Shown here: piece by piece, positions 1 to 64,000 of the stretch | How the letters are laid out: every line of letters starts with the position of its first letter | Numbering within the stretch: the stretch's first letter is position 1 | Assembly: GCA_964371255.1 (NCBI GenBank) | Contig: CAYJKV010000001.1 | Coordinates: 99,140-163,139, forward strand | Direction: 5' to 3' | From: an uncultured Candidatus Saccharibacteria bacterium | GTDB lineage: Bacteria; Patescibacteriota; Andersenbacteria; UBA10190 | Length of the DNA: 64,000 nt | Notes under the pieces: model-generated | Database searches by the model: none | Seen by the model: the letters and a program-made list of their open reading frames with translations, nothing else | Told to the model about the DNA's origin: nothing | Translations under genes and position numbers: made by a program

Positions 1-155
1 GGACAAGAGTACGCAGATGGGGTGGGGCATGTGGGAATTTTTGGCGGACAGTCAGTAATTCATGCCAGTGCCAGAATGGGTAATGTCGGGGAAGAGCCAG
101 TGAGCATTTTCACAGCGGCTTACGAAGTGGTACGGGTGCGTAGGGTGATTGGTCT

Positions 156-1445
156 TTAACCGCCAGTAGAACATGGCGGTTTTTTTAAGGCGGACAAAAT
201 GTCGCCAATCAGATAGAGAGAGCCGGTTACTAACAACAAGCTGCAGGGGTTAAGTGTTTTAGTGGCAAAGGCGATGGCGGCACGCGGGTTGGGGATAGTG
301 TGTAAGGAATATTTTTGTGGATCAAACAAAGATCGCAGCCGTGGTGCCGGCAAGGGATCGTAATTAGCTTGCGTGAAAACAATTTGTCGAAAGCGGGGAG
401 CGATATGCTTTAAGATTGGCCCCGGATCGGTATCAGACTTACAACCGATGACCAACGTATCGGCCGGAGGAAAGGGGCAAGTATCGAGGGCGGAAGTTAG
501 GGAAGCAAAGCCGGCATCATTGTGAGCACCATCAAGCAGGATAAAGGGATCGCGCGATATGATATCCAAACGACCGGGCCAGACTGTTTTTGCTAATCCC
601 CGGTGAATTGTTTGAGGGTTAATAGCGGGCAGGCTGTTTTTAAGAATAACAGCACCGGTGAGAGCGGTGGAGGCATTGGTTATTTGATGATGGCCCAAAA
701 GAGAAATTTGCCAGTTGCCATTGATCAGGCCAGCGGTGGTGAAACTTTGCCCGTCCAATGAGTGATGCTTTGGTGTGGCCGCGAGAAGCGTGGCCACTGG
801 GTAAAAAGGAGATGATTGCTTCGCGCAAAGGCGGTAAAAGTAAGAAGAGGTCATTGGGTCAATTTCGGCGGTGACGAGCGGTACGTGCGGTTTGATGATT
901 CCAGCTTTATGCTTCGCGATTGCCCTCTTGGTTGATCCTAGCCAGGCGGTGTGATCAATAGCGACGTTGGTAATAATTGAAAGAAGAGGGGTAATCACGT
1001 TGGTCGCGTCCAGGTCGCCGCCCATACCGACTTCAATGACGGCGATGTCAACGGACTGCTGCGCGAAGTGCAGGAAAGCGAGGGCGGTGGTGAATTCAAA
1101 ATAGGTGGGTGAGATATTGGACTGATGGGCGGCATCCCGGACTTGGCTGATGAGATGACTGAGAGCAGAATTGCTAACAGAGCGGCCATTAATCACTATT
1201 CTTTCGTGGAATGAGCAGAGGTGGGGGCTGGTATATAAACCGGTGCAATAGTTGGATTGCTGCAAGATTGAGGCTAGCAAGGCGGAAGTGCTGCCTTTGC
1301 CGTTGGTGCCAGTGATGTGGACAGATTTAAACTTGGTGTGCGGATTATCCAGCGCGGCCATTAAAGAACGCATGGTTTGCAGCCCGGGTTTGATTTTTTC
1401 AAACCGCTGCAGACGCTTCAGGTAGTTCAGCTGTTTATTGATCAT
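156..1445 (-). CDS. folC: folylpolyglutamate synthase / dihydrofolate synthase
   Basis: 429 aa ORF. N-terminal P-loop HITGTNGKGST is typical of the Mur ligase/FolC family. Overall length and layout fit FolC. Confidence 0.8.
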   Translation of the reverse strand: MINKQLNYLKRLQRFEKIKPGLQTMRSLMAALDNPHTKFKSVHITGTNGKGSTSALLASILQQSNYCTGLYTSPHLCSFHERIVINGRSVSNSALSHLISQVRDAAHQSNISPTYFEFTTALAFLHFAQQSVDIAVIEVGMGGDLDATNVITPLLSIITNVAIDHTAWLGSTKRAIAKHKAGIIKPHVPLVTAEIDPMTSSYFYRLCAKQSSPFYPVATLLAATPKHHSLDGQSFTTAGLINGNWQISLLGHHQITNASTALTGAVILKNSLPAINPQTIHRGLAKTVWPGRLDIISRDPFILLDGAHNDAGFASLTSALDTCPFPPADTLVIGCKSDTDPGPILKHIAPRFRQIVFTQANYDPLPAPRLRSLFDPQKYSLHTIPNPRAAIAFATKTLNPCSLLLVTGSLYLIGDILSALKKPPCSTGG

Positions 1446-1508
1446 CGGAAAGACAATAACACTATTCTGACTAGACGCTCAACAATAGATACGCCAAACT
1501 ATATATAG

Positions 1509-2372
1509 ATGAAACATTATCTGGACATGGTGCGTTATGTGCTGAAAAACGGTGAGCGCAAGGTTAACCGGACGGGGGTGGCCACTTTGGCCTGTTTTGC
1601 CTATTTTTATAAGGTTGATTTACAGGCCGGCTTCCCATTGTTGACCACGAAAAAGATGTATTGGGATTCGTTAGTGCATGAATTATTTTGGTATTTATCC
1701 GGTGAAGCTCATATTCGTAATTTAAGAAAGAAGACGAAGATCTGGGATGCCTGGGCGGACAAAAGAGGGCGATTGGAGACAGCCTACGGCCGGTTTTGGC
1801 GGCGTTTTCCGATGCCTAATAAAGGGATTGATGGCGAGAAATGGGGGACTAAATGGGTGACAAAAGACAGGGAAACAGGGCAGAAAGTGTTTGACCAGAT
1901 TGAGTACATAATGGATTCGCTGAAAGAAATTAGAGTAAATCCGGAACATCCAAACCTGCGCAGGCTGGTGGTCTCAGCGTGGCATCCAGGCAACGCGGCG
2001 GAGAGCCGTCTGCCGCCTTGCCATTATACGTTTTGCTTTAATGTGATGGGTGATAAACTAAATTGTCATCTAACGCAGCGTTCCTGTGATATAGCCTTGG
2101 GGGTGCCGTTTAATCTGGCTTGCTACGCATTGTTAACGATGATGATGGCTAAAGAAACGGGCTTTCAGCCCGGTGAGTTTGCTCATTCCCTGCTGGATGC
2201 TCATATTTACGAGAACCATATAGAAGGATTAAAGGAGCAGTTGAAAAGGAAGCCTAAAGGACTGCCGCGGGTAGAGATTGCCGATAAGCCGTTTGACGAA
2301 CTGACGTTTGAAGACGTAACCCTGCATGACTACGTGGCGGATGATGCGATTAAATTTCCGGTGGCTGTTTGA
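1509..2372 (+). CDS. thyA: thymidylate synthase
   Basis: 287 aa. The active-site region RRLVVSAWHPGN...LPPCHYTFCFNV and the C-terminal DAHIYENH motif are characteristic of ThyA. It carries an insert relative to the E. coli protein. Confidence 0.88.
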   Translation: MKHYLDMVRYVLKNGERKVNRTGVATLACFAYFYKVDLQAGFPLLTTKKMYWDSLVHELFWYLSGEAHIRNLRKKTKIWDAWADKRGRLETAYGRFWRRFPMPNKGIDGEKWGTKWVTKDRETGQKVFDQIEYIMDSLKEIRVNPEHPNLRRLVVSAWHPGNAAESRLPPCHYTFCFNVMGDKLNCHLTQRSCDIALGVPFNLACYALLTMMMAKETGFQPGEFAHSLLDAHIYENHIEGLKEQLKRKPKGLPRVEIADKPFDELTFEDVTLHDYVADDAIKFPVAV

Positions 2373-2382
2373 GCCAGGAGAA

Positions 2383-2856
2383 ATGAATATGGACATTCAT
2401 CTTATTGCGGCGTTGACTGACGCTGGAGTAATTGGGAACAGCAGTGGTTTGCCGTGGCATATTGCTGAGGATTTGCAGCGATTCAAGAAAATAACCACAG
2501 GTAAAACTGTGCTGATGGGCCGTCGGACATTTGAGACGATTGGCCGGCCATTGCCGAACAGAGAAAATATTATTTTGGATCAAGAAAAGAAACCTGTCGC
2601 GGGCGCGACGGTTTGTAATTCAATGGCTGATGCTCTGAAGCGGGCGCAGGAAATAGGGACAGATCTATATGTGATTGGCGGGGCGAATGTTTATGCGCAA
2701 ATGTTGCCGATGGTTGACGTGATGCACTTATCGCACGTGAAGAGAGATTATCCTGGCGATGTCTATTTTCCTAAGTACGATAAAACCGAATGGCAGGAGT
2801 TTGCCCGGGAAGAATTTGATGAGTTTACTGCGATAACTTATCGCAGAAAGAAATAA
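2383..2856 (+). CDS. folA: dihydrofolate reductase
   Basis: MNMDIHLIAALTDAGVIGNSSGLPWHIAEDLQRFKKITTGKTVLMGRRTFETIG is a classic DHFR N-terminus. A GGAGAA RBS sits just before the ATG at 2383. The track's 2326 start overlaps the thyA stop, so I chose the internal Met. Confidence 0.85.
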   Translation: MNMDIHLIAALTDAGVIGNSSGLPWHIAEDLQRFKKITTGKTVLMGRRTFETIGRPLPNRENIILDQEKKPVAGATVCNSMADALKRAQEIGTDLYVIGGANVYAQMLPMVDVMHLSHVKRDYPGDVYFPKYDKTEWQEFAREEFDEFTAITYRRKK

Positions 2857-3116
2857 CAGACTGGGAATCGTTTAAAACGATTATTCTATTAATGGCTATT
2901 GGAATGGATATGACCAAAGAAAGTAAAGCCGAAACCCTAAATCTTTAAATCTTAAATAAATTCGAAATCATAATATTCAAATCATTAACTGACGAATAGC
3001 AGAAGTGTGATGTAGTGAGTGGTGGTCTATCTTGGGGGGGGCAATTCGTCCGAAACTGGAGAGGTCAGCTAAATAAATTTTACAAGTTGTTACTTAAATC
3101 TTATTAATTCATTGAT

Positions 3117-4499
3117 ATGCTTAAACGATCGGATCCAAACTTTTATGCCATTTTGCAGAAAGAGGAAAAGAGGCAACGGGACAAATTATCCCTAATTGCC
3201 TCGGAAAACTGTTTTTCGCCGAGCGTGCGAGAAGCGGTTGGATCCGTATTTAGCCATAAATATTCAGAGGGAAACGTAGGAGAGCGCTATTATCAGGGAA
3301 ACGAATATGTCGACGAGTTAGAAAGTTTGGCAATTGAAAGGGCGCGTATGTTGTTTAGGATACCGAAAGATTGGACGGCGAATGTGCAAGCGTTGTCGGG
3401 CAGTAATGCTAATTTGGCCGTGTACTTAGCGTTAATGGAAGCTGGGGATACTTTAATGTCGATGTACTTACCGGACGGAGGGCACTTATCACATGGCTGG
3501 TCTTTTGAACCGGACGAGAACAAACGCAAGGCTGATCTAAGATCTGGCAGCTTAGTTTATCTGGGTGGTAAGCGTCAGGTGCATCTGACATCGCGGTTAT
3601 ATAGGGTGGTGCAATATAAAACGGAGCAGCAAACAAAAATTTTCAATTATGATGAGGTAGAAAAAATAGCGGTAAAATATAAGCCCCGGTTGATTATTAC
3701 GGGTGGGACGGCCTACCCGCGGAACATAGATTATCGACGAATGCGCAAGATCGCCGATAAAGTGGGCGCTTATTATCTAGCGGATATTGCACATGAGGCC
3801 GGACTGGTGGCTGGTCGGGCAGTACCGTCGCCAGTCGGGGTGGCAGACGTGGTAACAATGACTACCCATAAGACGCTACGAGCAGGACGAGGCGCTATTA
3901 TTCTGGCTAATCAAGAATTAATCAAAAAGATAAATCGGGGATTGCTGCCTGGTCTACAGGGTGGGCCACATAACCATAATATTGCTGGCATTGCCGTGGG
4001 CTTAGGGGAAGCACTGCAGCCGGCATTCGCGGATTATGCCAGACAAGTAGTTAAGAATGCTAAGCATTTAGCTAAAACACTGGCCAAGCAAGGCTTTAGG
4101 ATTGTAACAAAGGGGACCGATAAGCACTTATTATTGATTGACCTTAATGATCAGCCAGTCTGGGGCAAGAATTTTGCATATATCTTAGACCGGGCGGGAC
4201 TAGTCACCAACGCTTCCACTTTGCCGTGGGATAGTTCACCGCCGCGTAATCCGGCAGGACTGAGGCTGGGGACACCGTGGGTGACGACGCGTGGAATGAA
4301 AGAGTCCGAAATGGAGATGATCGCCAACTGGATAAAACAAGTGATGCAGATAGCTGCTCCGTGGTCAGAATTGACGGGGGATCGATTAGTGGAGCAAGTG
4401 ACACAGTCAGCGGAGATAAAAAGGATTGCCCGAGAGGTGGCTAAAGTAGGTCGCCAGTTTATGGATTTCCCGAGAAGAGGGATAATGATAAAAGACTGA
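3117..4499 (+). CDS. glyA: serine hydroxymethyltransferase
   Basis: 460 aa. It shows SLIASENCFSPSVREA and the PLP-lysine region TMTTHKTLRAGRGAII. There is a ~25-aa insertion relative to typical 415-aa SHMTs. Confidence 0.85.
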   Translation: MLKRSDPNFYAILQKEEKRQRDKLSLIASENCFSPSVREAVGSVFSHKYSEGNVGERYYQGNEYVDELESLAIERARMLFRIPKDWTANVQALSGSNANLAVYLALMEAGDTLMSMYLPDGGHLSHGWSFEPDENKRKADLRSGSLVYLGGKRQVHLTSRLYRVVQYKTEQQTKIFNYDEVEKIAVKYKPRLIITGGTAYPRNIDYRRMRKIADKVGAYYLADIAHEAGLVAGRAVPSPVGVADVVTMTTHKTLRAGRGAIILANQELIKKINRGLLPGLQGGPHNHNIAGIAVGLGEALQPAFADYARQVVKNAKHLAKTLAKQGFRIVTKGTDKHLLLIDLNDQPVWGKNFAYILDRAGLVTNASTLPWDSSPPRNPAGLRLGTPWVTTRGMKESEMEMIANWIKQVMQIAAPWSELTGDRLVEQVTQSAEIKRIAREVAKVGRQFMDFPRRGIMIKD

Positions 4500-4609
4500 T
4501 TTAAGGGAAAAAGTGACTGATGGATATGCTTCGTAATATACTAACCACATAATAATAATCGAAATGGATATATTTTTGAGCAGGGCAGCGAAGAAGTTAA
4601 TGAGGGGGG

Positions 4610-4867
4610 GTGATTGTCGTGGATAACAAGAGTCTCAGCTTGTGGGCAGCGGTGTTGCTACTAGTGGGAGGTTTAGTGCATTTGATACCTGGCTTATATT
4701 CAGGACTAACTGGTTTGACTGGCGGATTTCCATGGATCCAGGTGGTAGTGGGTGTCCTGTCAGTGATTGTGGCGCTGGTCATGTTTGCAGGCGACAAACA
4801 AGAGGATGGTACCGCGGTTAAGAGCCAACCGGAGAGTCAGCCGTTTGATAGCACTAAGCCAAACTAA
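4610..4867 (+). CDS. small hypothetical membrane protein
   Basis: 85 aa ORF with two hydrophobic helices. It uses a GTG start preceded by a G-rich RBS (gaggggggg). Confidence 0.35.
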   Translation: MIVVDNKSLSLWAAVLLLVGGLVHLIPGLYSGLTGLTGGFPWIQVVVGVLSVIVALVMFAGDKQEDGTAVKSQPESQPFDSTKPN

Positions 4868-5145
4868 CCGGGACAGCTGGCCGGATTAAACATGTGGTCG
4901 GTTGGTGGTCTTTGAGGGATTAACACCTTATGGTATTAAGGTGTTAGTTGGTGTGGGGATAATAACTAAATCCAAACCAGCAATTTTTGCTGGGGTGTTA
5001 AAATTGTGCAGGGATGACAGGTGAGGTTGTGACCGCAGAATAATCGTATAGAGGGAGAAAGAAAAAGCCCCGTGATGAAATATCAAGACGGGGAGAAGGA
5101 GCGATCTAGACAAAATTTTTTGACTAGATGCCCAGTGAAGGAAGA

Positions 5146-5355
5146 TTAATAGTTATCGAGCAAAATTTTTTGAGCCTCTGGACAAAGTAATCGGTCGTCG
5201 TGTGGGCCTGGGCCATAGGTAGGTACACCGAATAATCCGATATGGTGGTTCGCGCAGGCTTGAAGGTGAGCGAGAAAAGTATGACAAGGAATTGATTGGC
5301 CACAGATGTTGCACGTTCGGGTGTGATCACTCTCACTATTATTATTGTTGAACAT
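5146..5355 (-). CDS. small hypothetical protein with C2HC-like cysteine/histidine cluster
   Basis: 69 aa from the internal Met. A GAGGAAG RBS lies 7 nt upstream on the minus strand. The motif is CNICGQSIPCHTFLAHLQACANHH. Confidence 0.3.
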   Translation of the reverse strand: MFNNNNSESDHTRTCNICGQSIPCHTFLAHLQACANHHIGLFGVPTYGPGPHDDRLLCPEAQKILLDNY

Positions 5356-5556
5356 GACATTCTTCCTCGAAGTTGGTGAAGGAACGATGAAGCAAATTAT
5401 TAGTAGTGTAGTGCTTCGAAAGCGGCGTGTCAAAACTACGTGCGTGACGACTTTTATAGTGGCTAGTCAGCGGGGTAATAGCGATTGGCTGGGGAAATAT
5501 TTGGGCTGATGCAGCGATTATAATTTTAGTGATAATGGAGTATGCTAGGTTAAAAG

Positions 5557-6159
5557 ATGGCTAAATTATCAAAGTTTGAGCAATGGTGGTTGAACGCATG
5601 GCCGCACCGATTGCACGTGCGCAGATTTGTCCCGAAGGTTTTGCGGGCATGTCCGGACCCTTTTCGAGGAGAAGTTTTGGAGGTGGGGGCGGGCAGCGGC
5701 TGGTCTTCGCGAATGATTTTAGATACTTTTCCACAAGTCGAATTGACGGCGTCCGACTTAGACCCAAAAACTAGAAATAAGTTTGAGCGCCTGCGCAGCA
5801 AATATGGGCAGCGGTTGATTTTTAAACAAGCAAACCTCATGAACTTGCCGTTTGATAGAGAGTCGTATGATATTGTTTTGGCTATGCATGTCTTACATTT
5901 CTCGTTCGATCTGCGCGCTGCCGTCAGACAGTTCGTCAGGGTACTTCGACCAGGGGGGTTGTTGGGTATTGGCGATTTCAATCCTAAATACCACCGCGGC
6001 TTATTAAAAAGAATGTTCGCGGCATCTTCTCTGCCATGGCGGAAGATGATGGAGGACATGCTGGTGGAGGAGGGTTGTGAAATTCTAGTATCGCAGGGTG
6101 AATTGCATTATTTTATTTGGGCACGTAAGCCATATCCGATCAAACCGAAAGTAAGCTAG
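5557..6159 (+). CDS. class I SAM-dependent methyltransferase
   Basis: Motif I VLEVGAGSGWSS, followed by LRPGGLLGI (post-II/III region). 200 aa. Confidence 0.7.
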   Translation: MAKLSKFEQWWLNAWPHRLHVRRFVPKVLRACPDPFRGEVLEVGAGSGWSSRMILDTFPQVELTASDLDPKTRNKFERLRSKYGQRLIFKQANLMNLPFDRESYDIVLAMHVLHFSFDLRAAVRQFVRVLRPGGLLGIGDFNPKYHRGLLKRMFAASSLPWRKMMEDMLVEEGCEILVSQGELHYFIWARKPYPIKPKVS

Positions 6160-6426
6160 GGAATGAAGTGAAAGCACGAGCACCTTTTCCTGCAGGCATG
6201 GCCTGCGGGCAATATTAGAAATTCGATAGTGCCAAACCCAAAACAAGGAGAGGTTAGAAAAGAACCTAACCTGACAACCAGTGGGGAAATGGTTGGTGAG
6301 GCAATGCAAATTTTCAGATGAGGCACAAAGTGGAGAATGTTTTGGGGTACGGAATTTGGACTCAAGTTATGGACGCGGTGCATGAAATATTGACTTGCCT
6401 GTTTGTTTGCCGCAAGCTGTTTAGCT

Positions 6427-7989
6427 ATGGCCATAGTTTATAAAATATCGAGCAATAGATCGTCCAGGGCAGCGGTTGAGGTGTTGGCTATCCCCACACA
6501 AAATGTAAATTTGGGCTGGCAAGGCTGGCCGAAGGGCGCGGCTGACAAAGTTAAGCAGGAGTTGCGCCGGCGGGGCTGGCAGGCGAACTGGGGCCAAGTA
6601 GAAATTCTAGCAGAGGCCAGGGTGGGGCGGATGGCGTTAGTGGCTATGATCGGTTTAGGACAAAATGAGGATAGCGCCCGACAGCAAGAAGCCATGCGGC
6701 GCGGCATAGCCAGTGTAGTTAGTGAAGCCGGCCGACTGGGCCTGGGAACCGTCGGGATTGATTTATTGAGTAACGGTTTTGGGTGGGAAGTCGCAGCCGC
6801 GGCGGTGGAGGGGATAGAGATGGTCGGTTATGGTTTTACTGCCTATTCGGGAAAGCTGGCCAAGAAGCAGAAGAAAAGCAGCATTAAACAAATTATCATT
6901 TTGTGCCCGGAGGAAAAGCTAAAACAGGTACGGCGGGCAGTGAGGCAGTCTCAGCAACTGCTTAAAGGCGTGGATTTGGCGCGCGATCTGGTTAATCGAC
7001 CAGCCGGGGATATGTCACCAGCTCAACTGGCGAGGACAGCGCAAGAAATAGCGACAAAATCTGAGCTAATTGAAGTGAATATTTTCAATAAAGAACAGGC
7101 TCAGCGCGAAAAGTTCGGTGCTTTTTTGGCGGTGGCGGGTGGTTCGGCGCAGGAACCATATGTCATTCACCTGACATATAGACCGGCAGCGGAAAATATC
7201 AAACGAAAAAAGGTTTGGTTGGTAGGAAAGGGGATTACGTTCGATTCGGGTGGGCTCAGCATCAAGCCGGCCGAACATATGGAAGCAATGAAGAGTGATA
7301 TGGCAGGAGCGGCGGCGGTGCTTGGTTTATTTGCGATATTGGACCGGATGGCAGTGGAGGTGGAAGTGCATGGATTAATAGCCGCGTGTGAAAATATGCC
7401 CTCGGGTACGGCTTACCGACCAGGCGATGTTGTAACAGCCTTGAACGGAAAGACTATTGAGATATTGAATACTGACGCGGAAGGACGCGTTACTTTGGCG
7501 GATGCTTTGTCTTTTGCGGCAGCGCAGGAACCAGATGCAATAGTAGATTTGGCGACATTAACTGGCGCTTGTCTGGTAGCCTTAGGAGAAACGGTGGCCG
7601 GGCTGTGGAGTAATAACGAGGAACTAAAACAGAGTATGGTACAGGCGGCTTATCAGACGGGCGAGAAAGTAGAAACGATGCCTATGCCAGAGGAATACCA
7701 AGTTAAACTTGATAGCACCATTGCCGACATGCAAAACATCTCTAGTTCACGCTACGGGGGCGCGATTGCGGCCGCGATGTTTTTAAAAGAGTTTGTAGGT
7801 GAAATACCATGGGCGCATTTGGACATTGCCGGCCCATCCTATATGGAGCAGCGCTATTTGTCGTATTGGAATCGGGGTGCGACGGGGTTTGGTGTGAGGT
7901 TATTGGCCCAGTGGCTGAAAAGTTTAGGGGCAAAGTCGGAGCGGGAAAGAAAAGAATCAGACAGACTTGATAAACGGACGCAAGAGTAA
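6427..7989 (+). CDS. pepA: leucyl aminopeptidase (M17 family)
   Basis: M17 signature NTDAEGRVTLADAL, plus a metal-binding region (VGKGITFDSGG, DMAGAAAV). The start is uncertain: the track ORF opens with TTG at 6403 and the first ATG is at 6427. Confidence 0.8.
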   Translation: MAIVYKISSNRSSRAAVEVLAIPTQNVNLGWQGWPKGAADKVKQELRRRGWQANWGQVEILAEARVGRMALVAMIGLGQNEDSARQQEAMRRGIASVVSEAGRLGLGTVGIDLLSNGFGWEVAAAAVEGIEMVGYGFTAYSGKLAKKQKKSSIKQIIILCPEEKLKQVRRAVRQSQQLLKGVDLARDLVNRPAGDMSPAQLARTAQEIATKSELIEVNIFNKEQAQREKFGAFLAVAGGSAQEPYVIHLTYRPAAENIKRKKVWLVGKGITFDSGGLSIKPAEHMEAMKSDMAGAAAVLGLFAILDRMAVEVEVHGLIAACENMPSGTAYRPGDVVTALNGKTIEILNTDAEGRVTLADALSFAAAQEPDAIVDLATLTGACLVALGETVAGLWSNNEELKQSMVQAAYQTGEKVETMPMPEEYQVKLDSTIADMQNISSSRYGGAIAAAMFLKEFVGEIPWAHLDIAGPSYMEQRYLSYWNRGATGFGVRLLAQWLKSLGAKSERERKESDRLDKRTQE

Positions 7990-8766
7990 GGAAGTGACAA
8001 AGAGAACAGAACTAACAAGGACTACTGTGGGTCCGGAGGGGGTGTTAAGGGTAGCGCTCAGAAACAAACCACAAATAATTGAAAAGAGGGAGATAGCTAC
8101 ACTGCTAGCGAACATGCTGGTCAGGGAGCGGGTCAAATTTTGTGCGGAGGCGGCGGGGATGACTAGTAGGGCGGTCACTAACACAACACCCACTAATTTG
8201 ATGGCCAGGGCTATTAAACTGGCGAGTAGCAGCATAAAAAGGAGTTCATACTTCCTGACATTAATACCTTCAGCTTGTGCTAGATTGGGATCAAAAGTGA
8301 TAGCGATAAAATGTTTTCCGGAAAAGATGATAATGATAAGAGCAATGATGGAGACGACAATTGTGAGATAAATATCAAATTCGCTGACGGCAAGAATATC
8401 GCCGAATAAGAAGCTGATAAGGTCGGACTGATAGCCAGGAGTGAGCTGTACCAGGATGACGCCCAAGGCGACGGAGCTAGAGAAAAGAACGCCCAGCAGA
8501 GTGTCTAAAGGTAATTTGGTATTGGTGGCGAGTAGGGAGATACCGATGGCTATCACTAACGTAAAAGCCAGGGCACTCAGATACGGATTAACGTGCAGGA
8601 GTAACCCCAGGGCGATACCGGTGAGAGCGGCATGGCCGATGGCGTCGGAGAAAAATGACATTTTCCGCAAGACGACGAAGACACCCACGATGGCCATGAG
8701 TACACCGAGGATGAGCCCGATAATAAGAGTTCGCTGGAAGAAAGGGAGATAAAGAAGATCAAGCAT
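7957..8766 (-). CDS. znuB: ABC transporter permease, Zn/Mn (ZnuB/MntB-like)
   Basis: 269 aa with about 8 TM helices. It looks like the ABC-3 permease family and sits immediately downstream of an ABC ATPase on the same strand. Confidence 0.7.
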   Translation of the reverse strand: MLDLLYLPFFQRTLIIGLILGVLMAIVGVFVVLRKMSFFSDAIGHAALTGIALGLLLHVNPYLSALAFTLVIAIGISLLATNTKLPLDTLLGVLFSSSVALGVILVQLTPGYQSDLISFLFGDILAVSEFDIYLTIVVSIIALIIIIFSGKHFIAITFDPNLAQAEGINVRKYELLFMLLLASLIALAIKLVGVVLVTALLVIPAASAQNLTRSLTSMFASSVAISLFSIICGLFLSATLNTPSGPTVVLVSSVLFVTSLLLRPFIKSV

Positions 8767-8952
8767 AGGTTAAATAAGTTTGAAGTTAAGATGTCGAAAT
8801 CCTCCCAAAGGGATCCCTTAGGGAGAAACAAATTATAAATCTAAAGCATTAAAAATAAGAAACACGTGTTGGACGTTCGGGTTGTTTGGTGATTTGCCTC
8901 TTCCATGCCGTGATTGTTTAGGATTTATAATTTCGGATTTCATACTTTTTGC

Positions 8953-9693
8953 CTAATGGTGGCTGTGCAGAAAGTGGCCGACTTCCGTGCCATACATGTG
9001 CTGCAGGGTTTCATTGGTGAGGACTTTTTGCGGGGTGCCGGCGCAGAGCAGCTTTCTATTTAAACACAGGACTTGATCCGCATAGTTCATAACTATTTGC
9101 AGTTCGTGACTAATGAGAACCATCGTTAATTTTTCTTCTTTTTGGATACGAGACAACAGGGTGTAGATGGTGTCTTGTCCTTCAACGTCAATACCGGCCG
9201 CCGGTTCGTCCAGCAGCAGAAGTTTAGGATGATCCATGAGGCTATAAGCCAGAATAATTCTTTGCAGCTGTCCACCCGAAAGGACGCTTAATCGCTTATT
9301 CAGGAGGTGCTTGGTGTTGGTTTTTGTCAGCAGGTTATACATATGCTGTTTTTCCACGCTGCTTAAGCCTAGAGGACGTTTAGATTTTAAGGAGAAAAGA
9401 CCAGCGACGGTTAAAGGGAATTGCCGGTCGATGTTGATATATTGAGGAATATATGACACTTGAGAAGCAACCTTGTGGTAGCGATCATGATTGGTACCCA
9501 TGATTTCCACAGTACCGCTTTGCTTGGGCAAGAGCTTAAGGAGGCATTTGATCAGCACTGATTTGCCGGCACCGTTGGGCCCAATGATAGCGGTGACCGA
9601 ACCAATAGGTACTTGAAACGAAACATCATCTATGATGCGGTGTTTATCCAGCTCGATGACTAGATTTTGCACATTAAGAGCGAGGGTAGTCAT
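8953..9693 (-). CDS. znuC: ABC transporter ATP-binding protein, Zn/Mn type (ZnuC-like)
   Basis: Walker A GPNGAGKS, ABC signature LSGGQLQR, Walker B LLLLDEP. No cognate substrate-binding gene is adjacent in the window. Confidence 0.75.
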   Translation of the reverse strand: MTTLALNVQNLVIELDKHRIIDDVSFQVPIGSVTAIIGPNGAGKSVLIKCLLKLLPKQSGTVEIMGTNHDRYHKVASQVSYIPQYINIDRQFPLTVAGLFSLKSKRPLGLSSVEKQHMYNLLTKTNTKHLLNKRLSVLSGGQLQRIILAYSLMDHPKLLLLDEPAAGIDVEGQDTIYTLLSRIQKEEKLTMVLISHELQIVMNYADQVLCLNRKLLCAGTPQKVLTNETLQHMYGTEVGHFLHSHH

Positions 9694-9731
9694 AATAAAA
9701 TATTTCCTATACTTTATGTTACACTAAGGCG

Positions 9732-11465
9732 ATGGTGGATGATAATAATAAAAAGGTATTAAATGCACTAGTCGAGCAGGGAATCATCAAAGACGAGAAG
9801 CAAGTCAGTGATATTGAGCAACAATTAGCAGGGGGCGCTACGCTGGAACAGATCTTAGTAGAAACCGACGTAGTAGAAGCGGAAGCGCTGGCGCAAGTAA
9901 AGGCGCAAATACTAGGATTGCCGTATATCGATTTGAGAGAAAAACAGATTCCGAAGGCGGTTTTAGATATTATCCCCGAATCGACGGCGCGAGGACACAT
10001 GATTATTGCTTACGATCAAACGCCGGAACTGCTGCGGGTGGCGATGGCCGATCCGAGCGATCGCCAAATAGTAGAATTTGTCCGGAAAAAAGTGGACCAA
10101 CCGGTCGAAGTGGCGGTAGCGTCAGCGGGCGCAGTGCGGGACACATTGTCCAATTACCAAGAAAGCTTGGAAGCTGAATTGGATGACGTGGTGAGCAAGG
10201 AGTTGAAGCTGGTCAACGAGATAGCAGATGATTTGGGTAAAGCAGCCGAAGACTTACCAATTGTCCGAATTACCCAGGCCATTTTAAAACATGCCATTAT
10301 GGAAGGCGCTTCTGATATTCACATTGAGCCGACGGAAAAAGACGTGGTCATCCGCTATCGAGTAGATGGTATTTTGCATGATATGTTAGTGTTGCCCAAA
10401 GCTGTCTTGGCAGGTTTGATAGCGCGGATAAAAGTATTGAGCAATTTGAAAATAGACGAACATCGTTTACCACAGGACGGACGTTTTATGATTGAATCTG
10501 ACGAATACAAAGTTGCTTTTCGTGTTTCTACCTTACCCGTGTTTGACGGGGAAAAAGTCGTGATGCGCTTGCTCGACGAATCAGGTAAAAAGTTAGGATT
10601 GGATGACATCGGTATCCGGAAAGAAGCGCTGGAGTTAATGAGGCGGATAATCCAGCGCCCACATGGAATGGTGCTGGTCACTGGCCCGACAGGTTCCGGA
10701 AAAACAACGACGCTATATGCGGCGATGAAAGAAGTGAATACGGCTGATGTTAACATCAGTACGATTGAAGATCCAATCGAATATCGGATGCCCCGAATTA
10801 ACCAAACGCAAGTTAAACCGCAAATCGGTCTGACCTTTGCTAACGGCTTAAGAGCGCTAGTCAGGCAAGATCCTGATGTGATTATGGTGGGAGAAATTCG
10901 CGATGAGGAGACGGCCTCGCTGGCAATCAATGCTGCTTTGACAGGACATTTGGTATTAACGACTTTACACACTAACAGTGCAGCCGGAGCCATACCGCGG
11001 ATGCGAGATATGAAAGTGGAAGCCTTCTTGATTGCCTCTACTGTGAACTTGATTATGGCCCAGCGATTAGTGAGGAGGCTGTGTCCGAAATGCCGGAAAG
11101 AACGTAAGTTAGACACGGCTGTGATTGCTGACATAAAAAAAGAATTCAATTCCGAAGAAATATTTAAGACCTTGGTAAAGGAGAAAGTGGTAAAAGCTGG
11201 AGAAGATTGGAAGGACGTGGTGATTTATGAAGCAGTGGGATGCAAGATGTGTCACGATGGTTACAAAGGCCGGATCGGCATATATGAAACCATGGAGATA
11301 ACACCTGAGCTGCAGAAGATGATAGTGCCGACTGTGACAGCTGAGCAATTGGAACAAGCAGCGAGAGAACAAAATGGGATGGTCAGTATGCTGGAAGACG
11401 GTATTATCAAAACTGTCGAAGGAATGACGACATTGGAAGAGGTATTGAGGGTGGCAAGAGAATAA
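9732..11465 (+). CDS. pilB: type IV pilus assembly ATPase PilB (GspE family)
   Basis: 577 aa. N-terminal GspII_E-like region, Walker A GPTGSGKTTT, Asp/His boxes, and a C-terminal tetracysteine CPKC...CKMC zinc motif. Confidence 0.9.
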   Translation: MVDDNNKKVLNALVEQGIIKDEKQVSDIEQQLAGGATLEQILVETDVVEAEALAQVKAQILGLPYIDLREKQIPKAVLDIIPESTARGHMIIAYDQTPELLRVAMADPSDRQIVEFVRKKVDQPVEVAVASAGAVRDTLSNYQESLEAELDDVVSKELKLVNEIADDLGKAAEDLPIVRITQAILKHAIMEGASDIHIEPTEKDVVIRYRVDGILHDMLVLPKAVLAGLIARIKVLSNLKIDEHRLPQDGRFMIESDEYKVAFRVSTLPVFDGEKVVMRLLDESGKKLGLDDIGIRKEALELMRRIIQRPHGMVLVTGPTGSGKTTTLYAAMKEVNTADVNISTIEDPIEYRMPRINQTQVKPQIGLTFANGLRALVRQDPDVIMVGEIRDEETASLAINAALTGHLVLTTLHTNSAAGAIPRMRDMKVEAFLIASTVNLIMAQRLVRRLCPKCRKERKLDTAVIADIKKEFNSEEIFKTLVKEKVVKAGEDWKDVVIYEAVGCKMCHDGYKGRIGIYETMEITPELQKMIVPTVTAEQLEQAAREQNGMVSMLEDGIIKTVEGMTTLEEVLRVARE

Positions 11466-11601
11466 ATAATCAGGATGTAACGTGGAGTTCAACGGAGGCG
11501 TGTCAGGCAGCAGGCTAATCAAGAATGGTGCATTGTGTTAAGCTGGTGTTGTTGGTCGGCGGCTTTCTGTGTGTTAACTCAGGTTTTTATAAATAGGTTT
11601 T

Positions 11602-12819
11602 ATGCCAATATACTCCTTCGAAGGGCGACGTGAAAAAACTGGCGAGGTAGTGCGAGGATTGCGGGAAGCACAGTCACATGCTTTATTAGGTCAAGATTTG
11701 TTGACGGAAGGAATCTTGCTGACGCGCTACACACAGAAGCTACAAAGATTGCCGGGAGCGACAATATATTCAATGATATTTAATCGGGTGCCGGTGATTG
11801 AGCGAGTTTTGTTTTCGCGTTATTTTTCGCTGATGTTACGGGCGGGGATGGATGTTAAACGATCGCTGCAGGCATTGCAACAACAGACACGTAGTAAACC
11901 CCTGAAGATGGCGCTGGAGAGCGTTTACCATGATATTGAACGAGGTCGGACTTTGGCGGAGAGTATGCAGGCGTTTCCGGCGGCTTTTCCTCCTTTGTTT
12001 ATCAGTTTTATCGAGGTGGGGGAAACAACCGGAAGGCTGCAGGAATCGTTGGAAGTATTAGCGAGTCAATTGCAAAAAGAATATGAGTTGAAGAGGGCGG
12101 TTAAGGGAGGGTTAATGTATCCGGCCGTAATTATTCTGGCTTTGATTGCTGTTGGTATTGCCATGATGTTTTTCGTCGTGCCAAAACTGGTGGAGGTGTT
12201 TGAAGGTTTTAATGTGGAGTTGCCCTTAGCAACGCGGGTGCTGATATGGTTTAGTGACTTTTTTCAAAATTACTGGATCGGGATATTCATTGTCGCTTTT
12301 ATGCTGATGGGATGCGCCTGGGGTTTAATGCGAGTGAAATCAGTCCACGCGGCGGTTAATGAGGGATTATTATATCTGCCCATTTTCGGCGGAATTATTC
12401 AAAAGGTAAATCTGGGAAGATTTTCACGTAACCTTAGTTCTCTTTTACAAAGCGGAGTGTCTTTTATTCGGGCATTGGAGATATTAGGCCAGAATACGCC
12501 TCATCCAAGTTATGCTCATGTTTTTTCCGCGGCACGCGAGCACGTGAGGCAAGGTAAGGAACTGAGTAGTTTTTTAGCTGATTTTCAGCGCCTGTTTCCA
12601 CCGATAGTCATCAATGTGATCAAGGTGGGTGAGGAAACAGGTGCTTTAGACCAGGTGCTGGCGGAGACAGCTTTGTTTTATGAGAGTGAAGTAGACCAAA
12701 CCATGAAGAACTTAACATCTATTATGGAACCAATATTAATGGTGGGTGTGGGGTTAGCGGTCGGTGCTTTGGCAGTATCGGTAATTTCACCTATTTATGA
12801 CCTGGTCAACGTTGTCTGA
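11602..12819 (+). CDS. pilC: type IV pilus inner-membrane platform protein PilC (GspF family)
   Basis: 405 aa. It has two GspF repeats and three TM segments, and sits directly after pilB. Confidence 0.85.
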   Translation: MPIYSFEGRREKTGEVVRGLREAQSHALLGQDLLTEGILLTRYTQKLQRLPGATIYSMIFNRVPVIERVLFSRYFSLMLRAGMDVKRSLQALQQQTRSKPLKMALESVYHDIERGRTLAESMQAFPAAFPPLFISFIEVGETTGRLQESLEVLASQLQKEYELKRAVKGGLMYPAVIILALIAVGIAMMFFVVPKLVEVFEGFNVELPLATRVLIWFSDFFQNYWIGIFIVAFMLMGCAWGLMRVKSVHAAVNEGLLYLPIFGGIIQKVNLGRFSRNLSSLLQSGVSFIRALEILGQNTPHPSYAHVFSAAREHVRQGKELSSFLADFQRLFPPIVINVIKVGEETGALDQVLAETALFYESEVDQTMKNLTSIMEPILMVGVGLAVGALAVSVISPIYDLVNVV

Positions 12820-12922
12820 TAGGTATAAAGATCTAAGAAACTCTCTTAGGGCGACCAGACAACAATTAGTTGTTAACGAAGCAGAGGTTAGTGCCTGGTA
12901 TACAGGAAGGGAGTCAAGAGCG

Positions 12923-14410
12923 TTGGGGTCAGCTGGTTTTACAATAATCGAAGTATTGATTGCTGTTTTTGTAGTAAGTACTGCGATCGTTGGGGTGTTT
13001 GGTTTGTTTGCGTTGGGACTACGCCTGGCAGGGGAAAGCGAGAATAGACTGATGGCGATTGCCCTGGCGAACGAAAAAATGGAATTGATCCGAAACTTGC
13101 CATATGTCGATGTTGGAACGCAGGGCGGGATACCGGACGGTGCGATATTGCAGGAAGAGTCGGTGGTGAGAAATAGCGTCAGTTTTCTGGTAGAAACTGA
13201 TATTAGATACGTGGATGACCCTTATGATGGTTTGGTGGGCGAAGGAGGGGCGGGGGGATGTGTGGCCATTGCCCATCGACCCCCGGGCAATCCGAACAAT
13301 TGCAGTGACATGTGCGTGCCGGCCTCGGCGGTAAACGCGCATTTATTGCATGGGGATGCGATGGGCAACTGCGACGGTACGTATAATGGACCGGATGTAC
13401 TGAATACCGACTATAAGCAAGTCAGAGTTGAGGTCTCCTGGCCAAGCCCCAATGAGCCACGACCGATTCTATTAATTACAAAAGTAGCACCGAGTGGGGT
13501 GGAGGGCGGAGAACTTTTTGGCACGTTGGACTTTCTAGCTTTGGACAGCCAAGGTTTGGCAGTGCCATCGGCTGATGTCACTTTAGTTAACAATGAGGTT
13601 GAGCCGGTCGTGAACTATGCTACCCAGACTAATAACGAGGGACGGGTAGTGGTGCCTGGGCTACCAGAGAGCGCGCAAAATTACCAATTGACGGTTAGTA
13701 AGCCAAATTATACTACTGAGCAGACTTATGATATTGGGCCGGATTTTGTACCGGATACTGATCATACGCATTTATCCATGTTGATTGGCGAGGTGACACA
13801 AAAAGCCTTTGTGATTGATTTAGCCAGCCGGCTGGAGATTACTTTTGAAGAAGGTGGCGATAGTACGGAGAATTACTGTGAAGGCGTGCCGCCGTTGGAG
13901 TTAGGTAATGTTGAGCATATACTGCGAGGAACTAAGACTATTGGCATTGATGAGGCGGGGGACCCGGTTTATGTGTATGACTATGCCGGTGTGTCGGATG
14001 TTAACGGACAAAGCGTGCATGAGAACCTCGTATGGGATTCATACGAGTTTAATTTAGCGTCGGGATCAGCTTGTGATATTAAAGAGACGAGCTTATTGCG
14101 GCCAGTGACCATAAATCCCGGAGAGGACTTAGCCATGACGGTCAAATTGGTAAAACATACGCCTGTTTCTTTACAAGTAACAGTTGTTGGTACGGCCGGA
14201 CTGCCAGTGGATAACGCCACGGTGCATTTATTGGGCGACGGAGTGGACGAAACCTTAGGCACGGGACCATGGGGCCAAGTTTTAATGGCTGATTTGCCGG
14301 CCAATGGCCAGTTTGATTTAACGGTTTCAGCACCCGGTTATGTGGAATGGCAGGATAGTGTCGACGTGGAAGACACCACGATGGTCAGGGTAGTGATGAG
14401 CAGTCCTTAA
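12923..14410 (+). CDS. pilin-like protein with prepilin N-terminus and large C-terminal domain
   Basis: Class III signal ...LGSAG|FTIIEVLIAVFVV, with E at +5. The track ORF begins at 12797, overlapping pilC, with a 42-aa leader. A TTG at 12923 preceded by an AGGAAGGGAG RBS would give a short leader. About 500 aa. Confidence 0.65.
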   Translation: MGSAGFTIIEVLIAVFVVSTAIVGVFGLFALGLRLAGESENRLMAIALANEKMELIRNLPYVDVGTQGGIPDGAILQEESVVRNSVSFLVETDIRYVDDPYDGLVGEGGAGGCVAIAHRPPGNPNNCSDMCVPASAVNAHLLHGDAMGNCDGTYNGPDVLNTDYKQVRVEVSWPSPNEPRPILLITKVAPSGVEGGELFGTLDFLALDSQGLAVPSADVTLVNNEVEPVVNYATQTNNEGRVVVPGLPESAQNYQLTVSKPNYTTEQTYDIGPDFVPDTDHTHLSMLIGEVTQKAFVIDLASRLEITFEEGGDSTENYCEGVPPLELGNVEHILRGTKTIGIDEAGDPVYVYDYAGVSDVNGQSVHENLVWDSYEFNLASGSACDIKETSLLRPVTINPGEDLAMTVKLVKHTPVSLQVTVVGTAGLPVDNATVHLLGDGVDETLGTGPWGQVLMADLPANGQFDLTVSAPGYVEWQDSVDVEDTTMVRVVMSSP

Positions 14411-14437
14411 ATTGCTGCGATAGGGCGATAAATTGCT

Positions 14438-15085
14438 ATGGAACAAACTAGCAGGCAAAAAAAAAGAAACAAGACGTTGGGCATGACGTTGCTGGAAATT
14501 TTAGTGGTAGTGTCGATCAGTGTCATTGTCTTAATGGCATTGCTGCGTTTTTTAGTAGCCGGCTATCCGTTATCAAAAACTACCGTGTTACAGCAGCGTT
14601 CAACGGAAACAGCCCGGATTCACTTAAAAAGACTGGTGAAGAGTTTGCGCGAAGCACGGCATTCTGATACCGGTGCTTATCCACTGGTCGCAACAGAACC
14701 ACAGAAAATTATTTATTATGCCAATGTTGATGCTGACCCAGCGACGGAACGTGTTCGTCTGGAGTTATCCGGCCATGATCTTATCCGAGGCGTGACTAAG
14801 CCAACGGGTACGCCATTGACATATAATCTGGAGAATGAAGTAGCGGTTGTAATTATCGGCACGGTGGTGAATGAAGCGGAGAAAATTTTCAGCTATTACA
14901 CCGGTGATTACCCGGTTAACACTGAAGAACTGACACCGACCGACCTGACCGAAGTCAAGTATATTGCCATTAATTTGTTAATAGATTCTGACCAGGCGAT
15001 TGATCCTCCGCCTATTCGGGTGAGATCACAAGTCCAATTGCGTAACTTGAAGACCAATTTAGGTCAGGTAGTGGAAGTGCCGTAG
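14438..15085 (+). CDS. pseudopilin / minor pilin (prepilin-type N-terminal domain)
   Basis: KTLG|MTLLEILVVVSI cleavage/methylation motif, with E at +5. 215 aa. Confidence 0.7.
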   Translation: MEQTSRQKKRNKTLGMTLLEILVVVSISVIVLMALLRFLVAGYPLSKTTVLQQRSTETARIHLKRLVKSLREARHSDTGAYPLVATEPQKIIYYANVDADPATERVRLELSGHDLIRGVTKPTGTPLTYNLENEVAVVIIGTVVNEAEKIFSYYTGDYPVNTEELTPTDLTEVKYIAINLLIDSDQAIDPPPIRVRSQVQLRNLKTNLGQVVEVP

Positions 15086-15163
15086 TTTTAAATATCAGCT
15101 GGTACGGTTAGTCAGGTGGTCGGATAAGTGTTTTTTATTGTGTGGTAATAATCTACAATAATA

Positions 15164-17491
15164 GTGATGAGGATAAATAACAGACAAGCCGGGCAGTCGC
15201 TAGTCGAGGTGTTGATAGCGGCATTTATTCTAGGGATTCTGGCTATCGCTTTAGCGGGCGTGTCGACCTTGGGAACAAAAACAGCGGTTGTGAGTGAGGA
15301 ACGAACGGTGGCACAAGCCATAGCTAATAAAAGGGAGGAGTTGATTAAACTAACACCTTATGTGGACGTAGGATACACGGGAGGCAGTGTACCGGATGGT
15401 ATATTTCCGGCGAGTGAAGTGATTGATACTAACAACCAGGTGTATGAAATGAGGATGGATATAACACTAGTGGATGATCCAGAGAACGGTTGTGTGGATG
15501 CCGGTGGCACTTGTGACGGCAGCACATTAGATGAGGAGACGGCTGATTATAAGAGAGTGGTGATAAGTGTCGTGTACCCGTCAGCCAACGATGCGGCGGA
15601 GGAGGTTAAAGTTGTGACATACAGTGTGCCAGGCCAAGCGGAAGCGTTGTTGAATATGGTGGAGTGTGATCCAACTGATATTACCGGGTCATGTGGAGCG
15701 GGACAGATATGTTGCAACGAGAGGTGTCTAGCCAGGTGTGATCCGGGATCTTGCCCGGAAGGATATAGCTGTGCCGAGAATGGCTGCGGGTGCGTTGAGG
15801 CTGATTGCCCTTGGTGCGATCTGGCGACTTGTTTTGATGACTTTGAATGTGTCGCATCGAACCAGCAATGCTTGGCAGGTAATTGCGTAGCGGAGTGTGC
15901 CAGCGACGGTGATTGCGGGGGGGCGACGTGTTTATATGGATGGTGTTTGGAGTCATGTATAAATAACAGTGAATGCAACGGTGATCAGATTTGCCAAGAC
16001 GGGTCGTGTCAGATGCCTGGTTGCGTCACTAACTATGACTGTAGAGTTGGTTACAGCTGTACGGATTTTCAGTGTCACCCGACAACTTGCGTGGATGATG
16101 CCTATTGTCCCGCTAATTTTGAGTGTGTAGAGAACACCTGCATGCCCGCTGTTTGTGCGGATGGAACTTGTCCTGGTAGTTGGGAGTGTGTTTACGGCAA
16201 ATGCCAACCACCAAATTGTTCAGCGGTGCAATCTTGTAATAGCCTAAATTGTCTAGGAGGCGAATGCCAACCACCGGTATGTGAAAATCACGGTCAATGC
16301 GGCGGGCTGGCAGTTTGTTTAGGGGGGACTTGTACTAGCCCACCGGCTTGCGGGGCAGGTTGCCCAGCTTCATTATCTTGTGTGGGCGGCCTGTGTTACA
16401 AAGCGAATATGACAGTGGCGCCACTGCTTTTAACGGAAGAATGCCCAGCACCAATGGCTTTCCCGTGCCTACCGGCCATAGGTGAGGTGACGGTCACGTG
16501 GTTGCCTGTCGAAGGTGAAATATATTGTGAACCGTCAGTAACCACTGGTGCCTGCACAACTGATCCGAACCCAACGGTTGAATGGAGTGATACTGACGGG
16601 GATGGCAAAACCAATTGCGGAGCGTCGGGATTGCTGAATGCTTGTGAGCCTATTAATCCCATCGAATGCGGGTCTAGTTGTCCTGGTTGTCCAAGCTGCG
16701 CGATAGACAATTTATGTATTGAAGGTCGTTGCATGCCAAAACAACCTTGCCCGGTTGGATACGCCAATCATCCCACTGTGGCAGGAGCTTGTGCAGAAGA
16801 AGTGTCTGTCTCACCACCCGTGACCTGTCCGCCAGGAATATGCGCTGGTTCATATTGTAGCGCGAGCGGGGAGTGTGTGACGGCTGGCTGCGTGACAGAC
16901 GAACAGTGCGGGGCACATGGCAAGTATTTATGTCGTAATAATATATGTATACCATCACTGGCCAGGGATTGTGAGTATTGTACGCCACCGGAAAGAATCT
17001 CTTATTGCCATACACTAGACTGTCCGACTTGCGGTGGTGGCCCAGGATCGGCTTGCACAGATCCGTTAGGCGCTGCGAGTACTGTAGTGTGGTCACAGGA
17101 CCGAACAACAGGTTGTAGTCATTTGATTTGTGCTTACGCCCCAAGTCTTTGCGGCGACGGAATAACGCAGCCAGGGGAGGAATGTGATGGGGGGGATGAT
17201 GTAAATTGTCCCGGGCTATGCAGCGCTTGCCAGTGTCCGGCAGCGGTGTGCGGTAACGGACAGTTGGAGATAGGTGAGACGTGTGACCCTCCTGAGGGTA
17301 CTTCATGTTCACCGGCGGAATGTGGGACGGGCGGTGCGCCACCGTGCTTATGTCAAACTCAAGCACCGCCGCCGTTATGCGGGAACGGATTAATAGATAC
17401 GCTGTCCGGGGAGGGGTGTGATTGGTCAGTGTCGCCAGACTCATGTGTGGGAGGATATTGCAGCGATGTTTGTGTATGTGAGTACCCGTGA
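15164..17491 (+). CDS. giant pilin-like protein with cysteine-rich tandem repeats
   Basis: Prepilin motif NRQAG|QSLVEVLIAAF. The remaining ~700 aa carry more than 100 Cys in tandem ~20-aa units with C-x5-C-x4-C-x4-C spacing. Three C-terminal CG(D/N)G..E.CD units resemble the myxobacterial cysteine-rich repeat. Confidence 0.7.
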   Translation: MMRINNRQAGQSLVEVLIAAFILGILAIALAGVSTLGTKTAVVSEERTVAQAIANKREELIKLTPYVDVGYTGGSVPDGIFPASEVIDTNNQVYEMRMDITLVDDPENGCVDAGGTCDGSTLDEETADYKRVVISVVYPSANDAAEEVKVVTYSVPGQAEALLNMVECDPTDITGSCGAGQICCNERCLARCDPGSCPEGYSCAENGCGCVEADCPWCDLATCFDDFECVASNQQCLAGNCVAECASDGDCGGATCLYGWCLESCINNSECNGDQICQDGSCQMPGCVTNYDCRVGYSCTDFQCHPTTCVDDAYCPANFECVENTCMPAVCADGTCPGSWECVYGKCQPPNCSAVQSCNSLNCLGGECQPPVCENHGQCGGLAVCLGGTCTSPPACGAGCPASLSCVGGLCYKANMTVAPLLLTEECPAPMAFPCLPAIGEVTVTWLPVEGEIYCEPSVTTGACTTDPNPTVEWSDTDGDGKTNCGASGLLNACEPINPIECGSSCPGCPSCAIDNLCIEGRCMPKQPCPVGYANHPTVAGACAEEVSVSPPVTCPPGICAGSYCSASGECVTAGCVTDEQCGAHGKYLCRNNICIPSLARDCEYCTPPERISYCHTLDCPTCGGGPGSACTDPLGAASTVVWSQDRTTGCSHLICAYAPSLCGDGITQPGEECDGGDDVNCPGLCSACQCPAAVCGNGQLEIGETCDPPEGTSCSPAECGTGGAPPCLCQTQAPPPLCGNGLIDTLSGEGCDWSVSPDSCVGGYCSDVCVCEYP

Positions 17492-17512
17492 ATAACGTTT
17501 AGAAAAAAAGAA

Positions 17513-17971
17513 ATGAATGATATTGGATATAATCAGGTGGGCGGTGTGATGCTATTAGTTTTAATGTTAATGATAGTTTTTATTGTGATCGCGAGCGCTA
17601 CTTTGCGTTACGTTATTCGACAATCGCACGAGACTATTGATCAAGAGCAGGAAGAGCAAGCATTTAACGCGGCGGATAGCGGTGTGGCTTACGTTTATTG
17701 GTTGTTAGATCCGGCTGGAGGGCAAAAAGTTCCGGCCGATATCGCAGAAACGACCCGGGCTGTATATGACGACTCGGATGCAGAAATTGGTACTTTTACA
17801 ATTAATGACATAATCACTAACACTGACGAAATCGAGTTTACTTCTACCGGGCGAGACACAGAACTGACCGAGCGCTGCCAAGTAATAAAGGTACGTCTAC
17901 GCCAACCGGTAGATAATGAGAGGTATATCTTAACAGATTGGGATCATTTAGTGGGTTACCCTTGTTCATAA
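17513..17971 (+). CDS. PilX-like minor pilin / pilus assembly protein
   Basis: N-terminal hydrophobic helix QVGGVMLLVLMLMIVF without the conserved E+5, followed by an AADSGVAY segment as in PilX-type proteins. 152 aa. Confidence 0.45.
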   Translation: MNDIGYNQVGGVMLLVLMLMIVFIVIASATLRYVIRQSHETIDQEQEEQAFNAADSGVAYVYWLLDPAGGQKVPADIAETTRAVYDDSDAEIGTFTINDIITNTDEIEFTSTGRDTELTERCQVIKVRLRQPVDNERYILTDWDHLVGYPCS

Positions 17972-17996
17972 TTAAGTTGATCGACTGATTGAGGTT

Positions 17997-19640
17997 ATGA
18001 GAAAAATGAACGGATGGAAAGTCTGGCAGGTATTAAAGTGGCGAGCGCAAGGCCGGGAAGAAGGGTTATCATTAGTGGAGTTATTAGTATTTATTGGCGT
18101 AGGATCTGTCCTGATAGTAACGCTAGGGTTAATCGTGTCGGGAACTTCACGCATCTCACGTCAGCAGATAGAGCAAGGCGCGATTACGGAAAAGGCTAGG
18201 GTGCAATTGGAAAGGATGAGTGATGAAATCCGGAATGCCCAGTATATAGACTGCAACTTGGACGCAGACACGGCGGACGCGGATGAACATTGGCTGTATG
18301 GCGCTAATGATTTTGAAATTATTGTCTTAAGCAATGTGGATGATGATGTGGAAGCCGAACGGGTGAGATATTTTGTACAAGTCGGCACAACAGGTGAGAC
18401 CAAGAAGTTAAAGCGCGGGGTGACGCAGCCCGGTGCATCATTGTGTGATTTTTCAACCAATCCAGAAAACGTTACTACGGTACTGACTGGTTTGGAAAAT
18501 GCGACACCTGATCCGGCAGTCCCTGTTTTCCAGTATTTTACCAGTGGTAATGAGGCGGCGCGTTTGACCACGCCGGTGATTCGTTTGTCTAGTGTGTTGC
18601 GGGTGAGACTGGAGCTGAAGATTGATGAGGACATTAACATTGAGCCGACGATAGTTGATATCGTGACTGATGTGGTACCCCGCGGAGTGGAGGATCCAGG
18701 AATATGTGTAGCGGCGGGGCTGAATTTGCAGCGCTATTCTGATGGGGATCCTTTCGCAGACCAGGCGTATAATTCGTGTCAATCATATTGTTTGGGCAGC
18801 GCCAGTTTGCCGGCCGGGCAATGTTGTCCTTGGTCAGTAGCGTTTTATTGGGATTCGAGCAGCCATATGGTCTGGTCAACATGTGAATGCGCGGATACGT
18901 ATTTGCCTCCGGATATGATTCCTGACAGTGTTAGTCCCGGCAGTTACACTAATTTTGTGCGCTCGTGTTTAAACGGAACGCAGTGCGCAGGACAGAGAGG
19001 TGAAGCCGTATGCGAGCCGAATTGTTTAGACGCGCCTGGACAGTGTGTATGTGTTTGTCCGGGTGGTTTGCCGTCTACGACAGCATGTGATGATGGGGTG
19101 GATAATGATGGTGATGGGACGGCGGACTGTGCGACGTGTGATGGGGTGCTAGGACTGTTTTATGATCCGGGTTGTTCTGGCAGCGCCGACAGTTCAGAGT
19201 GGGGCACGGCTGAGTGCGATGATGGCCAAGCAAATGATTGTGACGGACTCCAAGACTATAGGGTAAATGGAACAGGGGATCCGGACTGTACTGGTCCCAC
19301 AGATAATGATGAAGGTGATTGCTTGGGATGTACCCCGGCACAAGTAATAGGAGTATCACAGTGCAGTGATAGTATAGACAATGATTGTGCGGGAGATGGG
19401 GTGGGTTACGCAGTTATTCCGTCTGATCCACAGTGTCAAAATGCGGCAGATAATAACGAATGGTCGGTGTTAAAACAATGCCACGACGGCTTTGATAACG
19501 ATGGGGATGGAGGCATTGACAGTAATGGTTTCCCGCCGGATTCGGACTGTCCTGGTCCCAGCGAGGATAACGAATGGGGAGAGCCAAGTATTGCCCCAAC
19601 GCCGACGGCAGTAATTACAGAATCACCACCCGTCTTCTAG
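17997..19640 (+). CDS. pilin-like protein with C-terminal Cys/Asp-rich Ca-binding-type repeats
   Basis: Prepilin motif GREEG|LSLVELLVFIGV. The C-terminal 200 aa contain four or more CxDGxDNDxDG...D(P/S)DC units, reminiscent of thrombospondin type-3 / DxDxDG Ca-binding repeats. Confidence 0.65.
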   Translation: MRKMNGWKVWQVLKWRAQGREEGLSLVELLVFIGVGSVLIVTLGLIVSGTSRISRQQIEQGAITEKARVQLERMSDEIRNAQYIDCNLDADTADADEHWLYGANDFEIIVLSNVDDDVEAERVRYFVQVGTTGETKKLKRGVTQPGASLCDFSTNPENVTTVLTGLENATPDPAVPVFQYFTSGNEAARLTTPVIRLSSVLRVRLELKIDEDINIEPTIVDIVTDVVPRGVEDPGICVAAGLNLQRYSDGDPFADQAYNSCQSYCLGSASLPAGQCCPWSVAFYWDSSSHMVWSTCECADTYLPPDMIPDSVSPGSYTNFVRSCLNGTQCAGQRGEAVCEPNCLDAPGQCVCVCPGGLPSTTACDDGVDNDGDGTADCATCDGVLGLFYDPGCSGSADSSEWGTAECDDGQANDCDGLQDYRVNGTGDPDCTGPTDNDEGDCLGCTPAQVIGVSQCSDSIDNDCAGDGVGYAVIPSDPQCQNAADNNEWSVLKQCHDGFDNDGDGGIDSNGFPPDSDCPGPSEDNEWGEPSIAPTPTAVITESPPVF

Positions 19641-19702
19641 CAAGGGATCAGATGGGCTTGAAAGTATTTGCCCAAAGCAAATAAAAAAGCTAAACAATAG
19701 GA

Positions 19703-21235
19703 ATGAAGGCATGGGCTAAATGTTATAAATGGCGAACCTGGTCAAGTAAAACCTGGTTGATAATAGTGTTATTGACAGCCAGTGTGGCGACCCATTTCTT
19801 GTGGTTTGGTTATCCGGGGCAAGTGGTGTTTGACGAAGTGCACTTTGGTAAGTTTGTGACAGCGTATTGCTGCACACACCAGCGTTTTTTTGATATTCAT
19901 CCGCCCCACGCTAAATTATTAATTGCCGGTACGGCTTACTTGTTTGGTTATCGAGGGGGAGTTAATTTTGACCATATCGGACAGGATTATGGCGATGTAG
20001 CCGCTTGGCCGCTGCGTGTCTTTCCGGCCTTGACTGGTGTGTTATTGCCGTTAGTCATTTATGCCCTGCTGCGACAATTAAAAGCTAAGCCAGCGGCAGC
20101 ATTCTGGGGCGGGATGCTGGTGGTGTTGGATAATGCCCTCACTGTACAGACGAGGATTATTGCTTTGGACGGTTTATTGCTAGTGGCCACATTTGGTGCC
20201 CTGGCAGCGTATTTAGCGGCCAGAAACCAAAAGCAGCCAAGCAGTGGGCTAATTTCGTCGAGTGTTGGAGTGAACACCTGGTGGAATTCATTGACGGGCA
20301 GGACACAGATGAAGAGAGAAGGATGGATGTTTTTGCTAGCAGGCTCATTAGTCGGTTTGGCCGTCGGGACAAAATTTACAGGGCTAACGGCTGGTGGGTT
20401 GATCGTAATATTACTAGTTGTTTGGCTGATCAGAATAAGAACCTACACTGAGATCAGAAGATGGATAACAGCCACCGCTTTGATCGTATTGGGAGCAGTA
20501 GTCGTGTATGGCTTGGGGTGGATGATACATTTTATGGTTTTAACCGAACCGGGTGATGGGGATTTGTGGCGGAAACCACAGTGGGAACAACCAATCATGG
20601 CTAGTTTTTGGCGCGAAACAAAAATGATCCATAAAATAATGTATGATGCCAACAGTGGATTGAAAGCGGAGCACCATGACGCGAGCCGCTGGTGGTCCTG
20701 GCCGCTGGTTCGAACACCAGTTTTTTATTGGCAATTTAGTGAAGGGGGAGAGGCAAACAGATCCGGATCAATTTATTTTTTACCTAATCCGTTTTTATGG
20801 TGGGGGACGTCTGCCTTGTTTGTGGTGGTGATATTAGCGATAGTGATTACGGGAGTGAATAATATTACAAGGTGGGCGAAGCGAAGGAAAGAACTTGGCC
20901 AAATGCGACAGCAATGGCAGCAGTCATTCTTGAAGCAGGCGTGGTTGCCGTTAATGGGATACGCGGCATCGTATATACCATTGATGAAAGTAACCAGGGT
21001 CTTATTTCTTTATCATTACCTGACACCCTGGCTGTTTTCCCTGATCGTGACTGTTTTGTGGCTCGAGAGAGTTGGCTGGATTACACCAAAGGAGGCAATA
21101 GATCAACCAAAGAGGTATTGGTTGGTGCTGGGCATAATACTATGCGCATTTATTTTTTTCAGCCCCTTGACGTACGGTTTTTTACTGGGAGAAGGGGTAC
21201 GGGAAGGACTGTTTTGGTTTAAAACGTGGATGTAA
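19703..21235 (+). CDS. GT39-family protein O-mannosyltransferase-like membrane glycosyltransferase
   Basis: 510 aa and polytopic. The loop-1 motif VVFDEVHFGKF is the hallmark DE-containing motif of PMT/GT39 enzymes. Confidence 0.6.
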   Translation: MKAWAKCYKWRTWSSKTWLIIVLLTASVATHFLWFGYPGQVVFDEVHFGKFVTAYCCTHQRFFDIHPPHAKLLIAGTAYLFGYRGGVNFDHIGQDYGDVAAWPLRVFPALTGVLLPLVIYALLRQLKAKPAAAFWGGMLVVLDNALTVQTRIIALDGLLLVATFGALAAYLAARNQKQPSSGLISSSVGVNTWWNSLTGRTQMKREGWMFLLAGSLVGLAVGTKFTGLTAGGLIVILLVVWLIRIRTYTEIRRWITATALIVLGAVVVYGLGWMIHFMVLTEPGDGDLWRKPQWEQPIMASFWRETKMIHKIMYDANSGLKAEHHDASRWWSWPLVRTPVFYWQFSEGGEANRSGSIYFLPNPFLWWGTSALFVVVILAIVITGVNNITRWAKRRKELGQMRQQWQQSFLKQAWLPLMGYAASYIPLMKVTRVLFLYHYLTPWLFSLIVTVLWLERVGWITPKEAIDQPKRYWLVLGIILCAFIFFSPLTYGFLLGEGVREGLFWFKTWM

Positions 21236-21499
21236 AAGGAAACTTGAAGCACGCAACTGAAGAAGTTCGCCCTCAGGGATCCTGTGGGGAGAAGCAAATT
21301 GGCAATACCCCCTAAGGGGTCCCCTCGGGATAAACGTAACAAATCCGAAACTTGATTTAAGGTGAGGCTTGTTGCAGCGAGTTTCGCCGGAAGGCGACTG
21401 TCCTGCTGGACGGCAAATTCCAAAGGCAAAACTACAAACACTCGTTAGAAATAAGAACAAGATAAAAGTAAATAAGTAGGGATGTGATATTATTATGGC

Positions 21500-22888
21500 A
21501 TGCATGACGGGAGGATAGCCGAGACGAAAAAATCGGGCGGTGTGCTGGTGATGACTTTGGTGTTTGTGACCATGTTTTTAGTAATTTTTATTGGCATTTC
21601 TGGCATGGTGAGCCGGACTTATCATGAAACGGTTCTGCAGGCGCATGACGAGTTGGCTTTCCAGGTAGCAGAGGCCGGTTTGAACTATGCCAGGTGGAGG
21701 TTGGCCCATAATGGGGATGATTTGTCGGCGGCTGAAGGGGTGCTGACAGATCAATTGGCGGGTGATTTGGGGGAGTATGAATTAACGTTTGAACAACCGG
21801 TACCCGGTAGTTCAATTGTCAGAATTACATCGGTGGGAACAACATTAACTCAACCGATGCGACAAGTGAATTTGACGGTGTTGTATGGGAGGCCGTCGTT
21901 GGCCAGGTATGCGTCAATTACGAATAATGATGTGTGGTATGGAGGGACGATTTATGGATCGGTGCATGCGAATGGTGGAATTCGTATGGATGGGCAAGCG
22001 GATAGTTTAATGACTTCCGCTAAGGAAACATATGCTTGCCAACCATATCATGGATGTTCGTCACCTTATCAAACAAAACCGGGAATCTGGGGAACGGGGG
22101 AGATACAAGAATTATGGGAGTGGCCGGTGACCAGCGTGGACTACACCTCAATAACCTTAGATCTATTGGACATGAGGGACGCGGCGGATGAGACGGATAC
22201 ACATTATGGGCCATCAGGCGGTTTCGGATATCAGATAGAATTTGCCGGTGATAATACTTATTCCATTTATAAAGTGACAAGTCGTGGACCGTCTATCTGG
22301 TCATGGACTAGTGACACAGACTGGCAATATACGTCGCATGACGTGGGTAACAAGACTCTGATTGAAACTAAGACAGTGCCGGCGGGCGGGGTTATTTTCT
22401 TAGAGGATAGGACTTGGGTAAAAGGAGATATACGTGATCGAATTACGGTTGCGGCAGGCGTTTATCCAGCTAATCCCTCGACTAATGTTGATATCATACT
22501 GAATGGAAATATCAGTTACGGCAACGTGCATGACGGGACGCGGGTTTTTGCCGCAGTGGCACAAAGACATATTCTGATTCCCTGGTCGGGCGCACCGGAT
22601 AACATGCTTCTGGACGGTGCGTATGTAGCACAAAACGGATCGTTTCACCGACGTTATTATCCCAATTGCTGTGGCGCGTCGGCACATCGTCTGAAAACCA
22701 GTTTGACTAGGTATGGAATGGTAGCCAGTAACGGAGTGCCAGCCACGGCCTGGCTAGATGGTGGAACGGTAGTGAGTGGTTTTAGGTCCGGGCAAGCATC
22801 ATATGATGCCAACTTGCTTTATGGTCCGCCACCTTATTTTCCTGCGAATAGCCAATATGAGCTAATTTCCTGGGAGGAAGATCAATGA
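21500..22888 (+). CDS. PilX N-terminal-like large pilus-associated protein
   Basis: TM helix VLVMTLVFVTMFLVIFIGISGMV, then HDELAFQVAEAGLNYARWRL, typical of the PilX_N region. 462 aa, secreted/extracellular-looking. Confidence 0.5.
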   Translation: MHDGRIAETKKSGGVLVMTLVFVTMFLVIFIGISGMVSRTYHETVLQAHDELAFQVAEAGLNYARWRLAHNGDDLSAAEGVLTDQLAGDLGEYELTFEQPVPGSSIVRITSVGTTLTQPMRQVNLTVLYGRPSLARYASITNNDVWYGGTIYGSVHANGGIRMDGQADSLMTSAKETYACQPYHGCSSPYQTKPGIWGTGEIQELWEWPVTSVDYTSITLDLLDMRDAADETDTHYGPSGGFGYQIEFAGDNTYSIYKVTSRGPSIWSWTSDTDWQYTSHDVGNKTLIETKTVPAGGVIFLEDRTWVKGDIRDRITVAAGVYPANPSTNVDIILNGNISYGNVHDGTRVFAAVAQRHILIPWSGAPDNMLLDGAYVAQNGSFHRRYYPNCCGASAHRLKTSLTRYGMVASNGVPATAWLDGGTVVSGFRSGQASYDANLLYGPPPYFPANSQYELISWEEDQ

Positions 22889-23070
22889 TGGTAAAGAGGT
22901 GAATCAGTGAATTGAGTAACTATGTTCGGTTGGTTGCTGGCATTGTTGTCGGTGGCTTGAGGCTCAATGCTTGGTATGGGGGGTGGTTCAGAAAAAGGGA
23001 CGAACGAGGTATAGTGATAAGGAAGTTTAATTATTTAGCTTTATATCTGCAGGAATGAAGGGATCGATTT

Positions 23071-24099
23071 ATGATAGGGATTGATATATCAGATCGTTCA
23101 ATTAAGATGGTACAGAAATCGAATGTGGGTGGAGACCCCGTGCAGTCTTTTTGTTGGCATGTGATCGAGGAAGGAGTAATTGAGCGGGGCATAATTATGG
23201 AACCCAAAAAACTAAGTCAGGCCTTAGTGCAGACGTTTAAACGGTGTCATTTAGCGGTGGATACAGATGATGCGGTGGTGGCATCGATTCCGGAAACACA
23301 GTCCTTCCTGCGGGTGATTGAGATGCCTGATATGACAGACGAAGAGACGGATGAAGGAGTACGATGGGAAGTAGCCCAACATATCCCATTTGGATTGGAA
23401 AATGTTTACATCGACTGGCAACCGATACCGTGTGGTCATCAGTCGGCTAAAGGAATTCGTGAAGTATTGGTTGGAGCGGCCCAGAAAAAAGTGGTTGATC
23501 CACTGTTGGTCGTATTGAAGGAGTTGGATTTAGATGTGGCGGCCTTGGAACTGGAAAGCCAGGCCATTGTGCGGGCGTTAATTTCACCGGAGCTGCAGAC
23601 CAAGCAAGGTATTCTTGTGGTAGATTTAGGCGGCAGTGCAACAAACGTTATTATCCATGACCATGGCGCTATGAGGTTTACGGCTAGTTTGCAGCACGGA
23701 GTCAGAAGGATAGCGGAAGCATTGCCAGCTAAGGACAAGGAGGGTCTGATAGTGCCCACCAATGAGGATTTTGAGCCAGAATTAGCTCGTCGTGTAGCGG
23801 AGGCCATGCGACCGGCACAAGAAGAGTTAGTGATGGAAATTAAGGGGATTGTTGAATTTTATAATGGTATTGATGCAAAACATGAGGTGACCGAAATCCT
23901 GCTGACAGGCGGTGGTTCCAATTATCCAGGACTAGACCGAGTCGTTGCTAAGTATTTTGATGATGTTCATGTGCAGCGGGGGAATCCGTGGGCCAATATT
24001 TTACCTCACAGCCAAATGAGCAAGGTGCCAATGTCACTGAAGGAGTCGGTGCATTTTTCCACCGCGATCGGTTTAGCGTTAAGAAAAATTGAAGCATGA
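23071..24099 (+). CDS. pilM: type IV pilus assembly protein PilM (copy 1)
   Basis: MIGIDISDRSIKMVQ N-terminus, actin-like ATPase fold motifs, and a DLGGSATNV phosphate loop. 342 aa. Confidence 0.8.
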   Translation: MIGIDISDRSIKMVQKSNVGGDPVQSFCWHVIEEGVIERGIIMEPKKLSQALVQTFKRCHLAVDTDDAVVASIPETQSFLRVIEMPDMTDEETDEGVRWEVAQHIPFGLENVYIDWQPIPCGHQSAKGIREVLVGAAQKKVVDPLLVVLKELDLDVAALELESQAIVRALISPELQTKQGILVVDLGGSATNVIIHDHGAMRFTASLQHGVRRIAEALPAKDKEGLIVPTNEDFEPELARRVAEAMRPAQEELVMEIKGIVEFYNGIDAKHEVTEILLTGGGSNYPGLDRVVAKYFDDVHVQRGNPWANILPHSQMSKVPMSLKESVHFSTAIGLALRKIEA

Positions 24100-24629
24100 A
24101 GGACGATATAAATCTCTTACCTAAGCCATTGGTAATAGGTCGAGAAAGACGGGCGTATTTGTTTGGTTTTGGCCGCTTACTGCAGCGGATTGCTTTGCTA
24201 TTAGTTGCTATAATTGTCGGGGAAGTAGTCGTGTATGGCGCTCACTATTATATAGATCAGACTATGGATCAGAGTGGGAAGGCCGATGAGCAAAGCCTGA
24301 GTACGACAGAACAAGCACAAAATGTGAATATGTTGCTGTCTTTGGTAGATAACACGCGCAAGCAATTTGTCAGCTGGTCTTTATTCAGTGAGGAAGTGCT
24401 TAATAGTGCGCCAAGAGAAATTACTATTAGCAAGTTGGAAGTGAAGGAGAAGCTAGGAGCATTAGAGGTGGTGGGTTATTCCAGTCGAAGAGCGTCGGTA
24501 TTGGAATACAAAAATATTTTAGCAGGGTTGAGTTGGGTGAAACGGGTGGATGCACCGCTACAAAACTATGCGATAGGGCCAGACGCCGGTTTTTCTTTCA
24601 GCCTAATTGTTGATAAGGGAGTACAATGA
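24096..24629 (+). CDS. pilN: PilN-like protein (copy 1)
   Basis: INLLP motif near the N-terminus and a single TM. Translationally coupled to pilM. Confidence 0.65.
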   Translation: MKDDINLLPKPLVIGRERRAYLFGFGRLLQRIALLLVAIIVGEVVVYGAHYYIDQTMDQSGKADEQSLSTTEQAQNVNMLLSLVDNTRKQFVSWSLFSEEVLNSAPREITISKLEVKEKLGALEVVGYSSRRASVLEYKNILAGLSWVKRVDAPLQNYAIGPDAGFSFSLIVDKGVQ

Positions 24630-25270
24630 AATCTTTACGCTTGAAAAAATTAATAATTACGAGGTTAATAGGATTGATTGTTGTCGTGTCGTTGGTAGGT
24701 TTAGTAATTGTCGCTGGACGCTTCGTGCAAGGGATAAGAATTCAACTAGCGGAAAGACAGTTAGTCTTGGAGGAGAGTTTAAATAATGCAGTGCATCGGG
24801 CAGCGGTAGCAGATAAACTGGTCCAATACGAACCAGAGATAAAGAGGGTGACTGATACTGTTCCGTGGCGTGATGGGATAGGGCAAGTGATTGAGATGGT
24901 GGAGTTGGAAGCAAAAAAGTGGGGAGTGGCTGTACTGGTACCGAAAATTAACGAGGAACCAAAATTTGATGAGAGTGGTGTCCCTGTTCCACAAACCGGG
25001 CCGACAAGGTTGATCCGCTTAAAAGTAGAGGCAACGGGTAACCCCTTGGCACTAATGAATTTTTTGCATAGTTTGGAAAATTTGCCCTATTTAATCAATC
25101 CCCTGTCATTTGTTTTAGATAATGAAGATGAGAGTGTAAACACAGTTGGTCCAGCAGCTTTGGCACCGGCTTTGTCGGGTTCCAAGGAAGAAAGAGAACA
25201 AAAAACAGTGCAGCAGTCTTCCTTAAAAGCGGATTTTCTTCTCACCGTGCGGGTAGAAGAACTTAAATAA
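24626..25270 (+). CDS. pilO: PilO-like protein (copy 1)
   Basis: Single N-terminal TM plus coiled coil. Position after pilN, with a 4-nt overlap. Confidence 0.5.
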   Translation: MKSLRLKKLIITRLIGLIVVVSLVGLVIVAGRFVQGIRIQLAERQLVLEESLNNAVHRAAVADKLVQYEPEIKRVTDTVPWRDGIGQVIEMVELEAKKWGVAVLVPKINEEPKFDESGVPVPQTGPTRLIRLKVEATGNPLALMNFLHSLENLPYLINPLSFVLDNEDESVNTVGPAALAPALSGSKEEREQKTVQQSSLKADFLLTVRVEELK

Positions 25271-25274
25271 TATT

Positions 25275-25625
25275 ATGAAAATTGATTGGCAAAGCATCAG
25301 TAATTTAGCGGACAAGAAAAGCTGGTATCAGATCAGCAGTCGCTTGCGGGTATTAGTGCATCAGGCACCGCGCATCTTGTTCATAAGACATAGTCATATT
25401 ATTGACATTATCGCGGTGGGTATGGGGCTGCTGTTGGCCTCCTATTTAGTCTTTCTATTGGTATTTAAACCACCAACCGACATTAACATGAATAATGCAC
25501 AAAAGTGGGATTTGCAGATAGACACCCTTAAAGATTTGAGTAATTGGGTAATTGAGCGTCAAAAGGAAAAAGAAAGAGTACTGGAATTTAACCGCAGCGA
25601 AATATTTAAAATGCCGATTAATTAA
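25275..25625 (+). CDS. hypothetical membrane protein (pilus module accessory?)
   Basis: 116 aa with one TM (IIAVGMGLLLASYLVFLLVF). It lies between the two pilMNO modules. Confidence 0.35.
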   Translation: MKIDWQSISNLADKKSWYQISSRLRVLVHQAPRILFIRHSHIIDIIAVGMGLLLASYLVFLLVFKPPTDINMNNAQKWDLQIDTLKDLSNWVIERQKEKERVLEFNRSEIFKMPIN

Positions 25626-25631
25626 AGACGT

Positions 25632-26684
25632 ATGATCGGGATAGATTTATCAGATCGTTCAATAAAAATTGTTGAAACCAGAGGGGACGAGAACCCTGTG
25701 CTACGGACTTTGTGTTGGTCACCTTTGGCACCAAATCTGCTAAGACGAGGTGTGGTGCAGGATGTGGCATTGGTCTCAGAGGCCTTGAAAGTAGCGATGA
25801 CGAAATGTTCACCCATTCCCGTCGAAGGCGGTGACGTAGTGGCTTCGATACCGGAGGTGCAATCTTTTGTCCGTGTCTTGGAAGTGCCAGCGATGTCCGA
25901 GAGGGAAATGGATGAAGCGGTACAATGGGCAGTGCGGCGACACATTCCGTTTGATTTGGACCGGGTTTATATTGATTGGGAGGAACTGGACCTGGCGTCT
26001 GATATGCCGCAGCACAAACAAGTGTTAGTCGGGGCGGCCCAACGCGATGTGGTGGATCCGCTGCTGACAGTTTTGGATAGTTTGGGTTTTAACGTGGTGG
26101 CTTTAGAACTTGAGGCACAAGCCGTGATGCGGTGTCTATTGCCACGAGATATTACCGAGACAAGGGATATTCGAGGTGTTCTAGTGGTTGATTTGGGGGC
26201 CACGTCGACGAATGTTATTTTATTTGATCAGGGAGCAATGCGTTTCACAGCTAGTGTGCAAGTGGGTGGCGATGATTTGACACAGCAATTAGCGCACGCG
26301 CTAAATTTAAAGCCGGCCCAGGCGATGGAAATCAAAGCAAAAGTTGGCGCTGGCTTCATTAAGGATGAACCGGCAGCAGCGCAAGCTTTACAGAGCGCAA
26401 CCTTGAATTTAGCCCGCATGGTAGAAAGAGCCGTACAGGAGATGACAGTACAGTTGCCGCGTGAACAGAGAATGAGAACAATATTGCTGACAGGCGGGAA
26501 TGCAAATTTGGTTGGTATTCGGGAGCTGTTTGGCAGTGTTTTCACTGGTATTCCTGTGCAATATGGCAATCCTTGGACGAATTTGCAACAAGAAAAGAGG
26601 CGAATTGGTCTTAATCTGACGGTCGGAGATGCCATGCATTTTACGACTGCGATCGGGTTGGCACTACGCGAGGTTGATTATTAA
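25632..26684 (+). CDS. pilM: type IV pilus assembly protein PilM (copy 2)
   Basis: MIGIDLSDRSIKIVE. Paralogous to copy 1, sharing VVASIPE.QSF.RV.E.P and DLG..STNVI. 350 aa. Confidence 0.8.
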   Translation: MIGIDLSDRSIKIVETRGDENPVLRTLCWSPLAPNLLRRGVVQDVALVSEALKVAMTKCSPIPVEGGDVVASIPEVQSFVRVLEVPAMSEREMDEAVQWAVRRHIPFDLDRVYIDWEELDLASDMPQHKQVLVGAAQRDVVDPLLTVLDSLGFNVVALELEAQAVMRCLLPRDITETRDIRGVLVVDLGATSTNVILFDQGAMRFTASVQVGGDDLTQQLAHALNLKPAQAMEIKAKVGAGFIKDEPAAAQALQSATLNLARMVERAVQEMTVQLPREQRMRTILLTGGNANLVGIRELFGSVFTGIPVQYGNPWTNLQQEKRRIGLNLTVGDAMHFTTAIGLALREVDY

Positions 26685-26699
26685 TATAACCAGCAAAAC

Positions 26700-27278
26700 A
26701 TGGCTCGTCATTTAAACTTGCTACCTGTCGAACGTCGAGAGCATTTAAGACGCGGTGCTTTGTTAGTGTCAAGTGTGCGGATTGTGAAAACGTTGCTGAT
26801 GGGGCTGGGAGTGATGTCAGGTGGGGCAGTGCTCATTGGATTAAGTTTGTGGGGTTTGACTTTTACTTATGCAAGTTCCGGAAGTTCAGAGCTAGAACAA
26901 CAAGTGGGGGCATACGTACAGTTAAAGGACATTATTGCTCGGCAAAATCAGGTGCTGAACCAAGTTAATCGTCTAGGTTCAGAGAGGTTAGTGTGGTCGG
27001 ATTATCTCGGGGGATTTCTATCGGAAGTTCCGCCCGGCACGACAATTAATATTTTAACAGCTGATACAACTAGCGGGATGGTGACTTTTTCTGGTGAAGC
27101 GCTCACAAGAAATTCCTTGGTGGTCTTTGAAGAAAGGCTAAGCCAATTAGAATGGGTGGCGTCTGTGGCAGCGCCGCGACAGAATTTATTACAAAGAAGT
27201 AATCCTGAGTATAGTTTCGAGTTGAAGCTCAAACCGATGGGTGGGGTAAGTTTTAATGATGATGCGATGGCTTTATGA
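26700..27278 (+). CDS. pilN: PilN-like protein (copy 2)
   Basis: LNLLP motif and a single TM. Confidence 0.6.
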   Translation: MARHLNLLPVERREHLRRGALLVSSVRIVKTLLMGLGVMSGGAVLIGLSLWGLTFTYASSGSSELEQQVGAYVQLKDIIARQNQVLNQVNRLGSERLVWSDYLGGFLSEVPPGTTINILTADTTSGMVTFSGEALTRNSLVVFEERLSQLEWVASVAAPRQNLLQRSNPEYSFELKLKPMGGVSFNDDAMAL

Positions 27279-27937
27279 GTAATAGTTTCACTAACCAAGG
27301 GACAAGCGCCGCTAAGGTATTAGTGGTCTTGAGTGTGGCGGTATTGCTACTAGCCGGCTTACAGCCATTTTTGTGGAGCTGGGTTAAAAATCGGTCAATA
27401 GCTTTACATGAATTGAGGATTCAAGCGGAACAAATAGAAGAAGTGAAAAAAAGAACAAAAGAAATGGAAGATAATTATAACAACCAAAAGATATTTGTGG
27501 CTCAACTTGATTCTGTCGTACCGCAGAGTCGCAACGCACTGCAGGTGATTGAGCGGTTGGAAACGGCAACTCAAGGATTAAATGTTAAGTTAGAGGTGTC
27601 GCGGATTGATGAAGGGGCGGAGCTGAAACTGGGGGAAGGAGCCGGGCCGGAAGAATCTGGTTTGGTCGAACCGGTGCCGGATCTTGCCAGAGATAATAGC
27701 AAACCGGGTAACTCGGTATTTCCATTATTTATTACGGTTACAGTAACCGGTAAGCCAGAAGCGTTAGTAGAATATATTGACGTGGTTGAACATGTCCAAG
27801 AATTATCTTATATACAAAAATTTACGATATCACCGGCAGTATCTGCACAAAACCTGACAGTTGAAGACAGCGAATTTCAGCTGTTAATGACGGTGGTATT
27901 TTATTTACAAGGACAACCTGATGGATCAATCGAATGA
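27275..27937 (+). CDS. pilO: PilO-like protein (copy 2)
   Basis: N-terminal TM plus coiled coil. 4-nt overlap with pilN2. Confidence 0.5.
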   Translation: MSNSFTNQGTSAAKVLVVLSVAVLLLAGLQPFLWSWVKNRSIALHELRIQAEQIEEVKKRTKEMEDNYNNQKIFVAQLDSVVPQSRNALQVIERLETATQGLNVKLEVSRIDEGAELKLGEGAGPEESGLVEPVPDLARDNSKPGNSVFPLFITVTVTGKPEALVEYIDVVEHVQELSYIQKFTISPAVSAQNLTVEDSEFQLLMTVVFYLQGQPDGSIE

Positions 27938-28256
27938 CAAACTATTAAATCGCTCTTGGCAAGAGTGGGTAAGAATCGGCGGCAATTACCTGGTAGTAAT
28001 TATTACTCATTCATGGGTGAGGGTTACTATAATGTTATTATTGATGCTCGCTCTGGCCTGGTTATCGTTCACCAGGGGATACATTCCGTTAACAGAGGAT
28101 GTGGAGTTGCCAGTCAGTGTACTGGAAAATAATCCTAGTCTAGATATCAGAACATTACAAACGATCAATACCGATCGGGCAGAACGGGTAAGACGAGAGA
28201 GGCTGGATTACTCTAGTTATGCCAGGGTGTTAGTGGCGCCTGAGAAAAATAATTAA
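27921..28256 (+). CDS. hypothetical small membrane protein
   Basis: 111 aa with one TM. Overlaps the pilO2 end. Confidence 0.3.
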   Translation: MDQSNDKLLNRSWQEWVRIGGNYLVVIITHSWVRVTIMLLLMLALAWLSFTRGYIPLTEDVELPVSVLENNPSLDIRTLQTINTDRAERVRRERLDYSSYARVLVAPEKNN

Positions 28257-28276
28257 GGGCGAAGGCGAGCGGCGTT

Positions 28277-28714
28277 TTGTTTGAGCTTGGAACAATGGAT
28301 TCAAGAGATACAGTATTGGCCTTTGGCACTTTTGATCCTCTTCATCCGGGGCACGAATATTTTTTACGACAGGCAAAAAAATTCGGCGATAAACTCTTGG
28401 TGGTAGTGGCCCGAGACAGTTATATCAGAGCAGTAAAAAAGAGGGAGCCCCGCAAGATTGAGCTAGTAAGGCAAGGTGATCTGCAAAAACTAGGAATTGT
28501 TGATAAAGTGATCTTGGGGAAGGAATGGCCGGCCCAGGATCAATATGGATTATTGCGAGAATTGTCTTATAACGTGTTGGCGCTGGGTTATGACCAACGA
28601 CCTGATGATGAAACGGTAAGAAAAGAACTAGACCAGATTGGCCGCGGGGATGTTAAGGTGGTGAGACTCAAGGCGTATCGTCCTAAAATATATAAATCTT
28701 CTCTGATAAAATAA
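28277..28714 (+). CDS. cytidylyltransferase-like nucleotidyltransferase (HxGH family; RibL/TagD-like)
   Basis: AFGTFDPLHPGHEYFL is the (T/H)xGH nucleotidyltransferase motif. 145 aa. Confidence 0.6.
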   Translation: MFELGTMDSRDTVLAFGTFDPLHPGHEYFLRQAKKFGDKLLVVVARDSYIRAVKKREPRKIELVRQGDLQKLGIVDKVILGKEWPAQDQYGLLRELSYNVLALGYDQRPDDETVRKELDQIGRGDVKVVRLKAYRPKIYKSSLIK

Positions 28715-28726
28715 GGAGAGCAGGAA

Positions 28727-29572
28727 CTAAGAACGCCATTGTTTGAGGACTTGGTCGTATACTTCTGGTGTAGACACATCAAACCACTGATCTTCGAATG
28801 GATAGCCAAACAAGCGGCCAGTGTTGGTTAGTTTAGGAAAGACATCTTTTTCTAACGACAGCGGGCGGGGTTGTTTTTTGATAAAGTCGAAGACGGAGTA
28901 ATCGAAGGCGGCGCATCCGGCGAAAACCAAACGTGAGGTATCGTCGGCGATGACAGGCTTCTCAGAGAATTCCACAATTCGGGAACCGCGTAATTTAACC
29001 GCACCAAAGGCTGATGGATCTACCACCGAAGTTAGGGCCAACGTGCCAACTGCCGCCTTATTAGCCAAATGGAACTGAAGGAACTCAGTCAGATCCAAAT
29101 TAAGCAACACGTCGCTGTAGAGCAAGAGGAAAGGGCTTGGTTCTAAGTGCGGTTGGGCAGCGAGCAGGGCACCGCCTGTCCCGGTTGGTTTGCGCTCTTT
29201 TACGTACGTAATATTGACGCCTAGCCTGGAACCGTCACCGAAATGATGCTCAATTTTATGGGCTAAGTGGCTGACTGTAATCAAGATGTTTTTAATACCA
29301 TGATTGCGCAGTAACGTAATGCCATATTCCAGCAGCGGTTTGCCGTTGACGGGGATTAAGGGTTTGGGAATTTCGTAGGTGAAAGGACGCATTTTGACAC
29401 CCTGGCCACTGGCTAAGATGACAGCCTGATGCGTGTCGATATGCAGGGCACGGCCTAGGACCACTTCGAGGGCGTGGGAACGGTTGCGGATGCGCTGATG
29501 ATCAATGGTGCGATCGAGCGAGTGCAGCAAGTCTTCCCGGATGGTGATGGTAATACGTTCGCGTTTGGGCAT
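28727..29572 (-). CDS. sugar-phosphate nucleotidyltransferase with N-terminal ribbon-helix-helix (CopG-like) domain
   Basis: Residues 1-45, MPKRERITITIREDLLHSLDRTI...SHALEVVLGRAL, fit an RHH fold. Residues 48-281 carry the NTP_transferase motifs AVILASGQGVKMRP...IPKPLIPVNGKPLLEY. Confidence 0.6.
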   Translation of the reverse strand: MPKRERITITIREDLLHSLDRTIDHQRIRNRSHALEVVLGRALHIDTHQAVILASGQGVKMRPFTYEIPKPLIPVNGKPLLEYGITLLRNHGIKNILITVSHLAHKIEHHFGDGSRLGVNITYVKERKPTGTGGALLAAQPHLEPSPFLLLYSDVLLNLDLTEFLQFHLANKAAVGTLALTSVVDPSAFGAVKLRGSRIVEFSEKPVIADDTSRLVFAGCAAFDYSVFDFIKKQPRPLSLEKDVFPKLTNTGRLFGYPFEDQWFDVSTPEVYDQVLKQWRS

Positions 29573-29852
29573 AAGAGATAAGAATAATCAATTTAGAATC
29601 GAAGCAAAGAAGCATTATCTTGTATCATATTATGACATATTTTGCCAGTAGGGGATGGTGAGTGGAATCTTTATCTGTCAGCGGGCGTTGACAAACAAAA
29701 ACCGTGAGGAGCGAGGCAGGAGGGAGGAGGTGGTAGCGGATAGGGTAGCTGGGTACTGTTTGGTGGAAATTAGTTAGGATGATAATAGTGGATTCCAGTA
29801 TGGCGATAAACTAACTCTGTTGTCGGAAGCACAAGCTGATATACTAAGAAGC

Positions 29853-30794
29853 ATGAATGAGGTTGTGTCATTGCCACCCGGGGTCGCCATTGCGATAATT
29901 GCCTTCTTACTGAGCTTGTTGCCAGCAGGGTTATTCATCTGGCTGTGGTATTTGCGACGAGTAGATAGACCGGTACCCAGCCGAACAGTAGCTATATCTT
30001 TCTTGATTGGTCTTTTACTTGTTTGGCCGGCTTTTAAGTTAGAAGCATGGGCGTCAGATGTTTGGTATGCGGTGTCACCAGCGACGGCGCATTATTTTGT
30101 AGGGGCGGTACTGCCGCTGCAGGGAATGGCTGATGTCTTTCTGCCGGCACTGGGCACTTTTGTTGTAGTAGCGACAGTGGAAGAAGGTTTGCGATTTTTG
30201 ATGTTGCTATTGTGGTACAGAAAAAGTCGGGATATTGATCAGGTGTTTGATGGTTTGGTGGTGGGCATAGCGGCCGGACTAGGTTTCGCGACGATGGAGA
30301 ACACGCTATATTTTTTAAATTTATTTACGCAAGGAAGTTTCGATACGCTGGTGTTTGTCTTTTTCCTGCGCTTTATGATTTCAACTTTGGCGCATATATC
30401 GTTCGCAGGTTTGATGGGGGTAATGCTCGCGCGTGGCATCTTTGCTATCTATAAAGTGCAAAAAAGACAGTGGATCATTTTGGCCTTGCTTGTGCCGTGG
30501 TTTTTGCATGGTTTGTATGATCTGTTATTGGGGCTGAATTTGACGATTTATGCCGTGCTGATGTTGTTGCCGTGCTTACTGATATTAGTCGCGTGGATAA
30601 ACCGCCGGGAATTTTTTGCGATAGCCAGACAGCACGGCAAAATATTGGTCAATCAGCGAGCACCGGAAACTCGCTCGATGATAGTGATGCGGAAATATTT
30701 CAAACAAACTGAATCACCCTGGAATATTTATGCTCCCTGGCTGCGCGAGAGGCGTTTGAGGTATACTATTCTTAAGGACTTGGAAAAGGACTAA
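29853..30794 (+). CDS. PrsW-family intramembrane protease
   Basis: EEGLRFL and GFATMENTLYF motifs, with multiple TMs. The track ORF starts with TTG at 29820; the first ATG is at 29853. Confidence 0.6.
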   Translation: MNEVVSLPPGVAIAIIAFLLSLLPAGLFIWLWYLRRVDRPVPSRTVAISFLIGLLLVWPAFKLEAWASDVWYAVSPATAHYFVGAVLPLQGMADVFLPALGTFVVVATVEEGLRFLMLLLWYRKSRDIDQVFDGLVVGIAAGLGFATMENTLYFLNLFTQGSFDTLVFVFFLRFMISTLAHISFAGLMGVMLARGIFAIYKVQKRQWIILALLVPWFLHGLYDLLLGLNLTIYAVLMLLPCLLILVAWINRREFFAIARQHGKILVNQRAPETRSMIVMRKYFKQTESPWNIYAPWLRERRLRYTILKDLEKD

Positions 30795-30796
30795 AT

Positions 30797-31240
30797 ATGA
30801 CTAGAGCACAGATAACGGTGGTGGTATTAATTGCGCTAGTATTACTAGTTGTTTTGGGTTTGGTTGCATCGCGCGTTGGAGGATCAGCAATTCGTACTTC
30901 CGGCCAGGTCCGGATTGGGCAGTTAGAGTTATCCAGTAATAAAATATTACCGGGTGCGCCGGTTACGGTTAGTTATGATTTGATTGAGCTGGACGCGGTG
31001 GATGATGCCTCAATGGTAATGGTTAGGACACCCACGGAAAGCATTGTGATTAGCGAGGTCAGCAGGGCGGAGCTAGGGAACGGTACGTTTATCGTGACTG
31101 TCCCCTGTGAAAAGTATGAAGCACTAGAGAAGAATAAAGCAGGCAGGTTCGTGTTGGTGCTAAACAAAGACCAGCGAGTGCTAGCGCAGAGTGAGCAGTT
31201 TACTTTATTGCCAGCCGGGCCGGAATGCATTTATAAGTAA
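30797..31240 (+). CDS. hypothetical single-pass membrane protein
   Basis: 147 aa with an N-terminal TM (ITVVVLIALVLLVVLGLVA). Confidence 0.35.
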   Translation: MTRAQITVVVLIALVLLVVLGLVASRVGGSAIRTSGQVRIGQLELSSNKILPGAPVTVSYDLIELDAVDDASMVMVRTPTESIVISEVSRAELGNGTFIVTVPCEKYEALEKNKAGRFVLVLNKDQRVLAQSEQFTLLPAGPECIYK

Positions 31241-31303
31241 CAGCCAGCGGATTAACCGAACTACCGCGTTGGCGGTATTTTTTTACGGATGTGATGGGTA
31301 ATA

Positions 31304-32248
31304 TTATGCGACGAGGTCGGGCAGTGACCGGAAGTAATCAATGGTTTTTGTCAGGCCAACGGTCAGGGGAGTGGTCGGATGCCAATTCAGTAATTGCTTG
31401 GCTTTAGTGATGTCCGGTTGGCGACGCTTTGGATCGTCTTGCGGGATTTCTTTATAGACTGGACTGACGGACGGGCCGATCAGGGCAATGACCTGGTCCG
31501 CTAATTCTTGCATGGTAACTTCCTCCGGATTGCCAATGTTAACTGGCCCGGTTTCCTGGTCTTGATTCATCATCCGGATCAGGCCCTCGACATTATCATC
31601 GACATAACAGAAGGAGCGGGTGTGTGAGCCATCGCCATAAATGGTAATGGGTTGCCGGCGCAGAGCTTGGAGAATAAAATTACTGACTACTCGACCGTCG
31701 TCCGGATGCATGCGGGGACCGTAAGTATTAAAAATGCGCACCAGGCGGAGGCTTAAGTTATGTTCACGGTGATAATCCATGCAAAGGGTTTCGGCCACGC
31801 GTTTTCCTTCGTCGTAGCAAGCGCGCGGGCCGAGGCAGTTGACGGATCCTTTGTAGCTTTCCGGTTGGGGATGAACTTCGGGATCGCCATAAACCTCCGA
31901 GGTTGAGGCTTGTAGAATACGAGCTTGCTTGGCTTTCGCGAGGCCAAGCATGTTGATCACCCCTTTGGTGTTGGCTTTAACGGTACGGATAGGATCTTGC
32001 TGGTAGTGAACGGGGGAGGCAGGACAGGCCAGATTATATATCTGATCAATTGGCTGATCTAAATAAAGCGGATCGATAATGTCGTGCTCAAGCAGTGTGA
32101 ACTTTTTATTGGTTAATAAATGCTCAATGTTGCGGTGCTGGCCAGTAAAAAAATTATCAAGACAGATAACCGTGTGGCCGTCGGCCAACAGACGTTCGCT
32201 AAGATGGCTGCCGATGAAGCCTGCCCCGCCGGTAATTAGAATAACCAT
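31304..32248 (-). CDS. UDP-glucuronate decarboxylase (UDP-xylose synthase)-like NAD-dependent dehydratase
   Basis: [14 protein letters not shown] Rossmann motif and the DNFFTG motif characteristic of UXS, plus a YxxxK catalytic region. 314 aa. Confidence 0.75.
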
Positions 32249-32446
32249 ATGCTTTTATAAACATAAGACGGATAAAGGAAAGAGTAAAACGGGTTTAATG
32301 CGCAATGGCCAAGGTCCAAGCAAGACCTCAGCGGTATGGTTAACAACCTATGGCGGCAAGAGAGCAGCGGCAATAACACTAACGAAACATTAAAATATAA
32401 CTTACAAAAAACAGTCCCAGGACTGCTCGTCAAGACGTTTTTTGTG

Positions 32447-32803
32447 TTACGCTTTGCTTTTTTGCACTTGTTCGACGATAGCTTGGAAAGTCTCAGGGTA
32501 ACTGATGGCTATTTCGGAAAGGACTTTGCGATCCAGCTCGACGTTGGTGGCGCGCAGCTGATGGATCAGTCTAGAGTAGGTGGTGCCATGCAATCGAGCG
32601 GCAGCATTGATATCGGTTTGCCACTCTTGCCTTTTCACAGCTTTCTTTTTACGGCGATCAAAGTAAGCGTGCTGGCCGGCTTTCAAGACAGCTTCCTTGG
32701 CTAACTTAAATACTTTACTGCGTCGCCCGCGGTAACCTTTGGCGCGCTTGAGCCACTTATGATGGCGAGCTTTAGTCTGGGGACTGTTGCTGGTGCGTGA
32801 CAT
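32447..32803 (-). CDS. rplT: 50S ribosomal protein L20
   Basis: 118 aa. KRAKGYRGRRSKVFKLAKEAVLKAGQHAYFDRRKKK is typical L20. Confidence 0.9.
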   Translation of the reverse strand: MSRTSNSPQTKARHHKWLKRAKGYRGRRSKVFKLAKEAVLKAGQHAYFDRRKKKAVKRQEWQTDINAAARLHGTTYSRLIHQLRATNVELDRKVLSEIAISYPETFQAIVEQVQKSKA

Positions 32804-32832
32804 ATGGGTATAAAAGATTAATTGGACTTATC

Positions 32833-33027
32833 TTACTGGTAAGGCAATAGATCGTGCAAGTTTGCTTTATCGGCTGACTTAACCAGGCGCCCAGAATGTT
32901 TGCGGCGTGTTTCATCACCAGTGTTCTTGGCATTAAAATGAGATTGGTTAATCGTCTGGTGTTTAGCTTTTCCCCGTGAGGAAAAACTGAATCTTTTATT
33001 GGCAGCGCGGTTGGTTTTTTGCTTCAT
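32833..33027 (-). CDS. rpmI: 50S ribosomal protein L35
   Basis: 64 aa, basic. MKQKTNRAANKRFSFSSRGKAKH. Position between infC and rplT. Confidence 0.85.
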   Translation of the reverse strand: MKQKTNRAANKRFSFSSRGKAKHQTINQSHFNAKNTGDETRRKHSGRLVKSADKANLHDLLPYQ

Positions 33028-33092
33028 AAAATAGGGAGAAAACAGGAAATTAACAGATAAAGAGGCGGAAAATGTATGATAGGGGATAAATA

Positions 33093-33638
33093 CTAACGTG
33101 TCAACAGGGCAGATAAACCGCGAGGCGAGCGTCCAACCCGGCCCTCGATTTTTGCTCCACCGGGCACGGCGACGACAAAATCATGCAGCTTTTGTTCGGC
33201 CATCCGCTCGCGGCTTCGTTCACGGCCGCGAAGGCGTATTTCCAGTTTAACTTTATTGCCTTCTGCCAAAAAGCGGTCAGCCTGAGTGAGGCGAAGGTTC
33301 CAATCATGCTCACCAATCTTGAAACCAATGCGTACGCCTTTAATGTTGCCGGTCTTACTGATTTTCTTTTGTTTGGCTTGTTTCTTACTCTTTTCGTACA
33401 TGTGCTTGCCAACATCCATAAGTCGGGCGACGGGTGGATCGGTTTTTTCGGCGACGACAACCAAGTCTGTCCCCGCTTCCTCCGCTTTCGCGCGAGCTTC
33501 GCTGGTGGGCATGACGCCCAATTGCTCACTGTCGACGCCGATCAGGCGTACTTGAGAAGCAAAAATTTCCTCGTTGGTGGGAGGTTTTTTAACCTGCGGC
33601 TTGGGCCTGGAACGAAAACGGCGGCGACGAGATGACAT
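33093..33638 (-). CDS. infC: translation initiation factor IF-3
   Basis: EIFASQVRLIGVDSEQLGVMPTSEARAKAEEAGTDLVVV...KGVRIGFKIGEHDW. Canonical infC-rpmI-rplT order on the minus strand. Confidence 0.9.
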   Translation of the reverse strand: MSSRRRRFRSRPKPQVKKPPTNEEIFASQVRLIGVDSEQLGVMPTSEARAKAEEAGTDLVVVAEKTDPPVARLMDVGKHMYEKSKKQAKQKKISKTGNIKGVRIGFKIGEHDWNLRLTQADRFLAEGNKVKLEIRLRGRERSRERMAEQKLHDFVVAVPGGAKIEGRVGRSPRGLSALLTR

Positions 33639-33980
33639 AGTGGAATAATTTCAAAATCCAAATGACAAATGTCAAAAGGAGATAAGTATAACTTAAATTT
33701 TAGAGTGATGCGGTTTTGCGCATCTGGGGGGTATATTAGAGGTTATTTTCGCATTTGGCAATATGAGGATGAATAGCTACTTAGGAATACCTTATCTGTG
33801 AATGGTTTCTGAGTGTGTTTATGAGGTATTGGTTGGTAACTAAATGTCCAATGACCAATAACCTAAAAGTCAAAGCTCAATTGATCCTCCTTTTTCGAGA
33901 AACATAAATGATCATAAAACAGTTTTTACTATCGAGGGTCGGTATTTTTTTAGTAGGGGAGGGATGCTATTGTTAAATCT

Positions 33981-34427
33981 ATGAAAACAGTTGTTAACAA
34001 AAGGGCAAGGTTTGATTATGAGTTGATTGAAAAATACGAAGGAGGGCTTGTTTTGTTGGGTACTGAAGTAAAGTCGGTGAAGGCGGGGAATATCAGTCTC
34101 AAAGGATCCTTTGTGACTTTTCATGGTGATGAACCATATCTAACAAACGCGACTATTCCGCCATGGCAGGTGATTAACGCGCCGGCCGATTATGACCCAG
34201 AACGGTCTCGAAAGATATTGCTTACCAAAGCGGAAATAAAAGAGTTGATAGGAGCGAAACAGACAAGGGGGTTGACAATAGTGCCTGTGCGTGTCTATAC
34301 TAAAGGACCTCGAGTAAAAATTGAGATAGCGTTGGCTAAGGGAAAGCAAATGGTGGATAAGAAGAAGGAAAAGAAGGAGAAAGATATTGCCCGGGAAACG
34401 CAAAGGTTTTTAAGAGGGAAAGAATGA
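33981..34427 (+). CDS. smpB: SsrA-binding protein
   Basis: 148 aa. RARFDYELIEKYEGGLVLLGTEVKSVKAGNISLKGSFV is a typical SmpB core, with a basic C-terminal tail. Confidence 0.9.
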   Translation: MKTVVNKRARFDYELIEKYEGGLVLLGTEVKSVKAGNISLKGSFVTFHGDEPYLTNATIPPWQVINAPADYDPERSRKILLTKAEIKELIGAKQTRGLTIVPVRVYTKGPRVKIEIALAKGKQMVDKKKEKKEKDIARETQRFLRGKE

Positions 34428-34648
34428 AATGTCCAATGACCAATTCCCAATGTCCAATCAATGACCAAATCCCAAAGATAATAGACACAAATTAATATCA
34501 AAATATAAACAGAAAATCTAAGGTGTTGTTTGTTGAATTTATAATTTGTTAGGATTTCGTGAAGAAGGGAGAGGTTGAGAGTAGTTAGTCTGACCGGCGC
34601 TGTAGTTTGCTAACGATGAGGGGCATGCCCTGTCGTTCGCGAACGACA

Positions 34649-35039
34649 GGGCATGTTAGGCTTCGATGGAATGTTGTTTGTTCAATTAGCGTGTAGTGAG
34701 GGGTGAATGACTCACTCAAATCAATTGTTCACAAAGTTACGTGCAAACTTATTTAGTCGCGTGAAGGCAGCTTTTGCTCCTTCATTTGCGCCAGCTTTCG
34801 CTTAATACCGAAAGCCATCGTGTTAGATCAGCCGTTGGATCTTCTCACGGTGTCAACCTAAACGGCTATATATATTGAGAATTGAGAGGCTTAATATACA
34901 AACTGCACTAAATCTCACACTGTCTGGAATACTTGGCTGGTCTGCTGGTTCCAGGTAGTGTAAAAAAATTAGTCCAGCTACACACGTAGAAAATTGGATA
35001 ATATCGTTTCAGACGGCGGTTCAATTCCGCCCATGTCCA
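34649..35039 (+). ncRNA. ssrA: tmRNA (transfer-messenger RNA)
   Basis: The 5' end GGGCAUGUUAGGCUUCGAUGG matches the tmRNA 5' consensus. The 3' end GACGGCGGUUCAAUUCCGCCCAUGUCCA has a T-arm plus acceptor strand that pairs with the 5' GGGCAUG, including a G-U at position 3 as in E. coli. CCA is not encoded. It lies immediately downstream of smpB. The candidate tag ORF at 34767-34805 encodes AAFAPSFAPAFA, ending in AFA as in some known tags. Confidence 0.75.
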
Positions 35040-35173
35040 CTGATATGAGGGAAGGGAGGTATCCCTTCCCTCATCGAAAAATTGCCTGGCAATTTTCCTG
35101 CTCCTATTCCACAAGGTGTCCTCAGTTTCCGGCGGAGCCGGAAATTCGGATTTAATTAAAATGTACTTGACCC
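35031..35173. repeat. repeat R1: ssrA 3'-end plus ~130-bp downstream unit with three palindromes
   Basis: Begins CCATGTCCACTGATATGAGGGAAGGGAGGTATCCCTTCCCTCA, then AAAATTGCCTGGCAATTTT, then TTCCGGCGGAGCCGGAA, then a T-rich run ending ATGTACTTGACCC. Copy 1 overlaps the true tmRNA 3' end. Confidence 0.85.
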
Positions 35174-35283
35174 TCTTTTTATTGACCCCCTTTTTACCAC
35201 ACCGTTGACATAATGAAAATAAAATTATACTTTAGGCAGTCCAGTTAAGACTGTTATTTCAACTTACAATAAAGGAATGGGCA

Positions 35284-36051
35284 ATGAATCCATACATCGG
35301 TATTACCGACTTCATGGACTTCGGACAAGTTCAGGAAATGTCGCAAGGGTTTGCCGCTCATCAACCGCTAGGATCAAACCGGATGTTACATGTGGGTGTG
35401 ATGATGAGCTACAAGACGCTTCATGGCATCCTGAGCAAGTGGCAAGATGTTTTCCCTTTGAAGGAACGGATTGCTAGCATCTTTTCCTCTAGCAAGGTGT
35501 ACAACTGTTTGCACTACGCGGACTACGACAACAATCCCGATCTCGGGAAAAGTCTTGCAACCGCGGTCTCTTATGGTGGCATTGGCATGCATGCCCTTCA
35601 ACTCGACATGACCTGGCCGGATCGGAATGAGATCGCAAAAGGAGTTCACACTTCGTGTAAGCAGATCGAAGTTATTCTCCAGATTGGCAAGAATGCACTG
35701 GAAGAAGTCGGCAACGATCCGCAAAGAGTTGTTGAGCGTCTAGGTGAGTATGAAGGCGTGGTCCAACGCGTATTGCTAGACAAGAGTATGGGGAGGGGGC
35801 TCGGCATGGACGCTGCTAATCTCATCTCGTTTGTGCGAGCAATTAGGAAAAGTTTTCCAACGCTCGGAATTGGAGTTGCTGGTGGTCTCGGACCGGAAAC
35901 GATTCAGTTGGTCGAATCGCTTGTCGCAGTGTTTCCGGATTTGAGCATTGATGCTCAAGGAAAACTTCGTCCGAGCGGGAACGCTCTCGATCCGATTGAT
36001 TGGGACATGGCTCGAACTTACCTTATTAAAGCCCATCAGCTTTTTGCCTGA
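35284..36051 (+). CDS. TrpF (phosphoribosylanthranilate isomerase)-like TIM-barrel protein
   Basis: N-terminal YIGITD and C-terminal VAGGLGPE...DLSIDAQGKLRPSG...KDxxxxxF echo TrpF motifs. No other trp genes are nearby. It lies between repeats R1 and R2. Confidence 0.45.
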   Translation: MNPYIGITDFMDFGQVQEMSQGFAAHQPLGSNRMLHVGVMMSYKTLHGILSKWQDVFPLKERIASIFSSSKVYNCLHYADYDNNPDLGKSLATAVSYGGIGMHALQLDMTWPDRNEIAKGVHTSCKQIEVILQIGKNALEEVGNDPQRVVERLGEYEGVVQRVLLDKSMGRGLGMDAANLISFVRAIRKSFPTLGIGVAGGLGPETIQLVESLVAVFPDLSIDAQGKLRPSGNALDPIDWDMARTYLIKAHQLFA

Positions 36052-36155
36052 TGACAATCTTGCAGCTCTCGCTCTTTGTAGTGAGAGCTTTTTTTGCTTA
36101 ATTTAGTAACACAAACAAACGAAATAACTCCGTCCGCAAAGTGTTCCAACCGTTT

Positions 36156-36289
36156 CCGCCCATGTCCACTGATATGAGGGAAGGGAGGTATCCCCTCCCT
36201 CATCGAAAAATTGCCTGGCAATTTTCCTGCTCCTATTCCACAAGGTGTCCTCAGTTTCCGGCGGAGCCGGAAATTCGGATTTAGTTAAA
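36156..36289. repeat. repeat R2 (copy of R1 including TTCCGCCCATGTCCAC ssrA 3'-end segment)
   Basis: About 95% identical to R1 over ~125 bp. It shares 16 nt of the tmRNA 3' end and diverges in the last ~15 bp. Confidence 0.85.
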
Positions 36290-36321
36290 TTTCAAACATC
36301 GGGTGTTTGAATTTTCTAACT

Positions 36322-36948
36322 CTAGTTTGGATTGTTTGGCTCGTTTTTGATTGAAATAGTAGGAGACGCACCTCTAACTTTAATACCCCCTTTGTTTGGC
36401 CGCTCAAACATGGCAAATTCCCTTAGTCTCTTTTGATTAAGTTCCTTCGACATTCTTATATTATCCTGGGCAAGACGTTCTGCTAAATTAACGGCTCTAT
36501 CAGCTAAGGCGCCTGTTCGCACGTTCTCGCTTTTTAAAGATTGGGTTAAGTCGGAAATATATTGATTCATTGTCTCTCGTGATTTTTCCGCCTCCCTATC
36601 CAGTCTGACTTTTTCCTCAATTACTTCAGTAACGGGGCGAAGTCCTCCCTTAATCCCAAAAAAATTAAATCCATCGAGTGAAAAGAGCAGATAAGCAAAA
36701 ACCCGTTTAAAATAAAGGAGTCCAAACAATGCCACTAATGGCCAGGGTAGTTTTTCCAGGACGGGAGCTGACTTTTCAATCAGTTGTAATAAGCGATTGA
36801 ATTGAACTTCAGAGAAAACATCAATGCTCGCATAGATACCAGCGCCAATTGTTCCCACGAAAAGGAGGAGCCCTAAAGTTATATCAATTCTTAAACTGAT
36901 ATTTTTTAATATTCCGATAATTTCTTTTATTCCTATCCTCCGAAACAT
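36322..36948 (-). CDS. hypothetical membrane protein
   Basis: 208 aa with 2-3 TMs at the N-terminus and a charged coiled-coil C-terminus. Flanked by the TTCAAACATCGGGTGTTTGAA hairpin repeats. Confidence 0.4.
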   Translation of the reverse strand: MFRRIGIKEIIGILKNISLRIDITLGLLLFVGTIGAGIYASIDVFSEVQFNRLLQLIEKSAPVLEKLPWPLVALFGLLYFKRVFAYLLFSLDGFNFFGIKGGLRPVTEVIEEKVRLDREAEKSRETMNQYISDLTQSLKSENVRTGALADRAVNLAERLAQDNIRMSKELNQKRLREFAMFERPNKGGIKVRGASPTISIKNEPNNPN

Positions 36949-37384
36949 ACCGTGATTATCTCTCTGTAGTCCTAGAAGTCAATTAGACGTGAGGCTGTAA
37001 ATATTGCGTCTTCATGAAATTCAAACACCCGACATTTGAAAAGCCATGACCAGGCCGATAAGGGCGATATCTGGCCTATCGGTATAATAATTGAGATTCA
37101 AGCAATATTTACATATCTGCATGTGTGCCGTAGAGCAGATGGTGCCAGGACTATTGCTGATACATTACACTTACTATTAGATTATGAGGGCTAGAAGCCG
37201 TATTGTGGTTATTCAAACATCGGGTGTTTGAATTTTTAATTTTTGGAATGCTGTTTTTTTTCAAAACAGACCAAATAAACCCCTTCGCATAGTCTGGCAT
37301 TGATTTTGCCACTAAATAGCCTCATTATACAGAACAGACGTTCTTTTTGGTTGGGGTACCTTACATTTCTAATTTTATGAAGGG

Positions 37385-37582
37385 ATGGGTCACATGGCTC
37401 AGTTTGATGATCTTGAGCTAAACAGAGCCGCAGAAGAGGTACACGCGGCTGCGCAGGCTGGCAGAGACGGTTATAGTGATGCTGCCACGCGCTGGCTAGA
37501 CGAGACAACGGATGCGGCCAAGCAAGCCATCAATGACAGAGTTGTCGAAAAGTACGGGGAGGAACATCGGCGCAAGTTTTAG
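37385..37582 (+). CDS. small conserved hypothetical protein (paralog A)
   Basis: 65 aa, with its own RBS (GAAGGGA) and a terminator hairpin after the stop. Its C-terminus AINDRVVEKYGEEHRRKF parallels the 41380 ORF. Confidence 0.5.
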   Translation: MGHMAQFDDLELNRAAEEVHAAAQAGRDGYSDAATRWLDETTDAAKQAINDRVVEKYGEEHRRKF

Positions 37583-37726
37583 TGTGCTAGAAGGCAAGCG
37601 AAGCATATCGACGAGCGCACAGTTCTTAGATAGCGACATCGAACAGATCCAAGACAACCGCCGTGGGTAACTGCAGCGGTTTTTTAAAATCGCTCTTGTA
37701 ATACAAGTAAACCAAACAACTTTTTT

Positions 37727-37895
37727 CGCAAAGTGTTCCAACTCGATCTCACCATGTCCACTGATATGAGGGAAGGGAGGTATCCCTTCCCTCATCGAAA
37801 AATTGCCTGGCAATTTTCCTGCTCCTATTCCACAAGGTGTCCTCAGTTTCCGGCGGAGCCGGAAATTCGGATTTAATTAAAATGTACTTGACCCC
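37727..37895. repeat. repeat R3 (third copy, contains CCATGTCCAC ssrA 3'-end segment)
   Basis: Near-identical to R1, including the tail ATGTACTTGACCC. It shares the upstream CGCAAAGTGTTCCAAC with R2. It is followed by a C7-T4-C9-T8 homopolymer tract. Confidence 0.85.
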
Positions 37896-38266
37896 CCTTT
37901 TCCCCCCCCTTTTTTTTCCTCTTGTTAATTATCGTCGCAAATGAATGAATTAAAGGAAATGAATTAAAGATTAATCCTTTAATACTATTTCATATGCCCT
38001 AGTCTACGACCTGCGAGGACATATGTTTGTGGTGAATACCATACATCCTTGACATGGAGACTGTAAGTATCTAGATTTGTTGGTTCAGGTTTGTTTGGTC
38101 GCTTCGCGTTGTTCATTACAGAAAGGTGGGTAAGATGCCAGGAGGAATTCGTTTGCAGCGTGATTCTCGTGAAGGGCGGCGTTGGTTGCACACGATTCGA
38201 GGTACTGTTACTGGCCATGCCGTACGGGTTACGGGTTGGTGGATCTTTAAGGAGCGGATTGCGATT

Positions 38267-38566
38267 ATGAAAATCGCTCTCGATCCAAGCCAAGTAGAGG
38301 CCTTCAACCGTTTGGCGCGCCAGACGATGTGCGTCGACGATAGTGGTAATTTGGCCGGAATCGCACAGGCTCTGAGTATTGGTGTAGCTGAGGCCAAGCT
38401 CGCAGAGTTTCCGGTGGGTGCCAATGTCGCTGTTGTGTTTGGATATGCTGGACCGATTGAGCAGTTCTTCAATGGCCGGGATCCTCTGGCAGTAGTTGAT
38501 ATCAAAATCATCACTGCAGATACCGTGCTGCCGAATGAGGTTAAGGTGTCCCTGGTAGATGTTTAA
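38267..38566 (+). CDS. hypothetical protein
   Basis: 99 aa from the internal ATG, with an AAGGAG RBS. The track ORF begins at 38126. A terminator hairpin ACCGCC..GGCGGTTTTTTA follows. Confidence 0.35.
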   Translation: MKIALDPSQVEAFNRLARQTMCVDDSGNLAGIAQALSIGVAEAKLAEFPVGANVAVVFGYAGPIEQFFNGRDPLAVVDIKIITADTVLPNEVKVSLVDV

Positions 38567-38702
38567 CTAAGGCCTGACACACCCGTCCATCGAACGTAAC
38601 CGCCCAAGTCTCTTTCATGGGACCGTGGCGGTTTTTTATTGGGCGAAAATAAAAAGCGGGTTAGATACAATTGTTTGAGCAATTATATTAACCCGTTGTC
38701 AG

Positions 38703-39644
38703 CTATGATTTCGGAATCGGCTGGTGGCATGACACTCGCGAGCGCATGTACTGCCATGATGCGTCGTTGGAAACGAAAAAGGCGACGATGTACAGCAGGA
38801 TGCCGCAAAACTTGCTTATTGCTACCGACTCGCCAAAGAAGAGCATTCCCGCGATCATGGTGGTAGAAAGATAGGTACCGTTCATGACCAGACTTTTGAG
38901 AGCAATGCCAGCACCGGATTTGTAGCTCATCACCTTGAAGGACCACATCGCCAGAACCAGCAAACCGACAACAAACGAGAACGCGTATATGCGCAGAATG
39001 TTGTTTGTGGTTGGCAGGATGATGGCAAACGAATTTAAGCATGACAAGGCAATGAGGCAACAGGCCAGTGTTCCGACACCACCCCAAAAGTTTTTAGCCA
39101 TGGGGTGAATCTGTTTGATCCAACGGGAAAGAAGTTCATTGACCACGCCGAGCACCATGACACCGCCTGACAACCATACCCAGGCAGGCAAGGAGAGTAA
39201 TTCCGTGAGGCTTGGCAGTCCCAGAACGACATAGCCAGCGAAAATGCCGAGGATGAAGCCACCCAGGGTGCGCAGACTAAAGCGGTCTTTGAAGACCAAT
39301 GAATCAATCACGGCACTGGGGAAAATCGCCAGAGTGATGATGAACGTGGAAACCCCGATACTGCCGTTGAAGCGTGGCAGAAATACGCTGAAAGCGAGCA
39401 CGGTCATAAAGAAGGCGACAATACCGAACGCTAGTGCGCCGAAAAGCAAACGTTTGTCACACCAGGTAGAGATACGGCGGCGACGCAGCACGCCATAGCC
39501 GATGGTGATTTGCACGAGGCTGATGATGAGCGCTGCCAGAACCATGTGTGCAAACAAAGTGCTGGCGTAACCGACTAACTTCTGCAGGATTTTGGTGAAC
39601 GTTTTAGTAAGTGCTTCACCGAACGACCATAGTACCCATTGCAT
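38703..39644 (-). CDS. polytopic membrane protein, EamA/DMT-like transporter
   Basis: 313 aa with about 10 TM helices. The size and topology fit the drug/metabolite transporter superfamily. Confidence 0.4.
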   Translation of the reverse strand: MQWVLWSFGEALTKTFTKILQKLVGYASTLFAHMVLAALIISLVQITIGYGVLRRRRISTWCDKRLLFGALAFGIVAFFMTVLAFSVFLPRFNGSIGVSTFIITLAIFPSAVIDSLVFKDRFSLRTLGGFILGIFAGYVVLGLPSLTELLSLPAWVWLSGGVMVLGVVNELLSRWIKQIHPMAKNFWGGVGTLACCLIALSCLNSFAIILPTTNNILRIYAFSFVVGLLVLAMWSFKVMSYKSGAGIALKSLVMNGTYLSTTMIAGMLFFGESVAISKFCGILLYIVAFFVSNDASWQYMRSRVSCHQPIPKS

Positions 39645-39920
39645 CGTAAAACCCCTGGAGGATTAGATGGCAAGTCCGTATCGTGTTGGTAAGGAACGAC
39701 TGCTAAAATTAGCAGATTTATAGGAAAGAACAAGAGTAAGTGGAGTTTTTCTTTGCTCAAGGTTAGGCGGGATTACAAAGAGTTTTAGAATTTGACGGAA
39801 TTGATAAATATTGTTACAGGTTAGTGTTGTGTAGATACGACAGTACGTTCACAATTTTTGGTTTTCAGGTAAATCAGACAGAACCGAGAATGTCTGGTTC
39901 TGGAGAAGGAGTATCGTACC

Positions 39921-41216
39921 ATGTCAACATTTGATCCGCCTCTCGAGGCTGCTGGCAATTCGACAGATGAGTTTGATCCTTACTATAAATGGCTATCAAT
40001 TCCACCAAATCAGCAGCCGCCTAATCTCTACCGTTTATTAGGGGTTGAACCATTTGAGGAAGATCGTGAAGTTATTAGCTGCGCAGTTGATCGGCAAGCG
40101 GCTTATGTCCGTTCCTGTAAACTTGGCCAGCGTGGCAATTCATGTGAAGATGTCCTAACTGAGATTTTTCAAGCGAAGGTTTGTTTGTTGGATCCCGTGC
40201 GCAAAGCCGAATACGATCAAGGGTTACGGGACCAACTGACCGTAGTCGTCAAATCAGGTGTGGCACAAGTAGGTATTAGACAAGCTGGTCAACCCAAGCG
40301 GCGCAAAAAGAAGAGTGTTTTGTGGGAGGTAACCAAGACGGTGTTGGGCGGTATTGGAGGATTATTCTTTGCCACCCTGATGCTGTGGTATGGCCTTGGT
40401 GTTGATCCGTTGGGTGTTATGGCGCCTAAGGAGCCCAACCTCTCTAAAGCTCAGGTCGAGGCAGTAGATCGTGACAATGCTGACCAGCAGTTAAAAAGTG
40501 AGCTCAAGAGAGCCCATCAAGAGGGGCAGGCAGCAAAACGTAAAATTAACAACCTGCAAACAGACAATGTGGGACAAGGGAGAAGCCTGGCAGGCAGACA
40601 GCAAATAAAATCAGCAGAGGACTTGGGATGGATAGACCTATTGAAATTGATCGACGTTAATAAACATGTCGTCGTTGGCAGATGGTCTCGTAACAAAGAC
40701 GGGGTAAGCACAGAACCGGCCTTAGGTTCCCGAATAACCGTTCCTAGTTTTTTAGACGGTAGCTATGAGATAAGCGTCGATTTTACCAAGCAGACGGGTA
40801 ACGAATCTGTTACTGTGATATTGCCTGTCCACACCACTAGCTGCGTTTTTTATCTGAGTGGGTGGGAGAATTCAGTCCATGGTCTAGGCCTTGTTGACGA
40901 AACATATCCTGGCTCTTGGCGGGAAAATTATGAATTGGCCAAGAAGTTCCTGATTGTCAATAACCAGCGTTACCGTTTGGATATAAGCGTGAATATCCAG
41001 AAGGACACTGTAACTATCGATACCCAGCTCGATCGAAAGCCGCTCTACTCTTGGCAGGGGAAGATTGATAGATTATCGATCTCCTCTTCTACAACTATGC
41101 CCAATCGTAATTCATTGGGACTGGGAGCTTCCCAGGGCAGGTGCACTTTCCATCGGGTGGAACTACGTCTTTTGGGGTCAGGCACTGGCGCATCGGTTCT
41201 TTCGAACCTCAAGTAG
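39921..41216 (+). CDS. membrane-anchored protein with J-domain-like N-terminus
   Basis: The N-terminus DPYYKWLSIPPNQQPPNLYRLLGVEPFEEDREVISCAVDRQAAYVRS...KAEYDQGL resembles J-domain helices II-IV but lacks HPD. One TM follows (VLGGIGGLFFATLMLWYGLGV), then a coiled coil and a ~200-aa C-terminal domain. Confidence 0.45.
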   Translation: MSTFDPPLEAAGNSTDEFDPYYKWLSIPPNQQPPNLYRLLGVEPFEEDREVISCAVDRQAAYVRSCKLGQRGNSCEDVLTEIFQAKVCLLDPVRKAEYDQGLRDQLTVVVKSGVAQVGIRQAGQPKRRKKKSVLWEVTKTVLGGIGGLFFATLMLWYGLGVDPLGVMAPKEPNLSKAQVEAVDRDNADQQLKSELKRAHQEGQAAKRKINNLQTDNVGQGRSLAGRQQIKSAEDLGWIDLLKLIDVNKHVVVGRWSRNKDGVSTEPALGSRITVPSFLDGSYEISVDFTKQTGNESVTVILPVHTTSCVFYLSGWENSVHGLGLVDETYPGSWRENYELAKKFLIVNNQRYRLDISVNIQKDTVTIDTQLDRKPLYSWQGKIDRLSISSSTTMPNRNSLGLGASQGRCTFHRVELRLLGSGTGASVLSNLK

Positions 41217-41379
41217 GGGAATGGAAATAGCTAGTACGTTACCCACATAAATTGCTGTGGGTTTTTTTATTGGTATAAGCAGTAAGAATACAGTGGCCGT
41301 TTGACGAGGATTGCTAAGGTGTTAACATGTCTGGTTCGGTGAAGGAGTTGTACTTTTGGGTTTTTGAAAGGGTTTAATT

Positions 41380-41568
41380 ATGAGTCGTTGGGATGATGAT
41401 GTGTTGAGAGAGGCGGCTAATTATGTCCATTATGAGCTTGGTAATGATCGGGATGCATACCAAGCAACAGCGCGACGGTTTTTGAATGACGACAGTACGG
41501 AGGCGCTGCAGGCAATCAACGACAAGGTGGTTGATTTGTTTGGGCATGATTATCGGGTGCGCTTTTAG
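41380..41568 (+). CDS. small conserved hypothetical protein (paralog B)
   Basis: 62 aa. Its C-terminus AINDKVVDLFGHDYRVRF is paralogous to 37385..37582. It has its own RBS and terminator (CCGTCTAC..GTAGACGGTTTTT). Confidence 0.5.
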   Translation: MSRWDDDVLREAANYVHYELGNDRDAYQATARRFLNDDSTEALQAINDKVVDLFGHDYRVRF

Positions 41569-41722
41569 TGGACTGCCTTTTGTCTTAGAGAAGTAGAACC
41601 CTTTGTCACCGTCTACCAAGCACCGTAGACGGTTTTTAAAAGTTGTGCCTAATCTTCGCGGTGATTGTTGTTGACATAGACTGGATAATGCAGTAGTTAG
41701 TAGATAGTTCTCTTTATGTTAG

Positions 41723-41995
41723 GTGTTTGGCAAATCTTCTCTGGGGAATGGAAAAATGAATTGCAAACAAAAAGGTTGTAACAGCGATTTGAGTACAGGG
41801 CGGGAAATTCCAATTCGTACGGGTTGTGCAGCGTTTCGTCAGGGAATCGCGTGTCCAGCCTGTGGCCGGGTCCATTTCAGTGATGGGTTGCTTGTCTTCA
41901 ACCGACAGCACCATGAAGTATTTCTTGACGGTGATGACATGGTGAACCGCGACCAAGATGGAGTTGAGACAAGTCGGTTTCTGGTAGGCACCTGA
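41723..41995 (+). CDS. possible small zinc-ribbon protein
   Basis: CKQKGC...CPACG cysteine pairs. The overlapping antisense ORF is equally possible, so this call is weak. Confidence 0.2.
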   Translation: MFGKSSLGNGKMNCKQKGCNSDLSTGREIPIRTGCAAFRQGIACPACGRVHFSDGLLVFNRQHHEVFLDGDDMVNRDQDGVETSRFLVGT

Positions 41996-42153
41996 GAACG
42001 TCGTGCTGCAGCCGCTTGGTCAGAACCCCTTCATCCTTTGACATGGCTTAGGGTGAGTGCGTTAAGGGTTCTTTTTTATTGTTGGCAAGATAGGTATGGC
42101 CTCAATTGAGAAGCGTCGGGGGCAATTAGCGCCGGAGTTAATGGGGTCTTGAT

Positions 42154-42182
42154 TTGACATTATAGGAAGACTCGTATATAAA
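42154..42182 (+). promoter_or_regulatory. sigma70-like promoter upstream of csrA
   Basis: TTGACA, then a 17-nt spacer, then TATAAA. The downstream leader contains GGA motifs (CAGGAT, AGGAGGAG) overlapping the SD. Confidence 0.45.
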
Positions 42183-42245
42183 TTTTACGGTTGTGTTCTT
42201 TTTAGATATCGGGACAGGATTCCATTTGGGCAGGAGGAGAAGATC

Positions 42246-42449
42246 ATGCTAGTACTCTCGAGGAAAAAAAACGAGTCGATTGTCATCAACGATGATATCA
42301 CGATAGTAGTTGTGGAAATTCGTGGTGACAAGGTTCGGCTCGGGGTCGATGCACCGAAAGAGGTTCCTGTGCACAGGCGCGAGGTATACGAGGCGATTCA
42401 ACGAGAACTCAGGGATAGTGAGGTTTTGCCAGAAGATGAGACTGGTTAG
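42246..42449 (+). CDS. csrA: carbon storage regulator CsrA
   Basis: [51 protein letters not shown] is a near-canonical CsrA. 67 aa. Confidence 0.9.
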
Positions 42450-42609
42450 CTTTCTTCCTTTTGTGGGTTCCTGTCCGCGTCAGTAAATTTTACAAAATTT
42501 CCTGGCGCTTTTTTATATCAAATCAAGTTTGATGAGTTGTGCCTAGCTTTTGTGTCGTGGTTTGGCGGAGTGCTTGACATTCCTTGCTGGTTTTTGTTAG
42601 GTTAGAAAT

Positions 42610-42711
42610 ATGAATTTAGCACTAGCACAATTCGGTTGGTACAGCCTGTTTATGATGATTATTCTGTTCGTGATGAACGAACATGTGCTAGGTATTGATG
42701 TAAGCGCCTGA
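42610..42711 (+). CDS. candidate small hydrophobic peptide (33 aa)
   Basis: ATG...TGA encoding MNLALAQFGWYSLFMMIILFVMNEHVLGIDVSA. It lies between a TTGACA -35-like element and a strong terminator hairpin at 42741-42772. Not in the track because it is under 60 aa. Confidence 0.25.
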   Translation: MNLALAQFGWYSLFMMIILFVMNEHVLGIDVSA

Positions 42712-42740
42712 AGAATTAATAAATAGACCTTTACATGAGC

Positions 42741-42772
42741 CCCTAGCACATAGCTAGGGACTTTTTGTTTTG
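42741..42772 (+). terminator. rho-independent terminator
   Basis: CCCTAGCACATAGCTAGGG stem-loop followed by ACTTTTTGTTTTG. Confidence 0.6.
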
Positions 42773-42802
42773 TACCTTTGTACCTTTGAAAGTTAGGTTT
42801 GT

Positions 42803-44173
42803 GTGTCGTTATCTGAAAGGAGTGGTAAGAGTATGGCTTCTGTGGGTTTGAATCTGACAGGCTTTAAGAGTGAGACAGAGGTTCTCGTCCAGATTGCTCG
42901 TGACCTTGGGCAGTACCACCGTGAGGGTAGGCAGAGTGATTTTATCAGGACGTTAGAGTCACTTGGTATGGATACCGATGAGGCACGGCAGTATTGGGAG
43001 GCGTTGTTGCCATCAAAGGAATGCAACGGTCAGTGGAGGCATGCACGCAACAATTCCGAGCTGGCAGGCTTGCTTGGAGTGCTTTTGGACGGCCAGAAGA
43101 TCTTGCGTAACCGCTTGCTCTATCGGCTGGTTGAGTGTCACTTTCCAGACATTCTGCAGGCTCGGTTTACGGGACTTTACCACTTGGGTGGCAAGGCCAG
43201 CCGAGGTAACCATCCTGAGCGGCGCATGGTCCATTTCGACAAGTTTCCTTTGGGCAGAGATGGTCAGTCAATGGCTGTTCACTACCTCTACAAAGGTGTT
43301 CAGCCGGCGCAGTTTGCCGCAGAGGTTATGAGGGCAGCCGTTCCATTGCAAGAGGTCTTGGGTGAGGCGTTGGGCATTAAGATGGCTGAGTTCATCTTTA
43401 ACCACAAAATGTTGATTCCTCCCCCGACGGTAGCACGGCTTCTAGCAAGAGTGATCGAAGCTGGTCAACAGGGGCAGTCTATCACTGTCGTAGGGGCTTT
43501 TTGTCCGGATTATGCCTATGAAGAAACGGGGAATCCACAGATTCCCTATCGTTACACCTTTGATGGCCTCGGCCAAGGTGTCGGACTAGTCGCTCAGCAG
43601 TTTGCGCGCATCGTGCCTGGCTTCTCTCGACTCCTCGCTGAGCTTGGTGTGTCGCACCAGATCGTGCTGGCGATTGGCGATTTCGAGGCTGATTCTCAGG
43701 CAGTACTTGACCGCGTTGGTGTTGATCGCAACGAATTTGTTCGGCGCTGCCAGGGTTCACTCGATGCGTTCCAACAAAGGATTCCCAACGACATTCCATT
43801 ACAGCTCGAGCTATTCGCAGCAGCTCGGGGTGGTGAACGGTTTCGTCGTTACGCGACTGAGGCCACTGCTCGGTTCCTGCAGGACGATTTTGGCCATATG
43901 GTCGATGTTTATCCCAGTCTGAGTAACGTTATTGCACGAATTCCTGCGCAGTACCAGACCTTTTACGAGCGTTGGTATAAGTGCGGTATGGACGATAAGC
44001 AAGTGCGTGGGATTGTCTTCGCTCAGGGGGGTGAATATTCAGCCATGGCTCGCATCTTCACCGAGGATTTCGGCAGCAATATTGTGGTTCTAGCTGGCGA
44101 CCGGCCTGAGATGCATCTCTTTAACTGTCTGTATCAGGCGGTACCAGCGTTGTGTGCCAAAAGAGCTTATTAA
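42803..44173 (+). CDS. hypothetical protein, unknown family (456 aa)
   Basis: Long ORF with GC richer than its surroundings. I recognise no motifs in it. Contains ITVVGAFCPDYAYEETG and GGEYSAMARIF segments. Confidence 0.5.
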   Translation: MSLSERSGKSMASVGLNLTGFKSETEVLVQIARDLGQYHREGRQSDFIRTLESLGMDTDEARQYWEALLPSKECNGQWRHARNNSELAGLLGVLLDGQKILRNRLLYRLVECHFPDILQARFTGLYHLGGKASRGNHPERRMVHFDKFPLGRDGQSMAVHYLYKGVQPAQFAAEVMRAAVPLQEVLGEALGIKMAEFIFNHKMLIPPPTVARLLARVIEAGQQGQSITVVGAFCPDYAYEETGNPQIPYRYTFDGLGQGVGLVAQQFARIVPGFSRLLAELGVSHQIVLAIGDFEADSQAVLDRVGVDRNEFVRRCQGSLDAFQQRIPNDIPLQLELFAAARGGERFRRYATEATARFLQDDFGHMVDVYPSLSNVIARIPAQYQTFYERWYKCGMDDKQVRGIVFAQGGEYSAMARIFTEDFGSNIVVLAGDRPEMHLFNCLYQAVPALCAKRAY

Positions 44174-44241
44174 CTTTCTTCTCTTGTTCCCTGCCCGTTG
44201 TTATTCTAGACTACGGGCAGTTTTTCTTTAATATTATATGT

Positions 44242-45363
44242 ATGAAATCTACCGCCTATTTACTCGTAGACGATCGTGGACCAGAGATACGACATCGCAG
44301 TGGTCTAACAGCTCCAGATAAATTTATTTATCTTGCACCCATGGACGGGGTGCCAGTAGTATTTTTTGATGCTCGGGAGTTTGGCATACAGAAAGAAAAA
44401 TTAAATCAGTTGAGAAATGGTGTTGTCATTAAGGCATTAGAACCCTATATGGCAAAAATACAAAAAAAATCCGCTGGGCCATTCGTCGCGACATTATTGG
44501 CAATATTAAAGGAAAACAAAATAGATAATCTATTAGTATCAGCATCGTTGCCTTACGTTATAGCTCATGAGTTAGAAGCAGCAGGGAAAAAACTTACTGT
44601 CTATTCGTACGAAAAAGAACGGGAACATAAAACTTCCCAAGAACTTAATTACATTATTGATGCTCAGCGTGTTAATGAACAGGCGTTCGAATTAGCCTGG
44701 AATATCTTGAAAGAAAGCAAGATAAGAAGAAATCGACTAATGTATCGTGAGCAAGTGCTTACTAGCGAACTGCTGAAATCGATCATCAGAAAATTTCTTT
44801 TGGATCAAGAGTTAGACTGTCCAGATGGTATTATTGTGGCTTCTGGTGACCAAACAAGTAGGCCGCATGATATGGGAGAAGGTCCGCTACTGCCGAATGA
44901 GTGCATTATCATCGACATTTTCCCGCGTTCAGAAAAAACAGGGTTCTTTGCTGACATGACCCGCACCTTTGTTAAGGGAGAACCAAGTGAAAAAATTAAA
45001 TCATTATTTACGGCGGTGGAGGCTGTTCAAAAAAAAGTTGCTGCCAGTATTGAAGTTGGAGATTCTTGTGCACAAGTTCATCAACTGACCATTAATGCTT
45101 TTGCTGACTTGGGACATCCTGCTTCTCATGAATGTGGCTTCATGCATGGCACAGGCCATTCATTAGGTCTTAGCATTCATGAAGGTCCTTACCTTAATGC
45201 TCATGCCGATCGCAATGTTGAGCCAGGAATGGTTTTTACTATTGAACCAGGGTTGTATTACCCGGATATTGGTGGGGTACGCATTGAAGATATTGTGATT
45301 TTTACAGCGGCAGGCGAGAAAAAAAATATAAATCATTTTGCTAAGCCTTGTTTTATACTATGA
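44242..45363 (+). CDS. M24-family metallopeptidase (Xaa-Pro aminopeptidase/creatinase-like)
   Basis: C-terminal pita-bread fold motifs HGTGHSLGLSIHE and VFTIEPGLYYPDIGGVRIEDIV. The start was chosen at the internal ATG 44242. The track start at 44152 overlaps the upstream gene. Confidence 0.75.
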   Translation: MKSTAYLLVDDRGPEIRHRSGLTAPDKFIYLAPMDGVPVVFFDAREFGIQKEKLNQLRNGVVIKALEPYMAKIQKKSAGPFVATLLAILKENKIDNLLVSASLPYVIAHELEAAGKKLTVYSYEKEREHKTSQELNYIIDAQRVNEQAFELAWNILKESKIRRNRLMYREQVLTSELLKSIIRKFLLDQELDCPDGIIVASGDQTSRPHDMGEGPLLPNECIIIDIFPRSEKTGFFADMTRTFVKGEPSEKIKSLFTAVEAVQKKVAASIEVGDSCAQVHQLTINAFADLGHPASHECGFMHGTGHSLGLSIHEGPYLNAHADRNVEPGMVFTIEPGLYYPDIGGVRIEDIVIFTAAGEKKNINHFAKPCFIL

Positions 45364-45710
45364 ATAAGTTTGTTTTTTCTAAATCAGACGCGACAAAATA
45401 CAGTATAGACGGAGGGAAATGTTATTTATATCCACATAGTTCTACTGGACGCCTATCGGCAGCCTTAGTTGAACAAGAAGGTCGATATCCATCGGATGGT
45501 TACCGTCAGAATGTTGTTTGCACGGAGGCAATATTCATCGTTCAAGGAGATTTTATTATTACGTTAAATGGTAAGATAAATAAGTTGAAACCACACGATG
45601 TGGTTTACATAGTTCCCGGCACTCCTTACGCAATAGAGGGCAAGGGGACTGTTTTTGTTTTTATTGAGCCAAAGTGGGATTCTACCCAAAACACAGCAAC
45701 TGTTGGGTGA
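45360..45710 (+). CDS. cupin-domain protein
   Basis: About 116 aa with a beta-rich cupin_2-like core (IFIVQGDFIITLNGK...VVYIVPGTPYAIEG). ATGA overlap with the upstream stop. Confidence 0.5.
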   Translation: MNKFVFSKSDATKYSIDGGKCYLYPHSSTGRLSAALVEQEGRYPSDGYRQNVVCTEAIFIVQGDFIITLNGKINKLKPHDVVYIVPGTPYAIEGKGTVFVFIEPKWDSTQNTATVG

Positions 45711-46737
45711 TGGTGCCGATATGTGTAGCGGCGACGACCATGTACGGATCCGTGAGTGATTTGCGGCTAGGACTGGCTTTAAGGACGTTTGAGTCATTTG
45801 ATTGGGGAGGGATAGACACCGTGGTGGTGGACGGCTCCGGTCTTTAAGTTAGGCAGGAACTGGAAAAAACAGGTGCGTTGATAGTGTCTGACATACCGGT
45901 CCGCTAATGGCGGGAGCGCACAATGGTTCTTTTTTATCTATAAAATATATATTGTGATAAAATCCAAATGTCAAAGTTCAAATATCCAGCCTGCGTAGAA
46001 GCTTCATCCATATGATATTCGTGACGTGAATCCGCGGGTGGCGGTACCAATATATTTATATAAGTTTCTGAGCGGGCGGGAAGAATTGGAAAGCAGCACG
46101 ATGAAGCACTTACAGGAAAGTTACAAGCCTTATGTAAAAGAACTAAGGGGGGTGAGTGTGAAATATTTATTGCCCGGGGAAAGTTTTGAGTATGGGGGAG
46201 AGGAGTAATCAGGCGATAATCATAAATATGATTACTGGCAGGAGGGGCAATGATCTGGAGAAAGTGGTTTTGGGTGGCAGGAAGTGTGCTTGACTGGGCG
46301 CTGAACTAGTTTTACGTTGCTTAGGCGGTATTTATTATAGTTCGTTTCACGAGTAAATAAGGAGGTTAACTGGCGCTGATTTGTCTTTCAGGGGGTTGTA
46401 CTTCCGGAAGGATTGGCTGGGATGGGTTTTGGCGGGAGTCTTAGTTTAATATCTGCAGGAAAGGATATTGTAATGGGACACAAACGGCGACGACGCAAGA
46501 AACATCACAAGTGCGGACATAAGGGGTTCGGGACGTATTGTCATCGATGTGCAGAGGAGGGAAAATCGTTGGACGGTTTTAAGTCCGCTTCCGCTCTGCG
46601 CGCTCAAAGAAGGATTTCTGGGTCACGACGATCCCTTGCTTCTTATTTAGGCTTGGACTGGTAACGATGGATGGGCTGGGCACAGCTAAACAGCTTCGTT
46701 GTTTAACGAGGCTTTTTTATTTCTAACGTACAGGTTA

Positions 46738-47019
46738 TTAATCGGCGAGCTTTTCGAGCAATTCGCGTTTGGCGGCTTCAGCCTCAGCGCTGTCCACTGA
46801 ATCGGATGTATTCTGCTTAAATTCTCGAGCGACTTCGATAACGTCTCTTTCTGTGATGCCGCCGCCGCTGCGTTGGCGCAGACGTTTCATGATAGCTTTT
46901 TTGTCCTCGTTACTAAGAATACTGATGTTATTTAAGGCATGGCGGATATCCAGACGCGATAGCTTGTCTTTGTTGGAAGTGAAAAATAAGCCCATAAGGT
47001 GATATGAACTACCATACAA
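46738..47019 (-). CDS. hypothetical protein
   Basis: 93 aa acidic ORF with a helical C-terminus (AEAEAAKRELLEKLAD). Confidence 0.3.
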   Translation of the reverse strand: MYGSSYHLMGLFFTSNKDKLSRLDIRHALNNISILSNEDKKAIMKRLRQRSGGGITERDVIEVAREFKQNTSDSVDSAEAEAAKRELLEKLAD

Positions 47020-47252
47020 ATAAATAGGGGAGGTGACCAGAGGGTTTGGATTTATGGAGAAATCTCAATGACCAAGACACAATGACTAATGAATGGCCAA
47101 GTCCCAGGTTGCAATTAAGTTCAAATGTCAAAATCCAAATATCAAATCAAATCCAAATGTCCAATGACCAAAGTCCAATGACCAATCAAACCTTAATGAC
47201 CAATGACCAAGGTGAGAAAATACGAAAATAAAGGAATCCAGTTTCTGTCTGT

Positions 47253-50108
47253 TTGGTTAACTCACGTGGTCAAGTTAGGATGAGAATGATGTCTGGTGCA
47301 TGGTTAAATAAAATTGACTGGAAGAATGAGGGGGTAGCGCTGGTGATGATGGCGGCAACTTGGCTGGGATTTTTTTGGCGGCAGATTTTTCAGGGACTGG
47401 TATATTTCCAGGCTGATATTGGCGTTGTCTTTTATCCTTTGGAGTATGTGTATGGAGTTTTTCAGCATGCCCGGCAATTACCGGTTTGGAGCACTGAATT
47501 CGGTTTTGGTCATCCGCTTCTCGCCTGGGGCCAGCTAGGATTTTTTACACCGGTACATGTGGTGTTGAGAGAGATAGGATTACAGGCACTCAATGTAATC
47601 CAAGTGTCGATGATGGTGCATTTTGCTTTAGGGTTACTAGGGATGTACGTATGGTTGCGCAGGCGCCACTGCCATTCTTTAGCGGCGTCGTTGGGTGCAA
47701 TAGTTTTTGTATTTAATGGCTATAACGTCAGTCATATTTTGCACCTTAACTTTTTTATTGGTGTGATGTTGCTGCCGTGGGGGTTAGTCGCTCTAGACGG
47801 ACTGATAAGAAAAGTGACGGTAGTTAGAACGGCGTTACTGGGTGTGGTGGTAGCGGTTATTGTGTTGAGCGCGCACGCCCAGATAGCGTTGTACTGTCTG
47901 CTGTTAATAATGCTGGTTGGTGTGATTGTGATTAAACGTTGGACGGCGAAATTGATTTTGGGCTTGGCCACAGCAGCAATATTGGGTGTTTTATTATCAT
48001 CTTTGGCCTGGTTGCCACTATGGGAATTTTTGCCTTATCAAGACAGGACTGGCGGGATCACTACCCAGGAATTGTATAATTTCAGTTATCCCTGGTGGCA
48101 CGCTATCACCCTGGTACTGCCGACATACTTTGGGGATCTGGAGAGTTATTGGGGCGCCAATAGTTACTTGGAATTGGGGGCATATGTGGGATTATTACCC
48201 CTGCTATTGGCGGGGATGGGATTAACAGTTGGCAGATGGCGGCGTGATCGGGATAAGTGGGCAGCCGCAACATTATTGTTGGTGGGCGTGTTATTAATCC
48301 TAGGCCGTTATTCGTGGATATATCGCAACCTGGTCGAGAGAGGCTGGTGGCCGCCATTTACGGCGCCGAGCAGGTGGTTGCTGCTGGTCGTGTTTGGACT
48401 AGCCTGGCTGAGCGCACAGGGATTAAATAAATTTTATGAGCAGGGAAGGAGTAAGGAAGAGCTAATTAAAATTGGGGGAGGAATTCTATTGGTCCTGCTA
48501 ATTTTTCTGCCCTGGGGGATGAGCGAATATGCCACTAACTGGCAGAGTATTAATGCGGGGGAGGCGGGATTGGCTTTAATGGCATTAATCGTCGGTGGTT
48601 TGAGTTTAGTGATTGTTAGCAGACCGCTGTTGGTAAGATGGTGGTCCTTAATCGCGGTGGGATTGGCGGCCGTAACGTTGGTGTCTTTCGGGTGGCAATT
48701 GTACCCGCTGGTTGATCGGCAAGAGATATCCAAACAAACCGCATTAGCGGAAGAAGTTGCCGATTATAACAAACAACATATAGTGCCGGCTCGAATATAT
48801 AGCGATAAAGTGTTATTGCGAAAAGACAGGGCGATGCCGGCACCGCAGATCGAAATAAAGAGAACAGGCGAGTTGGGAAATAATCTTTGGGTGCAGCAAA
48901 GTATTCGGGCGGAAAAGAATGATTGGTCATGCGTGAATTTGGCGATTGAGTCGGATCGTATATCGGGCGGCATGATCGAGATGAGCATACTGAAGCAAGA
49001 TGGATTAGCTGTGGTCCGACAGGAAAGATTGCCAGCGGCGGCGATTACGGACGCCGGGCGACAAACTATTTGCTTCGAACCAATTAGAGACAGCGCTGGC
49101 CGTCAATATTGGATAACGTTCCGGTCGTTGCAGGAAGGAGGGCGTGTCCAGTTGTTCTACCAGGCGGGGGAAGGTGAGGTTTTTTATTTGGTACGGGTGG
49201 CACAACCGACGGAGAAACAACTGGCACAGTCGAAGAAAGACGCACGTCTAGTAATGGAATTACTATATGGACCGGAGGCTAATGATGAGCACAGGCTCAT
49301 GACCAGGCATTTGAACGCCATCGTTGGAGCTAGCAGTGCGCGATGGATTGGTTCAATTTCAATCAAGCGATATCGGGATTTTGTGAAGGAGTTGTTTGCT
49401 AACGATCGGGACACAGTGGACGGAGATGGCCAGCATGTACTGGTGAGAAACAGGAAACTTTTCGACTTAGCCGGCGTGACGCATTTCGCGCAGCGGCTGG
49501 AAGAAGGGGCAACCGACGCTATGCCGGATAACGGTTTTCGCACTGTGAAGGAAGAAAAAGTGCGGGGGATTACCTACCGGTTATATGAAAACGAACAGGT
49601 TTACCCCAGGGCTTTTATCGTTCCGAAGGCAATAATTGAAACAAATCAGCAGGCAATTTTAACGGCTATGAGCCGTGAAGGTTTTGATCCCCGTCAGACG
49701 GTTTATTTAGAAGATCCATCCGGCCAGCTGACAGTCAGTGACGGGATGGCGGGAGGGGGAGGATCTGGTGAGGTTAAAGTAATAAAATACGAGCCGACAA
49801 GGATTGATGTGCGCGTGGATATTAATCAGGCGAGCTGGCTGGTACTGACTGACTCATATACTCCATTGTGGGGGGCGTTCGTGGATGATAAACCGACGAA
49901 GCTGTTTATTGCGGACCAATTGTTTCGGGCGACGCCGGTGCCGGCCGGCGAGCATGTAGTATCTTTTAGGTATAAATCGCCGATGGCAGCACGAGCCGTG
50001 CAATTAACATACGGAGGGATATTCTTAGTGCTGCTCTTATTTGCATTGAATATATTGAATATGCGAAACTGGCAGCATGACAAAAATACAACTGCAGACG
50101 GAGATTAA
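47253..50108 (+). CDS. large polytopic membrane protein, YfhO-like (putative lipid-linked glycosyltransferase)
   Basis: 951 aa with at least 12 TM helices in the first ~450 aa, then a large extracytoplasmic domain with a terminal TM. The architecture matches the YfhO family. Confidence 0.45.
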   Translation: MVNSRGQVRMRMMSGAWLNKIDWKNEGVALVMMAATWLGFFWRQIFQGLVYFQADIGVVFYPLEYVYGVFQHARQLPVWSTEFGFGHPLLAWGQLGFFTPVHVVLREIGLQALNVIQVSMMVHFALGLLGMYVWLRRRHCHSLAASLGAIVFVFNGYNVSHILHLNFFIGVMLLPWGLVALDGLIRKVTVVRTALLGVVVAVIVLSAHAQIALYCLLLIMLVGVIVIKRWTAKLILGLATAAILGVLLSSLAWLPLWEFLPYQDRTGGITTQELYNFSYPWWHAITLVLPTYFGDLESYWGANSYLELGAYVGLLPLLLAGMGLTVGRWRRDRDKWAAATLLLVGVLLILGRYSWIYRNLVERGWWPPFTAPSRWLLLVVFGLAWLSAQGLNKFYEQGRSKEELIKIGGGILLVLLIFLPWGMSEYATNWQSINAGEAGLALMALIVGGLSLVIVSRPLLVRWWSLIAVGLAAVTLVSFGWQLYPLVDRQEISKQTALAEEVADYNKQHIVPARIYSDKVLLRKDRAMPAPQIEIKRTGELGNNLWVQQSIRAEKNDWSCVNLAIESDRISGGMIEMSILKQDGLAVVRQERLPAAAITDAGRQTICFEPIRDSAGRQYWITFRSLQEGGRVQLFYQAGEGEVFYLVRVAQPTEKQLAQSKKDARLVMELLYGPEANDEHRLMTRHLNAIVGASSARWIGSISIKRYRDFVKELFANDRDTVDGDGQHVLVRNRKLFDLAGVTHFAQRLEEGATDAMPDNGFRTVKEEKVRGITYRLYENEQVYPRAFIVPKAIIETNQQAILTAMSREGFDPRQTVYLEDPSGQLTVSDGMAGGGGSGEVKVIKYEPTRIDVRVDINQASWLVLTDSYTPLWGAFVDDKPTKLFIADQLFRATPVPAGEHVVSFRYKSPMAARAVQLTYGGIFLVLLLFALNILNMRNWQHDKNTTADGD

Positions 50109-51366
50109 GGAAAATGTAAGCACACGGGAAACTTGCCGAGTTTGCGGGCAGGGAAATATGCAGCCGGTCTTAACCTTGGGCGAGCATAGCGTATCGACTT
50201 TTGTGACGAATATGGATGAAGAAGCGGTGAAAGCGCCGTTGGAGTTAGTGCTTTGTGATAGCGGAGCGGGCGGGTGCGGTTTATTACAATTGAAACATAC
50301 GGTGGACAACGAAGTGATGTACCGAAATTATTGGTATCGTTCGGGGGTTAACCAGACGATGATCGCGGCACTGGGAGATATCGCGCACCGGACTGAAGAA
50401 ATGGTTGCACTGAAACCGGGTGACGTGGTGATAGATATCGGTAGCAACGATAATACTTTGCTGAAATCCTATTCCGTCAAAGGTTTACAGTCGATTGGCT
50501 TTGAACCGGCCCGCTCAATTTTGCCCTATGCGAAAGAGGGCGCGACCAGGGTAGTTAATGATTTTTTTTCCCGGGAAGGCGTGGCCGCGTTGAACCTGAG
50601 CAGTCCGGTTAAAGTAATAACAGCCATCGCCATGTTTTATGATCTGGAGGATCCGAATAAATTTGTCGGGGACATGAAAAGCTGTCTGGCCGACGACGGG
50701 ATGATCGTGATCCAGCAAGCATACTTACCGGTCATGTTAAGAGATAATATTTTTGATAATATCTGCCATGAACACTTGGAATATTATTCTCTGTTATCGA
50801 TGGAGGCTTTGTTTGGCCGACATGGTCTGGAAGTGGTTGATGTGGAATTAAATGATGTGAATGGGGGCAGTTTCCGGACCTATATTACGCATCAGGGGGG
50901 TCAAGTGAAGCATCTGCAACCGGGGGCGCAAGAGCGACTAGAGCAAATGCGGCAAACGGAACGAGCGATGCGACTGGGGAGCAGGCAAGTGTACTTAGAT
51001 TTTGCTGCCCGAGTGGAAAATATAAAGCGGCAGGTGACAGCCTTTGTTAAGAGTGAAGTAGCAACCGGTAAAAAAGTATATGTTTATGGCGCGTCAACAA
51101 AAGGGAATACTTTGTTACAATATTGCGGTTTAGATGATAGTCTGATTACGGCGGCAGCGGACAGAAATCCAGACAAGTGGGGTCGCAGGACAGTCGCGAC
51201 CAATATTCCGATAGTTTCAGAAGCTGAGGCACGCGCCGCGAAGCCGGATTATTTTTTGGTATTACCCTGGCATTTTATGGCGGAGTTCAAGCAAAGGGAG
51301 CAAGCCTGGCTTAATGGAGGCGGCAAGTTTATTGTGCCGCTGCCCCAGTTTGATGTGATAAGTTGA
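50077..51366 (+). CDS. SAM-dependent sugar C-methyltransferase (TylCIII/NovU-like)
   Basis: N-terminal zinc-binding CRVCGQ...C domain, SAM motif VVIDIGSNDNTLL, and a C-terminal C-methyltransferase domain. 429 aa. Confidence 0.65.
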   Translation: MTKIQLQTEIKENVSTRETCRVCGQGNMQPVLTLGEHSVSTFVTNMDEEAVKAPLELVLCDSGAGGCGLLQLKHTVDNEVMYRNYWYRSGVNQTMIAALGDIAHRTEEMVALKPGDVVIDIGSNDNTLLKSYSVKGLQSIGFEPARSILPYAKEGATRVVNDFFSREGVAALNLSSPVKVITAIAMFYDLEDPNKFVGDMKSCLADDGMIVIQQAYLPVMLRDNIFDNICHEHLEYYSLLSMEALFGRHGLEVVDVELNDVNGGSFRTYITHQGGQVKHLQPGAQERLEQMRQTERAMRLGSRQVYLDFAARVENIKRQVTAFVKSEVATGKKVYVYGASTKGNTLLQYCGLDDSLITAAADRNPDKWGRRTVATNIPIVSEAEARAAKPDYFLVLPWHFMAEFKQREQAWLNGGGKFIVPLPQFDVIS

Positions 51367-51400
51367 TAGTAATGATGGGTGGCGTCGAACGAAGCGCGAT

Positions 51401-52105
51401 CTAGCCAAACTTAATTTTCCAGGGCAGCAACACAGAATCGAGAATGATTTTATTTGTCATCTTGGACTCGCCTTGGTGGCGCTTTGGCCATTTAACCGGA
51501 TGCTCCCTGAGCTTAAAACCTTGTTGCGTGAGTTTGAATTTTAATTCAAAGAGAAAACCATAGCCGTCGGAGCGAAATTGATCAAGATTAATGGCGCGAA
51601 GAACGTGAACCGGTAAAGCCAGATAGCCGGTGGTACAGTCGCGGATTTGCAAACCTAGGATGGTTTGAACATAGCGCTGGGCGAAACGGCTAAGGAGCTG
51701 CCGCCATAAAGAAATGCCAGGAAAAGTGGTGCCAGGCGCGTGACGAGAACCCAAGGATACGTCCGCCCCATGGTCAAGCAGGGCAAGGAGGTGCGGGATT
51801 TCTTGCGGATCATGCGAGAAATCCGCATCCATAGTGATGACTGTGTCATGGGCATTGCTTTTCAGAACGCGGCGAAACCCGTCCAGATAAGACTTAGCAA
51901 AACCGCGGTCAGATAGGCGGACTAAGATGTCCAGGTGGGGATATTTTATTTGAAGTGATTTAACGATCGCGGCCGTGCCATCTGGCGAATTGTCGTCAAT
52001 TACCAAAATGGACAGGTTGGGATTAACTGTAAAGGTGCGCTCAATAATGAGCTTAATATTCTTGGCTTCGTTATAAGTGGGAATTAGGACAATGGGTTTG
52101 TGCAT
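51401..52105 (-). CDS. GT2 polyprenol-phosphate mannose synthase (Dpm1/Ppm1-like)
   Basis: IVLIPTYNEAKNI...LVIDDNSPDGTAAI...ITMDADFSHDPQ are canonical DPM1-type GT2 motifs (DxD, DAD). 234 aa. Confidence 0.8.
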   Translation of the reverse strand: MHKPIVLIPTYNEAKNIKLIIERTFTVNPNLSILVIDDNSPDGTAAIVKSLQIKYPHLDILVRLSDRGFAKSYLDGFRRVLKSNAHDTVITMDADFSHDPQEIPHLLALLDHGADVSLGSRHAPGTTFPGISLWRQLLSRFAQRYVQTILGLQIRDCTTGYLALPVHVLRAINLDQFRSDGYGFLFELKFKLTQQGFKLREHPVKWPKRHQGESKMTNKIILDSVLLPWKIKFG

Positions 52106-52208
52106 ATGGCTAAAGGTATAGTATAACGGGCGATTGGAAAAATATCCCAGGGAAACCAGGCGCTAGATGCCAATGGACGCAGGACCGGAATGTCATCATA
52201 CTTAAGGC

Positions 52209-52736
52209 GTGAGTCATAAACGACATCAGAGATATTGGCAGCGTTTTTTATTGCCGGGAGAAAATGTGATCTTTTGTTTTGGAGTGAGTAGCGCATATCT
52301 AACTATCTTTTGGCTGTTACCAGCAGTAACGATGACGGTGATTGCCGGCTATGCTGCTACAATTAATATCATGCTTGGTTTATTGCTGAGTTTGGTGGCC
52401 GCCGCGGTTTATCTGCCAATAATTTATCAGAGATATTTTATTCATTACGCGATTACTGATCGCCGTGTCATGACGAGAGAAGGGCTTTTGCATAAAACAT
52501 TTGTGACGGCGGATCTGCCGTCGGTGACGGATATCACTATTAATGAATCTTTTCTAGAAAGAATTTTTACGCGGACTGGAGTGATTGGCATTAACACTGC
52601 CGGCAGCAATCATGTGGAGTTACATTTTGATCATGTCAAAAGACCGTTTGTGCTGCGAAAAGAGATTTACCGTAATCAATACAAGGTAATTGAGGAAAGG
52701 AAATTAGCATCTTTGCAAAAGGGCGGATTCAATTAG
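52209..52736 (+). CDS. membrane protein with bacterial PH (YdbS/DUF304-like) domain
   Basis: Two N-terminal TMs, then IHYAITDRRVMTREGLLHKTFVTADLPSVTDITINESFLERIFTRTGVIGINTAG, typical bPH_2. Confidence 0.5.
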   Translation: MSHKRHQRYWQRFLLPGENVIFCFGVSSAYLTIFWLLPAVTMTVIAGYAATINIMLGLLLSLVAAAVYLPIIYQRYFIHYAITDRRVMTREGLLHKTFVTADLPSVTDITINESFLERIFTRTGVIGINTAGSNHVELHFDHVKRPFVLRKEIYRNQYKVIEERKLASLQKGGFN

Positions 52737-52862
52737 AGGCCAAGTAGAAAGCAATGGGGAGTATGTCCTATTCTGTCTTGTCTGATTGCAAAACTTAGAA
52801 ATATGGTGAGGGGCTTAAATATGTGAGTATTTAGCCTTTTTTATTATTTGGGCAATCAGCCC

Positions 52863-52891
52863 TTGACTTAACTATCGTAATGGTGTATACT
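52863..52891 (+). promoter_or_regulatory. strong sigma70-type promoter
   Basis: TTGACT, then a 17-nt spacer, then TATACT. Confidence 0.55.
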
Positions 52892-52897
52892 ACTTAG

Positions 52898-53112
52898 TTG
52901 TTCGTTGACAACTTGTCTCTTGCTAATAAAAGCGATCTTGTGGACGATGATCGCGGCGAGCTTGTGCCTGTCCCGTCAATTACCTAACGTCCAGCTGACT
53001 TTGCTTCAGAAGGGAGCTGAATGACCTTGGTGCTAAAGGTTTGAAGATCGGCTGGCAGATACGCAGTAAACCTGTGTGTTTTTACGCTTATAGCACACGC
53101 AAGCGTTTTTTA
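52898..53112 (+). ncRNA. candidate small RNA or structured 5' leader
   Basis: About 215 nt with no convincing ORF. It lies between the strong promoter and a hairpin plus T-run at 53082-53110 (ACGCTT...AAGCGTTTTTTAT). Its identity is unknown. Confidence 0.3.
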
Positions 53113-53155
53113 TGACAATGGGTGGTGCTCGCAATAAGTCTATTGTGTCCGAACT

Positions 53156-53854
53156 GTGTTGAACTTGTTGAACTTATCGAAGGGTATTGCAATGTTGATC
53201 CAGAATATTCAGACAGCGTGTCGGGGAAGGAATGGGAACGGAAGCCGGTGCCGACACATGGTAAGTGGTTACGGTGTTTGTGCGCAGCACGACGGCACAG
53301 AGCTTGTTGGGCCTCCCGGAGTGATCTTATTGAAGGCGAGGATTAATCGGAAGAGAGTGGAGGCTTTGGTGAAAGCAGGGGTGCGAGAGAAGAAGCGTGA
53401 TGAGAATAGCCTGGATGCCAAGCATTCCGCAGAAGCTCAGGCTTTGGAACGACAACCCCAAGCATATCGTGACAAGGCCGACAGCGGTGTGCCAGTGTTC
53501 GGAAAAGATGGCGCTAAGGGTGTAGCAGTGGATGACGTGTGGGTGTCTTTGGAGAGGGTCGGCTATACGACCACGGACGCTCACTTTTATCGTCAGGACA
53601 AGGATGCGCAAAGCGGCATGGCGACGGTGACTGTTGAATTTATGCTCGGTGAGCATGATGAGATTGATGATAAGGCGGCTGCTGCGTGCTGGGCGTGTTT
53701 CTGCGAGAGCTACGGGTTTGTACATGTGTGGAGTAATCCACCAAAACTTGGCATCGGTCCGACTTGTACGGTCAACTGCTCTCATCGTCAAGAAGTTCCA
53801 CCACAAGCTCGGCTCGTGTGGGACGAAGGTTTCTGGGCGCTGGAAGAAGTATAG
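53156..53854 (+). CDS. hypothetical protein
   Basis: 232 aa. Contains CRGRNGNGSRCRH...C..H and CWACFCESYGFVHVW cysteine clusters. The start is uncertain. Confidence 0.4.
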   Translation: MLNLLNLSKGIAMLIQNIQTACRGRNGNGSRCRHMVSGYGVCAQHDGTELVGPPGVILLKARINRKRVEALVKAGVREKKRDENSLDAKHSAEAQALERQPQAYRDKADSGVPVFGKDGAKGVAVDDVWVSLERVGYTTTDAHFYRQDKDAQSGMATVTVEFMLGEHDEIDDKAAAACWACFCESYGFVHVWSNPPKLGIGPTCTVNCSHRQEVPPQARLVWDEGFWALEEV

Positions 53855-53925
53855 ACTGAGCTGTGACCTGTGTTCTTTGTAGAGTTGTTACATACCCCCA
53901 CCTTTTTTCCAAAAGGTGGGTTTTT

Positions 53926-55329
53926 TTATTTGGAAGAGTTGAATGGTAACTGGGGTGTGAATTGTAACACATCAAGAGCGGCTTTAACCGATCCAGTGCC
54001 TAGCACAGATTTAGTGTCGACAAAGTCTTGCTTGACCCAAGAAGGGACGGGCGTGCCCTCGTATAGGTTGAATAATGATAGGAGAAAGGTAGTAGCATAG
54101 GATGCTTTCGGTAGGGTAAAGGAAAGTATAACACCCGCGGGTACGCTTTTTATGTGATGAAGTTGGGGTTTAATATACGGTTGGATGCTCCTTTCTTTTT
54201 GTTGGAAATAAGGAAGCTGGCTCAGGTGTTTGGCGTAATCGTTGATGGCGTGCTTGTTCAGATAACTGCGATATAACTGGTCTGCTTCGGGGCCGCTTAG
54301 TGGCAGGGGGAGGGGGGAGGGTACCGAGTTGGGTTGTTGGCGGGCATGCGATAATAGATGGTTAACTAGAAAACTGACGTAGCCATAGATCCAGAAACGA
54401 ACCTGGTCTTGGATGGACATTAAGGCTTTAAGGTTGTTGCCTGGATGATCAATTAATGTTTCCAGGACGGTACATTCGTGCCGCAGGGAGTAGGCAAGCA
54501 GATCAAAGGCTTGGCGCATGGCTGGCCAATCGCCATAAGATTTGGCAGCTGCTTGTCTGACCTCCCGATAGATTGGGGTATCGAAGGGGCCTGGTTGTAT
54601 CAGAAACATTTTAATGGCATCAGAGAAACGTCCCTGGCAAAGCAGCCGGCCTAATTGCGGATTAAGAAGACGATGGCCAAAGCGTTGCACACCATAAAAG
54701 TTGGCATAACCGGACTGCGCCAGATTAGATATTCGATCCGCCAGGGCCTGTTCATTGGCAGGTGCATCGGTGCGAATTAAAATAGTGAATTTGTTGCCTT
54801 GTAATTGACCGACAGCGATCGCTCCTTTCCCGGCGTGTTGAGGCTTGACGAAAAAGTTTGTAATTAGATCTTGATTAACTTTGTTCCAATTGGCCCCCCG
54901 GATACTGATTCTTTGGCTGGTGATGGCGCTGGCATCCTTAATACCGGCGTAGCCAATTTTTTCCGGCTGGACATGCAAGGCCATGGCCAATTGCTGGACG
55001 GCTTCAGGTGTCCCGAGTGCTACTTTGACCAAGTCGGCATACAGGGTGGGCAAAGTAAGATCGACGTCGGGGTCAGACGAGGCTGGTTCAATAGTGGCTG
55101 TTTGGTGGTCGTGACATAACTCTTCAACGATAAAGTCAGTGGGAAAAAGTCTGATATAACCACTCGGCCGAGCTGATAGACCGGTAATGCCAATGTGTTG
55201 TAAGATGTCATCTGGATTGATTGAAGTCGGGCGGCTGAATTTTTCGGGGTGTTTAGCTTGAAGGCCGGCCAAGCGCTGTTGTTGTTGGTCGCGGCGGGAA
55301 GTTAAACTGGGTCTTTGTTTATTCATCAA
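53926..55329 (-). CDS. truD: tRNA pseudouridine(13) synthase
   Basis: Motifs FPTDFIVEE, AGIKDASAITSQ and YANFYGVQRFG match the TruD catalytic signatures. 467 aa. Confidence 0.75.
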   Translation of the reverse strand: MMNKQRPSLTSRRDQQQQRLAGLQAKHPEKFSRPTSINPDDILQHIGITGLSARPSGYIRLFPTDFIVEELCHDHQTATIEPASSDPDVDLTLPTLYADLVKVALGTPEAVQQLAMALHVQPEKIGYAGIKDASAITSQRISIRGANWNKVNQDLITNFFVKPQHAGKGAIAVGQLQGNKFTILIRTDAPANEQALADRISNLAQSGYANFYGVQRFGHRLLNPQLGRLLCQGRFSDAIKMFLIQPGPFDTPIYREVRQAAAKSYGDWPAMRQAFDLLAYSLRHECTVLETLIDHPGNNLKALMSIQDQVRFWIYGYVSFLVNHLLSHARQQPNSVPSPLPLPLSGPEADQLYRSYLNKHAINDYAKHLSQLPYFQQKERSIQPYIKPQLHHIKSVPAGVILSFTLPKASYATTFLLSLFNLYEGTPVPSWVKQDFVDTKSVLGTGSVKAALDVLQFTPQLPFNSSK

Positions 55330-55361
55330 TTAGGTATACTAGAATTAAGAATAGATAAAAT

Positions 55362-57065
55362 ATGTTAAATCTGGAAGAAAATATTAAGGACGATATTAAG
55401 CAAGGTCTGGAACAGGCTAAAAAAAAGCTGCGCTGGCCGGATGGTGTTGATGATATTAGTTTGGTCGTGGAGAGACCAGCTAAGGGAGATCGAGGCGATT
55501 ACGCGTCGCCCGTGGCATTATTGCTGACCAAGATCGTCGGTAAACCGCCGATGGAGATCGTAAAAATAATCGCCGAGCATATGCCGAAGAAGGAATATGT
55601 AGGCCGGATCAAAGCGGCAGCACCGGGGTACTTGAATATCTGGCTGAACCCAGGCTGGATGACGGCGCGCTTAAATAATTTAATTCAAGATAACGTGTGC
55701 GATACGGTTAAGGCGGGAGAGGGGAAAAGCGTGAACCTGGAATTTATTTCTGCCAACCCGACGGGACCGCTGACCTTAGGCAATGTGCGGTCGGCGTTTA
55801 GTGTTGATACTTTAGGCAAGGTACTGGAATGCGCCGGATTCAATGTGACGCGGGAATATTATTTTAATGATACTGGTGCTCAGGTGAAGAAATTGGGTGA
55901 GTCAATTATGCGGAGAATCCTGCAGCAAGCAGGAGAGCAGGTGGATTATGGGGAGGGCTTATATCAAGGCGAATATATTATAGAGCTGGGGAAAGAGGTG
56001 GCAGAAGGTTTGAAAGAAAATGAGAATAAGGAGCTGACGCACGCAGATTTAGCGGGTGGCCAGATGATAGAAAAAGTCGGCAGCATAGCGGCGATGCGGT
56101 TGATGGGTGATATCAAGCGGACAATCGCGGAGGACTTGAAAATTGAGTTTGATGTCTGGACGTCAGAGGAGGACTTGCGCCAGAAGGGGAAAGTGGCGGA
56201 AGTAATAGAGAAGTTAAAGCAAAGCGACAAGGTTTACAAAAAAGACGGGGCCTGGTATTTGAAAACCACTGACTATGGGGACAGTGAAGACCGGGTGGTC
56301 ATAAAAAGCGATGGCGAGTATGCGTATATCGCACCGGATATCGCGTACCACCAGGATAAATATGATCGGGGTTTCGATGAAATATTTACGTTTGTCGGCG
56401 CGGACCATCAGGGACATTTGCCAAAAGTGAAAGCAGCGATGGAAGCGCTGGGGAATGATGTTAATAAATTACACCAGGTGACCAATCAGTGGCTCCGCAT
56501 GATTAAAGACGGCAAGTCTGTGAAATTATCGAAGAGGGCAGGGCAGATAGTGACGCCAAAGGACTTAATAGACGAAGTGGGTTATGATGCGACGCGGTTT
56601 TTTATGGTCCAGTACGCGTTGAACACGCACATGGATTTTGATATCGGCATAGCCAAAGAGCGAAGTGAAAGAAACCCAGTCTATTATGTGCAGTACGCGT
56701 ATGTCAGGCTGCAGTCTATTTTACGACAAGCGAAAGAGCGGGCGGTTATTAATGAAGTCGGCGAAGTGTTCGATCTGTCGAACAGCCCAGCCTTAACGCA
56801 CGTGCAGGAACTGAATTTAATGAGGCAGCTGTATCGCCTGCCGGAGGTTATCGCGGGAGTAGCCAATAGGTTTGAGGTGCATGACCTGCCCTATTTTGCT
56901 ATGGAGTTAGCGAAGGCAATCCACGTGTTTTATAAACATGTACCGGTGTTGGCCGGTGAGGACCAGGAATTGATTAAGAATCGTCTGCAGTTGGTTTTAG
57001 CAGCCCGGCAAGTGATGGGGAAAATATTGGACTTGATCGGAGTGGGCAAGCCGGATGTGATGTAA
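55362..57065 (+). CDS. argS: arginyl-tRNA synthetase
   Basis: Class I HIGH-region ISANPTGPLTLGNVRSA and KMSKS-like VKLSKRAG. The C-terminal DALR anticodon-binding domain ends in DVM. 567 aa. Confidence 0.9.
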   Translation: MLNLEENIKDDIKQGLEQAKKKLRWPDGVDDISLVVERPAKGDRGDYASPVALLLTKIVGKPPMEIVKIIAEHMPKKEYVGRIKAAAPGYLNIWLNPGWMTARLNNLIQDNVCDTVKAGEGKSVNLEFISANPTGPLTLGNVRSAFSVDTLGKVLECAGFNVTREYYFNDTGAQVKKLGESIMRRILQQAGEQVDYGEGLYQGEYIIELGKEVAEGLKENENKELTHADLAGGQMIEKVGSIAAMRLMGDIKRTIAEDLKIEFDVWTSEEDLRQKGKVAEVIEKLKQSDKVYKKDGAWYLKTTDYGDSEDRVVIKSDGEYAYIAPDIAYHQDKYDRGFDEIFTFVGADHQGHLPKVKAAMEALGNDVNKLHQVTNQWLRMIKDGKSVKLSKRAGQIVTPKDLIDEVGYDATRFFMVQYALNTHMDFDIGIAKERSERNPVYYVQYAYVRLQSILRQAKERAVINEVGEVFDLSNSPALTHVQELNLMRQLYRLPEVIAGVANRFEVHDLPYFAMELAKAIHVFYKHVPVLAGEDQELIKNRLQLVLAARQVMGKILDLIGVGKPDVM

Positions 57066-57202
57066 CGGAAAAGCACAAAGTACTGGCGAAGCGATTTTCC
57101 ATAGCGTCCCAGAATATGCGATGTTTGCCAGCGGTATAATATGTCCGAAGGGTGGCCGCTGGCAAATATGGGTAAGGGCTCAGCCGAGCCGCATACACAC
57201 GA

Positions 57203-57535
57203 TTAAGTGATGTTGTATTTGTTTATTTTTAATACGATATATCCAGCTAGTGTGTAAAGTAAAATACTAGTTATCCCGAGGAAGAAATAATTTGCATAAG
57301 CCGAATCGGAGGACAGGAGTCGAGATAGCTGCACACTTGGTATGAGTGGTATTGCTAAGAATCCCGTAAAACATGAATCCGCGGTCGTGATAACTGCTGG
57401 TGAGCCTAGATGATCATAGCCGAAAGCACTACATCCCGCTATCTCTTGATGAATTACAGGAATAAAACCAACGAGCGTCAGGATGATCGCGATGTAAATT
57501 ATTTTTTTCATAGTTTTTAACGTTAATAAATACAA
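57203..57535 (-). CDS. hypothetical membrane protein
   Basis: 110 aa with two TMs, in an AT-rich segment. Confidence 0.3.
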   Translation of the reverse strand: MYLLTLKTMKKIIYIAIILTLVGFIPVIHQEIAGCSAFGYDHLGSPAVITTADSCFTGFLAIPLIPSVQLSRLLSSDSAYANYFFLGITSILLYTLAGYIVLKINKYNIT

Positions 57536-57694
57536 TTTTGCTTAACGTTAGGGATATACGCAGTTTTTCTGGAACGAAGTGGAAGAAAAATTTGGGTGAG
57601 GGGCGAGCCGAGTCCCGAACCGCATATGCTGTGTTATACGCCCCGACGACCGTAGGGGGAGAGCGCAGCGGGGCTTGAGTAATTTTCTGGGGCG

Positions 57695-58402
57695 TTAATC
57701 AATTTTGGTGTTATTGATGATGTCATACTTCAAATGCAGGTAAGAATCATTTAGTTTTTTCACTTCGGTTAATTTCAACGCTTTTATCAGACTTAATTCT
57801 TTAACAGAAGTTAAAGATTTTCCGTCGATCAAAGAGGACGTATCTTTTCCACCGATTAAAGTTGGTGCAACAACAATAGAGATTTTATCAATCAATTTAT
57901 TCCTTAAAAAAATCGAGTTTAGCGTTCCGCCAGTTTGGATAGTTACTCTATCAATTCCATAATCCTGTTTCAGTTTTCTGAACAAATCAACAAAATCAAT
58001 TTTGTTCTTATAGTAGATAATTTGCAGATTGTCGGCATCTTTCCTCTTGAAGGCAGGATGATTTTTGTTCGTGGTAATTATGTAAAGTTTCTTGCTTTTT
58101 TTAAGGAAATTATCTACGCCTGTTTTGTTAAGGTGTGGTTCATTGTCAATAATCAGAAAACTGACTGGCAATTTTATGAGATTTTTTTGAGGTTTGTTTG
58201 CCCCAACTTTTTCCATTACTCTGCCTGAATTTAATGAGTGAAAGTCGGTGGTTTTTTCAATATCATAATATTGCTTCAAGCCCTCTTTGATCCCTTGTAT
58301 TTTAGGAAAATCTTTATCGACATCTAATTTATCATTACTTCCCGTTGAAATTTTTCCATCAACCGAAGTGAGCATGAATAAAGTTGTGATTGGTTTGTCC
58401 AT
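57695..58402 (-). CDS. dihydrofolate reductase-family protein (RibD C-terminal domain-like)
   Basis: LFMLTSVDGKISTG N-terminus and ...IQTGGTLNSIFL...VAPTLIGG are typical of the RibD_C/DHFR-like fold. Lys-rich, in an AT-rich region. Confidence 0.55.
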   Translation of the reverse strand: MDKPITTLFMLTSVDGKISTGSNDKLDVDKDFPKIQGIKEGLKQYYDIEKTTDFHSLNSGRVMEKVGANKPQKNLIKLPVSFLIIDNEPHLNKTGVDNFLKKSKKLYIITTNKNHPAFKRKDADNLQIIYYKNKIDFVDLFRKLKQDYGIDRVTIQTGGTLNSIFLRNKLIDKISIVVAPTLIGGKDTSSLIDGKSLTSVKELSLIKALKLTEVKKLNDSYLHLKYDIINNTKID

Positions 58403-58701
58403 AATATAAAACTAAATGATTCTTCTTTATAAAAACATCGTTTCGTAGCCCCAGAAAATCATTTTACTTAACAGGTTGATATAGATACTTACTTTGGTAA
58501 AAGTATCATTAATAGTGTGTTATACAAACTATAGATAGGATTGGCGTTTGGGGCACAGCAATATCAGAACGACGCAAATTTATATGCAAGTGACAAATCC
58601 GGCTTTAAAAAAGATAAAGAGCCCGCTGTGAGAAGTGGTAATCGTAGTCGATAATATATTCCTTTTGATTTATGCTGAAGATGAAGTAATATTAAAGTCC
58701 T

Positions 58702-59388
58702 ATGAGAATTGGTATCGACGCACACATCATATTAGCCAAGCATAAAAGGTATGACCCTAAGATTGCCAGGTATACGGAGAAGTTGATCGCGAATTTGATA
58801 GCCGCGGATAAAAAAGCTGAGCATACCTGGGTGCTTTTTTTCGACGCACGGATGAAGGGGTCAAAGAAATTGAAAAAGTTTGAGTTGCCAAATGTGGAAA
58901 TTAAGCACTTTCCGTTTGTTCAATACCGCAAGTACTTGCCGGTACTGTATTCGCACATGCTCATCTCGTCATTTCTGACCGCGGCCAGATTGGACGTATT
59001 CCATTCGCCGGAAGGTTTAATTCCTTTCCTTTATCCCGGCCGAATTGTCACCACCTTTCATTACGTACCGACCGGCGAAAGTGAAAGCAACATATTTGTC
59101 CGAACATTTATGTTAGGAGCGCGCGCGGCCTTTGCGCAGCTGTGTAAAAGAGCGAAAAAGATTGTGGTGAATAATGGGGCTGATAAAACATTGCTGCTGG
59201 ATAAGCATAGCTGTGATAATAAGCAGGTGATTGTCATGGCCACGGAGGACATCGCGCAAGTGGAATGGGACAAGCGGGTTAAGGATTTAATGGGCTTGTA
59301 TAAAGAAGTAGGACGGAAGAAGTCCAAAAAAACTCCGGTGAAAAAACTAGACAAAAAAGACAGGAAAAAAGGTTCAGATAAGAAATAG
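58702..59388 (+). CDS. truncated GT4-like glycosyltransferase N-terminal domain (possible gene remnant) with Lys-rich tail
   Basis: MRIGIDAHIIL...ARYTEKLIANL...LDVFHSPE resembles a GT4 N-terminal domain, but the catalytic C-terminal domain is absent. It ends in a KKSKKTPVKKLDKKDRKK tail. Confidence 0.35.
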   Translation: MRIGIDAHIILAKHKRYDPKIARYTEKLIANLIAADKKAEHTWVLFFDARMKGSKKLKKFELPNVEIKHFPFVQYRKYLPVLYSHMLISSFLTAARLDVFHSPEGLIPFLYPGRIVTTFHYVPTGESESNIFVRTFMLGARAAFAQLCKRAKKIVVNNGADKTLLLDKHSCDNKQVIVMATEDIAQVEWDKRVKDLMGLYKEVGRKKSKKTPVKKLDKKDRKKGSDKK

Positions 59389-59501
59389 TTTCGACGAGGA
59401 AAGGTGGAGCAATAGGCGGGGCGGTTTTGTGCTGCAGCTGTTAATAAAGATAGCAACAACTGAGAGGGGAAACCGCAACTTCACTTGGCATTAAAGCGCT
59501 G

Positions 59502-62500
59502 ATGTGGTTTCTTAATGATATGGTAAAGAAAAGGCAACAATTTGAGGAGATCCCGTCCCGAGTGAACGTGAATGAGCTGGAACGGGGGATCTTGAGGTTC
59601 TGGGAGGATCAAAAAATATTCCAGAAATCGCTGGATATTAATAAAGATAAAGAGCAGTTTACTTTTTATGATGGTCCGCCCTATGCGACAGGGAAGCCTC
59701 ATTACGGTCATATTTTACAATCCGCGATCAAGGACACGGTCCTCCGATACAAGACAATGCGGGGATATTTTGTGCCGCGGCGAGTCGGCTGGGATTGCCA
59801 TGGATTGCCGGTTGAGACGTTGGTGGAAAAGGAAATGGGCATCAAGTCCAAAAGAGACATAGAAGATAAAATCGGCATAGAGCAATTTAATAACAAATGC
59901 CGGGAAACGGTTTTTCGTTATATTGATGATTTTACGAACACACTGAAAAGGATTGGCCGGTGGGCTGATTATGAGCAAGCTTACGCGACAGTGAATAGGG
60001 ATTACATGGAAACCGAATGGTGGGTTTTTAACAAATTATGGGAACAAGGTTTGGTTTATCGAGCGTTCCGGTCAACGCCATACTGCATCAGGTGCGCTAC
60101 GCCACTGTCGAATTTTGAGGTGACGATAAACTATAAAGATACCAAGGATACGGCTGTGTATGTAATGTTGCCGGTGGCGGGAGAAGATAATTTATTCTTA
60201 CTGGTGTGGACGACAACCCCCTGGACGTTACCGGGAAACGTGGCCGTCGCTTATAATCCTGATCCAAGTTTTGCTTACGTGGTAGTTAAGGATGGCGAGC
60301 GCAATTTGGTTTTGGAAAAAAGCCGGGCCGAAGTGCTGTGGGGCGACCAGGTTGAAGTGGTCAGGGAGCTGACGGGGGCAGATTTGGCCAAGCTAGCAGG
60401 CTATGAACCTTTATATCCGGAAGTGCTGGTTAACATGGAAGGGGTAGAAAAAAGGAAGATGTATACGTTAGTGAAGTCTGACCATGTTGTGAAGGATGAA
60501 GGTACGGGTTTAGTCCATATCGCGCCAGCTTTCGGAGAGGAGGATGCCGCGATTGGCAAAAGCCAAGGCCTGCCGACCTTGAGAACGGTGGACGTGGATG
60601 GGAAATTTACTAACGACGTAAAAAAATGGGCAGGGGAGAATATTTTTGCAGCCAATGAAAAAATCGTCACTGATTTAGAGGAGAGGGGCTTATTATTTAA
60701 GAAAGAGAAATATCAGCACAGTTATCCTTTTTGCTGGCGTTGCGATACGCCTTTGATTTATTACGCACTGAACAGCTGGTTTGTAAAAATTAACGGCAGC
60801 GGATTGAAAGAACGGATGCTATCGGCGGCGGAGAAAATCGACTGGACGCCTAAGCACATCAAGAAAGGCAGGTTTTGGAAGGGCATTGAGTCAGCGCCTG
60901 ATTGGGCGGTATCGCGCAATCGTTATTGGAGCGTACCGATGCCGGTCTGGCACTGTAAGCAGTGCGACACCCAGGTTTGCGTGGAGAGCATCGCACGGCT
61001 TCAGGCATTATCGGGTGCTAATAATGAGCAGGTTAAAGACATACATCGTCCTTACGTAGATGATATTACTTGGACTTGTTCATGCGGTGGGACTATGAAG
61101 AGAGTTGAAGAAGTGTTGGACGTTTGGTTTGACGCGGGATCGATGCCCTATGCGCAGTTGCACTTTCCGTTCGAGAATGAACAGCAGGCTAGGGATAGTT
61201 TTCCGGCAGACTTTATTGTCGAAGCGGTGGAGCAGACGCGGTTATGGTTTTATGTCATGCACGTGCTGGCCTTGGCTTTAACCGATAAGTCTGTTAGCCG
61301 ACAGGTTGGTTTAGGGGAGGACAGCCCAGCCTTTGTGAGCGCCATCGGTTCGGGATTAATTTTTGCTGAGGACGGGCGCAAGCTGTCAAAAAAGCTGAAG
61401 AATTATCCAGAGATGGAACCGACTCTGGAAAGATTTGGGGCAGATGTGCTGCGGCTATATTTACTGAGCAGTGCCAGTCTGGGAGAGCCTTATCGGTTTG
61501 CCGAGAAAGATTTAAGACGCATGCAAAGCAATACTTATATGACGTTGTGGAATGTTTACAGTTTTTTTGTACGATATGCCAACACGCACAATTGGCAGCC
61601 GAGCAAGCGGGCCGTACGATCTGATAATGTGCTGGATGTATGGATAACAGCTAGACTAAAAGATTTTAAGAACGAGGTGGTCAGAGCCACAGATAAGTAT
61701 CAGGTAGATAAGGCAGCGCGCCAATTTATTCCTTTTATTGATGATTTAAGCAATTGGTATGTGAGACGATCGCGCAATAGATTTCAGCGCCCCGTTGATG
61801 ATCAAGAAAGGGAAGCTGCATTTGGGACCCTGCATGAAGTATTAGTTGAGGTGTCTAAAGTAATGGCACCGTATATGCCGTTTGTAACGGAAGCCATTTT
61901 TAAAAACCTGATGAAGCATGGTGAATCTGTCCATTTAGAGAGAATATTGGAACCAGAAGAATTAGATGAGACGGAACAAAAACTGTTGCTGGAAATGGCG
62001 AAGGCACGGGAGGCCGTGGCCGTGGGGCTGGCGCTGCGCGCGAAAAGCGGTATCAAAGTACGTCAGCCACTCTGTGCCTTGTTGGTCAAAGGCGATCCGG
62101 TGAGTGAAACCCTAACAGAAATGATTCGCGAGGAATTGAACGTTAAGGCGGTAAACTTCGTAAAAGAGCTGGCCGACCGAGAGTCTTTGGTCAGGTCCGA
62201 GGAGGCAGGCAAACTGGAAGCAATGCTGGATACGGCAATTACCAAAGAGCTGAAATCCGAGGGGCAGGCCAGGGAAGTAGTGAGGCACGGCCAGGTGCTG
62301 CGGCGGGAAGCCGGTTATGCCTTGGACGATCGGATTGAACTGGTGTTTGCGACCGATGATAGTGAGCTGGAACAGGTATTAATAGACAACAAGAAATATA
62401 TTTTAGAAGCGCTGCAAGCAAACAAGGTAATAAAAAAGAAAGTGGCAGCCGATGAGGCTCAGGATTTAGAGATAGACGGGAAAAAATTATATTTAGGCGT

Positions 62501-62510
62501 GAAAAAATAA
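59502..62510 (+). CDS. ileS: isoleucyl-tRNA synthetase (type 2, eukaryote-like)
   Basis: HIGH motif PPYATGKPHYGHIL, KMSKS motif KLSKKLKN, CP1 editing-domain features and a zinc-binding Cys cluster. 1002 aa, lacking the bacterial type-1 C-terminal Zn finger. Confidence 0.9.
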   Translation: MWFLNDMVKKRQQFEEIPSRVNVNELERGILRFWEDQKIFQKSLDINKDKEQFTFYDGPPYATGKPHYGHILQSAIKDTVLRYKTMRGYFVPRRVGWDCHGLPVETLVEKEMGIKSKRDIEDKIGIEQFNNKCRETVFRYIDDFTNTLKRIGRWADYEQAYATVNRDYMETEWWVFNKLWEQGLVYRAFRSTPYCIRCATPLSNFEVTINYKDTKDTAVYVMLPVAGEDNLFLLVWTTTPWTLPGNVAVAYNPDPSFAYVVVKDGERNLVLEKSRAEVLWGDQVEVVRELTGADLAKLAGYEPLYPEVLVNMEGVEKRKMYTLVKSDHVVKDEGTGLVHIAPAFGEEDAAIGKSQGLPTLRTVDVDGKFTNDVKKWAGENIFAANEKIVTDLEERGLLFKKEKYQHSYPFCWRCDTPLIYYALNSWFVKINGSGLKERMLSAAEKIDWTPKHIKKGRFWKGIESAPDWAVSRNRYWSVPMPVWHCKQCDTQVCVESIARLQALSGANNEQVKDIHRPYVDDITWTCSCGGTMKRVEEVLDVWFDAGSMPYAQLHFPFENEQQARDSFPADFIVEAVEQTRLWFYVMHVLALALTDKSVSRQVGLGEDSPAFVSAIGSGLIFAEDGRKLSKKLKNYPEMEPTLERFGADVLRLYLLSSASLGEPYRFAEKDLRRMQSNTYMTLWNVYSFFVRYANTHNWQPSKRAVRSDNVLDVWITARLKDFKNEVVRATDKYQVDKAARQFIPFIDDLSNWYVRRSRNRFQRPVDDQEREAAFGTLHEVLVEVSKVMAPYMPFVTEAIFKNLMKHGESVHLERILEPEELDETEQKLLLEMAKAREAVAVGLALRAKSGIKVRQPLCALLVKGDPVSETLTEMIREELNVKAVNFVKELADRESLVRSEEAGKLEAMLDTAITKELKSEGQAREVVRHGQVLRREAGYALDDRIELVFATDDSELEQVLIDNKKYILEALQANKVIKKKVAADEAQDLEIDGKKLYLGVKK

Positions 62511-62794
62511 AGCTGCTAAGGCAGGACATTAAAGGGAAGTGACATTATGAAATGTCACTAAAATAGGAGGCTGGGTTTGCTGCTTCTGCGCCCCCGCCCG
62601 ATGGCTTCGTCCTTCGACAAGCTCAGGGCTGCAGGCGCTCGGCGGGGGTCTCCCGAAGCGTCACCCGCGTTTATTAATAAATGACATTTCATGATGTGAT
62701 GTCTAAAGTAGTATGCCGGCTTGATTATCAGGGCTGGGTAATGTATTACAAATAGGCGTTTTGGACTTTGACCAATTGAATTAAGGAACTAGTT

Positions 62795-63349
62795 ATGAAC
62801 AATGAGCTGTCGTTGCATTTTCAGGAGCCGGGATTTATCGCGCGCCATGGACGCCTGACAGATGCTGAGTATGGCCAAGGCTTGGATAATATCGTGGTAG
62901 CATGTGTCGATGTGGCGGTGATGTGTGGAGCGAGGATGTTGGTGGGTCAGCGCATGAACGAACCTTATAAACATGGTTGGTGGATCTGTGGGGGCAGAAT
63001 GTTGCCGGGTGAACAGCGTGAGCAGACGGCCCGAAGGATCGTACACCGTGAGATTGGCTTGGAAATTTCAGCCTTGAAACGGTTCGAAGATTTGCAGTTA
63101 ACCATCCCCTTTGTCTGGTCGACTCGCGCCCAATTGCCAACGGAGTATGGTTGTCACATGGTAGGCATGTATTACATGCTGCGGTTGGACACAGGGGAAA
63201 AAGAGAGAATGACAAGGACAGAAGATTTTCTGCAACATGAGTGGGTAGATGTACTGGGCATAGCGAGAGGCGAGCCGGCTGGCATTGTTTGGCATGAAGC
63301 GATGCGCATGGTCGGACTGGCAGTCAGCCAGAGAATGAACGGGGGATAG
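62795..63349 (+). CDS. NUDIX hydrolase
   Basis: Nudix box GGRMLPGEQREQTARRIVHREIGLEI, matching the Gx5Ex7REUxEExGU pattern approximately. 184 aa. Confidence 0.55.
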   Translation: MNNELSLHFQEPGFIARHGRLTDAEYGQGLDNIVVACVDVAVMCGARMLVGQRMNEPYKHGWWICGGRMLPGEQREQTARRIVHREIGLEISALKRFEDLQLTIPFVWSTRAQLPTEYGCHMVGMYYMLRLDTGEKERMTRTEDFLQHEWVDVLGIARGEPAGIVWHEAMRMVGLAVSQRMNGG

Positions 63350-63489
63350 ATCTGATGAAGGCGGCGTGACCAAGAATGTTGTTTTACCCCCACACCCAGA
63401 AAGCGCCGGCCTTTAAGGCCGGTGATGAATGGTTTTGATATTAGCTCCGCTAAAAAGCCCTGACCTTTAGGCCAGGGTGTAGGGGTTTA

Positions 63490-63549
63490 CACGGACCGGG
63501 TCCGTGTTTTTTAAACAAAAACTCCACCAGGATCAGGTGGAGTTTTTGC
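63490..63549. terminator. pair of hairpin terminators (bidirectional)
   Basis: CACGGACCGGGTCCGTG plus TTTTTT, then AAAAA plus CTCCACCAGGATCAGGTGGAG plus TTTTT. They sit between the convergent NUDIX and DUF11 genes. Confidence 0.6.
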
Positions 63550-63587
63550 TTGCTTTATCCCACGGTCGCGGGATAAGTCAGGCAAGC

Positions 63588-64000
63588 TTAGAGATATTTC
63601 TTTAAGGAGACCACGAGTCCGAGAGAGCCGATAAGTATAGAAGCAGCGCTGGTTGTGCCTGCACCGGTAGCGGCGGTGACAGGAACAGCGATTGGCTTGG
63701 TAGTGGCAGCTGCAACGCGGCCTGGTACGGAGACGATAGTCGTGTCGGTGTCGGTATCAGACAAGCCTTTATTCTCGCTTCGAGCCTTGACAGAATTGAC
63801 TAGTGATTTTCCGTCCTGGGCATTCCGGTCGACACGAACCTCAACAAAGAATGTTAGGGATTCACCACCGCTCAGGGCGATGTCAGACCACGTGACTGTG
63901 TTGCCTTCGACACGGCCGTCGCTGGATACTTCAGTGATTGTGACTAAACCGGGAACGGTGTCTGTTATCTCAAGATCATCAATAGTACCTTCACCGTCAT
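63588..64000 (-). CDS. C-terminal part of a surface protein with DUF11-type repeat and C-terminal TM anchor (partial, continues beyond window)
   Basis: The minus-strand frame is open from the window edge to the TAA at 63588-63590. Translation gives ...ITDTVPGLVTITEVSSDGRVEGNTVTWSDIALSGGESLTFFVEVRV (a DUF11-like conserved repeat), then ...TDTDTTIVSVPG..., ending in a hydrophobic segment SILIGSLGLVVSL plus KKYL, a sorting-signal-like arrangement. Confidence 0.55.
   Translation of the reverse strand, partial: DGEGTIDDLEITDTVPGLVTITEVSSDGRVEGNTVTWSDIALSGGESLTFFVEVRVDRNAQDGKSLVNSVKARSENKGLSDTDTDTTIVSVPGRVAAATTKPIAVPVTAATGAGTTSAASILIGSLGLVVSLKKYL

Follow-up and report, generated by a model that had tools for sequence, protein, structure and literature searches.

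The product of the gene at 15164-17491 is probably a modular minor type IV pilin that is located at the tip of the pilus and acts as an adhesin. The gene lies in a window of 64,000 nt (the whole stretch of DNA analysed here) from a Candidatus Andersenbacteria-like member of the CPR, a groundwater organism with ultrasmall cells. A preliminary description held up in both of its central elements, the prepilin type of the protein and its fusion to a very cysteine-rich extension, and the gene forms part of a CPR type IV pilus operon (Table 1). Type IV pili are the foremost candidates for the means by which the ultrasmall episymbionts of the CPR/Patescibacteria recognize and attach to their hosts, and genetics are available for Saccharibacteria only. 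The locus offers a concrete, conserved tip-adhesin candidate in the Parcubacteria branch, which is uncultivated.

Table 1. Features of the modular minor prepilin and of its surroundings, in positions of the window (aa, residues of the 775-aa product)
Feature	Position	Strand	Remarks
PilB/GspE assembly ATPase	9732-11465	+	directly upstream of the minor pilins, same orientation
PilC/GspF platform protein	11602-12819	+	after PilB, same orientation
Paralogous GspI/PilV-like modular minor pilin, 537 aa	12797..14410	+	CarboxypepD_reg/Ig-like modules
Small minor pilin, 215 aa	14438..15085	+	G/MTLLE, Glu+5; weak family matches; candidate J-type partner
Modular minor prepilin, whole gene	15164..17491	+	775 aa from GTG; likely true start ATG 15167 (774 aa)
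Class-III prepilin leader, aa 1-10 (MMRINNRQAG)	15164..15193	+	Pfam N_methyl match; cleavage after G10 predicted
Alpha1 helix, aa 11-63	15194..15352	+	helix 13-63 in AF2 model mf57fa80051cd; hydrophobic alpha1N and E15
Globular pilin head, aa 64-155	15353..15628	+	four-stranded antiparallel sheet, GspI/PilV-class fold, paralogous to 12797-14410
Linker, aa 156-176	15629..15691	+	lower model confidence, pLDDT 59-64 in blocks 161-180
Tandem array of ~11 four-Cys modules (~22 aa), aa 177-411	15692..16396	+	C-x2-[DN]-x-[DE]-C-x4-6-C-x2-G-x-C
Clade-specific Cys-rich middle, aa 412-660, 30 Cys	16397..17143	+	best-conserved part of the extension; no family match
WSDTDGDGxTNC motif, aa 474-485	16583..16618	+	DxDxDG-type acidic loop; invariant in homologue alignment A1
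C-terminal region, aa 661-775	17144..17488	+	three CG[DN]G..[ED].CD units, TIGR02232/DUF4215-like
CG[DN]G..[ED].CD units, aa 663-675, 696-708, 739-753	17150-17188, 17249-17287, 17378-17422	+	
Pilin-like protein, 152 aa	17513..17971	+	hydrophobic N-terminus without Glu+5; weak ComGG/GspK matches; candidate K-type cap
Fifth prepilin-like gene, 547 aa, 30 Cys	17997..19640	+	acidic double-disulfide repeats; modular minor pilin
PMT-family glycosyltransferase	19703..21235	+	ends the minor-pilin operon; L001 and L005 have it in the same place
Two PilM(-N-O)-like sets, pilus alignment machinery	23071..27937	+	two PilM genes and a PilN-like gene

The coordinates given earlier for the open reading frame are exact, and the frame, on the + strand, is real; the ATG at 15167 is the start used for P0001, a 99%-identical relative. 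The mature protein has a computed mass of ~78 kDa and a pI of ~4.05, with 97 Asp and Glu residues against 24 Lys and Arg, none of the latter in aa 661-775. His occupies only 6 of the 775 positions of the full product. The preliminary description had considered that a frameshift might fuse two separate genes. Nothing was found in favour of a frameshift or misassembly that would have joined two genes, a small one for a pilin and another for a Cys-rich protein, and the probability of such an artefact is practically negligible, since Tandem Repeats Finder detected no DNA-level tandem repeat in the gene that could cause assembly collapse and the same single, uninterrupted reading frame recurs in independent assemblies (ENA, JGI, Logan and NCBI; 50-99% identity). 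Distant relatives carry the same fusion architecture.

The protein begins with MMRINNRQAG, after which the sequence continues QSLVEVLIAAFILGILAIALAG. The class-III prepilin N-terminus with Glu at +5 proposed earlier holds: the N_methyl model (PF07963) matches with 27.6-30.6 bits, where the gathering score is 21.2, and Glu+5 (E15) does not vary among 25 aligned relatives. G10 is nearly invariant (20-25 relatives), and prepilin peptidase is predicted to cleave after it; the +1 residue that follows is Gln rather than Phe or Met, a position occupied by F, V, L, Q or M in relatives. An AF2 model of aa 1-420 (pLDDT 79.5) consists of a 51-residue alpha1 helix, a four-stranded sheet and then hairpin modules, and in this model the pilin module adopts the lollipop fold, a long N-terminal helix packed on an antiparallel sheet. 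The predicted module is structurally similar to GspI, and its best structural matches are T2SS pseudopilins and the competence pilins of Thermus. As modelled, the pilin module folds like the 'I' subunit (GspI/PilV) among the HIJK minor pilins. Among the family profiles, TIGR02523 (PilV) reached 20.5 bits against a cut-off of 52.2, in a match confined to the N-terminal helix, and TIGR01707 (GspI) gave no match in the product. A full-length AF2 model built from seven sequences had a mean pLDDT of 41.6 and is unusable for aa 412-775, where pLDDT is 25-45.

The genes run in the order PilB, PilC, I-like pilin, J-like pilin, the 15164-17491 gene, K-like protein without Glu5, fifth pilin, PMT and two PilM sets, so that type IV filament machinery (ATPase, platform, PilM/N) is co-oriented with the modular pilin. 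The class assignments of the J and K partners are weak, with Glu5 present in the 215-aa pilin and missing from the 152-aa protein, in which a RQSHET..QEQEEQAF motif is conserved. This order is the same around a 50% identical homologue (L001) and in L006, L007 and L008, the latter three with an extra gene or on an incomplete contig; a counterpart of the small minor pilin is kept in the same slot in all four. The PMT-family enzyme possibly glycosylates pilins. Neither a prepilin peptidase (Peptidase_A24/PilD) nor PilT nor a major pilin was found among the scanned ORFs of the window, and no DsbA, MdbA or VKOR disulfide oxidoreductase was found in it. Processing, retraction and oxidative folding would thus depend on genes presumed to be encoded outside the window, a point that counts against the tip-pilin reading.

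It is conceivable that the pilin-like N-terminus only anchors an unpolymerized surface protein, whose Cys-rich part would then be a cell-surface adhesin or an envelope component. Such a role would suit the disproportion between the pilin module (~15 kDa) and its ~68 kDa extension, divergent pilin-like proteins and large surface proteins rich in Cys are numerous in CPR genomes, and incorporation of the product into a filament is a prediction only. We nevertheless regard this as unlikely, given the conserved slot between the J-like and K-like minor pilins after pilB-pilC, the fold of the I subunit, a class that nucleates tip complexes, and the invariance of Glu+5, which is needed for subunit-subunit packing. 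In addition, CPR have no outer-membrane secretin to exclude bulky modules, and the display of bulky modular pilins on pili is known (PMC8179133, PMC9934059).

The distribution of the pilin plus Cys-repeat architecture is known only from a search of 1.84 billion representatives. Pilin-bearing Cys-rich proteins of at least 400 aa made up 17 of the best 150 cluster representatives, and the search for the same fusion that the preliminary description had proposed thus yielded at least 17 distinct clusters; the four that were checked all lie in pilus operons. Genome-collection and metagenome scans returned the same Andersenbacteria contig only, among the matches listed, and the second word-indexed search, for which 20 aligned sequences were used, contributed few more relatives. 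In P0042, a relative in the same operon slot, the pilin is followed by DUF7107/Dickkopf_N repeats, acidic D.D.DG repeats and, at its end, a C-type lectin. This protein shows that such repeats are able to act as the stalk of a binding module. Same-slot relatives and their neighbours carry C-type lectin, Laminin_G_3 and CarboxypepD_reg modules.

Alternatively, the protein might belong, as a minor pseudopilin, to a competence filament (Com-like) or a T2SS-like secretion filament, with an extension for DNA capture or substrate handling instead of adhesion. PilB and GspE models give the ATPase nearly the same score (553.7 vs 537.5 bits), the platform protein scores best for GspF, the structural matches named above are pseudopilins and competence pilins, DNA uptake has been proposed for CPR pili, and P0005 is named 'pseudopilin PulG' in one source. 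Against these points stand the PilM/N/O genes downstream, with a secretin not expected in CPR, the lectin-type modules in same-slot relatives and their neighbours, and the wild-type competence kept by those T4P-2 pilin mutants of TM7x that were tested (PMC11623550). Since the mature protein is strongly acidic (pI ~4, and devoid of Lys and Arg in its C-terminal region), DNA binding by it is unfavourable, and a DNA-binding module was rejected on these grounds. Taken together, we consider a pseudopilin role improbable. The preliminary description had suggested an adhesin/lectin-like module on a pilus fibre or tip, and such a role at the tip remains our best explanation, in view of the GspI-class fold and the same-slot relative with a C-type lectin.

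The extension differs in size and regularity from what was first described. We counted 98 cysteines rather than more than 100, equal to 12.6% of the product and ~14-fold above the 0.87% pooled over the other genes of the window, and the Cys-rich part, from aa 168 to aa 775, is ~610 aa long and not ~700. The proposed tandem modules of ~20 aa apply to aa 177-411 only, in units of ~22 aa with the spacing C-x4-5-C-x4-6-C-x3-5-C, whereas aa 412-660 are Cys-rich but irregular. In the AF2 model, a short turn and a beta-hairpin make up each module of aa 177-411, which is of the DUF7107/Dickkopf_N type, and we propose that the array forms a disulfide-locked stalk. When aa 160-775 were compared with Pfam and NCBIfam at E<=10, both undivided and split in three, no family was assigned to aa 160-660, and neither DUF7107 (PF23416) nor Dickkopf_N (PF04706) matched aa 160-420 even at E<=10. 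The tie to this repeat type runs through relatives. The giant DUF7107-positive proteins retrieved with a family profile reach E values down to 1e-57. This profile aligns aa 222-430 to the DUF7107 regions of P0009 (E=3e-57) and P0010 (E=6e-57), and DUF7107 itself is matched by P0042 (27.9 bits against a gathering score of 24.6), P0010 (277 bits), P0009 and P0012. A comparison of the target modules with DUF7107-type modules in hhalign gave 97.2% probability, a value that is partly circular since both sets had been picked by a Cys regular expression. On this evidence the tandem modules belong to the DUF7107/Dickkopf_N repeat type, with the target itself below threshold.

Beyond the array, an HMM of aa 412-660 matched P0001-P0006 only, in a local hmmsearch of 160 proteins. 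This clade-specific middle is a candidate ligand-binding 'head', although no ligand-binding domain is recognisable in the product. D.D.DG-like motifs recur at a position equivalent to that of its WSDTDGDGxTNC motif in P0042, P0061, P0126, P0127 and P0140, and the loop is a putative Ca2+ site. At the C-terminus, all three CG(D/N)G..E.CD units described earlier were found. Their likeness to the myxobacterial repeat holds at a sub-threshold level in the target itself (TIGR02232 16.6 bits, E=0.005; cut-off 20.8) and is otherwise transitive: relatives retrieved via aa 650-775 (P0007, P0013 and P0017) score 31.7-186 bits for TIGR02232. DUF4215 is likewise sub-threshold in the target (14.2 bits, E=0.056; Pfam cut-off 27).

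Across homologues of 50-70% identity, 92 of the 98 cysteines are invariant, compared with 20-36% of other residues; within aa 177-411 the figures are 46 of 48 and 23%. The few losses are paired (215 with 218, 506 with 509) or amount to a move by 1-3 residues. Because their number is even, 92 of 98 are invariant and losses occur in pairs, the cysteines probably form disulfides, with ~49 predicted, and the homology to disulfide-rich repeat families is a further pointer in this direction. Groundwater is often anoxic, which makes extracellular disulfides less obviously stable and counts against the idea of a disulfide stalk. In favour of it, MdbA-like oxidoreductase and VKOR are enriched in CPR genomes (10.1101/335083). 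Could the cysteines bind metal instead, in a metallothionein-like, Fe-S or chalcophile manner, making the protein a metal-sequestering or redox-active component of the pilus or surface? The sheer Cys content, the groundwater habitat, a relative from a Rifle aquifer MAG and a few CxxC-type clusters (CPGCPSC at 506-512, CEYC at 603-606, CPTC at 620-623) speak for this reading. It is highly improbable all the same, as the prevailing spacing is C-x4-6-C and not CxxC, His is scarce, the modules have homology to what are considered disulfide repeats (DUF7107/Dickkopf_N and TIGR02232), the Cys number is even with losses pairwise or shifted, and the hairpin modules are modelled with good confidence without metal. 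Metallothionein-like binding was rejected on the spacing, the scarcity of His, the disulfide-repeat homology and the paired losses.

For the tip adhesin, we propose the following mode of action. The alpha1 helix would insert the protein in the membrane, and prepilin peptidase would cut after G10. Together with its J- and K-like neighbours, the protein could then build a priming complex that ends up at the tip of the pilus, from which the acidic extension of ~610 residues would project. The extension would comprise, in order, a flexible linker, ~11 DUF7107/Dickkopf_N-type hairpin modules as a disulfide-locked, protease-resistant stalk, a 250-aa clade-specific Cys-rich head with a DxDxDG loop that possibly binds Ca2+, and three TIGR02232-like repeats. 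The distal parts might attach to a ligand on the surface of a host cell or of a particle, after which the dynamics of the pilus would bring the cell into contact with it. The upstream I-like paralogue 12797-14410, with its CarboxypepD_reg modules, may give an alternative or additional tip specificity. This proposal makes several predictions, namely processing after G10, ~49 disulfides, location at the tip, and glycan or protein binding.

A wider reading, which we hold to be possible but doubtful, is that in a large group of CPR of the Parcubacteria type the 'I' tip subunit itself became a host-recognition device, with a rigid stalk of ~49 disulfides and a fast-evolving, clade-specific head. 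The two alternative modular I subunits of one operon, one Cys-rich and the other with CarboxypepD_reg, would give pili with different tips, and module swaps on all five minor pilins, perhaps with PMT-dependent glycosylation, would set the host range of these episymbionts.

The statement that no characterized family matches this architecture was too strong, since modular pilins are known, the modules are of the DUF7107/Dickkopf_N type, and Cys-rich proteins of CPR have been noted before. Modular pilins form a widespread class, and of the 264 architectures that have been catalogued many come from CPR (Raynaud et al. 2021, PMC8179133); the catalogue already holds CPR examples, PF13620 pilins and C-type-lectin pilins. 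Their definition is a pilin module plus at least one C-terminal non-pilin module, here aa 1-155 plus ~610 aa. As modular pilins were already known (Raynaud 2021), the protein extends them and is not a new category of system. None of the 264 architectures has a 96-Cys, ~610-aa array of DUF7107/Dickkopf_N-like, TIGR02232-like and clade-specific parts, and the catalogue would gain a disulfide-rich stalk module.

The closest precedents are the modular minor pilins PilB (pilin plus vWA) and PilC (pilin plus lectin) of S. sanguinis, which are tip adhesins (PMC8179133; Shahin et al. 2023, PMC9934059). They likewise join a pilin module with a class-III signal peptide, a linker and a bulky C-terminal module. 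Their genes, too, are found with other minor pilins in a T4P locus of the monoderm type, and both a position at the tip and an adhesive role have been proposed. In S. sanguinis, however, the I-like PilA is not modular, whereas here the carrier is itself a modular I-class (GspI-like) pilin, which shows that cargo can be carried by the I-class priming subunit. GspI, XcpV, EpsI and PilV are ~100-130 aa long and lack an extension, while the present operon has two I-like paralogues, both modular. Within the CPR, PilX1 and PilX2 of Saccharibacteria set a precedent for a large minor pilin needed in host binding; PilX2, which has a large C-terminal domain, is required for it (PMC11623550). The large Cys-rich extracellular proteins of Peregrinibacteria, weakly Myxococcus-repeat-like and proposed to function in attachment (Anantharaman et al. 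2016, PMC4736985), have ordinary signal peptides and are not described as pilins, in contrast to the array found here on a pilin in a pilus operon. PilY1/PilC tip adhesins of diderm T4aP also place a large adhesive part at the tip, where the minor-pilin complex presents it, and have an acidic, possibly Ca2+-binding loop, but PilY1 itself is not a pilin, and Pfam and NCBIfam show no PilY1-type beta-propeller or jelly-roll in our protein, so that the likeness is functional and not ancestral.

With regard to the repeats, DUF7107/Dickkopf_N proteins ('dickkopf-related protein' of Myxococcota and others) share the four-Cys register C-x2-D-x-D-C-x2-G-x2-C-x2-G-x-C, but are mostly giant, secreted and non-pilin, and the present protein matches neither Pfam model. 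TIGR02232 (myxo_disulf_rpt) and DUF4215 share CG[DN]G-x-x-x-GE-x-CD, of which there are only three, sub-threshold copies here. For these widespread DUF7107/Dickkopf_N-like and TIGR02232 repeats, pilus display would be a first functional context. Among PDB sequences, the family profile found only the disintegrin bitistatin (2mop), at a non-significant E=0.83. The starts of disintegrin domains resemble the CG[DN]G..[ED].CD units.

The open reading frame lies where the preliminary description had placed it, and its canonical class III prepilin N-terminus was borne out by Pfam N_methyl (PF07963), which matches target residues 6-30 at 27.6 bits, and at 30.6 bits in a scan restricted to the first 159 aa (gathering score 21.2). 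Just after the GTG comes an ATG at 15167, which is where the database record of P0001 (99% identical) starts the protein, and the N-terminus reads MMRINNRQAG/QSLVEVLIAAFILGILAIALAG. A frameshift joining two genes had been raised earlier as an alternative; the same unbroken, uninterrupted architecture is found in six homologues, 50-99% identical, whose ENA, JGI, Logan and GEM assemblies are independent, which leaves an artefactual origin of the fusion with negligible probability. The contig of one close homologue measures up to 474 kb, and the 70% identical homologue comes from the GTDB genome 'MAG: Candidatus Andersenbacteria bacterium RIFCSPHIGHO2_02_FULL_46_16', which places the window in an Andersenbacteria-like lineage of the CPR/Patescibacteria.

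Cysteine makes up 12.6% of the target (98 residues) versus 0.87% pooled over the window's other genes, a ~14-fold difference, and 96 of the 98 fall within aa 168-775. The extreme richness described earlier therefore holds, with a count below the 'more than 100' proposed and a domain of about 610 rather than ~700 residues. The C-x5-C-x4-C-x4-C modules are likewise present, strictly tandem in about 235 residues only, with stray single copies at aa 506-523 and 555-595, and all three predicted C-terminal CG(D/N)G..E.CD units were found. No DNA-level tandem repeat was found in the target, and the modules therefore diverged long ago. When the five full-length homologues (50-70% identity) are compared, 92 of the 98 cysteines prove invariant, versus 20-36% of other residues; the remainder are lost in pairs (215 with 218, 506 with 509) or displaced by 1-3 residues (565 to 566; 720 to 723). 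Because the count is even, the site extracytoplasmic, the repeats drawn from families regarded as disulfide repeats, and the losses paired against a background of invariance, the cysteines most likely form ~49 disulfides; that they bind metal is very improbable. MdbA-like oxidoreductases and VKOR are reported to be enriched in CPR genomes (10.1101/335083).

A profile of seven close homologues was searched with HMMER against 1.84 billion cluster representatives, giving 3268 matches at E<=1e-3 and 494 at E<=1e-10, which sort into three classes. The first comprises the pilin module by itself or running on into Cys repeats; among the matches listed, 40 of the 155 proteins examined have a prepilin N-terminus, and 17 of those 40 reach 400 aa or more with a Cys content of 6% or higher, among them P0085 (950 aa, 118 Cys) and P0150 (974 aa, 120 Cys). 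In the second class, residues ~220-415 align to giant non-pilin proteins bearing Pfam DUF7107 (PF23416) and Dickkopf_N (PF04706), one protein of this type being named 'dickkopf-related protein [Myxococcota]' at NCBI; in the third, residues ~650-775 align to multi-copy repeats of giant proteins that score 31.7-186 bits for TIGR02232 myxo_disulf_rpt. On the target itself, DUF7107 and Dickkopf_N give no match even at E<=10, TIGR02232 reaches 16.6 bits, below its cut-off of 20.8, and DUF4215 14.2 bits. The target's module register agrees with that of the DUF7107-positive protein P0010, and hhalign of double modules gave 97% probability, a value that is partly circular because the Cys pattern selected both sets.

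Between these repeat regions, aa 412-660 are more conserved than the rest of the extension: 35% of their non-Cys positions are invariant, vs 20-23% in the repeats. An HMM of this region matches only the six close homologues among 160 proteins searched, and in none of the top 150 matches of the HMMER search did the best stretch fall there. A word-indexed search with aa 416-660 missed even P0001-P0005, close homologues with 55-99% identity there; that tool's negatives are therefore untrustworthy for Cys-rich queries. The region contains an invariant WSDTDGDGxTNC motif, a possible Ca2+ loop, and D.D.DG-like motifs occupy the equivalent place in distant fusions. All five differences between the target and P0001 lie in aa 557-579, inside this clade-specific region, and include S557L, A570T, G571D and E579Q; they possibly mark a strain-variable patch of local extent, placed at 16802-16864 (aa 547-567).

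Residues 9-143 of the target are paralogous to the adjoining 537-aa gene (33% identity, E=2e-19). AlphaFold modelled the full-length protein poorly from 7 sequences (pLDDT 41.6); aa 1-420, modelled from a 25-sequence alignment, reached a mean pLDDT of 79.5. In this model an alpha1 helix of 51 residues (aa 13-63) and four strands (84-89, 92-103, 129-138, 146-154) make up the predicted pilin lollipop fold, followed by a lower-confidence linker and about 11 units, each made of a short turn and a beta-hairpin. The modelled module shares the fold of the HIJK priming/tip complex's 'I' subunit and would work like it; its I-class membership is not certified by sequence-model criteria.

The target belongs to a co-oriented type IV filament cluster. 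The end of pilC lies inside the 537-aa pilin ORF, whose 45-aa leader ahead of the Gly is long enough to suggest a real start further downstream; together with the target, this pilin would give two modular I-type subunits within one operon. The N-terminus of the 152-aa protein and its conserved RQSHET..QEQEEQAF motif are as expected of a putative K-type capping subunit. K-type-like N-termini are also fused to 679-909-aa extensions at two loci of distant fusions, L005 (4119-6158, including Laminin_G_3) and L008 (12992-15721). With 28.9 bits for NF033662, the fifth prepilin stays under that model's cut-off (41). In the same position at L001, the locus of a 50% identical homologue, stands a 959-aa protein (12966-15845) with LVIVD repeats instead of acidic disulfide repeats, and C-terminal modules therefore swap on a conserved pilin N-terminus. 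The PMT-family gene ends the minor-pilin operon in the window, at L001 (15941-17476) and at L005 (8104-9450), and Ser/Thr/Pro-rich linkers or tails occur in the related Cys-rich pilins P0008, P0085 and P0150; both observations suggest that the pilins are O-glycosylated. The alignment subcomplex looks duplicated, with two PilM-led sets in succession. The window lacks genes for a prepilin peptidase, PilT, a major pilin and a disulfide oxidoreductase.

Features of the window, the target protein and the loci of distant pilin and Cys-repeat fusions
Feature	Position	Strand	Remarks
PilB/GspE ATPase	9732-11465	+	
PilC/GspF platform protein	11602-12819	+	
PilV/GspI-like prepilin, 537 aa	12797-14410	+	CarboxypepD_reg modules (two matches)
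Prepilin, 215 aa	14438-15085	+	G/MTLLE
Target	15164-17491	+	775 aa counted from GTG
Tandem modules of target	aa 177-411		about 11 units, ~22 aa, C-x4-5-C-x4-6-C-x3-5-C
CG[DN]G..[ED].CD units of target, n=3	aa 663-675, 696-708, 739-753		
Pilin-like protein, 152 aa	17513-17971	+	hydrophobic N-terminus without Glu5; weak ComGG/GspK matches
Fifth prepilin, 547 aa, 30 Cys	17997-19640	+	acidic double-disulfide repeats
PMT-family glycosyltransferase	19703-21235	+	protein O-mannosyltransferase-like
Conserved ORF, 462 aa	21500-22888		no Pfam match; between PMT and first PilM, likewise at L001
Two PilM(-N-O) sets	23071-27937	+	23071-25270 and 25632-27937, each PilM plus two small genes
SmpB gene	33981-34427		
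tmRNA gene	34649-35042	+	Rfam RF00023, 120 bits
Pfam-negative ORFs	35284-36051; 36322-36948 (-); 38703-39644 (-); 39921-41216; 42803-44173		
L005			PilC, P0085, two Laminin_G_3 proteins, PMT
L006			CarboxypepD_reg pilin, ~210 aa, P0042, ~150 aa, large protein
L007			PilC, CarboxypepD_reg pilin, 215 aa, 383 aa, P0008, 159 aa, N_methyl protein
L008 (NCBI assembly)			PilB, PilC, CarboxypepD_reg pilin, 202 aa, P0150, 909-aa protein with K-type N-terminus

All four distant fusions placed on contigs sit in pilus operons, and in Parcubacteria-type CPR the target-type architecture recurs in an operon slot that is conserved. P0042 consists of a pilin, Dickkopf_N/DUF7107 repeats, acidic D.D.DG repeats and a C-type lectin (PF00059, E=6e-9), and gives the strongest hint that the repeat array is a stalk with a binding module held out at its far end.

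Given the prepilin signal, modelled I-class fold, operon context, conserved architecture and Cys conservation pattern, we consider it probable that the target is an I-class modular minor pilin of the pilus tip. Prepilin peptidase would cut it after G10, and the subunit would join its J- and K-like neighbours in a priming complex that reaches the tip, from which the disulfide-locked stalk and clade-specific head would point outward, the head binding a ligand on a host or particle. Such roles have precedents. In S. sanguinis, PilB and PilC are modular minor pilins that serve as adhesins at the tip, with the I-like PilA stabilising them (PMC8179133, PMC9934059); in Saccharibacteria, host binding requires PilX2, a minor pilin whose C-terminal domain is large (PMC11623550). 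The target could instead stay in the membrane as an anchored, non-polymerised surface protein, which seems unlikely. The mature protein (~78 kDa) has a pI of ~4.05, with 97 Asp+Glu vs 24 Lys+Arg; this pI of ~4 and the lectin-type modules of relatives disfavour a non-adhesive competence or secretion pseudopilin, which we regard as decidedly unlikely.

Modular pilins are established and widespread, the catalogue of Raynaud et al. holding 1219 proteins in 264 architectures, many from CPR, and its authors point out that it under-counts modules lacking a database signature (PMC8179133). In 2016, large extracellular CPR proteins rich in Cys and weakly similar to myxo-repeats were reported, though not as pilins (PMC4736985). 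Since both are already known, the target is no new category of system. PF13620 pilins and C-type-lectin pilins are in the catalogue, whereas Dickkopf_N, Myxococcus Cys-repeat and DUF7107 entries are absent from its 264 architectures (PMC8179133). What is new in the target is the module type, the I-class carrier subunit and a disulfide load that is extreme among pilins. The Pfam family DUF7107 is probably more recent than the Raynaud list. The target is a concrete candidate host-recognition device from an uncultivated lineage, and DUF7107-like and TIGR02232-like repeats gain a first functional context.

The remaining genes of the window are housekeeping (thymidylate synthase, DHFR, SHMT, IF3, SmpB with tmRNA, ArgRS, IleRS and others). 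The tmRNA gene is directly downstream of the SmpB gene; ARAGORN, which found no tRNA or tmRNA in the window, disagrees with the Rfam match. Five ORFs of 208-456 aa within 35284-44173 have no Pfam match at E<=0.001, and gaps of ~1.5 kb between ORFs of at least 120 aa occur at 41216-42803 and 45710-47253. The + strand holds nearly all genes, and strand asymmetry is unusually uniform across the 64 kb, with a GC skew of +0.11 to +0.27 in every 2-kb bin of 1-64000 except 36001-38000.

What the first reader, a model, noticed from the sequence alone, without database searches (positions are those of the whole stretch)
17997..19640. Second pilin-like protein with thrombospondin-type Asp-rich Ca-binding/Cys repeats
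A prepilin motif (G|LSLVELLVFIGV) is followed by a ~500-aa domain. It ends in four or more CxDGxDNDxDG...DPDC units (CDDGVDNDGDGTADC, CDDGQANDCDGLQD...DPDC, CSDSIDNDCAGDG, CHDGFDNDGDGGID...DSDC). These resemble calcium-binding TSP-3/DxDxDG repeats. Together with the 15164 gene, this gives two different adhesin-like pilins in one locus.
Basis: partly seen in the sequence, partly recalled or inferred. Interest (0 to 1): 0.75.

Follow-up and report, generated by a model that had tools for sequence, protein, structure and literature searches.

The report
Modular GspJ-type pilin with calcium-type repeats
The gene encodes a minor subunit of a type IV pilus in an ultrasmall groundwater bacterium (Candidatus Andersenbacteria lineage). 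[quoted passage not shown] It is a real and tidy example of an already known design, the modular pilin.

Summary
One ORF (17997-19640, +, 547 aa) joins a class III (prepilin) signal, G23|L24-S-L-V-E28, to a long extracellular part that ends in exactly four CxDGxDNDxDG...DPxC units.

The protein has three modules:
- Residues 233-358 are an orphan domain with 14 cysteines, found only in this small family.
- Residues 364-526 are four acidic repeats.

The repeats are not low complexity. A profile built from unrelated non-pilin proteins scores them 80.7 bits, against a maximum of 6.9 for 1000 shuffles.

The repeats are not Pfam TSP type 3 repeats (no hit). They belong to NCBIfam NF033662, the "acidic double-disulfide repeat". 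The target scores below the cutoff and an ortholog scores above it. About 8,000 representative proteins carry this repeat.

The conserved positions of the repeat coincide with the Ca2+ ligands of the teneurin-4 C-rich domain. In that domain, two Ca2+ sites are coordinated as in TSP type 3 repeats.

The gene lies in a conserved pilB-pilC-minor pilin-pilMNO operon. It most likely sits at the pilus tip. Calcium binding and adhesion are inferred, not shown. Verdict: a new member of the known class of modular pilins.

The parts
17997..19640 (+). Complete gene for a 547-aa modular minor pilin
   Evidence: ORF. An identical protein and 50-67% identical orthologs were found. Synteny is conserved.
17997..18065 (+). 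Basic leader peptide, aa 1-23, ending in Gly23 (predicted prepilin peptidase cleavage site G23|L24)
   Evidence: Sequence. Leaders of 11-23 aa are conserved in the full-length orthologs. Cleavage is inferred from the class III signal consensus.
18066..18692 (+). GspJ/PilW-class pilin module, aa 24-232. It comprises alpha1 (helix 26-79) plus beta-sheets, the invariant Cys86 and Cys150, and the motif NVDDDVEAERVRY.
18693..19070 (+). Orphan cysteine-rich domain, aa 233-358, with 14 Cys
   Evidence: Conserved in P0002-P0008 and in P0025. There were no Pfam hits and no further homologs. AF2 pLDDT is mostly 71-92 by 10-residue block, with a mixed alpha/beta prediction.
19086..19199 (+). Acidic repeat unit 1, aa 364-401 (CDDGVDNDGDGTADCATCDGVLGLFYDPGCSGSADSSE), 4 Cys
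   Evidence: 29.2 bits to the independent unit profile. This is the best stretch of the NF033662 hit and aligns to the teneurin-4 C-rich domain.
19215..19313 (+). Acidic repeat unit 2, aa 407-439 (CDDGQANDCDGLQDYRVNGTGDPDCTGPTDNDE). Position 6 is Ala instead of Asp.
   Evidence: 23.2 bits. Alignment A2.
19362..19460 (+). Acidic repeat unit 3, aa 456-488 (CSDSIDNDCAGDGVGYAVIPSDPQCQNAADNNE). It is degenerate: positions 10 and 14 are not Asp.
   Evidence: 16.9 bits. Alignment A2.
19479..19574 (+). Acidic repeat unit 4, aa 495-526 (CHDGFDNDGDGGIDSNGFPPDSDCPGPSEDNE). All consensus acidic positions are present.
   Evidence: 21.2 bits. It has the highest pLDDT among the repeats, 70-83.
19575..19637 (+). 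Pro/Thr-rich C-terminal tail, aa 527-547 (WGEPSIAPTPTAVITESPPVF)
   Evidence: Sequence. pLDDT is below 50. The tail varies among orthologs.
9732..11465 (+). PilB-type assembly ATPase (context)
   Evidence: TIGR02538, E 5e-166.
11602..12819 (+). PilC/GspF platform protein (context)
   Evidence: PF00482, E 1.5e-57.
12797..14410 (+). PilV/GspI-like prepilin with C-terminal CarboxypepD_reg domains (context)
14438..15085 (+). Stand-alone GspJ/PilW-like minor pilin, paralog of the target's pilin module
   Evidence: BLASTP 29% identity over 174 aa, E 1e-13. N_methyl and PpdB hits.
15164..17491 (+).
   Evidence: N_methyl 27.6 bits. PilV TIGR02523. No similarity to the target beyond alpha1.
17513..17971 (+). 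Small ComGG/GspK-like (PilX-type) minor pilin
   Evidence: Weak NCBIfam hits NF041014 and NF037980.
19703..21235 (+). GT39 protein O-mannosyltransferase homolog inside the operon
   Evidence: PF02366 and PF16192, E about 8e-34. Syntenic in L001-L003.
21500..22888 (+). 462-aa protein with an N-terminal hydrophobic helix and no family hit. It resembles PilX/GspK by position and N-terminus only.
   Evidence: Syntenic.
23071..25270 (+). PilM, followed by PilN-like and PilO-like genes (first set)
   Evidence: TIGR01175, 135 bits.
25632..27937 (+). Second PilM-PilN-(PilO-like) set
   Evidence: PF11104 and PF05137.

Best explanation
The gene encodes a modular minor pilin of a type IV pilus in a Patescibacteria (CPR) bacterium close to Candidatus Andersenbacteria.

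Inferred steps from established pilin biology:
- A prepilin peptidase cleaves after Gly23.
- The hydrophobic alpha1 helix, with Glu at +5, inserts the subunit into the filament core.
- Because the pilin module has the GspJ/PilW fold, it most likely assembles with the neighbouring GspI/PilV-like and GspK/PilX-like minor pilins. This complex primes assembly on PilB/PilC/PilMNO and ends up at the pilus tip.

The C-terminal 315 residues then project from the tip. They comprise an orphan 14-Cys domain followed by four units of about 35-45 residues. In each unit, a Cys...Cys disulfide closes a DxDNDxDGxxD...DPxC loop. By homology with the teneurin C-rich domain, such a loop chelates about two Ca2+ ions.

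The Ca2+-loaded, disulfide-clamped units would form a stiff, protease-resistant, strongly acidic extension. This extension would present a binding surface, and in some orthologs extra binding modules, to the host cell or substrate.

Shown here: the ORF, the motif, the fold class, the repeat family, the alignment with teneurin ligand positions, and the operon and its conservation. Inferred: cleavage, tip location, disulfides, Ca2+ binding and adhesion.
For: Pilin identity:
- The class III signal motif with invariant Glu28 is present.
- AF2 predicts a 54-residue alpha1 helix followed by beta-sheets at pLDDT above 90.
- A profile search finds stand-alone pilins of about 200 aa that carry PF07963. 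Some are named PilW, and they hit the HpsC, GspJ, ComGF and PpdB models.
- The module is a paralog of the adjacent 215-aa pilin.

Context:
- The gene sits in a pilB-pilC-(five pilin-like genes)-PMT-pilMNO-pilMNO operon.
- The order is the same in four other contigs.

Repeats:
- An independent profile scores 80.7 bits against a shuffle maximum of 6.9.
- NF033662 scores 28.9 bits in the target and 71.8 bits with 6 stretches in ortholog P0005, where the cutoff is 41.
- 8068 representative proteins carry the unit. Those sampled also carry surface or adhesin domains: DUF11, PKD, He_PIG, Cohesin and CarboxypepD_reg.

Calcium:
- In 26 family units, C1, D3, D6, N7, D8, D14, D21 and C24 are conserved in 24-26 of 26, and D10 in 20 of 26.
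- These columns align with teneurin-4 C838, D840, D843, N844, D845, D851, D854, C857 and D847.
- In the 1.5 A teneurin-4 structure these residues are the Ca2+ ligands and the C838-C857 disulfide. Ca sites I and II are coordinated as in TSP type 3 repeats (PMC9058538).
- Teneurin, diatom and Volvox core motifs score 15-27 bits against the unit profiles. That is 5-9 SD above their own shuffles.

Modularity:
- Ortholog P0007 has an LVIVD region inserted inside one unit's loop. P0008 and P0009 replace the distal modules. P0025 stops after the Cys-rich domain.

Precedent:
- Modular pilins are widespread and are thought to be tip-exposed (PMC8179133).
- In Saccharibacteria, the minor pilin PilX2, which carries an accessory domain, is needed for host binding (PMC11623550).
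Against: - The target itself misses the curated thresholds. PF07963 N_methyl scores 13.2 bits against a cutoff of 21.2. NF033662 scores 28.9 bits against a cutoff of 41.
- Units 2 and 3 lack one or two of the putative ligands.
- The repeat region is modelled at only pLDDT 50-83. No structural match was obtained for it or for the Cys-rich domain.
- No prepilin peptidase or major pilin gene was found among the window ORFs examined.
- None of the 148 best repeat-bearing proteins is a pilin, so the repeat has no intrinsic link to pili.
- Ca2+ binding, disulfide pairing, tip location and adhesion were not and could not be tested here.
Confidence: 0.55

Rival explanations
1. The architecture is the same, but the acidic repeats are only a Ca2+-stiffened spacer. 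Ligand recognition would lie in the orphan Cys-rich domain (aa 233-358) or in a partner protein. The repeats would be a generic 'stalk' cassette, as in giant surface proteins.
For: In non-pilin proteins the units form arrays of up to 43 copies alongside Ig-like and adhesin domains. Unit number varies from 4 to 6 among orthologs, and extra modules are inserted into or appended to the array. The Cys-rich domain is specific to the family and highly conserved.
Against: In the target the repeats, not the Cys-rich domain, are the most distal module. A spacer with nothing beyond it except a 21-aa tail is odd. No data discriminate between the two roles.
Confidence: 0.3
2. The protein is not incorporated into an extended pilus. 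It would use its class III signal and alpha1 helix as a membrane anchor or as part of a short pseudopilus, as in T2SS-like systems or the archaeal bindosome. The C-terminal modules would then be displayed at the cell surface.
For: The best structural matches are T2SS pseudopilins (GspJ, XcpW, EpsJ). The leader is long at 23 aa. No major pilin gene was seen in the window.
Against: The operon has PilB with an MshEN domain, PilC and two PilM-N-O sets. These are typical of type IV pili in monoderm-like CPR bacteria. GspJ-like folds are also the PilW class of genuine T4P, for example Thermus TTHA1219. CPR cells make T4P that include minor pilins with accessory domains.
Confidence: 0.12
3. The repeats bind a metal other than calcium, for example copper as proposed for the MopE motif, and serve in metal capture rather than structure or adhesion.
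For: The core CxDGxDNxCDG motif was noted to resemble Pfam PF11617 Cu-binding_MopE (PMC3278476). A weak PF11617 hit (E 0.55) occurs in one repeat protein.
Against: The target has no PF11617 hit even at E<=10. All conserved ligand positions are carboxylate or amide oxygens (Asp, Asn), which favour Ca2+. The only solved homologous motif binds three Ca2+ ions. The units have no conserved His or Met, and no conserved Cys beyond the two that are presumed to pair in a disulfide.
Confidence: 0.05
4. The 'repeats' are compositionally biased low-complexity sequence with no conserved fold.
For: The region is 17.5% Asp and 13.8% Gly. Pfam finds nothing.
Against: The profile score is 80.7 bits against a maximum of 6.9 in 1000 shuffles. 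C1, D21, C24 and E32 are invariant across 26 units. A curated NCBIfam model exists, and 8068 proteins were matched.
Confidence: 0.01

Closest known systems
Modular type IV pilins (S. sanguinis PilB/PilC, ETEC CofB, Thermus ComZ; Raynaud et al. 2021, PMC8179133)
   Different: The grafted modules here are an orphan 14-Cys domain plus NF033662-type acidic repeats. Neither has a Pfam signature, so surveys based on Pfam signatures would probably miss this architecture (inference). The carrier is a GspJ/PilW-class module.
GspJ / XcpW / EpsJ and PilW-class minor pilins (3nje, 2ret, 3ci0, 5g23)
   Different: Sequence identity is only 9-15%. The target itself does not reach any GspJ or PilW HMM threshold. 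It carries a family-specific Cys86/Cys150 pair and a 315-residue C-terminal extension that classical GspJ lacks.
NCBIfam NF033662, acidic double-disulfide repeat
   Same: The unit is the same: CxDGxDNDxDGxxD...DPxC....D..E. Ortholog P0005 and all non-pilin relatives score 70-208 bits.
   Different: The target scores 28.9 bits, below the cutoff of 41, and has only four units. Their loops are lengthened and two units are degenerate. I found no paper on this repeat family in one motif search of the held library.
Teneurin C-rich domain (human teneurin-4, PDB 7plp; Meijer et al. 2022, PMC9058538)
   Same: The core CxDxxDNDxDGxxDCxDPDC aligns column for column. The Ca2+ ligands D840, D843, N844, D845, D847, D851 and D854 and the C838-C857 disulfide correspond to the most conserved positions of the repeat.
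   Different: Teneurin has a single copy with six Cys and a conotoxin-like C-terminal part that builds a third Ca site. The pilin has tandem copies with 2-4 Cys and variable loops of 5-11 residues before DPxC. Similarity is at the motif level (15-17 bits), so common ancestry is plausible but not proven.
Thrombospondin type 3 repeats (Pfam PF02412; TSP-1 structure 1UX6)
   Same: Both are Asp-rich DxDxDG-type loops stapled by disulfides that wrap Ca2+ without regular secondary structure. Teneurin Ca sites I and II, which share the motif, superpose on TSP type 3 sites. AF2 predicts almost no helix or strand in aa 359-547.
   Different: There is no PF02412 hit at E<=10. Spacing, Cys pattern and the trailing D..E[W/F] segment all differ.
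Saccharibacteria minor pilins with accessory domains (PilX1, PilX2; PMC11623550)
   Same: These are CPR type IV pili whose large minor pilins carry C-terminal domains, and PilX2 is required for host binding. That organism has two T4P systems, encoded in several loci. The present locus has two sets of minor pilins and of PilMNO.
   Different: The carrier class differs (PilX-like there, GspJ-like here). The modules differ (beta-jelly roll and beta-propeller there, Cys-rich domain plus acidic repeats here). The phylum differs, and there is no experimental data for Andersenbacteria.

Membership tests
Type IV pilin / class III signal peptide protein | Gly at -1, hydrophobic residue at +1, Glu at +5, then about 20 hydrophobic residues forming alpha1-N | tested here: met
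   The motif EEG|LSLVELLVFIGVGSVLIVTLGLIV is present. Glu28 is invariant in 28 sequences. AF2 predicts helix 26-79.
Type IV pilin / class III signal peptide protein | Match to Pfam PF07963 (N_methyl) or TIGR02532 above the curated cutoff | tested here: not met
   PF07963 gives E 0.068 and 13.2 bits against a cutoff of 21.2. TIGR02532 is not listed for the target. Many relatives of the N-domain do carry PF07963.
Type IV pilin / class III signal peptide protein | Cleavage and N-methylation by a prepilin peptidase, and incorporation into a filament | not testable with these tools
   No PilD gene was found among the window ORFs scanned. This needs biochemistry.
GspJ / PilW-class minor pilin | GspJ-type globular fold after alpha1 | tested here: met
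GspJ / PilW-class minor pilin | Sequence-profile membership (TIGR01711 gspJ, NF007848 PpdB, NF038304 HpsC) | tested here: inconclusive
   The target has only NF007848 at E 0.003-0.008, far below the cutoff. Of 28 aligned relatives, 7 hit gspJ, 16 hit HpsC and 8 hit PpdB.
GspJ / PilW-class minor pilin | Forms a tip or priming complex with GspI/PilV-like and GspK/PilX-like partners | not testable with these tools
   The partner genes are adjacent (15164-17491 and 17513-17971). No multimer prediction or experiment was available.
NCBIfam NF033662 acidic double-disulfide repeat | Whole-protein score at or above 41 bits | tested here: not met
   The target scores 28.9 bits (E 7e-7, 2 stretches). Ortholog P0005 scores 71.8 bits, and non-pilin relatives score 70-208 bits.
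NCBIfam NF033662 acidic double-disulfide repeat | Tandem units with the CxDGxDNDxDG...DPxC...D..E pattern, beyond compositional bias | tested here: met
   Four full-length units total 80.7 bits against a shuffle maximum of 6.9, using a profile built from NF033662-positive proteins.
Thrombospondin type 3 repeat (PF02412) | Match to the TSP_3 profile | tested here: not met
   There is no hit for the whole protein at E<=0.1 or for the isolated C-terminal region at E<=10.
Thrombospondin type 3 repeat (PF02412) | Ca2+ coordinated by a DxDxDGxxD loop stapled by a disulfide | not testable with these tools
   This is inferred only through the teneurin-4 structure, whose Ca sites I and II match TSP type 3, and its alignment to the units.
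Teneurin C-rich domain | Acidic and Asn Ca2+ ligands and the first-to-third Cys disulfide at the conserved spacing C-x-D-x-x-D-N-D-x-D-G-x-x-D...D-P-x-C | tested here: met
   Family conservation is 24-26 of 26 at C1, D3, D6, N7, D8, D14, D21 and C24. The HMM alignment to 7plp places these on C838, D840, D843, N844, D845, D851, D854 and C857. Target unit 4 has all of them; units 1-3 lack one or two.
Teneurin C-rich domain | Six cysteines in the pattern 1-3, 2-5, 4-6, with the ExxC...CCxxxxCxxxxxC consensus | tested here: not met
   The units have 2-4 Cys and no CC...C...C tail.
EF-hand | Helix-loop-helix around the DxDxDG loop | tested here: not met
   Only loop-level matches to calmodulin were found (E 0.1-10). 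AF2 predicts no flanking helices in aa 359-547. Pfam EF-hand hits are insignificant.
MopE-type putative metal-binding motif (PF11617) | Match to the PF11617 profile | tested here: not met
   The target has no hit at E<=10. Repeat protein P0021 has E 0.55.

The most novel reading that the evidence does not exclude
The acidic, disulfide-clamped repeats would themselves be a Ca2+-dependent host-recognition device at the tip of the CPR pilus, for instance bridging through Ca2+ to anionic envelope polymers of the host cell. Module swapping among orthologs would then reflect diversification of host range. That swapping includes an LVIVD propeller inserted inside a repeat loop, Glug or DUF1566-type tails, and versions that stop after the Cys-rich domain. 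A corollary concerns the teneurin C-rich domain. It would derive from this very abundant prokaryotic repeat rather than from an algal gene, which fits the bacterial origin of the rest of the teneurin ectodomain.
Probability: 0.2. Interest if true: 0.6.

Novelty: new member of a known kind. Interest (0 to 1): 0.35.

Why it matters
CPR/Patescibacteria live attached to other cells, and type IV pili are their best-supported attachment organelles. Outside Saccharibacteria the tip components are uncharacterised. This protein gives a concrete candidate tip subunit for Andersenbacteria that can be expressed. Its carrier fold is confidently assigned, and its effector part has a testable metal-binding hypothesis taken from a 1.5 A structure. 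The alignment also suggests a structural and functional model, Ca2+-stapled loops, for a curated but unstudied bacterial repeat present in about 8,000 protein clusters. It links that repeat to the teneurin C-rich domain. None of this overturns current views. It extends the catalogue of modular pilins with modules that domain databases mostly miss.

Tried and rejected
- Pfam scans of the whole protein and of its three parts gave nothing: no TSP_3, MopE, dockerin or EF-hand hit.
- A sequence search of the PDB with the protein and with profiles gave only weak hits. These were teneurin at E 0.2-0.45, EF-hand loops, and geopilin N-termini.
- The first AF2 run, with a 9-sequence alignment, was unusable at pLDDT 39. 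A composite 43-sequence alignment fixed this.
- The afdb50 library was unavailable.
- A profile search with the Cys-rich domain found no further homologs.
- I looked for diversity-generating-retroelement-style template/variable DNA repeats involving the gene and found none.
- Promoter and terminator scans were at chance level and did not delimit the operon.
- A regex search for prepilin motifs among the 148 best repeat proteins found none. The complete hit list could not be inspected.
Full report
**Observation**

The window contains an ORF at 17997-19640 on the + strand, 547 aa, exactly as reported. Its N-terminus is MRKMNGWKVWQVLKWRAQGREEG|LSLVELLVFIGVGSVLIVTLGLIV. This is a basic leader ending in Gly, then Leu+1 and Glu+5, then about 22 hydrophobic residues. 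The prepilin motif and the repeats are in the same frame. A GAGG sequence precedes the ATG, and the upstream gene ends 25 nt earlier.

The C-terminal third contains exactly four units: CDDGVDNDGDGTADC...DPGC, CDDGQANDCDGLQD...DPDC, CSDSIDNDCAGDG...DPQC and CHDGFDNDGDGGID...DSDC. The protein has 30 cysteines.

I tested for compositional bias with a profile built from 41 units taken from seven unrelated, non-pilin proteins. It aligns full-length to all four units (aa 364-401, 407-439, 456-488, 495-526). It scores the C-terminal region 80.7 bits. One thousand shuffles of the same residues give -18.3 +/- 8.5, with a maximum of 6.9.

**Origin and conservation**

- An identical protein and seven full-length relatives (37-67% identity) exist in metagenomes. 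The closest named one is from Candidatus Andersenbacteria, a member of the CPR/Patescibacteria.
- Among 185,579 species-representative genomes, only one Andersenbacteria genome encodes a full-length relative. The other twelve loci match only the N-terminal 200 residues at 24-33% identity. Most of these are Patescibacteria, chiefly Saccharibacteria, with Woesebacteria and Nealsonbacteria.
- Gene order is conserved in five other loci on four distinct contigs: ABC transporter genes, pilB, pilC, a ~530-aa pilin, a ~215-aa pilin, a ~780-aa pilin, a ~155-aa protein, this gene, a GT39 mannosyltransferase, a 462-aa protein, pilM-N-O, and a second pilM-N-O. The same genes are identified in the window.

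**Module 1: the pilin (aa 24-232)**

- Pfam N_methyl is sub-threshold for the target at 13.2 bits.
- A profile of the family's N-domain retrieves 38 further proteins. Most are stand-alone pilins of 180-280 aa with PF07963, and some are named PilW or PulG by their sources.
- These align end to end, from the GFTLVELLV motif to the C-terminal RNLKxNL motif. The target continues past this point where the others stop.
- The relatives hit the HpsC, Verru_Chthon cassette C, ComGF/GE, GspJ and PpdB models.
- The neighbouring 215-aa pilin (14438-15085) is a paralog: 29% identity over 174 residues, E 1e-13.
- The first AlphaFold2 model, from 9 sequences, was useless at pLDDT 39. With a 43-sequence composite alignment the model reached a mean pLDDT of 76.9, and above 90 in this module.
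- Foldseek against the PDB found nothing with the multi-domain query.

The carrier is therefore a GspJ/PilW-class minor pilin. This class belongs to the minor-pilin complex that primes assembly and caps the filament (established knowledge from the GspI-J-K structure 3ci0 and from T4aP work).

**Module 2: the Cys-rich domain (aa 233-358)**

**Module 3: the acidic repeats (aa 364-526)**

- Alignment of 26 units from the family gives the consensus CxDGxDNDxDGxIDxxxGxxDPxCxxxxDxxE. C1, D21, C24 and E32 are invariant. D3, D6, N7, D8 and D14 are conserved in at least 24 of 26 units, and D10 in 20 of 26.
- Pfam does not recognise the units. There is no TSP_3, MopE, dockerin or EF-hand hit.
- NCBIfam does, as NF033662, the "acidic double-disulfide repeat". 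The target scores 28.9 bits, below the cutoff of 41. Ortholog P0005 scores 71.8 bits with six stretches. The non-pilin proteins that matched the target's C-terminus score 70-208 bits.
- An exhaustive HMMER scan of 1.84 billion representative proteins with the unit profile found 8,068 proteins at E<=1e-3 and 3,205 at E<=1e-10. Some have up to 43 units, and some are giants of up to 6,093 aa.
- Seven hits with much non-repeat sequence were scanned against Pfam. Six combine the units with DUF11, CARDB, PKD, He_PIG, Cohesin, CarboxypepD_reg, SdrD_B or Big domains, which is the repertoire of cell-surface proteins; the seventh had no Pfam hit.
- Several of these proteins start with Sec or lipoprotein-type signals.
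- None of the 148 best hits has a prepilin motif. Fusion to a pilin is therefore unusual for this repeat, at least among the repeat-richest proteins.

**Is it calcium-binding, and is it "thrombospondin-type"?**

The only solved structure with sequence similarity is the 49-residue C-rich domain of human teneurin-4 (7plp; E 0.2-0.45 in database searches). In a direct comparison, teneurin cores from six animals and a choanoflagellate, plus the related diatom and Volvox motifs (sequences), score 15-27 bits against both the pilin-family profile and the independent bacterial profile. That is 5-9 SD above their own shuffles.

The alignment places teneurin C838, D840, D843, N844, D845, D847, D851, D854 and C857 on repeat positions C1, D3, D6, N7, D8, D10, D14, D21 and C24. 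These are precisely the conserved columns. In the 1.5 A crystal structure those residues coordinate three Ca2+ ions, and C838-C857 is a disulfide. The authors state that Ca sites I and II are coordinated as in thrombospondin type 3 repeats (PMC9058538). Tucker et al. had earlier noted the resemblance of the same core to the Pfam MopE motif (PMC3278476).

Family membership in TSP_3, EF-hand (no flanking helices) or MopE is not met.

In the target, unit 4 carries every putative ligand. Unit 1 lacks only the variable last position. Unit 2 has Ala at position 6. Unit 3 has lost positions 10 and 14. Binding of Ca2+ is an inference; nothing here measures it.

**Modularity among orthologs**

- Unit number varies from 4 to 6.
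- In the 909-aa ortholog P0007, an LVIVD-repeat region (PF08309) of about 330 residues is inserted inside the variable loop of one unit.
- P0008 and P0009 replace the distal part with other modules (PF07581, PF07603).
- P0025 lacks the repeats altogether.

This is the behaviour described for modular pilins. More than 1,200 are known, with 264 architectures. They include CPR examples and a Falkowbacteria pilin with 12 LVIVD motifs (PMC8179133). In Saccharibacteria, the minor pilins with accessory domains are candidate tip proteins, and PilX2 is needed for host binding (PMC11623550).

**Mechanism proposed**

1. A prepilin peptidase cleaves at G23|L24.
2. Alpha1 inserts the subunit into the filament.
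3. The GspJ-like module assembles with the adjacent PilV/GspI-like pilin (15164 or 12797) and PilX/GspK-like pilin (17513) into the priming complex on PilB/PilC/PilMNO.
4. The complex ends up at the pilus tip.
5. The Cys-rich domain and the Ca2+-loaded, disulfide-stapled acidic units project outward as a stiff extension. This extension either binds the target surface itself or serves as a scaffold or spacer for binding modules.

My confidence differs by step:
- It is a type IV pilin-class protein: above 0.9.
- The carrier is GspJ-class: about 0.85.
- The repeats bind Ca2+: about 0.7.
- It is located at the pilus tip: about 0.6.
- It has a direct adhesin role: about 0.4.

Rivals are a pure spacer role, a membrane-anchored or pseudopilus role, binding of another metal, and low complexity (refuted).

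**Caveats**

- No prepilin peptidase or major pilin gene was found among the ORFs examined in the window.
- The repeat region is modelled at only moderate confidence.
- The 15164 protein's Cys-rich region is unrelated to this one.
- No DNA repeats suggest a diversity-generating retroelement acting on the gene.
- Promoter and terminator scans were uninformative.

**Verdict**

[quoted passage not shown] The new elements are this particular combination (a GspJ-class carrier, an orphan 14-Cys domain and NF033662 repeats) and the explicit alignment of that bacterial repeat with the Ca2+-binding teneurin C-rich domain. Interest is moderate.

Noticed in passing
window 34649-35042 (+); repeats at 34977-35160, 36106-36289, 37698-37881: Rfam finds a tmRNA gene (120 bits, E 2e-47) that ARAGORN missed. 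A 184-nt segment starting in its 3' end is repeated twice downstream at 82-90% identity. This is the region where GC skew collapses (36-38 kb). The pattern fits one or two small elements integrated at the tmRNA 3' end, but this was not examined further.
   Followed up: partly
window 19703-21235 (+): A GT39 protein O-mannosyltransferase homolog (PMT plus PMT_4TMC, E about 8e-34) lies inside the minor-pilin operon directly after the target. It is syntenic in related contigs. The target ends in a Pro/Thr-rich tail (aa 527-547). Pilin O-glycosylation by this enzyme is a possibility that was not tested.
   Followed up: no
window 12797-27937 (+): The locus has duplicated components. There are two PilV-like pilins (12797, 15164) and two GspJ/PilW-like pilins (14438, 17997). 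There are two proteins with PilX/GspK-like N-termini (17513, 21500) and two PilM-PilN-PilO sets (23071-25270, 25632-27937). There is only one PilB and one PilC. This is reminiscent of the two T4P systems of Saccharibacteria.
   Followed up: partly
ortholog P0007 (909 aa), residues ~526-870; compare window 19086-19574: An LVIVD-repeat (PF08309) region of about 330 residues is inserted inside the variable loop of one acidic repeat unit (CSDDIDNDGDGGG ... GEPADPDC). The loop between the DxDxDG part and the closing DPxC can therefore host a whole domain.
   Followed up: partly
window 18246-18374 (aa 84-126 of the target): There are two further Asp-rich motifs inside the pilin module. One is a family-specific insertion, D85-C86-N87-L-D89-A-D-T92...E97-H-W99. 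It contains Cys86, which is invariant like Cys150. The other is NVDDDVEAERVRY. It corresponds to the FYSDxDxDGxxERVRY motif of stand-alone CPR GspJ-like pilins and could be another metal site.
   Followed up: no
window 1-64000: GC skew is very strong and uniform, (G-C)/(G+C) about 0.2-0.27 in most 2-kb windows. Most long ORFs lie on the + strand. The exception is the 32-38 kb region, where skew falls to 0.13 or below.
   Followed up: no
window 21500-22888 (+): This is a conserved 462-aa protein with an N-terminal hydrophobic helix. It has no Pfam or NCBIfam hit. It sits between the mannosyltransferase and pilM and is syntenic in relatives. It may be a large PilX/PilY1-like accessory protein.
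   Followed up: no

Follow-up and report, generated by a model that had tools for sequence, protein, structure and literature searches.

A GT39 protein O-mannosyltransferase homologue in the minor-pilin operon of Candidatus Andersenbacteria suggests sugar-coated pilus proteins

Introduction

Pseudomonas aeruginosa O-glycosylates its group IV pilin on Ser/Thr residues in the periplasm by means of TfpW, a GT-C enzyme that is encoded beside pilA and uses a polyprenyl-phosphate-linked sugar precursor derived from genes elsewhere. The O-oligosaccharyltransferases TfpO/PilO and PglL, of the Wzy_C/O-antigen-ligase-like family, are also pilin-directed, moving a preassembled glycan en bloc from undecaprenyl-pyrophosphate, and the TfpO gene lies beside a pilin gene. 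To our knowledge, TfpO and PglL have no homology to the GT39 family of protein O-mannosyltransferases (PMTs).

Outside Actinobacteria, GT39 enzymes of bacteria have received little study. Those characterised act on many substrates, bacterial PMTs favour proline-rich acceptors, and four essential positions have been defined experimentally in the Mycobacterium tuberculosis enzyme MtPMT, D74 being the essential Asp of loop 1. All characterised GT39 enzymes known to us take polyprenol- or dolichol-phosphate-mannose as donor, and we know of no pilus linkage for the actinobacterial Pmt enzymes. We searched the literature for GT39 or PMT in connection with pili or CPR and found no account of a GT39 enzyme in a pilus locus; by this measure, the family had not previously been linked to pili.

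Type IV pili are central to host attachment in CPR/Patescibacteria and probably to DNA uptake; a recent study of Saccharibacteria pili presents pilin glycosylation as unexplored in that group. Here, we describe a 64-kb stretch of DNA (hereafter the window) from Candidatus Andersenbacteria, an uncultivated ultra-small bacterium, in which a PMT gene lies within an operon for minor pilins of the type IV pilus.

Results

The initial annotation had read the motif VVFDEVHFGKF (residues 41-51 of the translated ORF) as a mark of GT39, to be discriminated by profile from ArnT (GT83). Profile searches bore this out. Pfam PF02366 (PMT) matched residues 24-280 with 117.6 bits (cut-off 22.7), and PF16192 (PMT_4TMC) matched residues 302-509 over the whole profile length with 117.3 bits (cut-off 32.4); as judged by profile scores, the matches of this ORF and its neighbours are strong and beyond chance. 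PF02366 is a family that we take, from InterPro, to span both GT39 and GT83, and PMT_4TMC is the module that separates the two. Neither PMT_2 (PF13231) nor ArnT was matched at E <= 0.01 in Pfam, and a PDB sequence search returned fungal Pmt4, Pmt1 and Pmt2 only (E 4.5e-34 to 4.4e-23), with no ArnT. Pfam detected no MIR domain, the PMT and PMT_4TMC matches being ~20 residues apart; the protein is therefore of bacterial type and not a eukaryote-type PMT1/2/4. The protein reached 30 of the 800 bits required by the NCBIfam equivalog for actinobacterial Pmt (NF058602), indicating a distant GT39 lineage rather than an orthologue of actinobacterial Pmt. PHROGs held nothing matching the PMT or the 462-aa protein encoded 3' of it.

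Alignment placed the four essential PMT positions at D44, D156, R432 and F435. D44 and E45, in the first extracytoplasmic loop, align to ScPmt1 D77/E78; the EL2 element R151-x4-D156 (Rx4-6D) aligns to ScPmt1 D189, and R432-x2-F435 of EL5 (Rx2Y/F) to ScPmt1 R649/F652. All these catalytic positions are invariant among 15 homologues, including the Asp-Glu pair that an unrelated DUF had been expected to lack. In a Foldseek search with the AlphaFold (AF2) model (pTM 0.86), the top seven matches were Pmt4, Pmt1 and Pmt2 structures (TMq 0.71-0.74, the best being CtPmt4 at 0.74, E 4e-17), compared with a TMq of 0.47 (E 2.7e-4) for ArnT (5f15). The presence of PMT_4TMC, the lack of a PF13231 or ArnT sequence match and the difference in TMq led us to reject an ArnT/GT83 identity. 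With family, active site and fold thus established, the product is, from its sequence and model, apparently a functional, MIR-less bacterial GT39 protein O-mannosyltransferase with an intact active site.

The gene is embedded in a pilus locus whose genes all run in one direction from 9732 to 28714, with pilin-type genes on either side of it (Table 1). Several pilin assignments rest on prepilin motifs and orthologues together with scores below profile cut-offs: 33.4 bits against TIGR02523 (PilV N-terminus; cut-off 52.2) for the PilV-like prepilin, 19 bits against N_methyl (cut-off 21.2) for pil215, and 28.9 bits against an acidic double-disulfide repeat (cut-off 41) for the pilin directly 5' of the PMT gene. 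The small 152-aa protein matched ComGG with 19.3 bits (sub-cut-off) and PilX_N with E 0.61, and the second PilMNO set gave a weak PilN match (20.4 bits, cut-off 22.8). No major pilin was found within the window.

Table 1. Genes of the pilus locus and of putative donor-sugar functions in the window
Feature	Positions	Strand	Basis
PilB-type assembly ATPase	9732-11465	+	Pfam T2SSE 451 bits, MshEN
PilC platform protein	11602-12819	+	Pfam T2SSF 193 bits
PilV-like prepilin with CarboxypepD_reg domains, 537 aa	12797-14410	+	GFTIIE motif; CarboxypepD_reg; orthologues in lineage loci
Minor pilin, 215 aa (pil215)	14438-15085	+	GMTLLE motif; orthologues in lineage loci
Large Cys-rich prepilin-type protein, 775 aa, 98 Cys, variable cassette	15164-17491	+	N_methyl 27.6 bits
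PilX/ComGG-like small pilin-like protein, 152 aa	17513-17971	+	N-terminal hydrophobic helix; weak profile matches
Large Cys-rich prepilin-type protein, 547 aa, 30 Cys, directly 5' of PMT	17997-19640	+	GLSLVE motif
GT39 protein O-mannosyltransferase (PMT), MIR-less, bacterial type	19703-21235	+	510 aa; PMT + PMT_4TMC
Probable ComZ-like large minor pilin, 462 aa, 3' of PMT	21500-22888	+	AF2 model + Foldseek
First PilM, PilN-like, PilO-like + small-protein set	23071-25625	+	PilM_2 128.6 bits; order kept in relatives
Second PilM, PilN, PilO-like + small-protein set	25632-28256	+	tblastn orthologues; PilM_2 annotated in orthologues
Sugar-1-phosphate nucleotidyltransferase flanking the pilus locus, candidate GDP-mannose pyrophosphorylase	28727-29572	-	Pfam NTP_transferase
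NDP-sugar dehydratase/epimerase-like gene	31304-32248		
YfhO-family GT-C protein, 951 aa	47253-50108	+	Pfam YfhO 73.9 bits; ~10 TM segments
NDP-sugar C-methyltransferase	50077-51366	+	Pfam Methyltransf_14, Methyltransf_23, Methyltransf_13
Soluble DPM1/DPMS-like GT2, 234 aa, candidate polyprenol-phosphate-hexose synthase	51401-52105	-	Pfam Glycos_transf_2

Promoter and terminator scans over 9400-29000 returned sites at chance level (38 versus 30 +/- 5.7 expected and 22 versus 17.6 +/- 4.2, respectively) and are therefore uninformative on transcription units; the same scan, itself at chance level, placed no terminator-like site in the gaps flanking the PMT gene. The 264-nt gap 3' of the PMT gene was considered as a structured RNA and discarded (fold z-score -1.37, no Rfam match there); compared with locus L010, it is unconserved save for its last ~17 nt.

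The PMT gene had been described as lying between Cys-rich pilins and a PilX-like protein. The setting among pilins holds, and the downstream protein is better described otherwise. Pfam returned no match for this 462-aa product, N_methyl and PilX_N included. It is highly conserved, with 1017 homologues. Its AF2 model (pLDDT 83.6) comprises a long helix (residues 14-70) and beta-rich domains, and Foldseek gave Thermus thermophilus ComZ (6qvi) as the top match with E 2.7e-10 and probability 1.0, at a global TM-score of only 0.32. ComZ is the sole significant fold match, at 12-13% identity; it is a large minor pilin that, like the 462-aa protein, is encoded among minor pilin genes and combines an N-terminal helix with a beta-rich part. 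ComZ, whose beta-rich part is an insertion, has been put forward as the DNA-binding tip of the pilus. Judging from the model, the 462-aa protein is probably a ComZ-like minor pilin located at the pilus tip. It shows no recognisable canonical Gly(-1)/Glu5 prepilin motif, the N-terminus reading KKSGGVLVMTLVF without Glu5. By eye, it also contains an AEAGL motif of the kind typical of PilX_N.

Comparison across relatives established the operon position of the PMT as conserved: 24 of the 25 species loci of the Andersenbacteria clade carry the gene at the same place, in the order PilB, PilC, PilV-like, pil215, 0-4 variable pilins, PMT, ComZ-like and two PilMNO sets, and this order spans homologues from 78% down to 36% PMT identity. 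Median gaps at the PMT gene are 31 nt on the 5' and 60 nt on the 3' side, with 4-nt overlaps in several loci. The PMT stays put while the pilin cassette ahead of it varies, from none to four large pilin genes per locus directly 5', and while the ComZ-like gene is sometimes lost. Such placement among pilin genes is consistent with a pilus-related role. However, the linkage has a single evolutionary origin in one clade, whose PMTs appear to be sister to those of Proteobacteria, and the neighbourhood is collinear throughout the lineage from an ABC transporter to PrsW, the flanking housekeeping genes being equally syntenic. The synteny is thus suggestive rather than proof, and retention of the PMT could partly reflect inherited gene order. 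One locus (L039) retains the PMT gene in a setting that is free of pilus genes over the 10 kb upstream. PMT homologues in Proteobacteria, the sister clade and most other CPR are not pilus-linked; ~6 of 55 loci outside Andersenbacteria have any pilus gene within 10 kb (L050, L060, L069, L080, L086, L088), in non-collinear arrangements. In our judgement, chance would yield about as many where CPR genomes are small and contain several pilus loci, and we did not count them as support.

Ser/Thr-rich linkers in the pilins had been suggested as a further check, and here the outcome was weak. Ser/Thr/Pro-rich (STP) 15-mers occur in 2 of the 53 window ORFs, both of them large pilins just 5' of the PMT gene: a patch at residues 457-471 of the 775-aa protein, and the Pro/Thr-rich C-terminal tail of the 547-aa protein (residues 530-545, PSIAPTPTAVITESPP), a candidate acceptor. 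The pilin tail PSIAPTPTAVITESPPVF would offer candidate Ser/Thr acceptor sites. Mucin-like linkers in the window's pilins were dismissed, the two short patches being all there is. Among relatives, STP stretches were present in 20/65 pilin-region proteins and in 16/257 others, a comparison of extracellular with cytoplasmic proteins and hence not a fair control; among them are long PTPTPSPS linkers and, at the C-terminus of the pilin encoded ahead of the PMT, tails of SP repeats. The closest relatives showed no such stretches at the same threshold.

Turning to the donor, the GT2, YfhO and sugar C-methyltransferase genes reported ~30 kb away are present as described, as judged by Pfam. The GT2 matched PF00535 with 82 bits, displays an MDADFSHD (DxD) motif and has no predicted TM segment; its best PDB match was the Pyrococcus furiosus DPMS 5mlz (92 bits, versus 48-51 for ArnC), and no NCBIfam equivalog was reached. 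DPMS being its nearest structure, the proposal that it is the DPM1-type donor synthase of the PMT is plausible and no more, its genomic partners lying elsewhere. The C-methyltransferase gene overlaps the end of the YfhO gene by 32 nt, the trio of YfhO, C-methyltransferase and GT2 is kept in a related locus (L090), and a metagenome scan found a PMT within 10 kb of GT2 relatives in 0 of 80 loci. Locally, YfhO is the likelier partner of the GT2, which lies 30 kb from the PMT gene; linkage of the GT2 to PMT genes found no support in the scan. DPM1-like GT2 genes do adjoin PMT homologues in other CPR and in deltaproteobacterial loci, with 25-30% identity to the GT2 of the window. The sugar-1-phosphate nucleotidyltransferase beside the pilus locus gave mannose-1-phosphate guanylyltransferase as its best NCBIfam match (168 bits, under the cut-off of 440). 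Its orthologue takes the same position in 6 of 24 pilus-linked species loci (L010, L017, L023, L034, L054, L061), scoring 376-517 bits, or 198 bits in L061, where it lies at a contig end; L016 holds a weak match besides. No GtrA-type flippase was found within the window.

Discussion

The location of the PMT in a pilus operon suggests that pilus proteins are coated with sugar. As best explanation, we propose, with moderate confidence, a competent GT39 PMT that belongs to the Andersenbacteria minor-pilin operon and acts on pilin-type proteins; the sugar, the donor synthase and the pilus proteins as acceptors are parts that we infer. In the cytoplasm, a DPM1-like GT2 would charge polyprenol phosphate with a hexose, most likely mannose taken from GDP-mannose; the window's only candidate for this step is the GT2 at 51401-52105. 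After flipping of the lipid-linked sugar across the membrane, the PMT, its loop-1 Asp-Glu facing outward, would move the sugar at the outer face to Ser/Thr residues of pilin-type proteins. Transfer might take place while pilins are Sec-inserted and anchored by their N-terminal helix, ahead of their entry into the pilus. The proteins modified could be the large, variable, adhesin-like pilins encoded 5', the ComZ-like tip pilin encoded 3' and, possibly, a major pilin encoded elsewhere. More tentatively, Andersenbacteria may have recruited GT39 as a dedicated part of the type IV pilus system, with the hypervariable, adhesin-like minor pilins, the ComZ-like tip pilin or both as its targets for mannosylation.

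It is possible, if doubtful, that the enzyme is instead a general-purpose PMT which, as in Actinobacteria, modifies many envelope proteins exported through Sec, its operon place reflecting inherited order in a collinear one-strand genome and pilus proteins being non-specific targets or perhaps no targets at all. The multiple substrates of characterised bacterial GT39 enzymes agree with this, as do the single origin of the linkage, the equal synteny of the housekeeping genes, the PMT that persists alone in L039 and the pilus-free surroundings of sister-clade and other CPR homologues. Against it, the gene is nested between pilin genes with overlaps or very short gaps in many species, keeps its position despite gain and loss of nearby pilin genes, and adjoins the sole STP-rich ORFs of the window.

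An action on pilin-type proteins could also involve a sugar other than mannose, for instance a modified or C-methylated hexose from the distant C-methyltransferase pathway, which we regard as improbable. The window does encode the C-methyltransferase, the dehydratase/epimerase-like protein and a GT2 resembling polyprenol-phosphate-hexose synthases, and the specificity of GT2 and PMT is not readable from sequence. Yet every characterised GT39 enzyme that we know of uses the mannose donor, and the overlap with YfhO and the conserved trio point to a YfhO-dependent pathway. With nothing tying the C-methyltransferase to the PMT, the earlier suggestion of a C-methylated sugar finds no support. That the protein is ArnT/GT83-like, directed at a lipid or cell-wall polymer, or an inactive structural partner of the pilus machinery is very unlikely indeed: PF02366 presumably covers both families and ArnT, sharing the GT-C fold, is among the fold matches, but the PMT_4TMC module, the lack of PMT_2/ArnT profile matches, the much closer fit to Pmt4 and the invariant catalytic positions all speak against it.

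A GT39 enzyme kept in a minor-pilin operon across one CPR class makes for a concrete hypothesis: it singles out one enzyme, one candidate synthase for the donor and a small set of possible acceptors. If an action on pilins is correct, GT39 would be a third enzyme family for pilin O-glycosylation, after the TfpO/PglL and TfpW types, and the common CPR annotation 'phospholipid carrier-dependent glycosyltransferase' would gain a function. A role dedicated to the pilus would make this the first pilus-dedicated GT39 and the first defined CPR protein glycosylation pathway; in these episymbiotic ultra-small bacteria, it might then help to determine how hosts are recognised, DNA is taken up or phages are evaded. 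Were it a general-purpose PMT, it would be a commonplace GT39 enzyme encoded at an unusual site.

Among known systems, the actinobacterial Pmt enzymes (M. tuberculosis Rv1002c/MtPMT, Streptomyces coelicolor, Corynebacterium glutamicum) share with the window's PMT the MIR-less GT39 architecture of PMT plus PMT_4TMC and the essential loop-1 Asp, EL2 Asp and EL5 Rx2Y/F. Expected in common, too, are a polyprenol-phosphate-mannose donor supplied by a DPM1-like Ppm1, action on exported proteins at the outer side of the membrane and a preference for Pro-rich acceptors. The enzyme described here is a distant relative that, unlike them, sits in a CPR type IV pilus minor-pilin operon. The fungal Pmt1, Pmt2 and Pmt4 (PDB 6p25, 9e61, 9i5k) are its best matches in sequence and fold, with an identical VVFDEVHFGKF motif and shared catalytic positions; they differ in carrying MIR between PMT and PMT_4TMC, in length (750-820 versus ~510 aa) and in their lipid carrier, dolichol, where the window's PMT would use polyprenol. 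ArnT has in common the GT-C fold, a PF02366-related N-terminal module and a polyprenyl-phosphate-sugar donor, but modifies lipid A and lacks PMT_4TMC. The closest parallel in genomic logic is TfpW, likewise a GT-C transferase encoded within a pilin cluster, and 24 of the 25 clade loci show the pattern of a transferase gene that lies among pilin genes and is conserved together with them. TfpW, experimentally proven, belongs to an Emb/ArnT-like GT-C family with C-terminal TPR rather than to GT39, is encoded next to the major pilin gene pilA, and both transfers and polymerises D-arabinofuranose.

PMT is a GT39 enzyme with an intact active site

The 510-aa PMT protein scored far over the cut-offs of the Pfam profiles PMT (PF02366, 117.6 bits) and PMT_4TMC (PF16192, 117.3 bits), and the Pfam search returned neither a MIR domain nor a PMT_2/ArnT-type match. 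Fungal protein O-mannosyltransferases were the only solved structures matched by its sequence (C. thermophilum Pmt4, 9i5k, E = 4.5e-34; S. cerevisiae Pmt4, 9e61, and Pmt1/Pmt2, 6p25), and its nearest database relatives belong to Candidatus Andersenbacteria (CPR/Patescibacteria; best 78% identity, GCA_001817065.1). A study of M. tuberculosis PMT defined four essential positions, D74 in loop 1, D176 in the Rx4-6D motif of EL2 and R441/Y444 in EL5, corresponding to D77, D189 and R649/F652 of ScPmt1. Counting along the HMMER alignment of PMT to 6p25_A placed these at D44 (with E45, inside the VVFDEVHFGKF motif of residues 41-51), D156 (with R151, forming Rx4D), R432 and F435, and each of these residues, E45 and R151 included, was invariant across 15 aligned homologues of 42-78% identity. 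An AlphaFold2 model (pLDDT 80, pTM 0.86) superposed best on Pmt4, Pmt1 and Pmt2 (TMq 0.71-0.74, E down to 4e-17), compared with TMq 0.47 and E = 2.7e-4 for ArnT (5f15).

Because the profiles, the invariant catalytic residues and the Pmt-like model fold agree, we rule out an ArnT/GT83 identity; the catalytic Asp-Glu is kept, and the GT39 assignment of the initial annotation stands. Orthology to actinobacterial Pmt was rejected as well, since the NCBIfam equivalog reached 30 bits against a cut-off of 800. As judged from sequence and model, PMT is a bacterial-type, MIR-less GT39. A Cys-Cys pair (YCCT, residues 56-57) follows the catalytic loop-1 motif in 15/15 aligned homologues, proteobacterial ones included; the fungal Pmts have none at this position in the alignments shown.

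PMT is flanked by pilin-type genes

All genes between 9732 and 28714 lie on one strand, in the order listed below.

Features of the pilus locus and of other regions of the window, in positional order
Feature	Position	Strand	Remarks
PilB		+	T2SSE, 451 bits
PilC		+	T2SSF
PilV-like prepilin		+	537 aa; CarboxypepD_reg domains
Minor pilin		+	215 aa
Prepilin	15164-17491	+	775 aa; 98 cysteines
PilX/ComGG-like protein		+	152 aa
Prepilin-type protein	17997-19640	+	547 aa; 30 cysteines, acidic double-disulfide repeats; directly upstream of PMT
PMT	19703-21235	+	510 aa
GATGTGATATTATTA, ~17 conserved nt	21483-21499		L010 counterpart about 11783-11799; directly before ComZ-like gene start
ComZ-like protein	21500-22888	+	462 aa; no profile match; directly downstream of PMT
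PilM, PilN-like, PilO-like and small-protein set 1	23071-25625	+	
PilM, PilN-like, PilO-like and small-protein set 2	25632-28256	+	
Nucleotidyltransferase	28727-29572		flanks pilus locus
NDP-sugar dehydratase/epimerase-like	31304-32248		
SmpB	33981-34427		adjoins tmRNA
tmRNA	34649-35042	+	full-length Rfam match, 120 bits (gathering score 47)
YfhO	47253-50108	+	951 aa
Sugar C-methyltransferase	50077-51366	+	
GT2	51401-52105	-	234 aa; no TM segment

The gene downstream of PMT, initially read as PilX-like, encodes a 462-aa protein that is more strongly conserved than PMT itself and matched no Pfam, NCBIfam or PHROGs profile. Its AlphaFold2 model (pLDDT 83.6) has an N-terminal helix of 57 residues and, after it, beta-rich domains. 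The only significant fold match was Thermus thermophilus ComZ (6qvi, E = 2.7e-10, probability 1.0), a large minor pilin of the competence system for which roles in capping the pilus and binding DNA have been proposed. On this model, "ComZ-like minor pilin" is the better description, and pilin-type genes therefore flank PMT on both sides, confirming its reported embedding among pilin genes. This suggests that a pilus tip of the competence type may be assembled from this locus in a CPR bacterium. The 264-nt gap between PMT and the ComZ-like gene is not conserved except for GATGTGATATTATTA just before the start codon, which could be a candidate -10-like element of a leaderless or short-leader transcript; a folding test found no significant RNA structure in the gap.

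Of the Andersenbacteria-type loci that extend far enough downstream, most carry both tandem PilM sets; in some loci (e.g. L029, L031, L033, L038, L045, L048 and L059), tblastn found a single PilM position. GC skew is strongly positive (+0.2 to +0.27) for the greater part of the window and weakens to about -0.04 to +0.18 at roughly 32-46 kb. ARAGORN detected neither a tRNA nor a tmRNA in the 64 kb, and the tmRNA matched by Rfam may be divergent or permuted.

The pilus linkage is conserved within one clade

The same gene order surrounds PMT homologues of 78, 60, 50, 46 and 44% identity; no pilus genes lie in the vicinity of a gammaproteobacterial homologue. We collected 80 PMT loci from species-representative genomes (L0xx handles) and queried each by tblastn with the pilus proteins encoded in the window. 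PMT was embedded at the same position in 24 of these loci, all Andersenbacteria-type. The roughly 25 loci from Proteobacteria, Bdellovibrionota or Nitrospirales showed no such embedding, and most of the roughly 30 remaining CPR loci lacked the linkage. Six loci outside the clade, one of them deltaproteobacterial, carry some pilus gene within 10 kb of PMT in other arrangements, which we judged near chance.

In a neighbour-joining tree of 73 PMTs, built without support values, all pilus-embedded PMTs formed one clade with a single nested exception (L039), sister to the proteobacterial group and not to the other CPR PMTs. This hints at horizontal PMT transfer between CPR and Gram-negative lineages. 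Andersenbacteria PMTs share 38-43% identity with proteobacterial, Bdellovibrionota or Nitrospirales PMTs and about 31% with other CPR PMTs.

In loci of this clade, PMT is separated from the preceding gene by a median of 31 nt (n = 20, with four 4-nt overlaps) and from the following gene by a median of 60 nt (n = 21), lengths that the crude longest-ORF gene caller may understate. Directly upstream of PMT, between 0 and 4 large pilin-like genes (Cys-rich, Calx-beta, LVIVD or PT-linker types) are gained and lost, yet PMT keeps its position; it does so also where the ComZ-like gene is missing (L017, L029, L033, L045). This fast-changing slot, which lies between PMT and the gene of the 215-aa minor pilin (15164-19640), holds 98-Cys, Calx-beta, LVIVD and long PT/SP-linker proteins in L003, L008, L011, L013, L036, L040 and the window, and behaves like a hypervariable adhesin cassette.

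Set against this retained position are the single evolutionary origin of the linkage, the equal synteny of flanking housekeeping genes in the Andersenbacteria lineage, and L039 (DATIIA010000082.1). There, PMT (9965-11290) adjoins a cytidylyltransferase and PrsW, and, uniquely in the clade, the 10 kb upstream hold no pilus genes; the pilus block was either deleted or moved, with PMT retained. Most window genes are moreover on the + strand, and such co-orientation weakens adjacency-based functional inference for this genome. The main rival reading, a general envelope-protein PMT merely inherited within a collinear block, is conceivable, if less probable.

Candidate acceptors and donor of PMT

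Ser/Thr/Pro-rich 15-mers occur in 2 of 53 window ORFs, the two large pilins just upstream of PMT: PSVTTGACTTDPNPT in the 775-aa protein and PSIAPTPTAVITESPP, the C-terminal tail of the 547-aa protein. Such acceptor-like stretches fit the proline-rich preference reported for bacterial PMTs. Across 16 related loci they were present in 20/65 pilin-region proteins versus 16/257 others (Fisher p = 5e-7), an unfair control that sets extracellular against mostly cytoplasmic proteins. In L011 and L013, the pilin directly before PMT bears long PTPTPSPS linkers and SP-repeat C-terminal tails; the closest relatives have no patches of this kind. Given this and the control, the search for Ser/Thr-rich linkers proposed initially came out weakly positive.

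On the donor side, GT2 matched best to P. furiosus dolichol-phosphate-mannose synthase (92 bits, versus 48-51 for ArnC) and reached no NCBIfam equivalog, making it a DPM1-like candidate polyprenol-phosphate-hexose synthase. GT2 is convergent to YfhO and the C-methyltransferase, which overlap by 32 nt. This trio is retained in L090, a GT2-relative locus (76% identity), and PMT lies within 10 kb at 0/80 related GT2 loci, so that YfhO is the obvious partner by analogy with the CsbB/YfhO-type pathway. The proposed distant donor synthase is plausible as to enzyme type, but its conserved neighbours are YfhO and the C-methyltransferase. A single synthase can supply a number of GT-C enzymes, actinobacterial Ppm1 being an example, and GT2 could likewise serve PMT. 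DPM1-like GT2 genes (25-30% identity to that of the window) are immediate neighbours of PMT homologues at loci of other CPR and of Deltaproteobacteria. The nucleotidyltransferase flanking the pilus locus scored best as mannose-1-phosphate guanylyltransferase, under its cut-off. Nothing connects the C-methyltransferase to PMT, and the earlier idea of a C-methylated sugar for PMT is thus unsupported speculation; the trio resembles a pathway of extracytoplasmic glycosylation with three components, which may handle such a sugar.

The analysis establishes the enzyme family of PMT, its intact active site, its fold and its conserved operon position. For sugar, donor enzyme and acceptors we infer the following mechanism as the most likely, and hold it to be somewhat probable: a DPM1-like GT2 would make polyprenol-phosphate-mannose, which would be flipped outward across the membrane. 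PMT would then use it to attach mannose to Ser/Thr residues of pilin-type proteins that Sec has inserted, that are still anchored in the membrane and that have yet to be assembled. Its most probable substrates would be the variable, adhesin-like minor pilins, the ComZ-like tip pilin, or both.

Comparison with known pilin glycosylation

Outside Actinobacteria, bacterial GT39 enzymes are said to have received very little study, and a recent study of Saccharibacteria type IV pili explicitly left pilin glycosylation open. In full-text literature searches we came across no description of a GT39 enzyme encoded at a pilus locus or connected with the biology of CPR pili. Functionally, the nearest counterpart is TfpW of P. 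aeruginosa, a GT-C enzyme encoded beside pilA that O-glycosylates pilin with a polyprenyl-phosphate-linked sugar precursor. TfpW belongs to another GT-C family and is experimentally proven. Enzyme family and phenomenon are both known; their combination is new.
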